From contig JAYWIR010000004.1 of NCBI GenBank assembly GCA_036172245.1, positions 1,860,001 to 1,924,000 on the forward strand: a stretch of DNA of 64,000 nucleotides, read 5' to 3'. The translations under genes were made by a program, and so were the position numbers. The stretch comes from Raillietiella orientalis. Lineage: Eukaryota. The notes beneath the pieces were generated by a model. The model saw only the letters and a list, made by a program, of their open reading frames with translations. It was not told where the DNA came from and searched no databases. Numbering within the stretch: position 1 is the stretch's first letter; each line of letters starts with the position of its first letter. Below, piece by piece: positions 1 through 64,000 of this stretch.

Positions 1-590
1 ATACCCCTATCTTTTGAGTTGTGGTGCCTACTTCCCTCGGGGAGCTGTCGTCGCCAGGCGTCGCTAGGCTCTTGGGACAGGCAGGCGGCATGTCAGCTGC
101 GTTGACGTCAGCGCATCCCCCTCGGAAAAAAAAAAGATCGACGGCCATCCCTCCTCTCGCCGCCTGCCCGTTCCAAGAGCCAGCCAGGTGCACTCAAGCG
201 GCGGCTCCAGACGCCTACTGGAGGTGGATGTGACCCGTCAAGGAGAACCACGGATGCCGCCCGCGGCATGCATGCCGCTCATCCGGCTGCAAGAAGGGCA
301 CCATTTTTCTCACTCGGCGGAGCAGGACGGGCAGGAGCCCTCCTGGGCTCAGGAACCGTCGGGATCAGACCAGGGAAGCCAAGCTGCGCAACAGCTCACG
401 CAGCTGTAGGCCCAGAGCTGCCGCCGCCGCCGCCGCGCGAAAGCCGGAGCAGCGGACGCAGGAAGCAGCGGCGACATGCCGGACCCCCAACGCAAGAAGA
501 CGACCGGAAGCGCGTGCGCGTCCAGCCTGAGGGACCAGACCACGGCGACGGAGCCGGTCCGCCCAGCACACCAGGAAGTCGCCCGCGGAA

Positions 591-599
591 AAAGGATAC
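591..599 (-). other. U12-type (minor spliceosome) 5' splice site
   Basis: The minus strand reads ...AAGATCTAT|GTATCCTTT directly after the myosin exon. GTATCCTT is the U12 donor consensus. Confidence 0.75.
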
Positions 600-706
600 A
601 TAGATCTTGTCCTTGCTGTATCTGATCTGCAGGTTCCGGCTGATGGTGTTTTCGTTGATCTCGGAGATACGGATCATGTCCGCCACCTCGCCCTGGAGCT
701 CGAGCG
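600..706 (-). CDS. Internal coding exon of an unconventional myosin (start of the motor domain; resembles the MyTH4-FERM classes XXII/VII). The rest of the gene continues beyond the left edge; upstream exon(s) not located.
   Basis: Acceptor tttgttccAG (AG at 708-707), then an exon encoding (x)LELQGEVADMIRISEINENTISRNLQIRYSKDKIY, which matches the myosin head N-terminal motif DMxxxxxxxExxIxxNLxxRYxxxxIY(TY). Donor GT at 599-598. Confidence 0.85.
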
Positions 707-1579
707 CTGGAACAAAGGGGAGAAAAAAGAGCACAGATGAGATGCTGCGTAGGGGTGGTGGCGGCGATCGCGGGAGACGTTCCTGACCGGTACTCCTGCC
801 AGCGCCGATCGGCAAGAGGAAACATCTCCCTCGCGGTGCACGTGATTTGGCGGTGGAGAGTGCGCGAACCCAGCATCGGGGGAGGAGGTTACACCACGCC
901 CTCGGTCGCTTTTGAGTTGAGAAGGCCGTTGGGCAGGTCGCAAACGGGCGCAGAGCACATAGATCGAGAATCGCACTGCGAGAAGTAGAAGCGTGATGCT
1001 GGGAGGGGCGAAGATGTCGGAGGAAGGCCGATCTTTGAGAGGGCAAAAAAAAGTCGAACCGGCCGGACAGCCGGGGTTTTCCTCTGAAATGGGATTGCGT
1101 CGTCGACCTGACGTCGACCCCATGCTGAAGAAGATGCGAGGCAGAAGGATTTCAAGGAATAGCCGAAGAGAGGGACAGGAGCGACGTGCGCTGCGCCAGC
1201 TGCAGCGACGGCCGAGGAAAAGTTCCTCTGCTTCTCGGGAAGTGTGCAGCACAGCCCGGTTCAGATACCCAGCTGAGATTTCTGCCCACCAGCAGAGCAT
1301 CCCTCCCTCAGGCAACGGGTACGGGAATCGTGAGAAAATTGGAGGCGAAGGACTGCGGAAGTCGGTCGACCACCTTCTGGAAGCGACTGAATAGACCGGA
1401 ATCATCTTCAGCAGCCGAAGAGAGGTCATCTTCAATCCCCAATCCCCTCTCCCGATCCTCCATCTCAACAGTACGCTTTGTCGCCGATCCGCAAGCTGCA
1501 AGACAACCCAAGATCGCTCCGCTGGCTGGAAATGAGGATGCTGGAAATAGCCAAGAGGGGTCAACAAGCAGTTGAGGAA

Positions 1580-3950
1580 CTACAGCAGGTTAGAAACCAC
1601 GGGAAATCCAATGGAGCGAGTGAGTGAGGGCAACCAGGATGAAGGCTGCAGGGCGATGCCGTCTTCGAAAGTCCGTTGTCGAAACACAGGGACAAGGAAC
1701 TTGAGAGCGAGGAAAGGCGGGGACGATGGCGCATTCTTAGCGCGCGGGGGAGTTTGCCGTCGCAGCCGCAGTTCCACCCTCCTCTTCATGCAGGGAGGCA
1801 GAGAAGTTGGTCCATCGCCTCTGCTGGACGCTGGACTGTGCTGATTTTGCCGAACTGCAGTCGATTGAGAGAGTACGGCCAAGTGCCTGGGGTATATTCC
1901 CTGCCAGTGGCCGTTGCGAAGGGCGAGTAGCCGTGTAACGAGCGCTTGCGTTCCGTCTGTAAGGATGGCAAGAAAGGCTTCCGTTGAAGAGGAGGGTTTT
2001 CCCATTTTCCACCCTCTCGTGCCCAGGACATGGCAGACCCGAGGTCCGACCAATCTTGCATGCCCATCTATCGTAACAAACGCTCCGGAGAAACCAGTTC
2101 AATCCGAAAAAGGTTGAAGAATTGGTCTGCCGTTTTACACTCTCCTGCCACGCGACCGCTGTCGTCGGAAGCGTCCATCCTTTCATCCTGCTTTCATTCC
2201 TGTATCACAAGATACAAGAATCCTTAATCTCAATTCCACAGGGAAAGTTATTGTTACGCATCACGGGAGCTGAAAATTTTTCCACAAATGGATTGCTCTT
2301 TGACGGAGCGTTTTCTACTTGGCACCTCTGACGCCTTGTGAACTTTCTTTGAGCAGTGGTGGGCAGAGGGACTTCGAGACGCGTTCCCAAAGGGAGCAGC
2401 AGCGACGTCGGAAAGGACGGCGGGAGGAAGCGGCCAGGTTCGACAGGAAGGCACTTCCTTCAGCATGTGCGTCTTCCGCGGATTCGCTCTGGGGCTCGTC
2501 TGAACGCTCGACTCGTTGCTCAGGGAAGCGTGGATTCGCCTTTCCCATCCTTCTTTCAGCTGCTCGCACGCGGTTCCACGTGGCCAAGGCAGCCGCTTCA
2601 TCGGGCCGCGAAGTGCACGGGTCACGATGTGTCCCAAGCAACTGTTGCCAATCCACAGCAGCAGATGATGGAGTCAACGCACCCTCCGCACAAGCGACGA
2701 TCACCGCCCGTTTTACGAGGAAATCCATAACCTGGACGGGGAAACGGGATCCTAAGCGTAGGAAGAGGTGACCTGCGCGTGGAGGTCCCCAGCACTGAAC
2801 CGAACTCCAGGAGGAAGACGAAGACAAAGAAACCGGACGAGCAGAGTGCTGCTGTGGGGTCTTGCAGAGACAGAAACCTGACGCCAGCGTGGCGGCGACC
2901 TCTCTCCTCCCCACGCGATCGTGTGCACTCAAGGGATGCCCGCAAGACGAAGGATCTGGCAAACCCGAAAGCCATTGGACGGAACGCCCCAAGGGTTTTC
3001 CGCCACCTGAACCCACCAGCAAACCCGCCACGGCAGGTGTGGTGGCGACCGGCCGATCTCGGAGCTGATTCGACGCTGATTGCGCGGGTCTGCGGAACGA
3101 GACGGCGTCCAGCGGGACAAGGCGGCGCCACCAAGCAACCACGAGGCAGCCACAGGCAAACATGAGCATCCCTCCCTCGAGTCTGTCGCATCGGGGTGCT
3201 CGGCCATCTTTGAGCCGTCGCTACGCCTGCATCGCGCGGCAGCGACGCGTTCGCGTTCCCCGGAGCACTCCCCTCCCGGGATGCCGACGTCCTTCCAGTT
3301 TTGACGGGTTTCGCTAACGCCAGAGCGCTGTTCGTTGGAACGATTCCGTTCCAGACGGTGGCCAGTGGGTATCGGCTCACGGCAGTCGCTCGTGGAATCA
3401 CACCAAGGACGCCATGCTGCAGCTGCGCTTGATCTGCCATGCCACCGAAGAGGACATCGGATGCACGCGATCCCAACGCGGTGGTAAGATGACATCGACA
3501 GTCGTGATTTGCAAGAAATGTCGGTTTCCCTTCGTGGGAAGCAGGTGGTGAGGCGGGGTGGGAGCTGCTTCTGCCACTCTGGACCCGAAAGGCATCTCCA
3601 GGAAGATGGAAAATGAGGAAGTGGAAACCACAAAAAAGCGCAGTGGGAATTCTCCCTGTGACCTCTCCATTGACACCCTTCCAGAGGAAATGCCTAGGGT
3701 CCCTTTTCATCCCGATCCGCGCGAGTGGAGGAGGATGCTCATGATCCCACTCCCGTAGCTGTCGCTCCAGCAATCGGCGGGAAACTGCCTTGGACGACGG
3801 TGCATCGGGCAGCCGTTCGGCTGATTTGGATTTCGCAGGGCTTGGTTGCCAGCAGTCGTCGCACCAGGGGACGAAGCATTTACGTTTCCTCTCCCTCCTC
3901 CTCCTCCTCTGCCTTCTTTCCCGCTGCACCCGATGCAGGTTCACCAGCTT
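1580..3950 (-). mobile_element. Degenerate Ty3/gypsy LTR-retrotransposon pol relic (RT-RNaseH-integrase)
   Basis: Frameshifted motif remnants occur in gypsy order along the minus strand: RT FLEMPFGSRVAEAAP...TVDVIL (3398-3676), RNaseH ...HPLSAHDR...MDFLVKRAVIVACAEGAL (2315-3169), integrase AILTDGTQALVTRLL...GI (1580-2053). No intact ORF and no LTR seen. Confidence 0.55.
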
Positions 3951-5092
3951 GCAAGTTACCCCACTCCCAACCCCTTCTTGTCCTGATGAGAACGAACGGA
4001 GTCCTCTTTACCAGACGTCCTCCCGGAGGACAGCACGCCCCACAGCAGGACTCTCTCAAAACGGGTCACACGTAGGGTGCAGACGATGACCAGCGAGCGG
4101 CCACTGCGCCTACGGTCAAAACAAACACTTCCCGCCACCGACTGCGGGATCAGCATTTCGGAAAGAGAGTTCCCGCCCGCACCTCGCGAGATGCATCAGC
4201 TGCAGGTCGAAAGTGTGACCTTTCTCGGATGGGCCCAGCATCTCTGACTGAAGTCATTTCCCGGGAGAATGAGGACGTTTCGGCTTCCTCCTCCCCTTTC
4301 GGCTCACTTCTGGCCACCATAACGCAGCAGCATCCCCCGAAATCGATCCGGGATGAAAGGTGTAGACATCGGCAATTTGTCGAACTTGCTGCGATCCCTG
4401 CAGGGCGGGGCAAGAAAAGAAGACCGCGGAGTAATTGCAACCCGATCGTCTCCTGCAAGAGGCAGGAGAAAGACGTGAAAGGAGAGATCCGTGCATGCGC
4501 GTTCCAGAAATTTGCGTCTGGAAGGAAAGCAGGGCAAGCGAGAGTGGTCAGCCGCTCCGCGAGATGGTTTCATTCCGGCCTTCCTTTCCCCCCGCCTCGA
4601 GTCAGCGCGTTGCTCCTCACGACACGAGGGTCACGCGCAACCTGGCAAGGAACCCCCGACAGACGCGAACCGAAGAACACCTGATGCTCGCCATGCAGCA
4701 CGATGGACATCTCACCACAGGAAGTCATGGCGATGGCGAAATTCGGATCGCAGCCAATCCGTGATCGAAACGAAGACGAAGAACGCAACAAATGAAGAAG
4801 GAAACTGGGACAAAGCACAAAGGGAAACGGGAACCCCTCTTCGCCCTGCTTGGATCAACCCTTCTGGTCGAGTTCTCCAGTTCTGCTTCTGCTTCTGTGC
4901 AGAAGGTGCCGCAAACGCAGCCGTTTGCTGCAGACGTAATCTTCTTTCTAGATAGAAAGAAGGCCACACAACTAACACTGAAGGTTCGGATCCCTTGGGG
5001 CAAAGCAGCCATAATGAGTGGGGAGGGGGGAGATTCCTCCTGGTTCTCCTCAAGAGGAAAGAAAACGAAATGCCCCAAAACCAGGCTCGGTA

Positions 5093-5149
5093 AGCAGGCA
5101 TGTCAATGCTGTAGACCACTTCAGGATCTACAGGATTGACATGCCTGCT
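5093..5149. repeat. Near-perfect inverted repeat / hairpin (23-bp stem, 11-nt loop)
   Basis: AGCAGGCATGTCAATGCTGTAGA (5093-5115) versus the reverse complement of 5127-5149 (AGCAGGCATGTCAATCCTGTAGA): 22/23 match. Confidence 0.9.
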
Positions 5150-5163
5150 GCACTCTCAGCTGG

Positions 5164-7726
5164 TCACCGCGTGACCCAGAACCACACTGGCACTCGACGA
5201 TGACGGAGGCGTTGGGCGCATAAAGAATGCACATGGGATTGCAGGAGGTGCTTGGAAATGGTTGCGAGCTTTTCCTTGAAAAGTTGCCCCTTTTCTGAGT
5301 CAAAAATAACCAACCCGTGGTCATGAATCACTCCCGGCAATCCGTTCGTCACGAGAGAAAAATCCGTCAATACCGCTTCTGAATGGTTTCCAGAAGCCCA
5401 CCGTTGCAAGGAGGAATACCAAGTTATTTATCACCAAATGAACCTCGTCGGCAAGGCACATGAGGTGTCTTACGAATGGCAGGATCCGAAACGGTTCGGG
5501 ATGAAGCGAAAGACGTTTTCACGGGATGCGAGATAACGGTCGGTGTCGCGACATCACCAGTAGGGTTGATTTCAGCAGCCAATCCGTTCGGCGATCGGTA
5601 CGTTCAAGTGAAACGGGCGCCGAAGGAAGCCTTTCGTCCCACCGGATCCAGCGGGGATGAATCAGGAAAACGGCAGACGAAAAATCGGGCATGGGAGGAG
5701 CCCAAACGCGGTCCTTCGTCCCCGCATTCTGAAAACTCTCGCGCTCCGCTCGCCTCGAAATTCAGAGAAAGTGCGGAGCCGCCGTTGGCCAGGCAGAGCG
5801 GAGTACGACGGATGCTTCCCCGCTTTTTCGGGATGTGCCCTACACCCACGGCACTGCTTCGTTTACAAGTGCTTAAGCCCAGCCGAGTGTTTCGATCTAA
5901 TGTGTGCACCTGAAGGAGTCGTGGCAAACATTTGGTTGTCATCTTACGGTACAGTTTACCTTTCCAACTGCCATTCTAGAACGGTCGCGGAATCGAGTGG
6001 CGCGTCCGCCTGCCTCTTTCAAATGTTACCAAACTGAAGGCAGATGAAAGGATAGGCTTCCCTTTGTCGAGAATGAGGTCTCATCGATTAGCGTAGGTGA
6101 ACTTAGCTGCAAATGCTTTCCCTAATCCCGAACAACACTCTGAGGTGTCTCATATTGCAACACCCTGATACTGCAGCAGCTCGGATTCGCCTGAAAGAGC
6201 ACGACGTAAGCACAGAAAAGGAGTCCGAGGTGCTGCTTCTCGCATGCGTCTGGTGGTTGCCCTAAAGCACTACGACGAGAATTCTGCCGGAGGATGTTTC
6301 GAACACCGTTTCACAGGATTTCGCTGCCTACTACATTACAAGGTGCAAGTCACTCAGAATCGCAAGCGAACCCCGAACTCGATCGCGGCGTTTACTGTCA
6401 CAACACCTCCGCGGATTTCAGAGCGCAGAAATTGCCATCGTTTGCTCCGGTCTCAACCACTCTCTTAGATCCGGTCCGGTGGATGCGTCACACGGTTTGA
6501 CTCATACCGTGAATAAGGTATCAGTCTGGGTGCCTTCGCTGTTGTCTTGGCCGCATGGATCGTCTTTGCACTCTTAAGAGATCTGCTCTTGCCTCTCATG
6601 ACTTTCGGACATACTAAAAGCTCACAGGGTTGATGCGGTGCGCAGATCGGAACCAGCATGCCTACAAAGAGCAAAAGTACTCCAGATGTACTTGATCATG
6701 CTCTCGGAGAAGAATTACAAGCCATTGTGAAAGTTCCCTGTGTTTCGGCGAAGTGATAGACAGCGGTTTATGGATGGGGGCATGAAAGCATTTCCGGCAA
6801 CACGAAAGTATTGCCAGCACTGCCTTCAAAGTACTTTTCAGTGTAGTAAGCTCAGCGCTAGAGCACTGGCAAGATTCGTGGCCTCATGCCTATTTTAAAT
6901 TGAGCTTTAAAGGGGTCCTTGCGCAGGATTACCGCAGTCCCCTTTAAGCATTGCAAAGGTTGCGAGCGCCGTAAATCGAGTACAGTTTTTTTTTTTTTTT
7001 TAAAAAAAAAAAAACTCTTTAAATGATTGCTCTTGGTTCCTCTTACACCCAGATAAGGAAAAGATTCCAAAACATGCTGTCTCCATCTAGTTTGAGCGAG
7101 AGAAATTCTTCCAAATTTTGCCATTCTCACTCCCCGTCTTGCAAGATCATCTTCACTTTATTAGCGGCTGACTGCAGATTGATCTTGTTAAGCCACCTGT
7201 TTTCATTTGATTGATTTCCATCTGGGCGGCATTCTGCTCAGCAGAGTGCCATTTGAAGTGAATGATGGGGAATTTGTTGTGCAAACTGACGGGATTTCTC
7301 CTCAGTAAAACAGTTTACCAGAGTCATGAGACAGCAAGGAATGTGAGGGATCATGTCTTCACGCAGGCAGAAACTCCTGCAAACCTTCGAAGAATTTATA
7401 AGGTTACACTCAAGTGAACTCTGGGAGGTTTCTCTTAGTTTTCTGTTCTTCACAAACCCATGATGCCAACCTTTGATGTAGTAACGTGGTCCACCGGCCT
7501 TTCAGCTTCCAGCTCACAGTCAGTTTTAGATAAGCTTTCATTGGATCCGTGGCTTACTGTAAATCGGTGTTTTCGATGGTGTAGCTAAGTTTAAACGATG
7601 CTTTAGTGCTATCTTCAGAAGGTTGCAAATAACAGCAAACAGTTGAGAGATTAATTTTACCATTAACGGGAAAAGGCAATGAAAATTAAGCATCGCGAAA
7701 GCCAAATTCCCTGCCACTATTTTCAA
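5164..7726 (-). mobile_element. Degenerate hAT (Buster/SPIN/ZBED5-like) transposase relic(s)
   Basis: Frameshifted remnants: an N-terminal VICN...K..NL region (7538-7726), a PLSNxTxxRRI-like stretch (~7240-7270), FLSLKLD resembling FALQLDESTD (~7080-7110), and FSLVTNGLPGVI..GLV...HSLCAQ resembling TTDGAPxMxG...HCxxH (5164-5409). May be two separate fragments. Confidence 0.5.
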
Positions 7727-9769
7727 TTAACATCCCCTTTGCCTTCCATTTTTCCTGATGATTAACATCAGCAATACTTGGGCATTTGAGATCAAAGCAT
7801 TTGGGGAAGAACCTTATAATGTGACTGACGCCTTGGAAAATCCATGCTTTCATATTCGTTCATCTTTTCCACATTTCCATATGGCGTCCTCGCTATTTAA
7901 GCAAACGATCGCCTATCTGAATACGAAGGATTCGACTGAGTGTGCTTTCTTTTGTGTACATGTATATGAATAAAAGAATACATACATATACATATTTATA
8001 TATTCATAAATGCTTTCAAGACAGTTTTCTCTCAGTCTTACAAAGAGTAGCTCAGTGTCCTGAAAGTTCTATACGAGCACAGTGTCTTGTGTACGGGCAA
8101 AATTGAGATCCCAAGATCGAACAGCAATTTTAAATTTCTCATGCATCCACGGTCACTTGACTCAGAGACAGCTCGATTATTAGTACCTATTCGTATTTCT
8201 CTTCTATGAAATGATTAAGAGTCAGAGACACGGAAACGTTGCTAACGTCTCTGACCTTGGAACAGAGTTTATCCACAAACATCCTTCCTGAACCATATTC
8301 ATCACGCAACGCATGGTTACGCAAGCAGCTTCAGCTTTCGAGGAACCTCCTCCGTCTTTGACAGGATTCCATTCAGACTGCTGCCCGTTCTTCCAGATGG
8401 ACAAGGTTTCAGCAGAAGGCATCGAGTCGTACTGGGTGAACGTTTCGGGGCGATCCCCAAAGAAAAGAAACAAATGTTGCAAGGGAAGAAACAAAAGTCC
8501 TGCGATGGACCTTGGATGCATTTCGGTTGTGACTTCAGAAAGTCGGAAGTTTATGCAGTCGTCTGAAAGTTCAAGTTCACTTCTCGTTAACTTCAGAGCA
8601 AACGTACTCAAAGGACAAACGATATGACTCCCCCCGATCCGTATGCACATGTGGTGGTGGTAGTCGACACCAAACCAAATGGACACCTATGATTGAACTT
8701 GACGGCAGATTGCAACATTACAAACAGGATAGGTCTCGTTGTCGTTTCCGGTAACAACTGCTTCGAAGGCTGCTAACGTTTCTCGAACTTTTCAAGGAAC
8801 AGCGCCTAAAACTCTTTCATACGGGAATCCCATAGAAAACAATAGCCCTTCCAGAAAGTTCATTTACTTTTCAGCAAAACCAAACACCGTTTCATCTCTT
8901 ACTACATCCTCTTTCTACAATTTCCTCATAGGGATCCCTCTTTTGCGGTGCTACTGAGCGTCCACCGTTTCCATCTTTCAAAGTATTCGCTTCGAATGCG
9001 CAAATGTGTAGAATTTCCGTGAGTTTCCACGACGACCAGTATTCCCCTAATAGCATTACATAATTGAATCGGGACAATTACAAAACTATTTATGGAAGGT
9101 TTCTCCCGGTACATTTAAAGTTTTCTGAGGCGTGTTTCTAAGGCGCTGGAACGTGTAGGATCAAGGTAAGAGCATCGTAGTTATAGAACGAATAGAGGGG
9201 TACTGAAGGAGTGTAATGGATACCATAAAAGCAGATTTATAAATGTTTTTTAGAAAATTTCCAAACAGTGTCATTTTTCTTTGCTTGCGTTCATGTGTGA
9301 ATGCAAGACCTTCAAGATTGAAAACACTACTGCCATTGGTCCTCACACACTTTGCAATGCCACTCTCCGATTTCCGTTCTCATGAACCCCTGAGGAAATT
9401 CGGTTCCCTAGATTTTCTTCTCCTCTGCATTGCATTTTTTTCATTTTCGTTTTTCAAGCCCGCGTGAGTGGCATTCAGCACAGCTGAAAGCCATGTAAAA
9501 CACTGGATGCATCCACGTGGCCCACTGGAATTCTGACTTTACTACAGATATCAAGATCAGCACCAGCAGATGGAGCTATCTGCTCAGACTTGCTTATACA
9601 GCTGGATGATGTTGTTATCTGCCATTCCGCTCCAGGGTTAGGGGCAGGTATGGCACGTAATCACCCTTTGTAAAAGAACATCTACCTACGAAAAACGTTC
9701 CTACGAGCTCTTCTTATTCCATCAAGCAAGCCCCGCAATGCGTGTTCACAGTAAATTCCGAAGCAGATG

Positions 9770-10620
9770 CTGCAAAGATCGACAAGGAGAGTGTCCCTTC
9801 CGTGCCTGGGTTCGGTTACTTATCGAGGATGGCCGTTTGCTCAAAAAACAAAAAAAAGTATTGAATACCCTTCCGTTGTCCAGGAAACCATTGCGAGCGT
9901 GAGACAAACATTTGCACGTTATCCCAAGAAATTATCTCTTGTCATCGTCAAGGAACACAATCTGGCACAAAAGCCCCCGCAGAGAACTCTGCATGAACTG
10001 GACAGAAATTCTCGGCCAGACTCGGCCTCAAAGATGCGAGGAAGCCTGTTTTCAGTTTCCTCCCGATGCAAGTCCGAAGAACATCTTTCCCCTAGTTGCG
10101 TGAAGGAAAATAAGGAATCCTTCGGTCACACGAAACAACCAAAGAACGAAAACAAGAATCCATGGAAACGGTCGACCAAAGAAACGAGCGGCAGAGGTCA
10201 CTCGTCTCTTCGCTGTTCTGGAACGATGCGTGGTGCACACATCGAACTGGCGTAAAAAGAAAATTTGTTTGTCCTTCGAAGTGGGAGCTGTGGGATCCGA
10301 GTCGCAGATTCCACAGTGATTTCTTCACGATGGTATTTTGGCACGGATCGCACCGACAACCACCTTGCTGGCAGCGGTGTGATTCGTGGCGGGGGGGCGA
10401 AGTGCACACGCGTGCTCACTCCGTATCACGTGAATTATTCGTGCTGCCCTTGCTCGGTGGAAAAGCTTCCGTTTGGTGCCCACTTGAGTCCAGGACAGAA
10501 ACTGTCCTTCCATTTGCCTGGTTCCGCACAGTGGAGGTTTCACACAGTAGTGGCAGTATCGAGTAGAAGACACGAAGAAAAGAAAGCAGAAAATTCGAAG
10601 AACACTGCTCTGAAAGCAGA
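9770..10620 (+). mobile_element. Degenerate Ty3/gypsy (K02A2.6/Mag-like) integrase-region relic
   Basis: TYRGWP...LSL...TLHELD...SKMR (ORF 9767-10255), then KWELWDPSRRFHSDFF...CDSWRGGEV (ORF 10162-10566), resembling GWP / LHxxH..MK / PWxRxHxDF..VDxxSKWxEV. Confidence 0.5.
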
Positions 10621-13600
10621 GAAGACACAGAAGTGCTTTCGACGAACACTGCTGATGGAGGAAGGCACAGGAGAATGAAGCTAAGAATTCCACCCTTTCC
10701 ACTCCTTTTTTCTTTTTCTACTGATTTGATAGCAAAACGGAAGCAGTGTTGCTCCTGCAAAATGACAACCAATGTCCTTCGAAAGATCAACCCATTAGCG
10801 CATTCTTATTGGACGTCTCCTTGGAACCCAAAGGGTTTAGAACAATCGGCGCGAAGAAACCTCTTGAATAATACTATCAAATGAATTGTTCTATTTAGAA
10901 TAGATCTAAGAATGGCAAGACTGTTTTTTTTTTTTAAAAAAAAAAAAACGTTATCTTTTCAGCCAGCCCGATTGATAGTAAATAGCTTCACCAAATAGAT
11001 GAAAGGATGTGAATGAGGTATCTGGAATATTTTTTCGTTCTTTATAGGCATCGGTAATTCTAGGTGCATTGATTCCCTACGAGATTGGAGCCTCCTACGT
11101 GGAAGCGGCACGGACAGTTGCTAATTCCTTGTTTAAAGACAAGAACGGCTGCACAGCTTGTGCGTGAGATCCCGCTGTTTGCCGTTGATCTTTTCCTTTT
11201 TTCTTCGATCGATGATCAATACCAATTACCTCGTGGAAGCAGGTTTGCAGGTTCCGATGGAGAACTCCCAACGTAACGGAACATTTCGAAATGGAAGAAC
11301 TGCTGCTCCCATTTTGCATCCCCTATTTAAGCAAACGATGGCACTGCTTCTTTTGTTGTCGGTTTGCTCTAAATGGCCATCTTGAGAATGCACCCGTAGC
11401 TTCCATGGCTGTTACGCGCTCCCGTTTCAATGCAAGAAGCTAATGGTTTCAGGGGCCACTTCAGAAGGAATCACCCTCAAATGTACAAAAGTAAAAAATA
11501 CGAAGCAAACGCTTGTAAACTTGGTACAGAATGCCAAAGCGTCCAAGCAGATCGCTACCAGAACCAACCCCAGTGCTTGCACATCATCGTATTCGTTTGG
11601 CCAAGCAATTTGACGAGGCAGTGGCAGCTGCACGGTGCTCACTTGGAGTTCCTGAACTCGGTCATCGCTTGCATGCCTTCGGAACGGCTTGCTTGGCAGG
11701 GTTCCCCGGGAACCGGCAGGCAGGCGCACCGCCATCTGCATCTCTCGGCTGCTGGTGGTCACGCGCTCGTCACGACGAGCTGCGTTGGACCAACAGAACG
11801 CTCCTGAGGAGATGCGCTCGAAGATGTCGTTCGCAAACCTGCTAGTAGCCTGGCGCGTCCGGGTGCAACCGATGCAACGCTTTCTAGATCGCGCAAGCCT
11901 CCTACATCTTCCTCTTTGTCTCCTTGCCTCCTCCCGCTATGCTTTTCAGAGCCTCTCCAGCCTTCTTCGCTATCTTTCCGCTGGCGATCTGGAGAGCCAT
12001 CACGCCCTCCCGTGCTCTCTACGTGCGCTTCCCACTGGACACACGCTGCATACACTACATCGCACCTGGAAACCCAAGTACCTCTCTCATGACCTCAAAG
12101 AGGGAGATTTTGCAGCCACCAGCACGGGTGGCCACCCCGTCTACAGCCCACAGACCTTGGCGCTGTACCCACCCCGAGGGCAATCCCGTGGCAGATACAA
12201 CGGAACTTCCTTACTGTTTCGAAGTTTCCGAAGTCACCCATGTTGCCCGCGTGTGCGCGCTGGAGCCGCTCCTCCAAAATCCCCCCTCCCCCTCGTTCAG
12301 CAGTCCCGGAACCTCGGAATTTCCGTATTTTCAGCCGAGAAAGCTTTGCATCTACGTGCGCACTGCCTTCGGGAACATTCCGTCCTCTTCCTTGAAACAG
12401 CCTGCTGCCGCCTTTTCCCTCAGAAGTTCCCTCGCGGGAAAAGAGCTCCCGACTGAATCCTTTTCGTCCCGGACACCGGCCGCGCGCGATGGTGGGCCCG
12501 GATCGTCACCGCCACTCTTCGGACACCTACGAACCACTCCAGGGATGTCCAAAGCGCGCTACGTGATGCAAAGGGAAAGAAGATGGGAAAGGGAAGAGCA
12601 AGGATGCCATTTTGCTAAGTGCACGTGAAAGTGCCCCGCTGCCTCCGAACCGAGAAGCTCGGCCATTCTGCCGTATCCGCAAAAGCAAGGAGGGGAGGAG
12701 AGGTGTGGAAGAAGAATGGAAATTCGCTCTTTAAGCGCGCGATCTTCTCTGTGTCGATTAGCGAAGAAGAATGAGTTTTCACCACCACAATTCGGAGGAA
12801 GAGCCGACGGCCGCACAATCGCCGACTTTTACTGAGGAATTCGAGCGCATCCGATTGCTGGAGCCGTTATTAACAAACTTCCTTTCTTGCATCTTTTCCT
12901 TCCCTTCGCCCTCCATTGCTTGAATTCATTTCTTCTTCTTTTAAACGCCGTGATCCGGATTCGTGGAACCGCCTTTCACAGGTTTCGCATGACTCCGTGG
13001 AGATGACGAGCCGGTTCCACCAATTCGTTCTTCAGGCCATTCGCGCGCCATCACCAGGTGTTACGCGGGTTCTGCCCGCGCGACACCTGGCAAGAACTTG
13101 ACCGCAGCTTTCCCAACCTTGGGCGCAAGAGCACCGGTGCGCCTTACAACAACGCGTCGGCCGTAGTCAGGACATCCTGAGGCACCGGCTGGGACATCTG
13201 AACGGCCGGGCGCGAACCTGCGCAGCCGAGCCGCCAGGCTTCGCGCAAGGGCGCAGCGGCAAAAAACCCTCGATCCCAGTGGGGGGAGGGGTTCATAGTC
13301 CCGGCAGTGCGCCCATCCCCTCTACACCTAGCCACTCGCGAACCACACACAAGCCTTCGTCGCCCGCGGCGACGACGACGAAGCAGGGGAGGTGGATCGA
13401 GGAAAGAAATCCTTCCGCTTCTTTCCTTTGGCTCTTTCCTATTTCTTAATTCCAAAGCTGCTCAAGAGAGGGGGCGGACAGGGCGCGGGAAAAAAAAAAA
13501 ACACACACACACATGCACATTCTTCTCGTGAATCGAGAGAACCACATGAACAAGTGACCAGAACGCGGGACCAGACCTGCAGCATGAAGCCATGCTCGAG

Positions 13601-14145
13601 AGGAGGAAACTCGAAGCGGAGAACATCCCCCCCCGGTCTCGGGCGCAGGAGCAAGAGACACTCCCGGGACAAAAGAGCGCGACAAAAGAGGTGCGTCGAC
13701 CCCAAGTGAAATCGGTGGGTGCGTCCCTCAGACGGAGGTACGTCGGCCTGACACGACGGAGGTGATTCTCTGCACTATCCCGCGGGGGGAGCCGGAGACT
13801 TCTTCGGATGAAAGCTCTTGGAGGGCGAGAATGAGATCGCATCTGTAGAGCGTGTGGGTGAGGAGTTGTCTCCCTTCGTTTCGCCCTTTGTCCACACCCG
13901 TTTTTCCTCCGCTCTCTCCTCTCTTCCCTCCGCGTGCTCGGGTGTGCAAACACGCAACTCATCTGTCTGGTCCTGAAGAGCAAACACTCCTCCGGAACCG
14001 TGGGGCCCGGAAGCAGTCGCCAGAGTGCCAGCTCCTATGCTCCAAGGAGGCCGCAGAGCGGCGCGGCCGCACCGGGAGGGGCCAAGCAGCCAGCGCTCGC
14101 TCGGACGCTGGAACGCCCGCCGTGCACGCTGGCTGCGTGCCTTCT

Positions 14146-14183
14146 GCGCGCGACGAGAACCGCGCGCGACGAGAACCGCGCGC
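14146..14183. repeat. Short tandem duplication (16-bp unit x2.4)
   Basis: GCGCGCGACGAGAACC GCGCGCGACGAGAACC GCGCGC. Confidence 0.9.
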
Positions 14184-15484
14184 AGCCATCCCCTCCGCTC
14201 AGCCTCCAAGAGCCGGACCGCATTGCAGACATGCGGCGGCGGCCACCTCGAGGATGGGGGGGGGGGGGGGTGCAGGAATGGAGCGCGCGCCTCGTGGACC
14301 GGGAGAAAGGACGAAGGGGTGACCAAGACGCTAAGGACACGCTGTTGCATGTGCCCATGGTCATTCCCCGGGCTGTCGCGCCGTCATCTCACAGCGGCTC
14401 AGGCAACGCAGCAAATGGGAGGAAAGCAGCCCAGTCGCAAAGACTGGAAGAAAGCAGTGTCCTGGTCGCCGGGGAAACGGCACCTCGAGAGACCACGAGC
14501 GCTTTCTCCCACCGCGTGCGGAGAGGTAGAAAAGAACATCGCGTCACCCCGTTGTCGCCAAGGAGGAAAACGTCGGCGAGAGGCGGCTCTGCCGGAAAGG
14601 TTGGGCGCCCAGCGCGCGCACTCGCGCCAAGAGCATCCGTCCGCCCTCTCCGGCTCGGAGAGGCGAACGCAAGACTCCATGAGCGCTGCTGCCTTCGCCG
14701 CCTTGGAAACGAAACTCGTTTTCCAAGGCGACGGATTCTCTCCGAAATGCACTCGAGAGAGAGGGGGGGAGGAAACGGGGAAGAGAGGGAGGGAAGGAAG
14801 GAGAGATAAGGAAAAAAGGAAGGAAAAATTCTTTCCGGATGGACGTGTCGATGATGCATCTTCAGCCTTGCTGCTGGAGGGAAAGAAAGAGCGGACCCGA
14901 ATCACAACGGCGGGAGGGACGGCGACGAACGCTGAGGGAGCCGTCAGGAGGATGCTGGCGTGGGTGTATGGCCGACGCGCTGCAGGGAAAGCGAGAAAAA
15001 CTCTTGGCCCATAGTGGGAGCGCTCCTCCGAGGTTCGCCCGCTGCCCAGACACTCGCGCTCGCCAAAGGGGAGCTGCAGATGGCTGGGGTCAACCAGAGG
15101 ACGCCTGCGCAGCTTCCCCTTTCCTCCCCGGTGGAGCACCGCTGGGGAAGACCCCGCGCGAATCGTTCCGTCATCTCCCATCCCGTTCCACGCGAACGTA
15201 TCCCGGAAGGGGGGATCGCGGACCGCTTCGATTCTCGCGGGAGCACATGCGCGAGTCGACAACGGCGAAAGGGTGACCTCGCGACCTCCTCGCTGCGGGC
15301 GCGCGACGCAGGGTGCGACGCAGTCCGCCGCACCCGCTGCTGCTGCCTCGCACTCCCGGCGAACACCGTTGCACAGCGCTGCGGCCGCCGCTACGTCCCC
15401 TCGCGGCGGCGGCTTCCTTTCTGCTGCTCGCTTACATCCCGACCACCCTTTGTCCGTACCGCGCAGCAGCCTCCGGTGCGGCGC

Positions 15485-16110
15485 GCGCGGTCACGTGATA
15501 GGGAAGGCAGAAGCGCCCTTTCGTAACTCCCCTCCCATCCCCGGTTCACACGGGCTTCGCCTTGGCGCATGCGCAGCGCCTCCTCTCTCCCAAAACAGCC
15601 GCAGCCTCTCGTCCCGGTGCTGAGCTTCGCGGGGGAAAAAAAAAAGGGAAAAGGTGGGGAGGGATTTTCAACGATGCGGAGGGCAGCAATGGGAGCTCAG
15701 GTCGGGAACCAGATGCACGCGTCGACTGGGACCTGCTGGTCCGCGCGGGCACCTGGGGGAGGACGCCAGCCCCTGCCCCACCTCCTACCTTCCCACCCCC
15801 CGCACCGGTGCGAACGCGAGGGAGGGAGGGGCACCTCCCCGGACTGCCTACCGCTTGCCGCGCGAACCGAAGCAGCGCCGGCGCAGAGGAAGGGAGAGAT
15901 TTCACGAGCCACCGAAGCCCTCCGGTAATTTCACTCCGGCCCTGGAAAGAGGAGCAGCTTGGTTCCCCTTTCTCGACCTCCTTGCCCACGGGATGGCAGG
16001 GGGAGAGTCCCCGGAGGCACCGCCCACCCTCTCCGTTCCCTGCTCCCTCGGCTCCGCCGGAGCCACCGCCGCTCGGATGCGTAGCCCGCGCGCGCGCATG
16101 CGCCGACCTG
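15485..16110. promoter_or_regulatory. Candidate promoter within a CpG-rich island (possibly for the myosin gene)
   Basis: Very GC/CpG-rich stretch (~13.9-17.1 kb) with E-box GTCACGTGA (15490-15498) and two NRF1/Ewg-type GCGCATGCGC motifs (15565-15574, 16094-16103). Linking it to the myosin gene is inference. Confidence 0.35.
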
Positions 16111-19100
16111 TCCTGTTCTCATCCCAACCGCGGGGGATCGCCCGCAAGTCCCAGGGCCCACAGTGGACACTACCCGCTCACCGCCGTGAGGCTGCCGCGA
16201 AGGCGGAACGCAGGCTTCCAGGACCCAGACCCGAAAGGCAGGAAGAGAAAGGGAAAAGGGACGGATAGAAGGGAAGTGGGATGGGGGTGGAGAATAATGC
16301 TGTCCCTCTTCTTCCCCTTCCCCTTCTCTTTCCCTCTTCCTCCTGGGAGAGGAGAGGAAGCGAAACAAACGATGCGTCGGGAAGATCGGGAAAACGAACA
16401 AAAAAAAACATACAGACACACATACCGCACCCCGAAGAGCAAATCCGTCCCCCCTCGCCGCCCCACACATTCTCACCCCTTTCCCGAGAAACACCTTTCG
16501 TCCACCGACCTTCCTTTTTGGTGCACATCCCGCTGCCTGAAGACTACGGCAGGCGAAGCAGACGTTCGTCCATCGCTGCGATCTCGTCAGTGCGAATGGT
16601 CCATCTCGCGCTGGCTCAGCTTCCTTGGGGAAACGTTTCCTGGGGGGCGGGGGGGGGGGGCTTAGAAAACCGGCGGCACCTTCAGACGGTTTCCGCGGCG
16701 GCGAAGACCTCGGCAGGAGGGTAGGCGGCGGCCGCTCTTCGCGTCTTTCGCTCGAACTGGGGCAGGCGTCCGCGCATCACCTCGGCAGACACGGCAGCCT
16801 GGCAACGGCAGCAACTTCTCCCCCCGCGCGGAGCCGCTCGATACATGCAGTCATTCGGGGTGCAGCCGGACTGCCGGCAGCTTGCTAGAGGGAGGGAGGA
16901 AGCGCGCGCGCGCGCTCTTGCTCTTCCTCCTCCGGAAGGCCGTCTGGAAAATCTCTTGACTGCATGCGTACCGGGAACGTCTCACAGGACTAACCCATTC
17001 CTCCCTTCCCCATTTTTTTCTTCCTCCGTACCTCAATCGTGTTTTCCTTCTTTTGCTCGAAAGTGCTTCCCTTCCTCATTTCGATCTGTTTCCTGCCTGA
17101 TGCGCCACCGTCGCGCGCGCGGAGGCGTGCCTGCTTCCATCTAGGGATCGTTCTTGGAACTGATGGCCTTGCCCCGCTTGACGGAGCTGCTTCTTGGACC
17201 AGGGAGTGCGCAAGCCTTCTCCTCTGCTGCGCTCTCTTTTCAGATCCAGAGATGCACCTGAGATGTCACCGTCCTCGGAAGCTTCTTAATGATTCCGGCC
17301 CCATCTTCTAGTGTCTGAAGGCACAGAGCAATGCGAGAGATCGACTGCGGTGACTAGGAGAAACCACTGCAGCTAGCTCCACTCCTCTGGAGGAGGAGAT
17401 GCAGCCTCCGTCTCCAGAAAAACGCCCGGTGTGCGAGCTTGATGGAGTGTGTGGGCCCACCAGAGGGCACCCTCCTCTCCAGAGCTTTTCTCAATCCCCT
17501 CTCAGAGGAACCAATACATCCCATCTCTCCTTCAAGCATCCCCTAAAAAAATTCGACAGGGACCGCGAGAGACCTCTCGTTCCTCCAAAAGTCTTCCTTC
17601 CCGAGCCGAAAATCCCTCCCTCTTTGCTGTCGTGAAGGGAAAGGGGAGGAAGAGGAAGGGCATTCCCGTCTTGGAACCGTAGCAGCGGAGCACATGAGTT
17701 TTGCTCTCGGAGTATTATGGGGACCAACAGCCCTCCGTGTGCCGGTCTCCGTTCTTCGCCCTCCCCCACGGATAGAGAGGAATCTGGGCCTTATGCACTC
17801 GCTCGTTCTCCTTCGAGTTTTGTGGGGCACGCAGCCTCTCTCTAGGTCTGATAGGGAACGGCAGCCACCCTCTCGGGAAGCTGAACCACTTCCGACGCGC
17901 CAAGCGTGCTTCTCCCCAGGGCATTTTCTCACGTCCCCTCCCCTCCACAGCCGCCTAGGAACTACCGAGATGCTCTCTGTCTACAGGAAGGGAGGAGAAG
18001 ACTTGGGAATCTCTGGAGACCTCCGGAGAGAGCGGAAGGATCCCTCCCGTCCTTCCGCCCTCCTAGCCTTGGAGACGCGTGGAGGGTTTGGGGGATCCCG
18101 AGTCACTGCTGTCACCACTTTGCAGAAGTCCTCTTCCCACCCAGGAAGATGGAGCATCGCCTCCTCCTTCCCGCCTGCAGTGGTCTCTCTGGCTGCTTTC
18201 TGCTCGGTGGTCCGCTGCAGTGAACGGACATTCATGCTCCCGAACGATGGGCAGGCTGAATCAACGCGTCCCGTACCCCCGCGAGCGCAAGACCGATTCT
18301 CCTGAGCTCTCCCTACCCCTTCCCTTTCTTTCCTCCTGCGACCGGAAGAGTACCCCAGTCCCAGGGAAGAGACTTCGGCTTAGCCTTTGAGAGGGTCATG
18401 AGGCTGCTGACGAGCCGCTGCTGCCTTGCTGCTTTCTCCCCTGGGATGCGCAGCATCCTTCCTCGAGAACGGCGCTTCCTTGGCAGCGGACGGGAGACCA
18501 AAGGATCTTGGAACCGGAAAGCGGGGACATAACGGGCTAGCGAAAAGGCATTCTGGCGCGCGTTCGGGAGCTCTTCCAGAGTCGGACATCCGAGAACGTC
18601 CGGACGTCCTCGAATGCCCCAGTAGCCTACCTGTCCCCAGTGGGTGACGATCCCTACGGGAGGGCTCCATGGGGTCTGCCGACAGCCTCGTCCATTCCCA
18701 CTAGCTCGTCTTTCAGACCAAGGTCTTCCTCGGTCTCTGTGAGACCACTGTCCCTCTGGCACCCCCCACCCACCCACTTTCGGCTGAACTCTCCTTATGG
18801 ATCCTTTATGAGCCCCTTGCTCCACAGCTGTGCTCTTCTCTGTACACTTCCTCTCCCTCCCTCCTCTGCTCCTTTCCCCCATTATTCCCTCCTCCTTCCT
18901 TCCTCCTACTACAGAAGTCCCCAGCCCAGACTCCACTTTGAGACGACAGCAGGCCCCAATGACACGCAAAATCGTGAAGCGTTCCACATGTTTAAGGGCC
19001 GGAGGTAGTTCAGCAATTGAGTATCGTGTGGATCCTCGATAAAACAGACCCCAACGTAGTGTCTCCTAACTTTCACACACGGGGGTCCCTTCCCCTACCT

Positions 19101-21740
19101 CCTCCTTCATTCTTTCTGTCATACGGACGGTAGAGAGATAGGTAGTAAGCGGGGTGCAGCGACCCTCCAATGGTGAGGGAGGGATGCCAGGGAACGAGGC
19201 TGCCCTCGGAAGGAAATTTGGACAGGAGAGGAGAACAGCTGACGCTGTCTCTGGTCCACAGAACTTGTGGAAGGTCATGTGTGGGAAGTCCCCTGACCCT
19301 TTGCTATAAACCTTGCGCTCCTCAGCGACACCGTGAGGGGGACGCACGACTGCAGCCGGGGTTTCCACGAAGACGGATCTCTGACTCCGCCTGTCCCCTC
19401 TCCATCTCAACGGAGGGAAACACTCCTCCCCCTCAGTTGCTAGGGAAGCATCCCTTCCCTTCCCCGCAGGCTCGACGATGGGAAAGTCACGGTGTAGCCG
19501 AGACGGGAGCGTCGCCGCCACATCTCTCTGGCAGAAAATCTATTGGGCGCGCTCTCAACCTGACAACGGCGCAGACGACAGCATCCCTTTTTAACCTGGC
19601 AAAAAAGGAAAGCGGAAGAAGAGGGGAATGGAAGGAAATTGGTGGCGCTTTGTTGCTGCCGCGGGCAAAATCTCGGGAAGACAATTCCCCCCTCTGGAGG
19701 AGGCACCTGGGACTTGTGCATGTCAACTGGCATCTTCCGACTACGCACATAAATTCTCTGAGGTTGGCATGAATACCCAGCTGAGACTCCTCGCACGTAT
19801 CATGCCTTTTTTTTCTCCCTATTGGGTCCTTGTTCCTCACGCACAGGAAATGCTGCAGACACGTTGCTACGAGGTTTGGGCGCATCCAGCAGGAGCAGAA
19901 AGATGGAAGGGTAATTCGGGATCTTGGAAGGGGTCGAGAACTGGGGAGGCTCCCGAGTCAGTCAGTGGGGAGGGATCAACTCGTTCGCGTGCGCGATCCG
20001 GGATAAGTTCCCTTACCCCTCCTTCCCGCGATCCACACACACCTCTTTCCTCTTCGTCCACATCCTCAGGCTATCACGAATTCCAGCGATCTCCAGAACG
20101 TGGATGCGGGCGATCCCAAAGGCGCGAGAGGCTAAGGCACCCATACACCCGGACCCGCGCGAAAACACTTTCGCGGGAGGAACTCCGAGGAGGACCCGGG
20201 ACTCCGCTTCATCCCGAGGAATGCTCGGCGTGGGAAGGAGGAGGGACAGAAAGGGGACGGTCCCATCAGGAGGAACCGCTCCTCCGCGGAGACTCATTGT
20301 TCCCACCCACCCACACACCACATTCCCATTCTTTTTCGAGCGAAAGCAGTGCCTCTCCAGAGAAGGAGGGACGCATCCCTGAATAGGCGAGGTCCTCGCT
20401 AAGAGAGGCAGAAGAGGAAAGCTCCCGACTGCTGGCCTCGGGAGATGCTGGAGACGCACTACCGGGGACCTCATCCTCCGATTCTCGGAATTGGGAGCGG
20501 GAATGAGGACTGAAGAAGTCTGCATGGAAGAGAAGAGTCAGATTTCCTCTTGGTGCCTCCAGCCCTCTAGTGCAGGCGCCACCAGGAGGCCTCGCGGTGG
20601 CCCGATGACCAGCTGAGAGGGAGAGAGAGGACCCACTCAGCTCCTGAGGGCGACTGCCAAAGGGTCCACCGTCCCCCCTCCCCCGCGCCGAACTGACCGG
20701 GATGCCGGGAAGCGCTAGGGGTCGTTGGCAGAAGCCCTTCCGGTCTAGAAAGCATCGAACTGTGCAACTCCTATGCGCCATCCCGGGACCTTTTACCCCT
20801 CTGCCATGACCCTCATCCTCACACGTGCGTGGGAGCTTCCTCCTCCTCTTCTTCCTCCACCTGAAATTTTCCACATCTCGAAATGAAATCGCCCCTCCCT
20901 CCCCCATCTTTCAATGTCGCGTGCCCGAGCCATCCCTCTGGCTGCACTATCCCCGAGCACAAGCGATTATCGTAAGATCGGGCCACTCGTCCCCAACGCA
21001 ACGGGAGGCGTGAACAGGTGCCACCCCTTGACGTCCCCGCATCTTCCCGGACGCACTCCTCCCGCCTGTCTTCCTAAGCATCTCCTTAGAAGAAGCTGAG
21101 CCGAGAGCTTTGTGGGAGTCCTGCAAGACCAGAAGCAAGAAATCCGCATCACTTGAGGGCACATCTGGGACGCATCCTGTCTCTTTCACGAAACCGCCTC
21201 AGATGAGCGCAAGAACGAGAGCCCTAGTGGACGCAAAGAGAGGAATCCTACATTTCGTGGTTTCTAAGCAGCCGGAAGGAGCTTCCGGGAGCTCAGCCCG
21301 GTGCAGATACTGGCCCATCGTCACCCCTTCGCGCCTTCCCTCCCTTCCCCAAGACAACCCCCCAACACGACTCCAGTCCTTCTAACGCCTGCATCCTATC
21401 TAGACGGACGTAAGACCGGTCGGAACATCATACAGCCGCAGATCCTGATCGCCCTGGGAAGATTGCCCCATGTTGGAAATCCTTCTTTTCTGTCTTCGCT
21501 GTTTTCCTTCTAGTTTTGGTTTTCTGAGTACCTCAAGAGCTGTTGAGCCCCTGGCGACGGCTCACGCAGCTCTTTCACGCTGTTCCACGCCACCTGAGGG
21601 TATGTGTGATTCTTCAAGATAGGGGGAATAGGGAGGTCCCCTTTCGGGTACCTCACTATGAATCCAGGAAGGGCTCGGAGTTCGTTCCTCTCAAGCCTGG
21701 GGAGGGATTCCCGGAATGGAGATCACTTCTGCTCTGGTTA

Positions 21741-21930
21741 TCTCCGAAGGGGAACCTCGAAGGGAATTTCCTTCTTTGTTCTCTCTAGAGGGACCTCCGA
21801 GAGGTCCGCTCCACTTTTTTCTTCTCCGAAGGGAACCCGGAAAGGATCAGCTACTGGGAATTTCTTCTCCGGAGGGACCCCGCAAGGGAACCACTCCTGT
21901 CTACTCCTCTGAAGAGAATTTCGAAAGGAT
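21741..21930. repeat. Degenerate minisatellite, ~41-bp period, ~5 units
   Basis: A core like (C)TTCTCCG(A/G)AGGGA(A)CC...AAGG recurs near 21741, 21783, 21821, 21863 and 21903. Confidence 0.65.
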
Positions 21931-24900
21931 GCTCCCGAAATTCAGAAGAGCACTTCCCTGAACTCTCTGAAGAGGTAGCGACACATCTACTCAATCAGTA
22001 CGACGCGGAGGGTCCCCCCGGAACGAGGGATCCGCTCCCTTGCGCAACTGGAGGGGTCAACCACTCCTCGATTCCTGGAAGGACCCGTAGGTCGACTCCC
22101 ATTGTCCCGGCCCTCATCGGGATCATCCGGTTTGAACCGCTACCAGCGCCGCACCCGAATGAATGGAGACCAACCAGCGTCATCTTGCGGGATGAACTCG
22201 AACCCACGACGGACTGCGTCGATTCCTTCGGAGTTTTCGAACCGGCGACGCTTGGTGGTGCCGCGCGCGGAGACAGCAGCAGCCACATGGCCTTCGACGA
22301 AGATGACTGCCCCTGGCAAGATTGCCCACGAAACCACCGTTCGGCGTGCCACCAAGGCACGGGAGCCTTCTGCCGTTCTTCTCCTGGACATGGAAGGGGA
22401 ACCGGACTCGGGATCTTTCCAGACTTTTTTTGTTCCCTTCTTTTCGTTCCTGAAAAGACGTGCCCTCCCGTATCCACGAGGGAGATGTAGTATCCGAACC
22501 GGTTCGCGCGCGCCTAGCTTCCTGAACAGAGTCGGCAGCCCCTCCTTGGGAAGCTCTTCCCATCCTGACACCTCCAGGATGGGCGCGACCCTGGAGTGCA
22601 ACCGACCCCTCGGCCATCTGCGAATCCGCTGCATCTGACGGTTTCCTCAGCCCGTGAAAGGCCGAGTTTTCTCGAGGCATCAGCCCTTGTTCCTCTTTCC
22701 GGTCTTCGACGTCGGAAGAAAAAGAAAGGAAGGAAGGAATGCGGTGTTGCGAGAGGGATTGAAGGGGGAGGAGGAATGGTCTGCGGGAGAAGTCAAATAT
22801 GAAGACAACTCGGACCCCCGATAAACAATGCAGGGCTCCTGTAGGACCGAAAGATGAAGAGAGGGCCTTTCGCATTGCTCTCGATGGAAGTCGGCTCAGC
22901 AGCGCACCCGGCAGCCAGACGACGAGAGTTCGAAATAGGGAGGGGAGGGGGCGGGCGGTGGAGTCTCCCATAAGTGAACGTTTCCCGGCAAAACCTTTTC
23001 CGGGGGAGGAAGTTCGATGGAGAGGGAAGCATCGTCTGGCCGTGGATACCCGGCGATCTCCAGTGCGCGCACGATCCGGCCCAGCGGGACTAAGCACCTG
23101 GAACCGAGGGAAGATCATGTTCTGAGCCGCACAGCATCGCACCTCAGGACCATATTGTGCATGATGGGGAGGATCCATGCGCTGCTTCCCGCAGTAGGAT
23201 CCCTCACCAGGACCGGAGCGCGATGCGGGAAGGAGAATCCCTCGAGAACACCTTCAATCGGTATATGAGGATCCGGTCACCACCAAGGCGTGCTATCGAC
23301 TGAATCCAGATCACCGGACCTGGGGGACCCGAACTGTTGCAGGTACGGGGAGAGAGAATCCCTCCTGCACCTGCTTGTAGACTGTTGCCCTCCGGCCCCT
23401 GTGGTTGCGTTAAGTAACGGCCCTTAGCCCACGAACGGGCAATCCCAGGGACGTGATGAGCGCCTCTTCGTGCGCGATGCCCTTCTGCACTTCTGCCTGC
23501 CGCATCCCCAGCAGCTCTTTGCTGCTGCCTACGGGGGATCGCGGCGGTCTGGAGTTAAGTGAGAGGAGGACGTCACGATAGGGACGCCATTTCCTTTGCC
23601 CTGCTTTTCTTAAGGACGGCATCTATATAGATGGCCCCACTTGGGGCATACTTCAATGGAACTTGCCGGCATCCTGGAAAGAATTCAGAGGACGCGCTCC
23701 AGAGGACGGTGATCCCTTCCCATGTCCCCCAGAGGTTTTTTTATTATTTATTTTTATTTGTCCCCCCCCCCTCCACTGCCGAGACGAACCTCTCCGGCCT
23801 GCATACCAGTCACTCGACAGCCTCCGAGAATTTCGGACAATGTAGGGCCGATGACCCTACACATGTGTGTGCCAATTTTTTATAATGAACTTCCCGGCAT
23901 GATCGGGTAATAAACCAAGGCACGCTATCGACTAATGACCTCTGTCAGGACCCGGAATCAGGAAACCTCCTCAACTACTTTATCCCAGAGAAGCTCCCCT
24001 GATTCGACTGGAACCAGGCTCCAGAGGTCAACCGAGACCAAGTCCGGTGGAGGATTCTTTCTCTGAAATACAAGCGAGCTCAAGGGCATGTAAGTCGGCA
24101 TTTCCTGGAAAGTTTTTCGTAGGGGATTGCCTCGTGCCCTAGGATCGTCTCATTCGGGGAGGACGTTGGGTTTCGAAAGAGCTCCTCGGTCCTTGTGGAG
24201 GGCTCCTTTCTGCCCTTGAAAAAGGAAGAGGTGAGGACGAGACTCGCGCCAAATCGCACCTGCAGCCGACCCCGAAGGTGGGGGAGCCTCCAGGCGGTAA
24301 AATAAGGTCGGCAGGGGAAGCCGGCAAACCGAGCCCGGCAACTTCGGGATAATGGTCTTCCCTGGGAGGTAGATCAGGACTGCTGGACTTGGGCGGGAGA
24401 AGGGTTCCTTCGCCGTTTGCCCGAGAGCCAACGGGACAACCGACGTTTTCTCGCTCGGCGGGGACATGCGTTTCTACGGGAACACCAGGGGTACTCTCGA
24501 AGGCCGCCCGCGGTACGTCAGGCGCACGTCGTCCCTCGTAGTGGTCCCTGCCCCCATTACTCGGGATTCCGGGCCTCGGAACGGCCTCTCTCGACGTACT
24601 TGCATGTTGCCCGTCCCTTCGAGAGCGTAGTGGCGCTCCCAAAGGAGTGGAGACAGAGGAAGCAGAGCAGACATCGGGGACCGGCTATTCACTCTTTTTC
24701 AAAAGCACTTCATCGTCGGTACGAGAGACCGTCGTGAAAACCCTGGGACTCAGCCAACAGCGGAGCGATGAGAGGACTGAAGGTCACCTTAGGCAACAAG
24801 CGAAGCATGTCGGGAAAGGTATGACTTGCTCGAAAATCTAAAAATCCCGGGACACCCTCTGGAAGCATTGGCTGGTCCCGAAACGGAGGAAGAGCAAGAA

Positions 24901-25849
24901 GCGAGCGACACAGATTCAACGCAAGACCACTCCCGCGGCAGTTTCAAGTCGCTCATCCGGTCATACAGCGTGGTCACGTAGAAGGACCTGACCAAGACAA
25001 AAGCGTCTGATTCTGGAGACAGGGAAACTTCTTACCCAAACTCCGCCGTCTGCTCGCCCTCCTCCCCTTCTTCCTTGTGAGCGTGCCCCATTTTCAGCAG
25101 AATACGAGCAAAATCGGCGGGTCGGGAGCACCGCAGCAGATTCCAAGCAACCAAGGAACCGATCCTATTTACATCTTCCTGTTCCGAGCCAGATCTTCGT
25201 AGCTCGAAACTCTACGCGGATCTGTCCTCTGTCTCACTTTCTCAAGAGTTGCTGCAAATTTCCAGCCAACCTTTTTACGCGCGAGATGGCGTTAGGGCTC
25301 GGAAGCGTTCCTCTGGGAGCACGCTTTGAAGCCATGTGCAACCAGGTGCTCTTCCTCTGAGAAAAATTCCAGCTTCTTGGGAGTGTCTCCTATCCCGCAA
25401 AGTCATCCCGCAGAGGCAAAAAAGATGACATTCAGTTCGAAGTAGGAAGGTGCTCTTCGTGTTGTCGGATGGGATGGACCAGAGTTTTATGGGTGTCCCT
25501 TAGCTTGCAGAGACGATGCACACGAAACGAAACATTATTCGAAGTTTCTCCCTAGCTACAGAGAGTTTCTCTCTTCGCCATCGATCCCAGCGTATGCATC
25601 GATGCGCAACCCTTAAATTCACGTTTCCATTTTCTCCGCAGGATGGCAGAGCTCTCTCACGTTGACGCAGCGAAATGATCTCCTCATTCAGCTTCACCTA
25701 GCTTGGAAATGCAAGCAGCGCCTGACTATGACCTCTTTCTGCTCTCCCACGTATGATGCCACCTTGTCTTGGGGACTCTTTAACACATGACGGCCCACCC
25801 CGCTCCTCCTCCATCAATCCATGATCCTCTATGGGAGTGAGCGGTCCAC

Positions 25850-28560
25850 TAAGGTCTTATCCGAGAAGCGGACGACGTCAGAGTTCCCGAAGAGCACCTC
25901 CATGAGCGAACTAGAAGCAATCAGGGGCTTCTGACATCTAAGGAAGGAAAGGGAGAAGCAGCGAAAACAGAAGAGCTTGGAAGGAGTAGCTGATAGACCA
26001 CCAAAGAAGGCAGAATAAGTGTCATCTCGAAAGTGCGTGATCAGCGTATGCGGAGTCTGCTCCAGCGTTTCCGAAAATCACCGCACGCTAAGACCCCTCT
26101 CCGTGTGAAGACAGCGATGATCAGTGTTTCGGAAGAGGGTGCAGCAGCTAAGAAGAAACCGACCCGGAATTGACATCGAAGATTGCATTTTTCCTGGAGA
26201 CCTGACCGTTTGTGTTCCAGTTCTTTTGTAGACAAGAGGGGCTCCTAATTTGCTCTGCACCTTCCGAATTGAGAAGCGCTCACTTCGATTCCTCTTCGAT
26301 GGCACCAGAGGACGTCTTACCTCCCAAAGGGCCAGTGCCACAACCATTTGTGGGTCAGAAAGCCCGGATCTCAGTCTCCAGCTCTCCGGTTCTCCAACGG
26401 ATCAACATCATTCTCGTATCCGGATTTGCAGAGAACTTGGGAGATGAGACGGAGAAGGGAGGCTGAGTTCCGCATAATCTTCGTGGAGCGTACATCGGGA
26501 AATCCCAGCGAAAGTCTCAGGGAGTCGACCGAATGACTTCCGTTGCGACTATTACTCATCCTCTCCGCTGTTTCTTGTTTGACTCCGAGAGCGAGGAGGA
26601 CCGTTTTCTACCTTCTTGGAAAGGAAATGAAAGGAACAGTCTTCGTCACTTCCGGGAAGCCAGACTTCGCACGAACCTTTTCTGACCGTTGCTTATTTGC
26701 CCTCCGCAACCTCCTCTTCTCCCTGTTGTTGGCAGGCAGACTGAGAAAACTTTCGTTCGGGTCTCCTGGAGCAACACAGAATTTTCTCTTCCCAGAGCCA
26801 CAACCCAGAAAATGTTCCGTACAGATCCCATTCTTGTAGGAGAGAGATTTCATGGTAACCTGGGGAAGCGAGGTACAAGCAATGATGAAAGTGGATTCCC
26901 CTCGCCGCCTCCTCTGTATGGCTTTTCCTCTTCATCTGGTCCTTGGGAAAAGGCTTTGGTCCTCGCGCAGGTGCGCATCACGGCCGTACGGTTCAACCAT
27001 CGCCCCCAGAAACTGCCGCGAGACGGAGGGATGTTGGAACTCCTGAAAAACGGTCTTCTGCCCCTTTCTATCAGAGTCCTTGGAACCTGCTCTTCTTAGC
27101 ACTCCTGGATCCGACGTAGCTGCTGCTGAGGAGCTCTCGAGCGGGTAGCCTCGGGAGGAAATTTCCTACTCCTCGTCTGAGAATGGAGAATTTTCCTATG
27201 CCTCAGAGGCAGTGGGGTGCTGGGTTTCAGAAAGGATTGAGTTTTCCGGTGCGCAAACAAAAGAGGGTTCTGTAAGTAGGGGATACAAAATCGGAATTTT
27301 GTTGGCAAACGGGAGGAGCATGGGTTCCGAGTGACCGAGAAGACGCGAAGATCTCTTCGCACCTCTCGGATCCTTTCGCGTCGACCCAGGAGGAGAGAAT
27401 TCAGAGGGAGAGGTGAAGGGAGAGCTTTCGAGGAAAGCAGAGGGTAAAGGACAGGAGTTCCAGGAAGAAGCATATCCTTCGAGATCTCTCCAGGGAAGGA
27501 TAGGCTAAAGGGGGCAGTTCCTATTAGGAACTATCGACGACCACCTCCAAGAACGGCAACTCATCGGATCGTCCATTAGTCACGAAGATATGAGGGAAAG
27601 GACTGCGAGGAATGAAATCCTGTCAAAGTGTGTGCGACGAGCTCGAGGCAGCGGCTCCGAGTAGAAGAGAGGACTTGCGTCCTCATTCAGGAGATGTTTC
27701 TGAAAAAGGTCCATCTCTTCCGTCCCTCCGAGCATTGAGTGCTCGGACAAACAAGACCGAATGGCTTCTTGCTAAAAGCCACTGGTCGGCACTAGCTGGA
27801 AGAAGAAAGATGCCCACTGAAGGAAGCACGGATCTAACTACCTCTCGCTAAACAAAGGTGGTGTGTCTGGCTGTAGCAGCGCAAACTTTCAATCACTTGC
27901 CTTCTCCTCGGTGGTTCTTTGCCGTGACCCAATGATGCTGCATCATCACCAAACCCTGCTCTCCATCCCCGCATCTTCTGCTTTTGCTGTGCCTCAAGGC
28001 CAATTAAGGATTCTTTTCCTCTATTCAGGCAAATTCCCATCGGTATAAAAAGTTTCTTTTGTCCTTCCGCCATCTTTCTTTAGTGATCCGGACGTCTGCT
28101 GAGTCCAACCCGTAACTCTAGTTCTGGGAATATTCAAAGACCCGACCCCATATTCGTATTGGTCTCCTGTTTTCTAGCCAGAAGTCTTCTCCGAATTTAT
28201 TGTCTTCTTCAAAAGCAAATCCTCTTTCAGGAGAAGTTCCTATCCCATCCCTTCAGGAATGCACATTTCCATCTCTCTTTGCCTTGAGGACATTGGAATC
28301 GGTCTCTCTGCTGACTCTTTGACTTTCCTTTCTGAAGCCTTCTCTGCGGAGGCAAGGTGAAACAGGTTCCATTTTTTCCCTTTAAGACGCTATGCAGGAG
28401 AATTTTTCTCGTTATTTCTTATTTTCTTCAGCTCGTGGGATGGGTGTGGTCATTCCCATAACCGACTGAAAGGGCTGCTCTGGATCAAGCCACGCGCTCG
28501 AACTTCAGAGCAAATCGCCGACTTCCCGACTACCTTCCGAGAAAAGTGGACAAGATGTGG
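25850..28560 (+). mobile_element. Degenerate DIRS1-like tyrosine-recombinase retrotransposon
   Basis: RT remnants KEGRISVI (~26005), IDIEDC (26169) and FQFFCRQEGLLICSAP (26212; cf. YQFxxLPFGLxxAP). RNaseH-like remnants at ~26400-26700, LYGF (~26915; cf. the YAFPP motif of the DIRS methyltransferase-like domain), and recombinase-like SLC..RTL (~28270) and SARGMG (~28430; cf. HSxR). Domain order fits DIRS. Confidence 0.55.
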
Positions 28561-31239
28561 GGGTTTCGGGGAAGATCTAAGAGGAATATGGTTCCTTTTT
28601 TTGAACATGCACTTGAGCGGGTTCCGAAGGATCATGACACCCTGTTAGGAACGCTGACTGAGAGATTAGAAGAGATAGAGCCATCTAGCGTGTTAATGCT
28701 CTGCAGAAGACTGGGGTTAAGACATTAATCAATCTTCAGAAACAGTCGACCCGTACCACATTGATCCCGGACAATCCTCGACACTCCGGATCGCTTTCGT
28801 TCCTGAAAACTCCGGAGGCCATGACCTGGATAGAAGGTTGTGAGTCACCATTGCCTCACCATATCAGAACTCGTTGATGCTTCTTTCAATGCAACAGAAG
28901 CATGGAGAAGTCAAAGATGGCGTAATCTGGCAAATATCTCTCAAAAACCAGCAATAATTTTTTCACTCCATTTCCTGAATGTATGCACCAGCTAAGATGA
29001 TAGAGAGGATGATGGAGAAGAAAAAGCTGTATCTCCCTTAAATGCCACAGAAAGGGAAAAGAGTCGATTCTCGCTCCTCCCAGTTTCATGCATCATAATG
29101 GATCAGTAGTCGAGTATTTGAACTTTCTTCTATTCTTCCTTATCTCTGATCTTTTCGAATCTTCAGATAATATGCTTCAGGTCTCCACTTATGTTGGATG
29201 GAAGAAAAGTCGGGATCCAAGCATGGTGTAAGAATCGCAAAGATTCTTGTCCTCATCCCGAGGAAAATGATAACTCAGTATTGTCCAGAACAAATGAAAC
29301 AGAAGCGTCTCACCTGTTGATTGATCTGGCGTCCCCTAGATCGTATCTGTAAATTGGGGAGAATTCGATTCCAGGATCCTTAAATGAAGATTCGTGTGTT
29401 TCACCCACTTCCCTGAAGTTTCATCCCCTTTCTAAGGTGCACATCTCCAGCATCTCCATGTTTTAGAAAAGTTCTGAGACCCCGCGTTAGAAACAGCGTT
29501 ATCGACGAGTGAATGTGGGGCGTTGTGGTCTGAATGGAAAATGACAGCCTACTGATTTTGTGTTGTTGTGTGTGTGTGTGTTTTAAAAGCACGCACATTA
29601 ATGTTTCGTAAAACCTACAGAAGAAGGCTTGTTTTTAAGTGACTAAAATTATTTCGTGGTGAGCAGTTCAGCCTTCGAATGAATTTTGATACAGTGTCAT
29701 CGCAAACTCGAGAGAAGAAACTCTTGAACTGAATGGCTTTCTATCCCCGACTACAAGGATGAAAGATTGTTTATGTGACTGTTTTAAATACATACTAGTA
29801 AGGATAGAGTTCTTGGATCGACATTTGCTGATTTCAATGCTGTTTACCCCACAAAAAGCATCAGAGTCTCACGAGAGCACCGATCCTTTCTCAGTGATCG
29901 CTTTCATCTCGAAAAATTCATCTCCTCAGGGTGATCGATTCAGTCTCCCAATGCAAATCATCCTCAGCCACGATCTCGGAAAAAGTGAGTTGCTCTCAAG
30001 ATTTGAAGAGATAATGCTTTCTATCTACACCAAGGGAACTGCTCTTCATCTCTTAATAATTAAAAGTTATTTATACTGCGTATAAAAGTGAAATGGAAAC
30101 ACGAAAAGGGAAGAAAAATAATCAAAAAATAATCAAACACCTACGAAAGCGTATCAAATAGAGAGTTTGAAAAGAGATTGCGACCTCCGTCAAGAAATAA
30201 TGAGTTTTAATAATAAACCTTCGGCGAGTTCACAGAGTGAGGTGGAGGCGGATGAAAATGGATGCTTCCAAGTCCACGGAATCCATGAAACCCATCTGAA
30301 GTGCAAGAAACGCTTCCCTTTCTCACTTGGAGTTGTTGGATGGGCAGCAAAAAAAAAAAAAAATCTACGCAAGAATCACAATGGCGTCCGAGAAGTGTTC
30401 AGAGCTGAAAAGGAAAAGGATTTCATGTATCCGACCGGAGAGAATTATCCGAGAACGCGAAGAAAAAAATCACCGAGGTTGTGAAAGACCACCTCAGCAA
30501 ATCGGAAACTGCCATCTGAAGAGAGATCTGTGAAATATCCTTTGACTGTTTTCCTTGGAAAATGCCATCTATAAGTATTCAAAAGTTGCATTTCTCTCAC
30601 TCTTTACCTCCAAGTCCATCAAACTTCCTCCCTTAAAATTCACCTTTTTGCAAGAAAAACGGGGAGAACTCCCCCCCTCTTCTCCCCACCCACGAATCTT
30701 CCATGAAATTTAATTTTAGCACTGCTTAGATTTACTTGTACACATACATATTTGCCTGGGTATACTTTGAAAATCAAGACGTTTAGTTTATAATATAAAA
30801 TGATGTTTAGTTTATTCATGACGCAATTACAATCACTTGGAAATCTTGGAAACCAATAAGAAATAGGCGAAGAATAAGAATTCTCTTCAGAATTGTCATA
30901 AGCACTACAAATGTACATTCTACGAAAGAACACGTTCAGCACGTCTTCTACCTATCTAATCGTAAACAGAAGACAAGTCGTAGGAGAGGCGAAACTCTTG
31001 CAAAGTTATCTCTGAAAGCAGCAACTCTTGGTACAGGACTAGTATCCTGTGCCTGTCTACAGGTTTTCCATCGTTCGTGGATTTGAGATTTGCTTTCTTA
31101 AATGGCAACCCATGAGGCCACTTCTGAGGAAATGGTCTCATGGGGTGAAATCAGGAGTCATACCGACCCACCATCATGAGCATTAGTGAATCTGCGAGGT
31201 TACACCACAGAAAAATGTTTCATCAGCTTTCCGCCAATG

Positions 31240-33320
31240 CCATGGGATATGGACGTGGGTAGCATGACTCATAAAGAAGAGGGAGGATGCAACTCGAAAA
31301 CGAAGGTACTCTGTATTGGAGGAATTCTTTCGGCGTTGCGTTTGTCCACATATCCGGGCAGTTGCGAGTTATTTTGGAAAACCACGTTACTTTTTAGCTG
31401 CAACAACATTTCTTCGAAAAGGACTGATAGCTCAGCAGCGAATCTCAGATGTCTGAATGTCCGACAATTATAATCTCAGCACCAGAAACAAATAGAGCTG
31501 GATTCCACAAAGACTTGGACGAATCAGGCAGAGCATACCTAAGCGAATTACAATTATAACTCCGTTGAATTACCGTTACCTCGGTAAAGATTCGTTTTTA
31601 ACATAGTTTGGGCCTCAGGTCCTATCTCTCAAGCTTATTCCAACCACGGTCATCTCGTTTGCACATTTTTCTCTTTCTCTAACTGAGGAGATTCCCTTTT
31701 CGTCAAACTAACCATCAAGACACGAGGTTTTGCATGTGTCCCCCCCCCCCACACACACATACATCGGCAGCACTACATTTTTAATAATCCGTGAGTTCCG
31801 ATTGTATTGCACAAAAGTTCTCATCCAGCAATATCTGCACCATGTACATGACCACGCACGACAGAGGAGGACACATTCGGCGGTGGAGGCCGACGTTCAC
31901 GAATTCTCATGGCAAAATTTGGCTCACCCGGGCTCAAGTTGTCTGTAAATCACACTTTTCGTAATAACAGGCTTCATGGAGTTGACTTCTGGATACGTGT
32001 AACGGAAACAAACGTTGCTGGAATCGGTCCCGATGACTAATTGTACATAACGATTTTCGGGAGCACATCTCAGCGGACTATTAAATTGAGACCACAAATC
32101 AGTAGTGTCTAATAACAGTCTCATTACGCGTATGTCTTTGTCTCCACCTCTTCGAAAGACAGATAGAAACAAAAAAAACAGAAAAGCGAAACGCAGACAA
32201 ACCTCGTACATACTTCCTTGGTGCAGCTGTACTGCTTACATTCAAACGCATCTTTAGGTACGCTTGTCGAGAAGAATATCACCACAAGCAGTCCTTCCGG
32301 ACTGCTTGTGGTGATATCTTCCACCCTTTACCCACCACACAGAGCAGATTCTTTAGTTGGGCCTCTTGGAACACACGTAATATTCTTATCCAGGGGATCT
32401 ACCAAATACATTTTAAACCTGTGGAAGCAAGAGGGTTCCTTCTGAAAATTGGCCCCACACAGCACCAACACTTTAGTAGGCCGAATTATTGGATCGATCC
32501 GTGTTCAGTCAAATAGGGATTTGTGGACTTTTTTCGATTTCGTTTTCCTTTTTGTGTTAGGAGGCGCTGAGACAACTGAGAGCGAATGCATCAGCGGAAA
32601 TCATTCACGATTTTCTTCTTTTTTTTTGGGGGGTGGATGATCATGTCCGCAGACGCTTAAGAAACGGTTGGATGAGCTCAAAGGGAACTGATGGACACGC
32701 ACCGAGATGCAAACAAACGAAAATCTCAAACAAGTGGTAGAGGGAAGCCAAACGCAAGTTTGCAATATTTGAAGGAACATGGGATCATAAACGAATTTCG
32801 GAGGAGGGGAACAGCAATTCCCTGCTGAAGAAACGTATCGGGCAAATAAGGAGACTTGACTTCTTTGACACTGTGGTGAAGAATTTCCAGCCACGAGAAA
32901 ACGCACTCGGAACCGTCGGCTAATGCTATATTTCAAGGCAGTAATCCTTTCGCCGTTTGAGATCGTTTCATGCTTTATAATTTGCAGCCAGACAATGAAG
33001 CATTGCAACTGTTATGCAAGCTTGTGTAAATAAGGCGTCTATACGCCCTAAGGCAAATTGTTCGATAAAGTGATGACAAGAGCCAGGAACTTGTAAACAT
33101 GACCAGCCCGACATCTTTATTCCGCCAATATTCTAAAGCGATTCCAATTTGATCCGATAAAACTGTGTAACTGGACAGAAATTTAGAGGAAAAGAATGAT
33201 TCTGCGCTACCGCCCTTTCCGCATGCTGATGGAGCACAGCAGGCAGTCAACCAGAAGCAACTGAGGAACGCTCCATCTTGAGCTCAGTGTTGCAACCACG
33301 TTCCAGTAGAAGAGGTGCAA
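31240..33320 (+). mobile_element. Degenerate Helitron Rep(-Hel) relic, helicase part not seen
   Basis: In order: MDVGSM...C....K...LCIGG..L..YP...ELF (Zn-finger-like N-terminus), NVRQ-YN (cf. NIRxYN), a remnant of the HUH motif EFQxRGLPHxH (~32380-32425), an ISAEIP-like stretch (~32590), and PYNP/HINVE/KYxxKG-like remnants (~32940-33070). Many frameshifts. Confidence 0.6.
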
Positions 33321-35791
33321 ATACACACTCACAAGCCTCGGGAATTTTCCACAGAGGTAACGCAGGAAAACTGGCATTCTTCTCGACAACCACGCACAAA
33401 TGTTGACTTCAACGTTTGGATGGACAGACGGGCAATGCTGCGGTTCAGTGACACGACGTGTAGAGGACCCGTGGCACACAGAAACACATACAACACGCGC
33501 GACGAAAAGCAGAATTCCTGAACTGCTATAAAATTTTGGAAACGGGAAAATTGGCTGCTCTCAATTGATCCGTACTCAAGAGCGTTTCAAATGCTCAACT
33601 TTAACATTCTAGAAGCCGACAGAATTGCTCTTCGCATCCAAATAAATGAACTGAAGATCGGAGGAGGGCAAAAGGTGTCGAAAATCAGTCCCCAGGCAAA
33701 ATGAAGGCCTTCCAACGCAAACGAAATTATGAGAAAGAGCAAGAAGGAGAACAAGTAGAGGAAGCCTCATAATCTTGTCTTTTGAAAATGAAAATTCGAT
33801 TACACTTGGAAGTCACGAGTTATTGATACAAAAGCCGTCATTGATGACGCTTACGATTTTCTGAAGGATTACAGTTTTTCGCGGGAAAACGATACCGAAG
33901 AGGAAGAAAAAAAAAAACAAACGGTGGGCACAAATTCCAAAAGAGGATGCACTGAAGCATCTTCAGACACTGCCATGCATTACAGTTCAGTTAAATGAAA
34001 TCACACTTTCTTGCACACAGAAAAATGCATTTGTGCATTCCATCATTGCAGTCTCTGTGCGCCACATCGGTTTAAATCACTGCACATAAATACTTTCTTA
34101 TCTTGTCGCATTCTCTGGATGTTCTTCACCGTTGCGTGGGAATGTTCAACGAAATTTGTGGGATTCGGGAGGAAAACTGTACCTTGGGGCGTAGGAAGAC
34201 TGCGTCCGTGCAGATTTAATTCTCTCTCTTAAATATACAAGTTTATTAACATGGACAGAAGCAAAATAGACTCAGATCGCAAATTTTATAAAAAAGAAAA
34301 AAAAATGCAGCGACCAATAAAGGAGGTTCGCGGGTTTTGTGAAATTTTTCAGTTTTTGATAGTACCTTTCCCCCACATGTAACTATTTTGACAAATGATC
34401 CAACTTTTATTCCATATTGCCGTCTGCCACCTCAAACACTCAACATGAATTTCCAATAAGTATTTTTTTTTTCATCATATTTCTCTGAATAGAAGCACTT
34501 ACAATACTTACAAGTCTTGAACACATCAGAACTTTGATGCAAGTCAACATTTAGAAAAGAAAAAAAAAAAAAAAACGAAAACAGTAAGTGTTCAACACTT
34601 CCAAATTGAAATAAAAACGAGACACAGGATACAGACAAATACAACAAAACGATTTAATCAATTCTTTAAAATCATCTACATGCACTAATCAGGAGGGGAA
34701 AGGGCTGTGCCACCTGAATCAATCCTCTGATGCATAAAGTTCTCCTCCTGTCGTTCATTCTTGCTTTACTTTACGCAAGCAAAACAAAGGCCTTGCTTTC
34801 GTACCTTCGGGTTTCTTGTGCCAACTTTTATTGCTGTTTTGTGAAACCCTATAAACCCTTTTACTTATTTGGAATAATAATGAGTTTCACGAGGTCCTCT
34901 GATGAGAATTTGAATATCTTAACAAAGATAATTGGAAAAGGTAAAATATAACGCAACGAAAACGTGTAGGCAGGAAAAAAAAAACCACAGGTACTGACAA
35001 GGATGAAAGAACAATGTACACTGATATATTTCCATGTTTTCGCCATGGAGAAGCGATGGAAAACTTGAATCACAATTAAATTATTCATGTGAGCTCACCT
35101 AATAAAGAATACTTAGAGCTTGGAATATGTGCATGTACAATTGCTTAAACGCTTCACCAGAATTCAATCATAAATTACTGGAGCAGTCATTGATGAATAT
35201 AAGATAATTCTAGAAATGTGCAAGAACAAGAATATAAACTTACATATTAATATTTAACATCGTATCAACAAAACAAAGGTATATACAAAACAAATACACC
35301 AATATTTCTTCATTATGTTATAAAATCCTTGTATATTTCATTTTAGGTACTTATCACTTAACAGTGATGTAAGGAATCTAGAGCTGCCATATATCTGGCA
35401 ACCCTCCTAACACCATCAAAACTGATGTAAGTATCAGAAACATGCATGAAAATTACAGTCATGATTTAAAAATTGCATTTTAAGTAGTATAGAATTTCTT
35501 TGCAAAAAAACAGCATGTAGATATATATGGCTATTTTTCATAAGATAAAGCTACAGTCATCACGGGAACAATATAGGCATATGGAATCTCATAATAGAAA
35601 AGAAGGGTTTGCACAAAAAGGACGAGAGACAAGCACAGCCTGACAGCAAACACAAGCTCAGACCAGACACAAACAGAAAACCAGTGTTGGCTGCCATCCT
35701 CGTCCAAGACTAAGCACAACACTGAGAACATGAATGCCCAATTTGACTAGATCGCAGGGACTAGATGGCGATATCACAGAGAAAAGAATAG

Positions 35792-38382
35792 TTAAGAGAT
35801 GAACTGGGCAGGGTTGAAGTCTGGATTAACCATTGAGAAGCCCTGGAATTCATCCTGGTTGATAGTGCGCACTACTTCTTGATTGATAGGAGTCAGCACT
35901 GGATCCTCTTTGGTAAATTCTGTATCAAAATTGATGGCATCTCTTTTGCCTCTCTGAAAACAATCTTGAGACTACATACAATATTGATCACTTACTGTTT
36001 TGGGTCGAAAAGGAGGTTTAATTTTGCGCAATTCCAGAGCTTCCCAGTCCATAGACCTAAAGAAAGCATGTCGCCGAATAGCATATTCACCTCCTTGGGA
36101 CTCCACACAGCCCAGCCTTTTTGCTGGATTTTTGGTCATGAATCCCTTGAGGATAGCCACAGCATCCTTGCTTAACCAGACAGGATAAAGAACATCATCG
36201 TGCAAGATAGATTCGAAGAGATCATCTTCATTATCAGCCTCAAAGGGGGGCTGACCTGCCATCATTTCATACATGAGTACACCCAGGGCCCACCAATCCA
36301 CACTGCACCCATAATCCAGCTCTTGTAGAATCTCAGGAGCAATATAATCAGGAGTGCCACAGAAAGTGGATGTCAGCACACAATTTTTGATTCCTTCTTT
36401 GCACATTCCAAAATCAGCAATTTTACAATGGCCTTCAAAGTCAAGGAGAATGTTATCTAGCTTCAGGTCTCGATAGACCACACCATGATGATGCAAGAAC
36501 TGGAGAGCCAAAGTGACTTCAGAAGCATAAAATCGAGCCCTAGGCTCATCAAATTTGCGTGCTCTTTGAATCTGGAACATGAGATCACCACCATTGACAT
36601 ACTCCATAATAAAGAATAAACGATCCTGTAAGAATATAGGTCAAACACATTTCGAAATGTAGCACATACTTCAGTTTGGAAACAGGAATGTAGAGCTGTG
36701 AGAAAGGGATGTCGTGCTGATAAAGCCAAGATTCTTTTTTCCGTCATAGTGCATTCAACATCATCATCCTGGATAATAACGTCTTTTTTCAGAATCTACA
36801 AAATGCTTAGTGAACTACAGGAAACTTTTACAGTCTTTCACCTTCATTGCATACACTTCATCTGTGCCTTTCAATTCTGCCAACATGACTTTCCCAAAAC
36901 TACCCTTTCCCAACACCTTGATAAACACAAAATCAGATAACCTTGGAGTTTTGATAGCACCAGGTAAATCCACTCCACTTTCTAAAACAAATACTATTCT
37001 GCATAATGGGTTGTTCCTTTACCATTATATTCATTCTTTCTCAACACTGAAGCATGGCTTTCCTTACACTTCAATTCTCGTTCATTCATCACTTTCTGAG
37101 CAGCAATACGTAGCTGCAGTTCTTCCTCTAAGGCCACTCCAGATGTATCTGGAGGTAGCAGACTGTCACCCCGAGAGCTCAGACTCCGAGATAGAGCCAG
37201 TGGACTAGGAGTACTAATTGAAGGCTTCTTCTTTTTACCAACTTGCAGCTTCTGAGAAGAGATGCCAAGCATGGAAAGGATTTCAGCTAACTGCTTGGTA
37301 TTGATACCACAATTATTGGCTACATTCTTTACACATCTCTTATGAACATTCATGTTGCAAACTAAAAGAAAGTAAACCAATACCTTTAACATAAAAGAAT
37401 TTTCCTCACCTTTGCACTGTAAACCTTGCTGGAAAAGACCATAGAGTAAGGAACCACAATGATCACAAAAAGTGAATCGTTTATAGTTATGGACTTCAAA
37501 TCGGTGAGGAACGTTCACACTAAATCTCTGACTCATGTCTTCAGGACATATTTCCTCCATAGGAGCAGTCATTCCAGGGCATTTTGTTATCACATATCCA
37601 TGACAACGTTTATGTACAACACAAGTACACACTAGAAAAATACATCCATATAGCATTCACCAATGAATGCATTTATTTACCTTGGCACTGATACCCCTGT
37701 TTTCCCAATCCCCATATGAAATCTCGGCAATGTGAGCAAAAAGTAGGTTGTCGCAAAAACGTAGCCATAAACTTATGACCATTCACTTGATGTACACGCC
37801 TTCTCATAGCACCTCTTCGACGATTGAATCCTCCCCTCTCTCTGAACTCCCGTGGTTTCCCATCTGGCGTGTTAGGTTGCTCTACACAACAGTTATTGAT
37901 GCACAAAACGAATTTTTTCTACCTCGCAGATTCCAAGATTTCAATTCAATAATTACATGAATCTTTCCTTGAGGTTCCAAGTCAACCTGCCAAACAAAGA
38001 GAAACTTAATACATTGAAATCTTTTGAGCAATCTTCTACTGACCCAAATATCTGATGTTTCCTTATCAGTAAGATCTTCAAATGGAATGTTGCAATTAGC
38101 AACAAAGTCATCCGGTGGTATGGCTGCACTGTGGAATACAGTAAGCCCAATATTTTGTGCTTTGGTAACATTATAAGTAAAGCTTTCATTCCAGACAGGT
38201 GTCAAAGTTTTTGGCTTGGCAGATGTCCTATTTACATGAACTTCATCAACATCCACGGAAACATAAGGGTCCAGCATTTGAATTTCTCCTTTACTAAGGG
38301 GTATATTATGTCGAATCTGAAACTGTGTTGGCTTCAAATCAGATGCTTCGCATATCTTCACTTTAATATTTCCAGAAAACAT
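35792..38382 (-). CDS. Pkc98E: Protein kinase C, novel class (epsilon/eta; Pkc98E ortholog), 740 aa
   Basis: Exons 38382-38044, 37986-37923, 37881-37681, 37631-37410, 37361-37023, 36981-36842, 36795-36670, 36625-35996 and 35953-35792 give 2223 nt, all introns GT-AG and in frame. Domains: N-terminal C2 ([14 protein letters not shown]), pseudosubstrate [11 protein letters not shown], two C1 domains ([34 protein letters not shown]), [29 protein letters not shown], turn motif PVLTP. Confidence 0.96.
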
Positions 38383-39549
38383 TGAAAATGCTTGGATGCA
38401 AAGATATGTTACAGAACTGATACAGTCACTCAATTAAACTTGTAGAATGAATTATCTGGAAAGCAAATAGAAGAGACTCAAAACATTATTCTGATGATTT
38501 CCCTTAAATTTCAAAATAAACAAGAATCAGAAAATGATGTACCTTTGACAATGAAATCATACTTCCTATAATATGCATCTTTCAATTTCTTAAAATATAC
38601 ACGTGATGAAATAAATAATGTAAACATGAATGTAGATAAGCCATCATTAAATGTTGCATCGTAAAATTATTTCATTAGATTCCTATCCGATAACTTCAAT
38701 TACCACATTTGTTGAACAAAATATACACTTTCTATGCACATTTGCATTTCAATGTCTGAAACTAACAAACATTCAAGAATCAATAATCTCTTATTACATC
38801 ACACACTTTGAAAAATGCTTAAATAATCCCCATTCTTAATGTATATGTCCTGAAGGGAAACACAGGTTACTCATAAATCAATAAAGGAAAAGCCCCTGGT
38901 TTAACAGTTGTTAACACAAACAGAGAATACACGAATTTCTAATACTCTAAGACCAAGAAAATTCATTGTATCCCTCATATGATATACACTTAATTGAGCA
39001 TCCAGGCTCCATGATAACATATTGCGTGTTTTCTGAGAATCGAATAAACTCAAATTAATTCTTTTTGCTGTGACGACAAGGATATAATGCATTCATTAAA
39101 ACATGTGCAAACGTGTTAAAAAAAAAGTTATCTTCCATTCATTTGGCTTCGATGATTAAAGTTTCTCGCTCCAAAATTCCACCTTCACACTTTTTCACAG
39201 GGAATTATGCACCACAACTGCAATGTATCTCGACTATTTTGACACTTGCAATCTTTCATATCTTGATGCCACAAGGAACTGGGACATCAGTTATAAGAAT
39301 ACTGCAGCCCGGAAACCTTTTCCTTTTCGAAATTTCAAAAGGCTCACGATCACTTTCATGATTTCGATTCTGCACACAGAACACTCAAAATTGCACACAG
39401 ATTCTGCTTGTTTTCGTTTACGTTATCATCATGCAGTTGGAGTGGGAACAGTAATAAGGGAATAAATTACGACTAAGTAAAATTGTACCAACAAGAAAGG
39501 TTGGTCGGAAACGGATCAACTAATCCAGCATCAGAGATGCTTCCAAAAT

Positions 39550-39680
39550 CCTCCCAATAAGCCGGCCATTTCATCATACGTTCAAAATTGTGTGTGCATT
39601 AAAAACCAATAGCTTGAATTTCATATAAACCATAGATTACCCAGAGTTCCGTTCTAGATACATAATGGCGAATTAAACTG
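39550..39680. promoter_or_regulatory. Candidate bidirectional promoter between PKC and ISCA2
   Basis: Lies between the head-to-head genes. CCAAT boxes at 39554-39558 and 39605-39609; YY1/Pho-like cores in opposite orientations (GCCATT 39565-39570; AATGGCG 39664-39670). Confidence 0.4.
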
Positions 39681-40755
39681 ATGTGGAAATTGATGTGGAA
39701 TCTCAAAGAGGTTTGCACAACGTTGAGCAAGCGGCGTGCTTTTCGTTATAAAGGTATATTATCTGTTGAAAATATACATTCATCCCGTAATCACACTTTC
39801 TAGAATGCATAGTGGTTTCATGAAGCATGTTAACTCAGCTGAAGATGGCTGAGCATATGCTTGTATAAAAAATTCATATGTTTGCAATGGAGTTTGCTTA
39901 ACGATAATAGCACTGCCTTTTCCCATCCTTTACTCTTCTCTGTATTTGGTGGTCGGCAATACGAAGGCTCACCCTCGGTCAATAACTTCGTCATCTCACT
40001 ACTAGCACGCATGATAATACTAACATGACACACGAAAATGCAAATTCAACTAATTAAAGAGTGATTTACCGACATATTTGTTCGTACAATCCTCGTTTAC
40101 GGCTCGGTAAACGCAATTAGATCCTATTAATAACGTTCCCATGATCAATTCCGACTCGAATTGAAGGATCTGCAGACACGAAACGCGACCAGGATGGTGA
40201 GCATTTCCCATTAGACGCCACACATTGCATGATTGGTTGAATAAAAACGAGTAGTCGGAGGAACAGATGATTTATTAAAGCAGTTTACATTTTTAGGGCA
40301 CCAAGCTTGGAAGTTCATACGCATCGCCCGTTGAATCAGTTGAACAAAGGCGATGATCAACTAAAGTTTACTCAGAACTGCATCCAGAAATTAAAAACAG
40401 TGTGCAACGATGGAAGTAAACTACGTGTATCTGTTGAAGGAGGAGGATGTTCTGGTTTCCAGTACAAATTTGAACTTGTAAATGAAATTGAAGAAAATGA
40501 CAAGTAAGACGATGTATGCCTGCTCACTTATCAATTTCTGAAAGGGTATTTCAACAAGACCAAGTGAGTGTTGTCGTTGATCCCAGTTCACTGGAACTTC
40601 TCAAGGGTGCAATACTGGACTATCATGAAGAGCTGATTAAATCATCCTTCCGTATAGTAAATAATCCTCAAGCTGAACAGGGATGCTCTTGTGGAATTTC
40701 TTTTGCTATAAAATTTCCTTTCAGCCAGGAACCGCAGAATAAACAGAATTCCTAG
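39681..40755 (+). CDS. ISCA2: Iron-sulfur cluster assembly 2 homolog, mitochondrial (A-type carrier), ~167 aa
   Basis: Core exons 40284-40503 and 40545-40755 (41-nt intron) encode LRVSVEGGGCSGFQYKF, VVVDPSSLELLKGAILDYHEELIKSSF and NPQAEQGCSCGISF. Tentative exon 1 (39681-39753; MWKLMWNLKEVCTTLSKRRAFRYK, presequence-like) joins in phase 1 to an AAG/CAG tandem acceptor at 40280/40283. Exon 1 is less certain than the core. Confidence 0.9.
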
Positions 40756-43700
40756 CATTTGGCTTTTTTCTTCGAAAAGATTTAATTTTTTCCAGCAAGT
40801 TCACTCATCTTACCTTAATTTGTACCTGGAATTGCAGTTGTTCATTAACCTCAGTTTTGGCCGCCAACTGTTGATTCATGTGGGCCAAATGATCAGACAT
40901 GGTTGCCAATTGACTGCTGTAGTTATCCGCTGTTGTGCTAAGTTCTTCTTGAGACTTTAATAAGGCTTGCTGACAGTGCTCTAAATCCTTTTTCAAACCA
41001 TCTTTGCTTTGCTGCAGCAATTCAACTCTGCACTGTAATGCCTGGCATTCTGCATAGAATGCTACTAGTTTGCTGTCCATCAACTGCGTTTTTTCAATAT
41101 AGCCTGAGATCCGCTGATTGAAATAGTTTTTCAGTTGCTCCTCCTCATATGTACACAAACGTGCACACAGCTCCTGACATCATAAATAATAATACTTTTA
41201 TTATGCAGGGGTCACCTGTGTTTCCATTTTCATACACGAGATGCAGATGTTATTATTGGAATGTTCCCCCTTCTCATGGTTGCTGAGCAAGTTCTTTACT
41301 TGTAATTCTAATGCTTGACTTTTCTAAACAGAATAGCATAATGCCAAGTCAATCCAGCTTACCTGATCAGCCTTTTCCAGTTTTATGCTACACAGCTGAT
41401 ACTCCAACATCCAATGTTCTTTCTGCTGCTTCAATTTAATTACTTTCTGTTCACAAGTATTCAGTTCCTCCTTTATTTTCTGAAGTTGGTTATTATCACT
41501 ATTCTTCTTGTGCTCAAGTGCCTCTTGATAAGGTACACTGACAGGCTCCTCCTGTAAAATATGCTAGCTTGACTCTTAATAATGCATGAGACCTCTTGCA
41601 GGTTTTGCAGATACTGGATAGCTTTCTGAAGGAGCTCACTGGTTGAATCAGCTGCAGGGAGCATATAGGTTTCGTCTGCATTCTGTGGAATGTAGTTCTG
41701 GAGATTTACTAGGATCTACATCAATATAACAGAAATAAGAAGTTCCTTTTAATTTACCTACCTTATCCACACATTCTGCTAAATGAATCAAATCAGTCTG
41801 GATGCATAAATCCAAATGCTTCTGCTGCTCATCAGCCACTTGCAAACTGATAATTTCCGTAACTTTGGACACAAAAGCTGTCTTCAAAACTGCATGGCAT
41901 GACTATTGATTTTATTTTATTTCTTTCAACTTTTACCATCAAAATTGGTATTCAGAAGTTTCATGTTTTTCATAAGTCCGTCAACCGCAGATGAATTGAA
42001 GCAACTATGGTTGTCTAGCTCTTTGTTTACACTCGAATATTGTTTGTTATCATGGTGAAAAACTCACCATTTTGAATTTTCCTTAGTTGGCATGCAAGTG
42101 TTTGCAGTGTAGCATCTAGCTGCTCTAGGGCAGCATGAAATTCCATTGTATGTACTTCAAGAGACAAAGTAAAATAGGGGAATGCACACTCAAGTGTCAG
42201 ACTAAATTAGATGATGAACATCGTATGCTGAAATTTTTCCTATACCTTTTAAGAAGGAGTGGCATCAAGCTATGATGATAATCAACCCAGTTAGAAAAAG
42301 CATCTTGTAATTTCTCGAACTTCTGAAATGCTTGTCGAGTGACCAATGGATTTTTCCTGACACTATCATGCAAAACGGAAACTTCTCTTTCCAGTGGATT
42401 TAAATAGATAACATGAGCACTTAGACTCTGCTGCAACTGTATGACAATTTTTGCTGAAATGCTTCCCTTAGACATCTTATACTTGACTCAGATCTTGAGG
42501 GTCCATGTCATCAACAAATATAAAATGCATCCGCTGCTCCAAATGTTTGTAGAAAGAAGCCATGTACGAAACAAACTGTTTACTTAAGCTCTGCACAACC
42601 TCCATCAGCTGTCTTAGTTGTGCACCATAGAAAGTATAACCAGGTGGAACATTTAAGGCGCATGTAACAGGATAATCTAAGAAATCCAGTTCTGCAAGCC
42701 ACATAGGGAATAGAAATTGCAAACCAGTGCATGCAAGGGGAAAATTGGTTTTTAAAATTTGAGTTGCCATGTGGTGTTGTGACTCCAGTCTGTCCAGCTT
42801 GCTTGTTAACATCTTCTGGCAAAGATGAGCTTCTTGCAACTGATTTAGCAAATTCAACTCTTGATTATGTAAAAGAATTGCCTCTTGTTGCAGTTTGTTG
42901 ACAGCTTCCTAAAATTACCATTTCTCATGATGGAAAGAAAACAGTAACCACCTCAGGTTGGAAAAAAAAACAATAACCACCTAGGGTTGGATCTTTATTT
43001 CAGAAACAATTTTTTCATGTGCAATGGAGGAATGTTGTATGGTTTCATACTGAGGTCTTAATGCATCCATTTCTTGCATATAAACTTGCTGCCTTTCTGA
43101 AATCTGAATCCACATCTATGCTGAATAGGATTTCATCGCAGATCTTGTACATGCATCCCACCTTGGAAATGGGTTTTTCATTTTCCAGTATTTTATTTTG
43201 TAATTCTTCTTGAAAGACATGACATTCAGCATTATAACTAGCTTGGGATACATCAAGGATTCCTTAACTTTGCGTGTTCTTTCTAACCATCTGAAATGAT
43301 CAAAATTCAAATGAACTATTTTCAGAGGTACCCACTGGAAAGCAAAGTTTCTATCAGTAACATCACTGATTATAGAAATTAATTATCAAAGGTCAGGAAC
43401 ATACTAAATTTGAAGCCTACATTTAATAAATACCTATTAAAGAAAACTTTTCGTTTATAATCTTCCACCCTCACCACATGCTAATATTTATTACACAATA
43501 ACTACTCTGAATCCTGGGTTGCTCCCTCACCATTACATTCATGTTTTTTCAACACTGAAGAGTAGCTCTGTTTACAGATCAATTCACATTCATTCATCAC
43601 TTTCTTAGAAGAAATACCTAGCTGTAATTCTTCTTCTAAGGCCACTTCGGATGTAGCTGGCATCAAAGATTCCTTTAATTTTCGTCTTCTTTCTAACCAT

Positions 43701-44578
43701 CTAAAATGATCAAAATTCAAATGAATTAATTCAAAGGTGCTCACTGGAAACGAAAGTTTCTATCAGTACCATCACTGATTACAGAAATTGATTATGAAAA
43801 TTTGACATATCTTAAATTCAAAGCCTACATTTAATGGATAGCCACTGAAGGAAAATTTTCAGTGATATTCTTGCATTCTCACCACATGCCAATTTTTTAA
43901 ATTTGTTGCAATACTCATTTCCTAAGAATTAATCAAGATGTTTTATGTACCCGTGATTCCAGTTCACTAAGAAGAAATTCTATCCTTTTTGAAAGTTGCT
44001 GGTTTCGAAAATTAAGACTATCAATTTCTTGATCCTTTCTTCTTATTTGCTGATCATTTTCAATACACTGTTTCTAGAAAAGCATAAAGTTTTCGTAATT
44101 TTAACTTCCCAAATAAAAAGGAACCATTGTTCCGTGTGCTGTTTTGATGAGGTTTCTCGTTTGTGAAACTATTCCTTTACAAATGATTGAGTACAGCAAT
44201 TCAGGAGAAACACAAATACTAGTACTGCAAATTCATGCAAGATTCAGTAAATTTCTCATAAAAATTAAGCATGCAGCTACTGTAATTACTGATTCTATAA
44301 GCACATATGAAGCTTAATCTTTGTTCTAAGAGTATATTCTAATGCCAACAGTAATAATAGGAACCCCATTAACTTTTGATGCTTACTTTATTCTCTGCAA
44401 TAATATTCTGAGCTTCCGCCAGTGCCTTTTTTAACAGAGCATTTTGAGCTCTAGCCTAAAATATGTCATAAGATTAAAAATATGTACAATGCTAACCACT
44501 TTTAACCTTTGAATACTCAGATGCAAGTTTTTGATACTTGACTTTCATATCGCTGGGCAAATCGATCTCTTTTTCCAT
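40752..44578 (-). CDS. PPP1R21: Protein phosphatase 1 regulatory subunit 21 (FERRY complex scaffold) homolog; exons 4-5 carry nonsense codons
   Basis: Exon 1 44578-44507 (MEKEIDLPSDMKVKYQKLASEYSK), exon 2 44455-44387 (ARAQNALLKKAL), exon 3 44073-43951 (KDQEIDSLNFRNQQLSKRIE). Later motifs ALNVP, SVPYQEAL, KEHWMLEYQL, DSKLVAFYAECQAL and YSSQLATMSDHLAHMN match PPP1R21. The frame is intact from the exon starting at 42908 onward. Predicted last exon 40769-40752 (KKAKC*) after a 44-nt intron; if unspliced, the ORF ends at 40805. Confidence 0.88.
43251..43898. repeat. Diverged ~240-bp direct duplication of the PPP1R21 intron 3/exon 4 junction (43251-43490 and 43661-43898) flanking the PKC fragment
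   Basis: Shared blocks such as CATCAA(G/A)GATTCCTT, TTCTAACCATCT(G/A)AAATGATCAAAATTCAAATGAA, AAAGTTTCTATCAGTA, AAGCCTACATTTAAT and TCACCACATGC at an offset of ~408-410 bp. Confidence 0.9.
43501..43660 (-). pseudogene. Duplicated fragment of the PKC gene (3' part of exon 5 plus most of intron 5) inserted inside PPP1R21
   Basis: Gapless alignment to 36993-37152; my hand count gives 129/160 identical (~81%). Encodes [42 protein letters not shown] versus [45 protein letters not shown]. Confidence 0.92.
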
Positions 44579-46669
44579 TATACGCAGATTTTTATCATTT
44601 AAAGTTAAGTCAAGGTAACAAACTTGTGCATTTTCCTTTATTCCTTTCCTTTCGAATCTTGACACCAACGATAGTCGTCATGCTTCTTACTCTTACTGGC
44701 TCATATCTGTCGGCAGATTCAAAATTCACTTTGCCCTTATGCAGGACTCTACACGCAAGAGGATAAGTAATCCTTTGATATCAAATAAGATATTGATTCA
44801 GTTCTGCAAATGCAAATATGGAATTTCGACATTCTTATTATCGAGTGTACAAACGTTTTAACTACTGATACTATTCATAAATACTTAATGAAAACATTAA
44901 AATACTTTTTGTGTAAATAACATACAATGCTGAGAGATGGCAAGATTCACAAAATAATAATTTTGGATCAATCGGAAAAATTCATTCTTCTCTTATGTTT
45001 GGACATTCATTTTTGTAATATTGAGCTGCATAGTTTATGCCATTATTGAAGCTGCAATCAATGAGAATCTCTCTCCTGAAGTGATATGAACTGACAGTTA
45101 CAAAAGAGTGAAAAAATACTAATACAATGTCTAAGAATAAGTTATCTGAATAAAAAATGAAATCATTATTTTAGTTATGAAAATCGAATGCGTATCCAAA
45201 AGCATTTCCTTGGGAGAATCGAGCTCATTTTCCCATTCTTTCTCCACAATTTGTAGCGAAAAGTGACTCTATCATTCAGAGGTCAAAAAAAGGCATTTAA
45301 AAACATGTTTGAAACAGGCACCTTTCAACTACGAAGTTTATACAAAAGCGATTGAATATAGAAAGGCATGGGATTGAATGGGGACTTTTGAATCGATTTA
45401 ACACGAATTTTTGTCTTTTTCGTGCTTAATGATATTGAAAAAATCACTTTGAGAGCCACAAGAATGACTGCATGGGGTGATCTTTCTTGAATTTTTCGTA
45501 AACGGATAGTTCTATGTAGTATTTTGCTGTGCACCGATTTTTGAATATAATCTAAAGGCTTCCTGAATAAAATCTTTTTAAAAATGAAACCAGTTTTGAA
45601 AGATTTAAAAATAATCAGTGAATATTTCTGCAAGGATTATTCCATCATTCTCTGAGGTATACAGTATGTGACGTAAAATATTGCTATCTAAGGTGATAAA
45701 ATTCAGTTGGGAGTGTACTTCTGCTTTGTTTTCGATATGGGAGATGATCATTCTCCCGTTTTTCGAAATTAAATTGAAGGAATTTGAATACCGAAAAAAT
45801 ACAAAGCAGCTTTCAGCAAAGATGCAAACTTATATTGCGACGCTTCGAAATACCAGATTTAGAGAAAACGCATAAGTAATGAATTTGGTAAATTTTATTT
45901 CCTAATAAGGTGAGTATCTCTGATGATTATGTGAAAATACTACAATATAAAAAGGGTGTATGACAAATCAGAAAGCTGAATCTGGTCCACATTTGACTGT
46001 GAGAGTATTCCAAACAGTTACCCTTTCCTCACATACAAGATGAGATACACAGTCCATTTCAATGAGAACATAGTTCTTCAGAAGTAAATCACGAAAAAAC
46101 ATCCAAGAAAAGAAATTATTTTACAGGAACGACCAATATCATAGTTCAAACTCTAAGCTGAAAGCAACTTCATAAGTGTATACAAGCCTCATTTCGGAAA
46201 ACGTACGTAAGTACTGAAAAAATTTTTGCGTTTCTACTGTTCATTTTCGTACCACTTAATTGATTTGTGGAGCTGACTATACAAAATTTTTATTTTTATT
46301 TGCTCGACTGCTGTTATACAAAAATGGCAGGTCTTTTTATTCAAGTGATATTTATCTTTACCGTCAAAACTCCTCCAAAATTAAACAAGAATTCAAGTCG
46401 TATCAGCCGTATGTCAAGCTTTAGAAGTCATTAAGGAAAACTCTATTTTTCATGAAGCGCATCATCAAATCATCAATGAAAACCCTGCAAGTTCCTGAAA
46501 GGTTTTCTTTTAGATGGTACTCCAAAAAGTCAAATTTGTTTGTGTATAGATCTGGTAATCCTCTTATTTGTAGACAAAAACTTTAGGAAGTCCCGTGATA
46601 TGTAGGCGTAGCATTTATTTCCTGCATAACTTTGCTACAAAAATTCCGAATTCTGTAATTGCACTAAAT

Positions 46670-48103
46670 GTCTACTTGGAAGTCTCTTGGAAACTATCAA
46701 GACGAAGAAATAGATGGTTTTCTAATAGCGAATGAGAAGTCACAAAAAGCTTTTTGCGATACATCTGTTTCCTTCTCCAAACTTTGAGCTTTGTATTTGA
46801 GTTTTTCCACGATTGCATTTCTGGGGTGAGCAAACTTTTGAACTCATTTCCCTCCCAAAATATTATGACCGTTCTGAATTCTATTGCCGGTTCCCACTGG
46901 TGCACGACAGCTTTTTAGGTGACGAGGATCTCTGGATTTTATTCGAGTATTTTGCAGTGAATGTGCTTGAGGCGTGATTCAAAACGAAGGTAGAGACATT
47001 CGTTTTGAATCACGAACTCACCAAGAAGCTAAGACTCACCAAGAAGCTAAAAGTGAAACTGAACCAAAAAACTGACTGACTTTCTAATGACTTTTTCGAC
47101 GAATTTTTGGAAAGAGGTTTTAGAAAGTGTCTTCACTTAAGATAAGTTTTGATTGTATTCCTTTTTCAATTACTTATTGAATCCTTAAGTGCAGTGATGA
47201 ACACTGTCATGTATTTCCATTAGTTCTTCTTGCAAACAAGTCACATCCCATCAGTTTTTGTTATGATGCTGCTCACTGCCGAAAATCAGGAAACAGGAAA
47301 AAGTTCCAAGTGCGGTGTGTTTTCCATATTGACCAAATTTCGTGCACGCCAGTTTCGAGATTACAACGAGTGAATTGGTCGTGGCAACTGGTTTTCAAAT
47401 TGTGCCTTTGCTTGCTGGCATTTCTGACTACGAAAATTGAAATTTCTTTGCGGGAAGACACACTCCAATGCCACATGACTGCTCTTATTCAAGTATGGCA
47501 AGCAATGAACGGTCATATTAAATTTCAATCTACAGGCTCATCTCTGCTTTCAAGAAAGCCAGTAGTTCAACTGCTCTTCAACTTTATCATCAGAGTCCTG
47601 CAGCACTGGCAAAAGTTTTTTCCCAGCCATTTATAAATCGAAGCTCGAGCAGTACTGCAAAAATCGAAAAGAAGTTTTTTTTGGTGGATCTGCACCTGCT
47701 TCCGAGAACTTTCAATGCAAATATTTAGTGAACATGCAACAGTCGTACGATTTTATGAACACTGATCGATGATTCAATGTGAATGCTGAATAACTAATTC
47801 CCGTTTTAATTCAGCGCATGTGACATTTATAGAAGTGCATGTGCTACTCTTGATGGAAAAAAGCATGCGTTATTCTGAAGTCCGTCTCCATTGAGGGGTG
47901 TATCCTTTCTTATGATTTTTGACCAAAATGTAGAGCCTATGAAGTGACATTTGGAGGTCACTTTGCTCAGGGTTCTGTAGTGGCGAATAGCTGGGCATCA
48001 TCTGTCTTCCATAGAAAATTTGCAGCTTCAAATGTCGTAATGAAGGCTCTTTGTCGCTTTTAGATAAGGCCGTGTATTTTTTCTTATGGCATACTATGCA
48101 CAA
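46670..48103 (-). mobile_element. Degenerate hAT (ZBED1/ZBED4, Ac-like) transposase relic
   Basis: BED-finger-like CIVCHKK...SLRHLK (47870-48103), a CxAHTLN-like stretch (~47485-47510), HDQFTRCN (cf. DVxTRWNS; 47273-47476), and a dimerisation-domain-like WK...KLF.TSHS..E..F (46672-46905). Confidence 0.5.
47016..47050. repeat. 18-bp-period tandem duplication
   Basis: ACTCACCAAGAAGCTAA G ACTCACCAAGAAGCTAA. Confidence 0.9.
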
Positions 48104-48169
48104 TCAATGTTTCATCGTCCACTTGGGTGCAGTTTTTCCACGTTCTCATCAGCGTGACTATAAGTTTGG

Positions 48170-49400
48170 GGAAAACACTGCGGTTGAGTGCCGAGTCTGT
48201 TTCATGCGAATACGCGAAAAGCATTACTTTGACCACCAAGAAACTTCCAACATGGGTTGTCAAAGTGGGGGATTCCCATCTCGAACATCAAGGCGTGCCT
48301 TTTTACAAGCAGCACAAATGCCTCATCAAGCAGCAAGAAATGATCGAGAGTTCTCTTACGAAGACATCGAAAAGCGACAAAAGAGCGCGGAGGTCCAACG
48401 GGCAAATACGTATCGATGGCCATCACAAAAAAAAAAACGAAACCGACCAGATCTTCATCAGATTAAGAGGAAAAAGGAATGTTCGCAGCACAACGAGCGG
48501 AGTGAAAATTTGCGCAGTTATCTCACATCTCATGTGCGGACTTTTTTTCGGATTTATTCATTATGGAACACACACAGCAGTTCAGAAAAGAAATCAAACA
48601 TGTCGAATCAATTTTAAAGACTGCTGTCTTAAAAGATATGAGCTGTTAGAACGCACTTTTCCATGGTGAATTATTGAACACTATGTCAGCTCTGGTGCCA
48701 GGAGCTGAAGTCCTATGTGATTCCGAATTGGTGGACAACACAACGATAGAGTGTTTCATAGCCAGGTCTTTGTGCGCCCTAGTCGAGTTGAAGCTTTATT
48801 TTATTATTCCATCATCATTTAATCCACGGGGTCTCTCTAACAAAAAAAACACGCACACACAAAAATATGCAGTTTCTTGCAAATTTGCCTCAATGTCAAG
48901 ACGAAAATCTATTGCTTTTTATTTCAGTGGCTAAAAGATAGAGGCATCATTGGACGTAAGTTCCGCTACTTGCTCATCTTCATCATTTCATCTTCAGCTC
49001 TTTAGATCAGATCTTAGTAACAGTTTGAAATTTCATAGCAACTGATGCTGGAGTTGAAATAATGCTTGGCAGTTCATCCTGGAGGAAGTTCAAAAGATCA
49101 CATCTTCTGAAAACAGCAGTCTTTAAAATTGAATTAACCATAAACATTAAGGATAAACGTTCAGATGCAAGCTGGTTCGAATCCTCCTTTTCAGGAAAAC
49201 ATCTTTGTCATGATGAAAAGGAACTGTTTGAGAAATGTGAGTCTCCTCATAAGCATTGAATGTCATGGGCGTAACAAGAGCTTAACATAACGTTTGATTA
49301 GCACAAAATGCTATATATGCTTCTTACGATAATAATGGATGACCGTACTTTGGGTCAATAACCATGCGATGGTCATATGCACGAATATCACACAATTCCC
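48170..49400 (+). mobile_element. Degenerate hAT transposase relic (second BED-finger element)
   Basis: VECRVC...ETSNM...SHLEH (BED-like, with frameshift), IATD-W-like (~49035), TDN-like (~49325) and CxxH-like TGCGATGGTCAT (~49365). Confidence 0.4.
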
Positions 49401-50099
49401 CAAGAAGTCGAAAATCACATGAAAACTTTCCAATCGGTGAAGGAATTCCTAAGCAAAGTGGAACAATAAGGAACTACTGGTAGGACATCTTTCTGCATCT
49501 GCCAAGTATGAAGACATGGGAAATAAATTCTTAATAGCTTATACACATCAGTAAAACAATCGAAGCTGTATAGGCAGAACAATTTACGGGGAGGAAAGTT
49601 TTCTACTAAGAAGCGTCATAGGATTGGTTTCACCAAGGCCGCATTTCGGTCAAAAGAAGGGATAGGTGGTTTCATGGGGAATTCAAATTTATTTGCCTCA
49701 CTGGAAATTACATAAATGACCATCTTATCTGGAAGGCTGAGACATAATTAAGCAGTATATGTGTTTTATTCATCTTTTACACTTGATCGTTACCGTTAAG
49801 AACTGAAGTGCGAAAAGCAGCATCCTGATTAACTTGAAGTTGATTCACGGGCTCGTCTATCCATAGGGATGGATCCTGAATCCTACATAGGTAGGAATAA
49901 ACATGTCTAATGTTGCCAGTCGTGGTGAACGGTTTCTTTCTTTGTAATTTTCTTTCTTGAAGGAGTATACATGTCTGACATCACAGGAAACATGTAGGTT
50001 CTTGCATGGACCTTCTGTTCGTCTTCTTTTGTATACATGTAATGTCATCAGTTTATTTTCTCCACTCCTTTTGATTTTCGTTTCTTCGTCATGATTCAA

Positions 50100-51500
50100 G
50101 CTATTCCTTCAGCAGCTCGATCCCCCTCGTGCTGCTTTTATGTAGTTCGTCAACCAAAGCTATGGAATGATGATACCTCCTACCATAGAATCTTTGACAT
50201 CCCTGTGGTTGCTGACTTGTTTACCCGAACAAGTCGGATGTGCTCGCTTTATAGCTACATCTCATCATGAAAGCTCGTAGCTTATTTTTTTGCAACATAA
50301 AAGAGTCGCGTTCCTTCCTCTCTTTTACATGAGTTGACTTCAGTGTAAACATCATTGATTCCAAGAACTGCAATTTCGTTCTTTTCTAGACACAACAACC
50401 TCTATTTATGACACAGACGCATCAAAGCGAGCAATTCCGCTTACCTCTTATCGAATCTACTGACAAATATTGTATCGACGAGATTCTAATTTTGCAGACA
50501 GTTTAGAACTATCTTTGTAACTTTTGCATTTACTCTCACCAAAGCACTCATCGCTTCGGATTTTCTTGCACTGTATTTTTCATTTCCGTTTGCTGCCTCT
50601 TAGACGGAGATCACTGGTATTCGACAGCAACCGTGTTTTCTGTGAGCTGAAACAGCTTACTCAGAAAAAGTTCGATTTCTAAAATGGGCTTCAGTAAGCA
50701 TATTGTCGATAACGATCTGAGAAAGTGATCAGTCACTTATACCGTCTCTGGGAATTTGTCTTTCGAAGGGGATCACAAAGGGTTCCAGGGAAGACTATAC
50801 CAAAGTTTGTGCATTCGAAGCTCCGTCCAAAGATCTGACGTTTCTGGGGGTGCCTCCATATAAATTTCATAAACAGGATTCTTGCTGCAGTATACGCGAT
50901 CGGGGACGTGACCGTACAACGTAGTGTATTCCACAAAAAATTCTGTTCCCTGTAAAAGACCAAACCAAATCCATAATCAGCTTACGTTCCCTTAACGAAC
51001 GTGTAAACAAAATGTTGGAAATGAAGAAAGTGAGTGCACAGGTATCATGGCGACAAATCGCTTTGGTGCTCACTTTTCCGGTATTACAGCTTCGTTAAAG
51101 GCGCAGACATTCCCTCCAGAAATGTGGTAAATGATAGAGAACTCCTACTTCAGCAGATGACACGCGACCTTCTAAGGGAAGCGCAGTGATTCTGCAAACT
51201 TCTGTCCACTGATTTCCATGCTGATGTCCAGGAATTCTGAATCAAGACCCCACAGTTTGACCCTTCTTTCGCCTGATTGCGATTAACTGCTTCATGAAGA
51301 GATTCGTAGCGAAAGATATTCACCGGCCATCATTAGCAAGAAAATTTTACTGAAGTAAACAAGATTACCGTTTACTTCAGTGAAAGGAGATGGCTGTTTA
51401 CTTTGGCAAACGCAAGGGTGCATTACGGTGCACGGGTTACACCATGCATGCTGCAGGGGCAAAGAAAACACTGTCTCTGGGATGCGAACAGTAAGCATAG
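50100..51500 (-). mobile_element. Degenerate hAT (ZMYM1/P52rIPK-like) transposase relic
   Basis: VYFSKIF... (cf. YFSIxxDE; 51292-51498), a G-GNMS-like stretch (~51105-51120; cf. DGAxNMSG), KAICRHDTCA (cf. AxxxHCxAH), and FIWRHPQKR...LCDP (cf. FFxxSPKR...LCxTRW). Confidence 0.5.
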
Positions 51501-54500
51501 TACGATACTGACATTTTGGACTGTTCTCCTTTTCTGAATTTTCGATTATTTGTGACGTTTACTAAGGAAAAAGAGAGCGCATGTGTCTTTCAAAAGCCTT
51601 GGATCCTTTAACACTTTGAAACTTTCCGGAAAAGGTATGTACGAACAACACTGTCACAGGAAGATGTTCTTCAAGATAAGCAGAAACAAAATCCATCCAA
51701 CTCTAAGCGCCAATGTAATTAGACGAATTTGCGTATATCTGTGAGTTCTGAATTGAGTTTTTGCTATCCGTGAAATTATTTTCCTTTATAAATTTTAGGA
51801 GTGCAACCATAATGCTTTCTTTTTCCTTCTGGATAAGATCCTCCGATGTCACAGATGCAGCACTCCCCGGATATGCTATGGGATCCCAGCTCGGGACCTG
51901 CTTGCGGTTGCTGTCTGTTTCGCCACCCAGAATTCTATAAGGATGAAGAAATGGCTTCAGCCGGAACTCTTCCACCACGTTCGAGTGCGGCACCGAAAAG
52001 TCCATGTTCTCACATGTTTCTCACAATTATTGTTTAATTATCAGAAATTGCCGAATCAGCATAATTCGGTATGTAGCTCTTGAACAATTTTCGACTACAA
52101 TTCCGTCCAGCAGCATTCACCAATCTTCATTTCTCTGTCCTCTGACCCATAGCAGTTCTTCCTCAGACCAAGCCAAGACAAGTGTTAAGCAAAACAATAA
52201 CGCAACACAGCCAACTCGATGTTTGTGCAGTATTCTGACTACTCTTTGGACTCCCGATGCATCTCGTGCATCCGCAACGGCTTCGGTCCCCTAAAAGAGT
52301 AAACCATTTACTGTTGTTTTTAATGATTCCGCATCGAGCATATCTTAAACGCCAGAAATAAGCAAGTGAGCATTATCATCCCTTGATCGAATATTTGGCG
52401 TTCTGCACACCGACTCCATGACCCTACATGGCAAGCGTGCTTGAGTGTATCGAAATGACTTCACAGAGTGGTGCTCTTTAATCTGAAGTGTGGAAATCCA
52501 AGAGTACTCACTAATCTTAAGGTCCTGGATTCTGTTCCATACTTTCGCAGCTTCGGGATTTCGACTCGATTGTCCTTTGGATCAGAGACAGCGGAAAGGC
52601 GACATTTCTGGAAGTATAACATTTCTTAACGACGTTCGAGTCGATGCTAGCCAATCTTGGAGGGAAAACCTGGTTTATTGCTTCAGCCTTGCGGATTAAT
52701 TTCACGCTAAAAGAATATTTAGCAATTGATTCGTCAGTTCATTCAGATCATTGGAGTAGTGTATGATTCCGAAATTAGTCAGCAATCGAGGGAGAGGTCT
52801 TTCTCCTCCTCTGAACGCCTTCTCAAGACAGTCGGGTAGAGTGTTTATCTCGGAGTGTACTCCATCCTGCGCTGGAGGTTTCAATGGTTTGTTGAGCAAG
52901 AGCGTTACCAGTTCAGCCAGAGAAGATACCAATTAAATTATAAACTGAAATTAGAAAGTCAGTTAAAAATGCTAATAAGTCTTGCTCTAACTAAGGACAA
53001 CTTTCCAGGTCTTCATGGAACCATCAAGACATCAGCAGCAAGTGTTTAAGGGATTGTAAAGCATGAATAGTGGCCCTACTGTCTTATGACGGTTTTCCAA
53101 TCCACCCATTTTTCTGTTTTTACAGCAAAGTACATCACTTTTACAGTAGCACTCTTAATCGAGTTTTGTTAATTACTTCTTATAGCTTTTTTGCTTTTTG
53201 TTTCTTTGTTTTTGTTTTTGTTTTTTAAAGCCCTATGTCAATGCCGATGGAATCTCCCAAATTTCCCGAGAGTTCAGGTAGTAACCCAAAATATACATTT
53301 TTTGTTGTTCCCGGGCAGAATAACAGATGTCACTCGTTCACACTGCAGAAATCCGAATGTTAGATTCGTGGAGTGTGCTTTCGAAAAATCATTTGTGGAT
53401 GCTAGGAGGAAACCAACTAACTTTGGCAAAAATCTTTAACAGACACTGAAGTTCAAAAACTTCCCACCTGCATTTATTGATTGAAACTCCAATCATGTCA
53501 AGAAACGTATCTCGCTCATTTTGCTCATCCCTGTTCAGTGCTAGCGGTATTTCCGATTGGATCTGCTTTCAGAAGTTCAGCTGATGGTTAATTTCGAAGT
53601 GGAATCCATCTCTTTCAGGTGATCAGCAGCAATCTCTGTAGGTGCTGAGGAATAAAATAAGTACAGAGTTTCTGTTTCTACAGTCGTCACTGAAGGATTC
53701 ATTACCATTTGTTCGCTTATTCCTATTTCCGGTTAAAACCAATCACACGGTGAACAACTTCAAAGAGGTGAGCGTAGTGACAGCATACCAATCGCTTTTC
53801 TTCAGAGCTCGCAGAACACTAATCTACAGTGTCCTTGAATCAAGCTTGATATTGTACATTCTCAGCGAACCGAAACACAAATGTGGATGTGGGAAAGATT
53901 TGCGATCAAAGAGAGTTGCTTGATTGAAGTTTCTTTGTCCACCGCAGCACCGAGATTTTTTCTCAGCAGAGTCATGTGTGATTCTGCTGGGACCACAAAA
54001 GTTTAGCTGCGTTTAGCCTGATGTTAAAGGCGAGATCACCAAAGGCATTCCATGAAAGGGTGTCAACGATCTCATTTCAAGCCTTTCATGAGTGAAGATG
54101 AATTTCAGACAGATGCTCCAAGAACTTCTGAAGTGGGGGTCGCATGCCGAATTGGTGCTTCTGGGAAGAAATTGATCCGCAAAATGATGCCTTGGAAAAG
54201 TCCTGCGTGCCAGTCGGTATGTGCTGCAAGGTGATGTGACTTCTCAATCTTGAAAGCATCCCAACCAACTTAGGAGACTGGAAACATCTTGTATTCATTT
54301 AGTGAAGAAGAAAAAACTTCCTTATATCTCTCCATTTCCGATTTTTTTCGCCGTGGGCTGAAATACGGAAATCATGACGATAGATTCATCTGGGACGTGG
54401 AATCTCATTCCATTCTCACAGACTTTGTTATCCCAAATATGAGAGCAGGCGGGAGTCAGTGAAATGATGTAGGCGAATCGTCAAAGTAAGGAAGACTCCC

Positions 54501-54629
54501 AGCAGAAGTTTGCCTCAGCGGTTCAGTTTGCTGGAAAATCCCATTCCGCGAGCATCACGAGAAACTGGAAAGATGAAACGGCATCGCAGTGCGTGGATGA
54601 GAAACCCAAACTGCGAACTCTTGTTCGCA

Positions 54630-57600
54630 GTCATCCACGCTTTGGAGAAGAACTCGAGTGCTCGTCGATAAAGCTAAAGATTCTCAAACTCACTTCCGAT
54701 CCCTGAATCAGTCGGTCAACTTCCCGTTGGCCAAAACGCAGCACAAAACAAGAGCAACGAATGGATCCTATGTACGGAATTAAAGCTCCATACAGCTTCC
54801 CCACAGTCCATCGCAGATCTCCGAAGACGAAGATGCTTCCGTCATAGCTGGGAGCAAAGATTCTTCGAGCACCACGAGCATTTTTATTTATAATCAACAA
54901 GAGCCTCAAATAGCTAGCAGCAGCCAACTGTCGATTGCTGCGAAAGTGACTCCCGTATCCTTCCTTCCTTTACATCACGTGTTGAGGATGAATGGGAAGA
55001 CAAAAGGGAAACGCCAGCCTGCTTTTGAATCGGTCACCAATTTCTCTGCGATTTTCATGCTGGCTGATGACGAAAGTCCTTCTAACGCTTGTGCACTACC
55101 GATGGAGCCAGAAAAAAAAATTCAGATTATCGTTTTTTCCTCTTTTAGTTGAGTTTGCTGATCTTGAAAAAGCGAAGGCGAAATTTCCAGAAATAGTCAG
55201 AAGGAATTCTTGAATTCCACAGAAAAGCCTTCCCGACGAAGCACCCAGTAGCAGGTGGAGAATTTTTGCTCTCTCAGTCTCTTCTTGTGTTTGCATTCTC
55301 AAGGAAAGGCCACGCATCCAACGTTCAGAACCCTGCTGTTCCGATTAAGCGATGGCTTCGAATTCTTCGGGTAGCTCAAAACAGACTCATTTCTCGTTTC
55401 TCACAAAGTCCTGACGTTACGGACGACGTGCGCTGCTCGAATTACTTGCTTTCGACAGGGAGGGAAGAGAAGGGGGGGAAATTTGCTTTCGGTTCCTCTG
55501 AAGAGGACGGAGGAATTTCGCGACAGGAGGACACTGCTCGGAAACGTGCTCTTATTCGTCCCGGGATGCTGATGGTGCAAGGCCGCTTCTACGGATGGGA
55601 ATGACTTATAGGTCGAGCCACAGAATGTTTTCCCCGTCGCTCAGCTCACGAAGCGGCGCAACGCACTGAGGAAACTGAACAGAACGAAATGCGCTCAGCG
55701 ACCACGAAACGACCGACTCGATTTTTCTAAAAGAAAGAAAAAGAGACCTTCAGGGTTCGCACTTGCACTTTTGGATTGCAGCCTTCTGGAACGGCAATGG
55801 TTCGTCGAAATGGATGCATCTAGAGACGCAAAGCTCGCCTACCTTATGTCATCCGCAGCAAGCTTCTTCAGGATACCCTGAGAGTGCCCTGCAACAGACC
55901 TTTCTCGTGGAAAATCTCTCACGCAGAACGCGCAAGGTTGACATTCCACTGTTTTGCTGTATGGTCCGGATGCCACGAGTTTTCATAGGCCCAAAAGATA
56001 CTCAGAATGCACGATCGCTGCATCTTTTGCTCAAAACCCAAGCGTGCCCTTGCGAAGGAAGTGGTTCGTGTCAGTCTCATCTTCAGGGTCATTCGGTATT
56101 AGAAGAACCTCATTCTCTTGAGGAGTGACATGTAGCTGATGCGCACGGCCATCATCATTTTAACTCTGCATGACATCACACGTGCGTAATGATAATCATG
56201 AAGTAAAGGAAACTGCATTCATTAATTTTGTCTGCGGGCAGAGTTACATGGCACATGGAAAACTTCGATGATTCGGATCATTTCTTTTTTTTAAAAAAAA
56301 AAAAACAGGTGGCGGCGGTTTTCTTTTCTCTTCCTCCTTCGCTGTTTTTTGTAGATAGAGGTATTGGATGAGATGCCTGTTGCTCCTTCTCCGGCTTCGA
56401 ATCTATGATGACACCTTCACGCTGGAAAATCCAAACGGGGAGCAAACGAGCATCTCTGGAAATCTCCTCTCCCTCTCTGGAACTGCTCTTGATTGTGACC
56501 CATCAACCACCTCCCGTACTGCAAGAGCTGCTCAGAGGAAGCAGTGAAAGCTTCTCGACGCTAGAGGACGTCAAAGTGCCTTGCTGATCTTTCCTGAGGA
56601 TGAGCCGGATTGCCACTTCCCTTTTAAGGGGTTCCTCCTGCCACTTGGAGAGAAGATAGCCGTAAAGTGAACTGGGAAGATGGGTCCAAGGGGATGTCGA
56701 CCTCTCGGCACTGTGCGAACGATGACTACGAGACAACCCTCGTCCGGGCAGGCCTATCTCCGAGAGACCACAGTCTTCGCCCTGTCTGCCACGGGTGCTC
56801 AGCATCTTGATGTTCAGCACCAGAGATGAGTTCTTGCTCACGCTATCTGGGGCAGCGAGAGAACGTGCGTTCCGTGCGTTTTCGGCACGAAACCGAGAAA
56901 CGCCGAGAGAACGCTTGCGAAATGGAGAATTCTCGAAATGTCTTTTGATTTTCGTCAAGAAAAGACGGTCGCTGTCATGAACCGGAAACAGAAATGCGGA
57001 CTGGTTTCTGGATGGCAACGGTCTCGGAGAGTAATCACGGGTGTATTGGGTAACCGCTGTAGGCGAACGAACGAGAATTTCTTTGCTCATAACACGTCTC
57101 TGGGCTGATTGGCTTTTGCCATCTGCTGCACACGAACCCTATACTCTAAAACTTCGAAGCAGCGTTAGGTGGATGAGGAAACACCGCACATTCCGTCTAA
57201 AAGCAGGCATCAGCGAGCACTGCTCAAGTTTTTCAGTGCCAGCGAGCACGCAATTCTCTCTCCGAGGAGTCTCCTGGCACAAAGGAGTTCTCAGGCCTTT
57301 TCCCGCCCTGGAAGCGTGGGGTTCTGGTCTCCCGGGAAACCTACAGGATCATTGCAGGTGCGATTTACTCGATCGTGGCTTATGACCTTTCCTTCCGTAG
57401 CTACCAAGGCAGCAAAAGCTTGGAAAGGAAGCTTGTCTGTGGAGAATCCAGTCGACTTCCAGTAAGTGGTAGAAGGAATGCCGACCATTTGCCGGTGGAC
57501 GTAGCAAATGTCCTCTGCAACTCGGAAAGGAAACATTTTAGTAGCATCTAGGAAAGCAATCACCTAATTGGTTTACTGGCGAACGTGTATCGATTACCTA

Positions 57601-58260
57601 ATCGTCACACGTTTGCTTAGAAATCCGTCCGTTGCCAAGTTTAGGATTCGTGGAGCTTCTGGTGTTCGACTGGAACCTCCGAATCTTTCCTGTGTCTTCT
57701 CGAGAATCCCTGTTGAAGGCTTCCATAGGAATTGGTCCGCTATGGGAGGAGCATTTCGTTCTTGCTCTCTTCGTTCTTTCTGCTCGTGAGCTCTCACAGG
57801 TACATCAGCTCGGATGCAAGAACGATCTGTGCCTCTGGACATCGGCTTCACCGGGATGAAAGTTCGAAACGTGGAAGCCTCTGTAGCGCTCCTCCTCTTC
57901 CAGAACCCTTCGGAGCTGCCGTGGAAAGAACTCTTGCAATGTGCTCTTCTCCTACGCTAGCTGACCGAGGCTCCTAAGTGGTCAAGAAATCGGCTCTCTC
58001 GAAGTTACGGAACTCCAAGTTTGCAAATGGATGATTCCGTGACACCTCTCCCCCTCTTTCACCCCGAGGTCGGACTCTCCGTGAGCCGAATTTGTCCAAA
58101 CTCCTCCTTCTGCAACACGTGTATTCTGAAGAACTCTCATTCTAGCAACTGTCCAGCACCAGCAAACGCCGCTACCATGTCACGAGCTCACCACTCTTTG
58201 CGATCTTTCGGTGGAAAGAAACGCTCGCTCAGCAGGACGACCGTTTGCGTCCCATGAGAA
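54630..58260 (-). mobile_element. Degenerate DIRS1-like retrotransposon (second copy, opposite strand)
   Basis: FFPPKDRKEW (~58200), FGGSSRTPEAPRI (57594-57851), IAFLDAT...GF...VGFPG (cf. YLDD...GF...FLG; 57291-57563), LYGY (~56660), and recombinase-like YLRL...RRIFAPSY...SIRCS (54631-54927). Confidence 0.5.
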
Positions 58261-59756
58261 CCCACTGGCACTTGGCTACGTTGACGACGTGGGAAAAAGT
58301 GTAACAAATCCTCTCGGGAGGAAGGTTGGTGTTCCCGAGAATCGAGGTCTACCGTCAGTGCAAAACATCTGGCTTTTCCGGCAGCGCCAGTCTTCCACGC
58401 CTCCAGGACCTTTGTGCCAAGTGTGCTATTACGCAGCGCCCCCCTTGATGCCAGCTTCCGGACACTCCGGGATGGCCACCTTTGCAAACGCCTTCTTCGT
58501 GTCGGGAAGATTCTCGGCGCTGTCCCGAAGGCGGACTTTTATTGGGTGAAAGGACTGTGACCTGCATCCCGTGAATCGAAAGGCGCACCACCATCGGGAG
58601 GACAATGGTGGTGTCCCCTTGCGGCTGGTAAAAGCTATTCATGATGCCGAGACGCGGCTTATGAGTTTGCCGAGGACGGAGCCGCCGGGCTACATGCAAG
58701 AGCGGGTCCAGAAGATCGCACACACTGCGCCTATCCCTCTTCGAGGCCGCGGGGCGTGTCATCTTCGTTTTCGAGGACGGGAGGCGATTCCCGGCGCGTG
58801 CGGGCGAACACAATGAGGACGACAAACGTCTGCGTAATCTCTTCGTGGATTGGCGAGCGCAGCAGCACTGGATTAGAAAAGGAAAGGAAGCAACAACAAA
58901 GAGGACTCTGCTTTCTCTCAGCGCGCGCGCTTGTTTATGTTTTCCAGGAGGAGGGCGCGCGGCCCGCGGGAGCGAAGGAGAAGGGGGGAGGGAGGGGAAG
59001 GAACTCGTGGTTGATTCCTTCCGATCTCTTTCTCTTCCTTTTCAGAAGGAAATTTCCCCGAAGTGAGCGCACGGAGCGTGATGGATACGCTTCCACCCCC
59101 CTCCCCCCTCTGTCCCCCTCCCCCTCCTGAGAAAGTCGTCTGGATCGCAAGTCTTCATTTCCTGCCTTCGAACGGGGGAGACTGACGGGCTCGCCTGCTT
59201 AATGGCAGTTCCACCTGGAATCCAAGTGGCAAGGAGCGCGCGCGGAAGCGGCGGTTGGTTCGGCTGCACAATTACGGAGGATCCGCAGCTGCCTCGCGCG
59301 CGCTCTGCAAAGTGCATAAAATAAATGGTTCGCGTATGGTGGGACCGTCTCGGGCTGGGCGCGTGCCAAGAAGCGATTCCTCTGCGGTCAAAGTGTCTAT
59401 ATTTAGGCGCAAAGGCGCTCAGACCCTTCATTGGGGAATTCGGATGCATGAACGCTCGCTTTCTTGCAGCGATGCACATTAATGTGGGCAAGTATGTGTG
59501 ATGAATGAGGATTCCAGATAGGGTAGTGAGGCGCGGGATCTCCGGGAAGGAGGCGACGGCTCTCCTGGCAGCGTGCCGGAACGGAGAAAGCGACTCCGCC
59601 GGTTTCCCATGTGTTCGAGGAGGAGGGAGGGTGGCTTGAGTTCGTCTGGATTGATCTGTCGAAGATTTATGCGTTCGTTTATGCATTCCGAAAGTTGATC
59701 TATTTTAAAACGTGGTCCTCCGGGGCATGTGCTTCTGCTCACCCCCACCCCCCCTT

Positions 59757-59780
59757 CACACACACACACACACACACACA
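59757..59780. repeat. (CA)12 microsatellite
   Basis: Direct reading of the sequence. Confidence 0.95.
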
Positions 59781-60099
59781 CCCTTCCTCCTCCCTCCTGC
59801 AACTAAACGCCTCCCGTAAATTAGCTTCCAAAGGTTGCCTGGTCCCCGAATAAACAGGAGCAACCTTAATCCGGCTCGCATCATCCGTTCCTTGTTCCGG
59901 GTGGGTGGCAGCTCAGGCGAGCCATGCGCGTCGCCCCGCTAGCTCATGCTCGGTAGGTCAGTTTCGAAGACATGCGTCCTGGGAGACGGGGGGGATCATC
60001 AAGAGTTTTACTCTCCTTAGACTTCAGCTAGCAGCACGCACCATCTTGGGGCTTCTTGTCTCTTTTTTTTTTCTTTTTTCTTTTCTGGTGTCGAGCAGG

Positions 60100-63000
60100 A
60101 GGGCGACACGTCCTCGAGCAGCCCGGAGCAGTCCGCCGGAGAGGCGATGCACCCGGTTTGCTTCCCCAGGAAAGGAAACCCGCGACGGGAGCGAAAGGAA
60201 GTCCATCTCCTCTGAGGAAGGAGGAGCGCCAAGATCCAGATGCGGTGCTCCCCGGAAATGACCACTTCCAACAGATGCTCCCATCGGTTTTTTTTTTTTC
60301 GAGGAGCTCCCTGGACCGTTCGATCTCGCCGCCTGGCAGATGGAGTTCGGGGAGCGAGCTCTCCCGGGATTTCTCCTCGAGGGTCTTCCGTCACCACCCG
60401 CCGGAAGAGGAGGCAGCAAAGCTCCAGTAGGGTTCGCGGAGGGGCAGCGGGTCCTCGCCAGTGTCCCTTCGTCTCCCGGAGACGGCCATTGGGGGAACAG
60501 GCCTGGCTCTCTGCTTTGCTCTGCTCGCCGTCGCATCCGGAAGCGATCCTATCCGATCAACGATTCCTCTTCCGGAGATCGGAGCCCCCGTCTCCAGGCC
60601 AACTGTTTTTTTGACGCAGAAGGGGGTCTAACGCCGGCCTCTCAGGCACCTGGAAGCGACCTGGAAGTTGATCCTCCGGCCGCTACGCGATTCCTGGGTG
60701 CTGGAAGAAGAGAAGGAGTGCACGACGAGAATCCAGCATCCCGGCGGAGAAGAGAACGTTGGTAGCACGTGGTCGCGTCATCAGAAGCGTCTCATTCGCG
60801 ATGTGTTCCTCCCCCCTCCCCCCCCTCGATGGGAACGGCGGTCGGGAGCAGGTGCAAGCGAGGCCTTTGGACCCTTGTTCCAGGAGGGAAGACGCATTAT
60901 CCCACGAGAGATGCCGCCCGCTTCGCGGGACTCAGACGCCTTCCTTAGAGGTGTCTCGTCTCCTCCGGGCGTCGGATTTTTCTGCAGAAGACCCGGTGCT
61001 AGTCACAGGGCCCCACAAGGCTGCACGAGCAGCGGCAGATCGTCGGCATCCGGGGGACGGCCTCTCGGTTCAGGGAGCTCGTGGAGGAAGGGTGGCGCTC
61101 TGGCTGGCGGCATCGATAGTGCGCGCAGCTCGGGGAGTCAAGAACGGGCGAGGCCCCAGTCTGGGGAGTAGGCGCGTGGGTCTCCTCGCAAGGAGCTGGG
61201 AGCATCTTCACCGAGATCCTTGGGCGGTGCTCCCTGCAGAGAGAAGCCGGCGGTGGGCTCGAGTAGAGGGGAGAGTCGAGAAGAGGAGGAGAGGGCGCAG
61301 AGAGCCATAGCCCCCTTTCTCACATGGCGCGTAACCGATGCCATAGGAGTGCGAGGAAAGGAAGGGCGCGCCCCCAGGAGTCTTCCCTAGGAGTCTTCCT
61401 TACAAGTGCAACTGAGAGCAGGCGGGAGGAGGAGGAGAAGGAAGTGCGGATGGACGAACGCGATTCCGGAGGCTCGGGGCGCGCTGGAAACCCGGCGATC
61501 ACCTGCTCCATCGTCGAGTTGGCTTGCATCACGCTGGCGATGAGGGGTCGTCGTACGCGCCACCCTTATTCTGGGCGGTGACACGTCCTTGCCGCTGCTC
61601 CTCCCCCAAGAGGACTTCCGTCGGAAGGCGGGTTGCGCTTGCATGCCGGGGAAACCCTCACACCCCTCCTCCCTCTTCCGCAGATTTCTGCGAGACAGAC
61701 GCCATCCGGAAACTGCGACGGAAGGGAACCCCTCGGGGAGGAGGAGCAGCCCCACTTCGCAGATGCGATCTCGACAAGGCCCTTCGCTTCTCCCTCTGAA
61801 AGGAACTCTTCCTCCCTCCCACGCCACCTCTCCCAGCCGACGTCTCTTTGCGCCGCTTCCTCCGCTCCTTAGACCTCCATGATTGGGATGCTCGAAGCAT
61901 GCGAGAAATGGTGGGGGTTGTTTCGGGGTGGAGAGAAAGGGGAGAAGTTCGTTTGGCCTCCAGAGAGAAACACACCGAGGTGCGGGGAGACTATGTGGAC
62001 CTCGGCAGTCCAAGGTGCGCCTCTTTCTCTTTGACAAAAATCAACGTAAGTCGCTCCCTCCATCCTCTCATCTCCTTCTTCGTTCAGAAGGAGTCTCCGT
62101 AAGAGTCTCCAAGAATCACTGCTTGCCTTTAGCTCTTGCACCAATTGCTGACCACTTGTTTTGGCTTCGGTCAAAATTGCGTGTGGTGCCCATCCCTGAT
62201 GTCGCATTAGTACACTTATGCTTGTATATCTTTCCTTCTTCTCTCGCTTTTATTTTCTTCTCTGCAACTTGATCCTCACGGCGCAGCCCTCGGGCACAAG
62301 AACACGCGCAGATCATTTTCTTCGGGGGCGCATCCGCTTGCAAAGTGAGCAGCCGTCACGCGTTCAAGTGTGCCACCTACACGGACGATAACAGAGGATC
62401 CTCAAGCGTCGATCTGCAGTACTCGCGCGTGAACTGACACGCGGCACGTATTCCCGAAGCCACCGCCTGGACTCACGCCTCGCACACATCGCAAGCAGGT
62501 GAGCGTGCACGCGCTGAGAGGTGCACGCGTAATGTCCTCTGGTGCACACGCGGGGGTGGACGGCTGCTGCAACGCACAGGAGGTGAGCAGGCAGGCACGA
62601 AAGAAGGAACGAGCAGGCGATGGATCTTCGACAGGCATCTTCCCCTCTGCTGCCTGCTCGGAAGGAGGGGATCTGGCTAGATGCTGCCGCTTCGTGCAGG
62701 ACTCTTCCACTGTCACAGCCAACCGTCCGGATATTGGGGATGCTTCGATCTTGAAATACCTCTGCTTCTCCTTCGCCCACCCTCCCTTCCTCCTCCTCCA
62801 GTAGAGAAGGGTCGGCTGCGGAGGTCTCTCCTGGTCATCACAGTCCATCCTATGAGCGTCTTTCCCTTCCTTCTGAAGAATCATTGAGGGAATCTCGTGC
62901 GTTAGCACCTGTGAGTCCAGTAGGTCGTGAGGGAGAGCCACCCGCGTGCACCCGCTGGTTCCTCGCCATGTCCCACCCTTACCTCTATCCCTGACCCTCA
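60100..63000 (-). mobile_element. Degenerate Ty3/gypsy pol relic (RT-RNaseH-integrase)
   Basis: HRMDCDDQERPPQP...IEASPISGRLAVTV (RT start), ELKASSDSWRLL...ATYVDF (RT core), EQVIAGFPARPEPPESR...LLSVALV...WGRALPF...WHRL (RNaseH; 61320-61532), and GHFRGAPHLDLGAPP (integrase start), in gypsy order. Confidence 0.55.
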
Positions 63001-63052
63001 GCTCTTGCAAAGACTCACGTATGCGCGCAGGATATCTCTGTTGTGAGGTTCT

Positions 63053-63440
63053 CCATGAAGGGAATTTGCCATTCACTGCAAATGGATGCGTAGGGAAGAG
63101 GCGCAACAGTGCAATAGTGAACTCTGCTCATGTCGAATCGATTACAAAACGCAAAAGTTGCAAATTTGGACCACATCAAGAATCAGTGCGAAGGAAAACA
63201 TTCCCTATGTAATTCCGACACTGGTTACCATGAAAACAACACAGAGTCCAAAGTGCCCCGCCCTAATGAAGTTTGGGACTCTTCTTAATGTCACTCTGAA
63301 TCCTGGAAATTGGAATGCTGAGCGGCTTTCCATGACGGGAATTTGCCATTTACTGCAAATGGATGCGTCGGGAAGAGGCGGAACAGTGCAATGGTGAAAT
63401 CTGCTGATTGCAAATTGATTACAAAACACAAAAAGTTGCA
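63053..63440. repeat. ~110-bp diverged direct repeat pair (63053-63162 and 63330-63440)
   Basis: CCATGA(A/C)GGGAATTTGCCATT(C/T)ACTGCAAATGGATGCGT(A/C)GGGAAGAGGCG(C/G)AACAGTGCAAT...GATTACAAAAC...AAAAGTTGCA occurs twice, offset 277 bp. Confidence 0.9.
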
Positions 63441-64000
63441 GCTGCAATGTTCACAGCCTGGGAACCACGGTCTCCTTATCAGAAGGCAGTAGCAGTCCCT
63501 TAAGCGCTCTCATTGAGCAGCCTCTCTGCAAGCCAGGGACTTGACCTCAGACCGACAGACTCCAGGATCTGGACCATCATCCTTACGTCGCCTACTCGAG
63601 GCATTCCTCCTATCGTCACGCAATCGGAGGGAGGAGGACATCCGAATTACTTCCTGGAAGAGGGGACAGAGGGAATGCTCCCCCTTCCCCTAATGCTGTG
63701 CGCCCCCGTGAGGCAGCCTGGCAGGGGCCTCCAGGGTGGGTCACTGTGCCGCTGAGTTGCGAAGCAGAAGGGGGAGCCAGGGAGGGAGGCAGTCCGCGAT
63801 CTTGTGAGTTCCTCTGGAACTCACAGATTCCTCTCCCGACCCTGAGTTGCAAACTTCCAGCTCCTCTGCGTTCTTCTTCGGACAGCTGTCCTCTAGGGAA
63901 CTCTCCGGGGCACCTCTACGTAGGGAAGGAGTCATCGCGAGCATCCGCGTCCCCACGCGCAACCTTCCTCCTGTTGCCTCGAAATTCCCTGCAAGCCCCC

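Follow-up and report, generated by a model that had tools for sequence, protein, structure and literature searches.

A PKC segment captured within the neighbouring PPP1R21 gene of Raillietiella orientalis is most likely an old DNA-repair scar and not a functional hybrid gene

Introduction

Replication template switching, as formulated in the FoSTeS and MMBIR models, is regarded as a source of templated rearrangements. Exonisation of intronic sequence can give rise to frame-breaking poison cassette exons that are coupled to nonsense-mediated decay (NMD), and those poison exons that are conserved usually show high sequence conservation.

In C. elegans, small tandem duplications have been described that form via end-joining of aborted repair synthesis, together with templated inserts, and the same report attributes such duplications to polymerase-theta end-joining of aborted synthesis-dependent strand annealing (PMC8654963). 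Rearrangement classes termed ‘templated insertion’ are described for cancer genomes (PMC7025897). Furthermore, the creation of introns by segmental or tandem duplication has been put forward (Hellsten et al. 2011, PMC3265369), and intron creation via duplication is also described for the RdRp gene of potato (PMC4974935).

Here we describe a locus of Raillietiella orientalis that shares elements with each of these systems. It lies within a stretch of 64,000 nt (contig JAYWIR010000004.1), hereafter the window, in which a first-pass annotation had noticed a fragment of a protein kinase C (PKC) hinge region inside the neighbouring PPP1R21 gene.

Results

Both genes are located on the minus strand, with PPP1R21 upstream and PKC 6.5 kb downstream. 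The host gene is identified as PPP1R21 by a PF10205 match on exon 3 (E 6.9e-10) and by the PF21636 C-terminal domain on its last exon (1.2e-22); the closest PPP1R21 proteins, four matches among 135 candidates, are 37-41% identical. PPP1R21 has been described as a subunit of the endosomal FERRY complex (PMC11928052). The donor gene encodes a novel-type PKC, with matches to PF00130 (1.2e-14) and PF00069 (6.1e-50) and a hinge motif shared with arthropod nPKC. In metagenome contigs, a protein scan for PPP1R21 relatives gave 175 pattern matches with none confirmed, and 26 nt of the exon-3 end, searched as an exact pattern, had no matches. The host exons concerned are:

43951..44073, minus strand: PPP1R21 exon 3, encoding the KLRAQ domain (PF10205, E 6.9e-10); it ends in phase 0 with donor CGG/GTACAT
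43051..43290, minus strand: canonical PPP1R21 exon 4, 240 nt, beginning and ending in phase 0; with an end at 43162, a shorter form of 129 nt would result

A repeat search of the window returned a direct repeat of 174 nt between 36979-37152 and 43487-43660 (79% identity, identical orientation, offset 6508), and blastn aligned the insert to its PKC source at 79.3% over 174 nt with 0 gaps (E 5e-39, 152 bits), compared to 31.0 bits for the best of 200 shuffled inserts against the window. In the 40-nt flanks beyond the match, identity drops to only 14/40 and 6/40, and the 3’ end of the copied tract lies within 3 nt of the 3’ end of PKC intron 5. The two segments are:

43490..43660, minus strand: PKC-derived insert, 171 nt, in which 43660-43531 correspond to the 3’-terminal 130 nt of PKC exon 5 and 43530-43490 to the whole 41-nt intron 5
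36982..37152, minus strand: source segment in the PKC gene, of which 37152-37023 is the end of hinge exon 5 and 37022-36982 is mini-intron 5

Aligned without gaps, 106 of the 130 exon positions are identical (81.5%), as are 29 of the 41 intron positions (70.7%). The gapless, same-orientation copy of ~81% identity at a distance of ~6.5 kb that the first-pass annotation had reported is thereby confirmed, with 81.5% holding for the exon part and 79% for the whole 174 nt. That annotation was also right in finding PKC intron 5 sequence within the copy, but the included part is the entire 41 nt (37022-36982) instead of 30 nt. Because this intron is part of the insert, the copying took place at the DNA level, as had been proposed, and a retrocopy origin is rejected.

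The insert has a copy of a 239-nt unit on either side. This unit covers the end of PPP1R21 intron 3 and extends 40 nt into exon 4, and its two copies share 80.75% identity with 2 gaps between them. Searching the window by blastn yielded no further copies of either the insert or this unit. The unit copies are:

43661..43897, minus strand: upstream unit copy; ~197 nt from the 3’ end of intron 3, then the acceptor (tttTAG before 43700), then 40 nt from the start of exon 4
43251..43489, minus strand: downstream unit copy, which runs on into the rest of exon 4

The insert-to-unit joint has AAA in common, while the other joint is without shared bases; a mobile-element target-site duplication or terminal repeats were not found at the joints, nor any repeat signal. 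The divergence amounts to 19.2% for the unit pair and 20.7% for insert and source. Since both pairs are about equally diverged (80.75% and 79.3% identity), a single old event would fit, and the local template-switch rearrangement proposed in the first-pass annotation agrees with this in that a one-step origin fits both the equal divergence of the repeat pairs and the unit-insert-unit layout. The same numbers bear on an assembly artefact, be it a collapsed or a chimeric join: artefactual joins would be near-identical to their sources, and with 19-21% divergence between each copy and its partner, such an error is extremely improbable. Uneven identity along the unit (proximal 94/115, distal 63/82) was considered as possible evidence of constraint or of gene conversion and rejected (Fisher p 0.47).

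A box-C/D-like motif was noticed by eye in the duplicated intron unit. An RNA gene at this place was likewise considered and rejected, as Rfam gave one chance-level match (E 0.98) and none at the gathering score.

Between the copied acceptor and the PKC donor lies a candidate exon with the following features:

43531..43700, minus strand: candidate chimeric cassette exon, 170 nt, with the acceptor of the upstream unit copy, 40 nt of PPP1R21 exon-4 start, 130 nt of PKC exon and donor G/GTGAGG
43605..43607, minus strand: TAA closing the PPP1R21 frame, codon 32 of the candidate exon

Splice matrices were built from 17 local introns, and 18 introns were checked by coordinates, 15 of which measure 39-57 nt. 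The acceptor before 43700 scores 7.9 bits, within the top 3.6% of the 609 AG in the two-gene region, and the donor at 43531/43530 scores 7.0 bits, within the top 3.9% of the 514 GT. For the real sites of the 18 introns, leave-one-out means are 4.8 bits (acceptor) and 5.3 bits (donor). As both sites outscore these averages, the candidate exon is predicted to be splice-competent, at least on paper. Its coordinates (43700-43531), its length of 170 nt and the donor G/GTGAGG at 43531/43530 stand as first annotated, and so does the fusion behind a duplicated exon-4 acceptor. The suggestion that the donor was kept while moving closer to consensus holds only in part: the donor is indeed kept, and the change from GTAAAG to GTGAGG brings it nearer by consensus, but it is not stronger by the local matrix (7.0 versus 7.4 bits).

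Read in the frame of PPP1R21 (frame 0), the candidate exon is open for 31 codons and stops at codon 32, where the TAA that had been claimed is found (43607-43605). Its length is not a multiple of three. The PKC frame of the insert is stop-free and without indels, again as annotated, but it is shifted by +1 relative to the PPP1R21 frame, and its openness is unremarkable considering that the probability of no stop is 0.28 under random substitution. The 85-codon open frame across the candidate exon matched no family in Pfam. From the coordinates, the half-introns on either side of the candidate exon measure 250 and 240 nt.

A regulated poison exon would be one that selection keeps, with inclusion leading to decay of PPP1R21 mRNA and thereby to dosage tuning. 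The stop at codon 32, the length and the two strong splice sites (7.9 and 7.0 bits, both in the top 4% of AG or GT in the two-gene region) speak for it, and across such short half-introns (250 and 240 nt) the nearer acceptor should compete well. Moreover, over 30 nt the surroundings of the upstream acceptor match those of the canonical exon-4 acceptor at 29 positions (P ~0.013 for one window), which hints that the upstream acceptor may have been maintained, although the similarity is not significant once eight windows are allowed for (P ~0.1). The body of the exon, however, diverges at roughly the rate of the intronic unit, whereas the conserved poison exons that are known are usually highly conserved. 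We therefore consider a regulated poison exon unlikely; none of these features demonstrates a regulated or adaptive role for the candidate exon.

The hinge motif of the PKC source was compared with PKC homologues, of which 36 of 120 aligned to it. The source keeps R15 (34/36 of the aligned homologues), A18 (32/34), Q19 (31/34) and G5 (11/13), and has R at position 25, where 30/31 homologues carry K or R. At none of these five positions does the insert match any homologue. With five conserved hinge positions changed, the captured segment does not appear to be under purifying selection. Insert and source differ by 14 amino acids, where 16.5 are expected under random substitution. A dN/dS comparison with PKC exon 5, suggested in the first-pass annotation, gives 0.36 over both lineages (43 codons; 9 synonymous and 15 non-synonymous differences) and is uninformative on constraint of the copy: dN (0.163) lies below half of dS (that half being 0.226), which allows some constraint on the copy, but a sample of 43 codons is too small. 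The stronger divergence of the intron part (29/41 identical) relative to the exon part (106/130) is expected if constraint acted on the PKC lineage alone.

The idea that the locus represents a step in exon shuffling fails in the coding sense, because exon 3 does not lead into the PKC frame in phase and the PPP1R21 frame runs into a stop; in addition, the PKC-invariant residues are lost. The PKC frame could instead be used in an alternative 5’ exon of PKC itself, spliced from the donor at 43531/43530 to the acceptor of PKC exon 6 (first base 36981), with translation from an ATG at 43663-43661 giving a hinge-plus-kinase isoform without regulatory domains. The frame is open and indel-free, the donor phase equals that of the PKC exon-5 donor, the ATG lies exactly at the joint and in the PKC frame, and the genes share a strand with PPP1R21 upstream. 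Yet this arrangement needs a 6.5-kb intron among introns of which 15/18 measure 39-57 nt locally, its open frame is no more than chance offers (P 0.28), and the conserved hinge residues are gone, which makes such an isoform very improbable.

Canonical exon 4 itself contains a stop codon:

43264..43266, minus strand: in-frame TAA of canonical exon 4, codon 9; the upstream copy has AAA here

This TAA was absent from the first-pass annotation, and a pure-relic reading leaves it unaccounted for. Editing or structure at this site found no support (fold z-score -0.16, no notable inverted repeat), and no Pfam family matched the exon-4 pieces when X was put in for the stop. At codon 5 of exon 4, the upstream copy agrees with 13/13 orthologues in having K and the downstream copy has N, a difference that the pure-relic reading likewise leaves unaccounted for. 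Among the first nine codons, basic residues number 5 in the upstream copy, 2 in the downstream copy and 2-6 in the orthologues (median 4).

These differences between the copies bring in a re-modelled exon 4, in which the upstream copy is the real, lysine-rich start and most of the PKC piece, together with the downstream unit, is spliced out as a new intron, for instance from donor AG/GTATTT at 43618/43617 to an acceptor before 43237, with a few PKC-derived codons in a new frame. If correct, the neighbouring genes would have undergone genuine exon shuffling. The TAA at codon 9 and the N at codon 5 of the downstream copy, against K in the upstream copy and 13/13 orthologues, are in its favour, as is the basic-residue count (5 upstream versus 2 downstream, orthologue median 4); furthermore, the AG/GT arose through the same substitution by which the invariant hinge Arg was lost, and the route is in frame. 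The in-frame status nevertheless carries no weight, and in-frame cryptic routes are rejected as evidence of re-modelling, since 6106 stop-free routes exist. The route would depend on a donor of 1.2 bits and an acceptor of 2.2 bits, both weak next to strong competitors of 7.0 and 8.3 bits, and only a single codon polarises cleanly. We judge a re-modelled exon 4 quite improbable. It is improbable, too, that exon shuffling has been caught in progress, such that the upstream copy, having kept its lysine-rich motif, now works as the exon-4 start and PPP1R21 has obtained a new 5’ splice site, together with a few new-frame codons, from the PKC piece. Were this the case, part of one gene's exon-intron joint would have become the intron boundary of its neighbour.

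Discussion

The locus is probably what one complex event of DNA repair or replication left behind in PPP1R21 long ago, and would then at most provide an unproductive cassette exon; a DNA-repair scar is most likely, as opposed to a functional hybrid gene. In such an event, a 239-bp segment across the boundary of intron 3 and exon 4 would have become tandemly duplicated, with the joint between the unit copies filled with 171 bp copied from PKC, the adjacent gene, which lies on the same strand 6.5 kb further downstream. Probably, a 3’ end that had broken or stalled copied the 239 bp and then switched template to the PKC locus, after which the strand was joined back at the AAA microhomology. The PKC piece would subsequently have drifted without PKC-type constraint, while the acceptor copy and the PKC donor survived, leaving a plausible 170-nt cassette exon. 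If this exon is used, the PPP1R21 frame would be cut off behind its codon 31, and the resulting transcripts would be unproductive and probably targeted by NMD.

At present, the locus stands as a well-resolved structural scar, which also flags a stop codon in canonical PPP1R21 exon 4. If the candidate exon is used, it would be a clean natural case of one repair accident building a complete new cassette exon, with the acceptor from the host gene and the donor from its neighbour, and would bear on the birth of exons and unproductive isoforms in compact genomes with 40-60-nt introns.

Tandem duplications with templated insertion resemble the locus in the direct duplication of a few hundred bp, in a joint filled from a nearby cis locus in the same orientation, and in joints with 0-3 nt microhomology and no transposon hallmarks. 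Unlike a fresh mutation, the arrangement found here is fixed or germline and ~20% diverged, and its 171-nt insert is longer and comes from farther away (6.5 kb) than the break-flank inserts, as far as these are described in PMC8654963. The repair pathway is not distinguishable on the basis of sequence alone. With poison-exon exonisation, the locus has in common an acceptor and a donor around a 170-nt segment and a predicted premature stop upon inclusion; it differs in that both sites were imported ready-made, one from host exon 4 and one from the neighbouring gene. As in intron creation by duplication, a tandem duplication supplies duplicate splice signals in one step. Here, however, the duplicated unit spans an existing acceptor and a foreign insert sits at the joint, and use of the downstream acceptor lengthens intron 3 from 250 to 660 nt, without any need for a new intron.

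Results

The PPP1R21 gene of this contig carries a fragment of its neighbour PKC, flanked on both sides by copies of a 239-nt unit of its own.

Genes, exons and rearranged segments (coordinates, strand, identity)
44578 to ~40805, minus, PPP1R21 (Pfam, closest proteins)
44073-43951, minus, PPP1R21 exon 3 (Pfam KLRAQ, 6.9e-10)
43897-43661, minus, A', upstream copy of the 239-nt unit
43660-43490, minus, X, the PKC-derived insert between the two copies
43489-43251, minus, A, downstream copy of the unit
43290-43051, minus, canonical exon 4 (240-nt form, favoured by alignment to 13 orthologues, where it fills a 41-residue gap)
Minus, last PPP1R21 exon (Pfam PPP1R21_C, 1.2e-22)
~40271-40755, plus, ISCA-type Fe-S gene between PPP1R21 and PKC
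~38433 to 35800, minus, novel-type PKC (C1 1.2e-14, kinase 6.1e-50)
37152-37023 and 37022-36982, minus, source of X: final 130 nt of hinge exon 5 of PKC and the entire 41-nt intron 5 (coordinate check)

The fragment (43660-43487, minus strand) repeats 37152-36979 directly and without gaps over 174 nt, at 79% identity and an offset of 6508 nt. By blastn the copy and its source are 79.3% identical and free of gaps (E 5e-39), and the 152 bits compare with a top score of 31.0 bits when 200 shuffles of the copy were run against the whole window, which bears out the first-pass annotation in placing a PKC copy inside PPP1R21. Identity is 106/130 in the exonic and 29/41 in the intronic part, and falls to 14/40 and 6/40 in the 40-nt flanks on either side. 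Retrocopying is ruled out because PKC intron 5 is present in the copy, and X ends at most 3 nt from the 3' end of that intron; a DNA-level copy had indeed been proposed, albeit with 30 nt of the intron, where the whole 41 nt was copied.

Each unit comprises roughly 197-199 nt of intron 3 together with the exon-4 acceptor and 40 nt from the start of exon 4; the two copies are 80.75% identical with 2 gaps. No further copies of X or of the unit were found elsewhere in the window. At the X-to-A joint, AAA is common to the unit start and to the PKC sequence that would have come next, while the A'-to-X joint has no shared bases. We read this unit-insert-unit layout as a tandem duplication with foreign filler at the joint, before which intron 3, now 660 nt, would have been 250 nt. 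Since the unit pair (19.2%) and the insert/source pair (20.7%) are roughly equally diverged, one event for both would fit. The rearrangement is real and its origin well resolved, and it is scarcely credible that pairs diverged to this degree were put in place by the assembly.

Splice sites were scored with matrices built from 17 real introns of the two genes, intron 3 being left out.

Splice-site scores
A' acceptor, 7.9 bits, top 3.6% of 609 AG
Canonical exon-4 acceptor, 8.3 bits
X donor, 7.0 bits, top 3.9% of 514 GT
Original PKC donor, 7.4 bits
Real sites, leave-one-out mean, acceptors 4.8 bits and donors 5.3 bits

The candidate exon has the boundaries first proposed for it, with an acceptor before 43700, a donor at 43531/43530 (G/GTGAGG) and a length of 170 nt. 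On paper it is fully splice-competent, and its acceptor is nearer the exon-3 donor than is the canonical one. Its PPP1R21 frame runs for 31 codons into the TAA that had been claimed (43607-43605); exon 3 ends in phase 0, so splicing from it cannot reach the PKC frame, which is at +1 relative to that of PPP1R21. With one frame stopped and the other out of reach, inclusion would be unproductive, and the suggested step in coding exon shuffling finds no support. A regulated poison exon would draw on these same sites and this same stop, yet we consider it unlikely; the probable reading is a repair scar that yields an unproductive cassette exon at most.

Canonical exon 4 has an in-frame stop of its own, a TAA at codon 9 (43266-43264, minus), where A' reads AAA. 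Over the first 40 nt of exon 4 the copies agree at 35/40 positions, all five differences falling within codons. Codon 5, the only one that polarises cleanly, encodes K in A', as in 13/13 orthologues, and N in A; the first nine codons encode five basic residues in A' and two in A, against 2-6 (median 4) for the orthologues. Past the exon-4 TAA come 72 codons free of stops (P ~0.009 given a local stop density of 0.063). A re-modelled exon 4, with the upstream copy in use, would account for the more orthologue-like A'; we hold it to be very unlikely.

As PPP1R21 is otherwise intact, a productive mRNA should exist. No phase-0 acceptor reachable from exon 3 lies downstream of the exon-4 TAA. An exhaustive search with up to two intermediate exons gave 6106 stop-free routes around it, so that being in frame proves nothing. 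Each of the 14 best-ranked routes depends on an acceptor before 43237 that is weak, at 2.2 bits. Of the single-exon routes, the best, a candidate for a different exon-4 start, pairs an acceptor before 43334 (6.6 bits; its A' counterpart is immediately followed by TGA) with a donor at 43288/43287 (5.3 bits); the 50-nt mini-intron that follows ends before 43237 and would excise the TAA with the frame kept. Skipping exon 4 is likewise in frame. The TAA may mark a null allele or unrecognised exon structure, or may be a base error.

The dN/dS of the fragment against PKC, which the first-pass annotation had suggested computing, is 0.36 over 43 codons (NG86; 9 synonymous and 15 non-synonymous differences), a sum over the constrained PKC lineage and that of the copy. 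Amino-acid differences number 14, with 16.5 expected under random substitution. The PKC frame is stop-free and without indels, as had been observed, but this carries no functional weight: 28% of 20,000 trials with 24 random substitutions retained a stop-free frame, and zero indels over 171 nt (P ~0.4, a rough estimate) is not unusual, since the neutral A' and A differ by only 2 indels in 239 nt. The open frame is no evidence of function. For polarisation, the hinge motif could be aligned in 36 of 120 PKC proteins. At five conserved positions (R15, R in 34/36; A18, 32/34; Q19, 31/34; position 25, K or R in 30/31; G5, 11/13) the PKC gene retains the conserved residue, and the residue of X matches no homologue. 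X has thus evolved without PKC-type constraint, and its use as an alternative 5' exon of PKC, for which the open frame might speak, is highly improbable. The CGT to GGT change in X that replaced the invariant hinge arginine also made a donor-like AG/GT (43618-43617, minus; 1.2 bits).

The nearest database proteins to the host gene are PPP1R21 (37-41% identity), and the top-matching PKC homologues are arthropod nPKC. The arrangement of PPP1R21 followed by PKC on one strand is seen again in crustaceans: in Darwinula stevensoni a gene model (P0100) fuses the two in the same order, and in Petrolisthes cinctipes they are locus tags 029079 and 029081 on a single 147,540-bp contig. For the mayfly Cloeon dipterum, both are listed with contigs of equal size (36,396,660). 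The 18 introns of the two genes checked by coordinates (35954-44506) are all GT-AG, and 15/18 measure 39-57 nt, the exceptions being PPP1R21 introns 2, 3 and 4 (313, 660 and 142 nt). Intron 4 holds a 29-nt tandem repeat (42924-42991; 2.4 copies, 80% matching). The exon 1/2 joint (44455-44507, minus) reads K-A-RAQ, the A position being L in 9 of 13 aligned orthologues and T, I, M and N-K-L in the other four. The gene cluster, at 35-40% G+C, is flanked by blocks of 55-66% (1-6000, 12000-27000, 58000-64000) whose open frames look non-coding in every reading frame. No RNA family (Rfam) reached gathering score anywhere in the window, folding analysis gave nothing, and the metagenome contigs searched yielded no relatives.

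Discussion

A template-switch or repair origin fits the layout. A broken or stalled 3' end may have copied the 239-nt unit off the sister template, then changed template and copied 171 nt of the PKC locus, which lies 6.5 kb away, the product finally being end-joined at the 3-nt microhomology. FoSTeS and MMBIR are replication-based models. In C. elegans, both templated inserts and tandem duplications of ~100 bp to 10 kb, the latter produced when aborted repair synthesis is end-joined, have been described (PMC8654963). Intron birth by duplication (PMC3265369) is a related process; the PPP1R21 case differs from it, because splicing to the downstream acceptor here merely lengthens intron 3.

Follow-up and report, generated by a model that had tools for sequence, protein, structure and literature searches.

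In an invertebrate, a copy of the endosome/mRNA-transport gene PPP1R21 with two in-frame nonsense codons is most likely, though tentatively (probability about 0.45), in a recent loss-of-function state, as either a young pseudogene or a null haplotype. The preliminary description of this locus had preferred a gene that survives by skipping two exons, with a young pseudogene or null allele as alternatives; we rank those alternatives first and skipping below them. The stops would have arisen through one base change each, AAA to TAA at codon 97 (exon 4) and GAG to TAG at codon 176 (exon 5); AAA and GAG are presumably ancestral because the duplicate copies keep them. The best-scoring splice sites include exon 4 and would place a premature stop in the mRNA. 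The product would then lack both the helical core and the C-terminal domain; in the human protein the latter binds Rab5 and the other complex subunits. The 1-kb interval around the stops also carries a 410-nt composite insertion in intron 3 and a duplication of 29 nt at the exon 5 donor. Both rearrangements are apparently older and were tolerated; they would not be the cause of the stops and would only preserve the earlier codons. The stops are probably recent, since the rest of the gene is intact and exons 4-5 are undiminished in their likeness to orthologs.

The PPP1R21 gene and its in-frame stops

The gene and the exons around the stops are listed below by position in the window (the whole 64,000-nt stretch of DNA analysed). 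Splice-site scores come from a PWM built from only 18 introns, and a slash marks a splice boundary.

40805..44578, minus strand: PPP1R21 gene, 14 exons, 766 codons plus stop (Pfam domains, collinear tblastn, spliced CDS)
43951..44073, minus strand: exon 3, 123 nt, phase 0 end, donor CGG/GTACAT (PWM 1.5)
43162..43290, minus strand: exon 4, 129 nt, phase 0-0, encoding HVFQEELQNKILENEK, acceptor PWM 7.1, donor PWM 7.4
43264..43266, minus strand: in-frame TAA, codon 97, in exon 4; AAA at the same codon in copy A (below)
42981..43115, minus strand: exon 5, 135 nt, phase 0-0, acceptor PWM 3.4, donor PWM 0.4
42981..42983, minus strand: in-frame TAG, codon 176, the last codon of exon 5, abutting the GT donor
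42488..42908, minus strand: exon 6, 421 nt, phase 0 start, acceptor PWM 2.7

Judged by its predicted product, the gene is a PPP1R21/Fy-2 ortholog. Exon 3 alone matched the Pfam KLRAQ domain (PF10205; E 1.3e-10, 42 bits, cut-off 27.3) and the last exon matched PPP1R21_C (PF21636; E 1.2e-22, 81.1 bits, cut-off 27.3); the central six-helix bundle (PF10212), with exon 7 queried alone, stayed under its cut-off of 25 (E 3e-4, 21.1 bits). PPP1R21 orthologs of 700-800 aa matched the exons collinearly and in order by tblastn, and segments of the gene scored 108 (exons 1-3), 17, 5, 36, and 266 bits against the ortholog profile. Searches for close PPP1R21 relatives gave no match with exon 6 and none above 41-42% identity with the last exon. 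A metagenome scan for PPP1R21 returned a single locus, matched over 28 residues only, that was not a PPP1R21 gene, and a PDB search with the exon 4 frame gave no relevant match.

Joined by coordinates, the 14 exons form a spliced CDS of 2301 nt. The uninterrupted frame expected of PPP1R21/Fy-2 orthologs was not found: besides terminal codon 767, in-frame stops occur at codons 97 and 176 and nowhere else. Re-reading the minus strand bore out where the preliminary description had put them, in exon 4 (43290-43162, TAA at 43266-43264) and at the end of exon 5 (43115-42981, TAG at 42983-42981). Exon 4 begins ATG GTT AGA AAG AAC ACG CAA AGT TAA on that strand, and beyond the TAA it encodes HVFQEELQNKILENEKPISK and then reaches a GT donor; the AAA reported for the duplicate copy at this codon is seen in 43700-43661. 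The spliced CDS likewise agreed with the earlier phase 0 assignments (exon 3 end at 43951, both ends of exons 4 and 5, and exon 6 start at 42908) and with the claim that the other exons are intact, as it is otherwise open to codon 767 and the remaining 12 exons (2037 nt) contain no stops and no frameshifts. Disabling mutations of the kind that mark a pseudogene are present as two nonsense codons, while relaxed constraint over the gene as a whole is not seen in the form of further lesions, of which the 2037 nt contain none. The closest relative found is about 41% identical. A reassigned genetic code was rejected because TAA and TAG stand in frame just twice in 766 codons; the 64,000-nt window contained no tRNA and no Rfam family.

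If two stop-creating substitutions struck this CDS at random, the probability of finding the pair in exons 4+5 would be p = 0.015; for any skippable unit (a single internal exon or an adjacent pair that can be lost without a frameshift) it would be p = 0.064. Exons 4-5 are as ortholog-like as in functional relatives, with no extra decay: their share of the ortholog-profile score is 0.054 (rank 18 of 40 orthologs), they are worth about 52 bits (186.6 with them, 134.7 when skipped), and their motif VF.E.LQ.KI.EN is present in nearly all aligned orthologs. That exons 4+5 carry no sign of long neutral drift suggests that the stops are young.

Local duplications and a PKC-derived fragment

43661..43897, minus strand: copy A, the end of intron 3 and the 40-nt start of exon 4 (43700-43661), acceptor PWM 6.4
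43251..43489, minus strand: copy B, the end of intron 3 and the 40-nt start of exon 4, the version in the canonical model
43487..43660, minus strand: PKC-derived fragment, the end of a hinge exon plus most of a 41-nt intron
36979..37152, minus strand: source of the fragment, where the V3 hinge exon of a novel-type PKC gene ends, with its 41-nt intron
42934..42991, minus strand: 29-nt tandem duplication spanning the exon 5 donor (86% identity; TRF period 29, 2.0 copies)

Intron 3 carries a 410-nt composite insertion in which a 239-nt PPP1R21-derived copy is joined to a 174-nt PKC-derived piece. Copy A is 80.8% identical to copy B (43251-43489) over 239 nt, and the PKC-derived piece is 79.3% identical, ungapped, to 36979-37152 over 174 nt; translated in the PKC frame, the two share 29 of 43 residues. 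At the source, the hinge aligns collinearly with a thrips PKC hinge. Derivation of the 174-nt piece from a dispersed repeat was rejected, as the whole 64,000-nt window holds only 3 repeat pairs and the segment is native PKC hinge. The piece contains a strong donor (43531/43530), the strongest of the region at PWM 7.8. Its dN/dS omega of 0.40 is the value expected if constraint acted on the PKC side only and therefore gives no evidence that the copy codes.

The insertion is probably old, because its copies are ~20% diverged. This also speaks to the suggestion in the preliminary description that the adjacent duplication triggered the stops, which is not supported: the duplication is ~20% diverged and the 2.3-kb CDS remained open after it. 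At the exon 5 donor, copy 1 of the 29-nt duplication (42991-42963) reads CCC TAG/GT and copy 2 (42962-42934) reads CCT GAG/GT. The composite insertion appears to be a small case of local template switching that has left a gene fragment with a working-looking donor in its neighbour's intron.

Splice signals, read support, and rival explanations

The gene could be alive and evade both stops by splicing, through either an exon 3-exon 6 double skip or an upstream exon 4 start, which we consider unlikely. The double skip would be constitutive and would take 88 residues from the RNA-binding coiled coil of this FERRY scaffold protein, and the upstream start would excise an insertion that includes a piece of the PKC gene. 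In either form, old local duplications would have been the raw material for a re-wired exon structure.

The skip, in which exon 3 is spliced straight to exon 6 in the functional mRNA and exons 4-5 are free to collect stops, is itself rather improbable; its product would have an N-terminal coiled coil shorter by 88 residues. The arithmetic of the preliminary description holds, in that 43951 to 42908 keeps the frame, drops 88 codons, and leaves the remaining CDS open. Exons of 129 and 135 nt are symmetric, with all four boundaries in phase 0 and a skipped product open to the normal stop, and both nonsense codons fall within them (the p = 0.015, or 0.064 for any skippable unit, given above) with the other 2037 nt intact. 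Exon 5 is poorly defined: its donor scores 0.4, and 5 nt ahead of its acceptor (3.4) lies a better-scoring CAG (5.8) that is out of frame. Nonsense bypass via in-frame exon skipping is documented for CEP290 in the available text of two reports (PMC5482330, PMC6562928). However, the weak definition expected of skipped exons holds for exon 5 (3.4, 0.4) and not for exon 4, whose acceptor (7.1) and donor (7.4) are the strongest sites of the interval and beat the exon 3 donor (1.5) and exon 6 acceptor (2.7) on this 18-intron PWM; with sites this strong, the mRNA should contain exon 4. Intron 4 measures 46 nt and intron 5 measures 72 nt, and 17 of 18 other introns of the local genes fall within 34-57 nt. 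As the introns are so short, splicing here is probably by intron definition, which would favour retention and make skipping rare. Skipping would also cost the 52 bits of profile score (186.6 to 134.7) and remove the VF.E.LQ.KI.EN motif, and exons 4-5 rank 18/40 with no extra decay. This indirect evidence leans against efficient skipping of exons 4-5.

Enumeration of splice paths did not discriminate, since 6130 stop-free in-frame paths passed a lax PWM threshold and none was uniquely good. The plain exon 3 to exon 6 skip ranked 5521/6130 in per-site score, and no stop-free path retained more than 65 nt of exon 5. An upstream pseudo-exon (acceptor 6.4, donor 7.8) introduces a stop if included. 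Also rejected were a hidden short intron removing the TAA (GT..AG pairs within exon 4 span 25, 46, and 50 nt, none a multiple of 3), a phase-0 internal acceptor past the TAA in exon 4 (every AG there is in phase 1 or phase 2), and splicing from the duplicated exon 5 donor, copy 2 (the TAG is still read and the frame shifted).

The upstream start supposes that exon 4 is split by the old 410-nt insertion: the mRNA would begin the exon at the upstream copy (43700, AAA), splice the insertion out as an intron, and rejoin downstream of the TAA, so that the TAA is never translated. We consider this doubtful, and the TAG in exon 5 would still need a separate explanation. An example path joining 43700-43618 to 43237-43162 (83+76 nt, 159 nt) is in frame and stop-free, but it ranks 110/649 among three-exon paths and in-frame paths are plentiful by chance (6130). 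The upstream MVRKKTKIKG fits the basic cluster of orthologs (e.g. GKKNKKS, RVKKGKLKS) better than the downstream MVRKNTQS and stop, yet the ortholog profile hardly separates the two exon starts (187.5 vs 186.6 bits) and, at 0.9 bit apart, is uninformative for choosing between them. All five differences (5/5) in the 40-nt exon start are non-synonymous in the coding frame, although 0/5 synonymous is expected by chance about 1 time in 3 by arithmetic from site counts. Between the copies, 38/39 positions of the acceptor region are identical against about 80% overall (permutation p = 0.008), but the kept block could be a short gene-conversion tract. The path needs a donor of PWM 1.1 and an internal acceptor of 1.9, both weak beside the rival donor 43531 (7.8) and acceptor 43290 (7.1).

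One stop, most likely the TAG, may be an assembly or base-call error, leaving the locus with one nonsense change or none, although we give this low odds. The TAG lies within the 29-nt imperfect tandem duplication beside a nine-T run, a setting regarded as error-prone for assemblers, and is covered by no contig of DNA run X1 at 42983-42981. A diverged 29-nt duplicate is, however, atypical of consensus errors, and a 151-nt X1 contig (depth 5) equals 43155-43305 with 0 differences, TAA included. The preliminary description had proposed verifying both stops in raw reads; this contig match bears on the TAA and shows that at least one stop is real. Run X1 (share 0.08, marked "DNA?") yielded two informative contigs of 151 nt each and may derive from the sample used for the assembly.

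An N-terminally shortened protein from a downstream start (re-initiation or an internal promoter), with the N-terminal exons wholly dispensable, is very unlikely: everything past codon 176 is open and exon 6 contains in-frame ATG codons, but exons 1-3 are intact with a strong KLRAQ match and the downstream start is a prediction from sequence.

For a recent loss of function count both stops, in frame and in exons collinear with orthologs, together with the strong exon 4 sites, the short introns, and the lack of a uniquely good stop-free path. The pseudo-exon, the out-of-frame acceptor, and the 0.4 donor are further weak points in the same interval, and the make-up of the FERRY complex varies by animal lineage according to the portion available of one report (10.1101/2021.06.20.449167). 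Against it count the other 12 exons, which are clean over 2037 nt, and the clustering of the stops (p = 0.015; 0.064), which fits selection exempting only this interval. A segregating null allele with two nonsense changes on one otherwise perfect haplotype would be unusual, and the TAG is without independent read support. As a broken or null copy the locus would be one more example of gene decay and matter little by itself, though it would give a hint that this lineage can do without PPP1R21 and the FERRY complex. Should the gene instead prove to be expressed, with skipping as its rescue, nature would have tested how long the Fy-2 N-terminal coiled coil has to be, and the locus would offer a fixed case, outside human disease genes, of nonsense codons bypassed by in-frame exon skipping.

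Comparison with known systems

Tandem duplications with templated filler DNA at the junction are products of replication template switching or end joining. The composite insertion resembles them in its unit-filler-unit arrangement, a 239-nt unit duplicated 410 nt apart, and in a 174-nt junction filler copied from a gene 6.5 kb away. It differs in that its copies are ~20% diverged, so that the event is old.

Human PPP1R21 (Fy-2) is described as the scaffold of the FERRY Rab5-effector complex in the available parts of two reports (10.1101/2021.06.21.449265, 10.1101/2021.06.20.449167), the second of which also describes a complex whose make-up differs among animal lineages. The gene here matches it in domain order, with a KLRAQ coiled coil at the N terminus, a probable helical middle, and PPP1R21_C last, and has a similar length, 766 aa vs 780 aa for the ortholog compared, but its best-kept C-terminal domain is only about 37-42% identical and this copy has two premature stops.

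In human CEP290, basal exon skipping and nonsense-associated altered splicing bypass stops in symmetric exons, as far as the available text of PMC5482330 and PMC6562928 describes it. Both cases place nonsense codons in exons removable without loss of frame in a long coiled-coil protein. Here, in contrast, two consecutive exons would have to be skipped, the introns are very short, and exon 4 has strong sites. Young unitary pseudogenes and segregating null alleles of conserved genes are a further likeness: the gene here retains its introns, is intact apart from nonsense changes of one base each, and sits at its native locus beside a PKC-epsilon-like gene. The difference from them is that this gene has two stops, no other lesion, and both stops in adjacent symmetric exons.

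A divergent PPP1R21 in an AT-rich island

Between 35.7 and 44.7 kb, the window carries an AT-rich island (32–41% G+C in 2-kb bins) flanked by GC-rich stretches of 55–66% G+C (1–28000 and 56000–64000), in which the Pfam search returned no match and long spurious ORFs run in all frames. This 9-kb island contains three compact genes:

35790–38433, minus strand: novel-type protein kinase C (PKC-epsilon-like), with C2, C1 and kinase domains
40271–40755, plus strand: ISCA-like Fe-S assembly gene, from Pfam
40805–44578, minus strand: PPP1R21, with Pfam KLRAQ and PPP1R21_C

The PKC kinase domain shared 82–89% identity with proteins from arthropods, hemichordates and priapulids alike. PKC and PPP1R21 lie on the same strand with 2.4 kb between them; both genes are located on human chromosome 2p, and the neighbourhood may therefore be an old conserved linkage. 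The ISCA-like gene and PPP1R21 are convergent with coding ends ~50 nt apart (40755–40808), so their 3′ untranslated regions overlap or are very short.

Pfam KLRAQ matched PPP1R21 exon 3 (E 1.3e-10), PPP1R21_C matched the last exon (E 1.2e-22), and tblastn with 700–800-aa orthologs matched the exons in order. Judged from these matches, the R. orientalis gene is a divergent PPP1R21 ortholog. Its closest relatives in a search of 1.84 billion representatives shared 41–42% identity in the C-terminal domain, none reaching E 1e-30, and the basking-shark protein was 37% identical. Exon borders were placed by frame, homology and GT-AG and then verified by coordinates; the 14 spliced exons comprise 2301 nt (766 codons plus stop). 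All 18 reference introns (10 PPP1R21, 8 PKC) started with GT and ended with AG, and 17 were 34–57 nt long. Frame and ortholog collinearity require PPP1R21 introns of 34 nt (42454–42487) and 37 nt (41683–41719, donor GTAGAT) on the minus strand; the latter is the border placed with the least confidence.

Premature stops in exons 4 and 5

Only two codons interrupt the PPP1R21 frame: codon 97 (TAA, 43266–43264, exon 4) and codon 176 (TAG, 42983–42981, the last of exon 5). Both stops had been reported in the preliminary description, together with phase 0 at the boundaries from the end of exon 3 to the start of exon 6 and intactness of the other exons translated there. The coordinate-spliced CDS confirmed the stops and phases in every detail, with phase 0 throughout exons 1–5 and at the exon 6 start, and the remaining 2037 nt were clean. 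Over 42400–44800, the public sequencing run X1 (probably DNA; 8% of sampled words) yielded two 151-nt contigs with zero differences: 43155–43305 (depth 5), in which the TAA was unchanged, and 43800–43950 (depth 3). X1 may be the assembly’s own sample, so the match excludes consensus error at the TAA without proving independence. The TAG is outside both contigs, within a short tandem duplication and adjoining a run of nine T.

That 29-nt duplication spans the exon 5 donor with 86% identity, copy 1 reading CAA CCC TAG/GT and copy 2 CAA CCT GAG/GT; in orthologs, E or D occupies the TAG position. The start of exon 4 also has an upstream copy, in which AAA stands in place of the TAA codon. The AAA and GAG in the duplicates indicate that one substitution each, AAA to TAA and GAG to TAG, would have created the two stops. 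Stop-creating changes in the CDS number 384, about 5.6% of possible substitutions; the chance of both stops falling in exons 4 and 5 was p = 0.015, rising to p = 0.064 for any one skippable unit that preserves the frame.

Predicted products were scored against an ortholog profile of 53 aligned N-terminal sequences:

Canonical product (stops as X): 186.6 bits
Product with upstream exon start: 187.5 bits
83+76-nt path product: 186.1 bits
Exon 5 skipped: 157.5 bits
Exons 4–5 skipped: 134.7 bits

About 52 bits of the family signal thus still reside in exons 4–5. In leave-one-out scoring these exons contributed 0.054 of the total, which ranked 18 among 40 orthologs (median 0.057); this comparison, of low power for ~10% neutral drift, gave no sign of extra decay.

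A composite insertion in intron 3

The duplicate copy noted previously belongs to a 410-nt composite insertion:

43661–43897 versus 43251–43489, minus strand: duplicated unit, 80.8% identity over 239 nt
43487–43660 versus source 36979–37152, minus strand: PKC-derived filler, 79.3% identity, ungapped

The unit takes in ~199 nt from the end of intron 3 and 40 nt from the start of exon 4; the filler source spans the end of the PKC hinge exon, the donor and the greater part of the 41-nt intron. This hinge segment is collinear with the thrips PKC hinge (16/43 identical, E 1e-4 in that single comparison) and is, on sequence grounds, native to PKC; the filler keeps 29/43 residues in the PKC frame. 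The unit–filler–unit layout is a tandem duplication whose filler was templated by sequence 6.5 kb away. Only three repeat pairs in the window had E below 1e-10, two of them insertion-related; the third (63039–63162 / 63316–63440; 125 nt, 85.6% identity) is unrelated and inside a GC-rich flank.

Filler and PKC source differ at 24/129 exon and 12/45 intron positions (dS 0.42), and Jukes-Cantor arithmetic gives K ~0.22 for the 239-nt unit. Over half that distance, the 5.6% stop-creating share predicts ~14 stops in a neutral CDS, and PPP1R21 was therefore under selection long after the insertion. The earlier suggestion that the duplication may have triggered exon skipping is not supported, the insertion being too old to have set off a recent event.

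In the region around their acceptors (43687–43725 and 43277–43315, minus strand), the copies match at 38/39 positions versus ~80% overall (permutation p = 0.008), reflecting either selection on both acceptors, with the upstream copy recognised as an exon, or short gene conversion. A second kept block (43750–43795 / 43341–43386, minus strand; 87–93% identity) includes a 6-bp inverted repeat, ATCAGT..ACTGAT, which is unchanged between the copies; Rfam returned no match for this block.

Splicing routes and ranking of readings

Donor and acceptor weight matrices trained on the 18 reference introns were weak, as leave-one-out scores ranged widely (donors 0.0 to 9.6, acceptors -9.3 to 9.1).

Weight-matrix scores of splice sites (minus strand)
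43951: exon 3 donor, 1.5
43700: upstream copy acceptor, 6.4
43531: PKC-derived donor, 7.8
43290: exon 4 acceptor, 7.1
43162: exon 4 donor, 7.4
43120: out-of-frame CAG before exon 5, 5.8
43115: exon 5 acceptor TAG, 3.4
42981: exon 5 donor, 0.4
42908: exon 6 acceptor, 2.7

The CAG 5 nt upstream outscores the exon 5 acceptor (43116–43125), and its use would frameshift into a stop. The PKC-derived donor is the best of the interval; paired with the upstream acceptor, it delimits a 170-nt pseudo-exon that, read in the frame of exon 3, hits a stop. Enumeration of all in-frame, stop-free GT-AG routes from exon 3 to exon 6 with sites scoring above 0 gave 6130 paths, of which 771 retained the VFQEELQNKILENEK stretch and none had more than 65 exon 5 nucleotides. 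Direct joining of exon 3 to exon 6 ranked 5521 of 6130 by per-site score, and the 83+76-nt path (43700–43618 + 43237–43162) ranked 110 of 649 three-exon paths. In-frame rescue routes are thus abundant by chance, and none is prominent. The sequence and site scores of exon 4 revealed no phase-0 acceptor downstream of the TAA and no internal GT..AG pair deleting it in frame.

We tentatively rank first, at a probability of roughly 0.45, a recent loss-of-function copy, either a young pseudogene or a null haplotype. Survival by in-frame skipping of exons 4–5, as proposed in the preliminary description, ranks second and is less likely: the clustering of both stops in these exons and the clean remainder of the gene speak for it, but were weighed against the strong splice sites of exon 4, the very short introns, a conservation of exons 4–5 that is undiminished, and the low prior of constitutive double-exon skipping. 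It is improbable that the upstream exon start is used and the insertion removed as an intron, or that the TAG is an error, and a downstream start is very improbable.

In humans, the FERRY Rab5-effector complex is scaffolded by PPP1R21 (Fy-2), which forms coiled coils before residue 226 and after residue 540, the C-terminal one binding Rab5 and Fy-1/Fy-3 (10.1101/2021.06.21.449265, 10.1101/2021.06.20.449167); insects and some nematodes are reported to possess a three-part assembly that includes a short Fy-2 (10.1101/2021.06.20.449167). A stop at codon 97 would delete everything required for complex assembly, and an 88-residue in-frame deletion would merely shorten the RNA-binding arm. For skipping, the closest known analogue is CEP290, with its basal exon skipping and nonsense-associated altered splicing (PMC5482330, PMC6562928).
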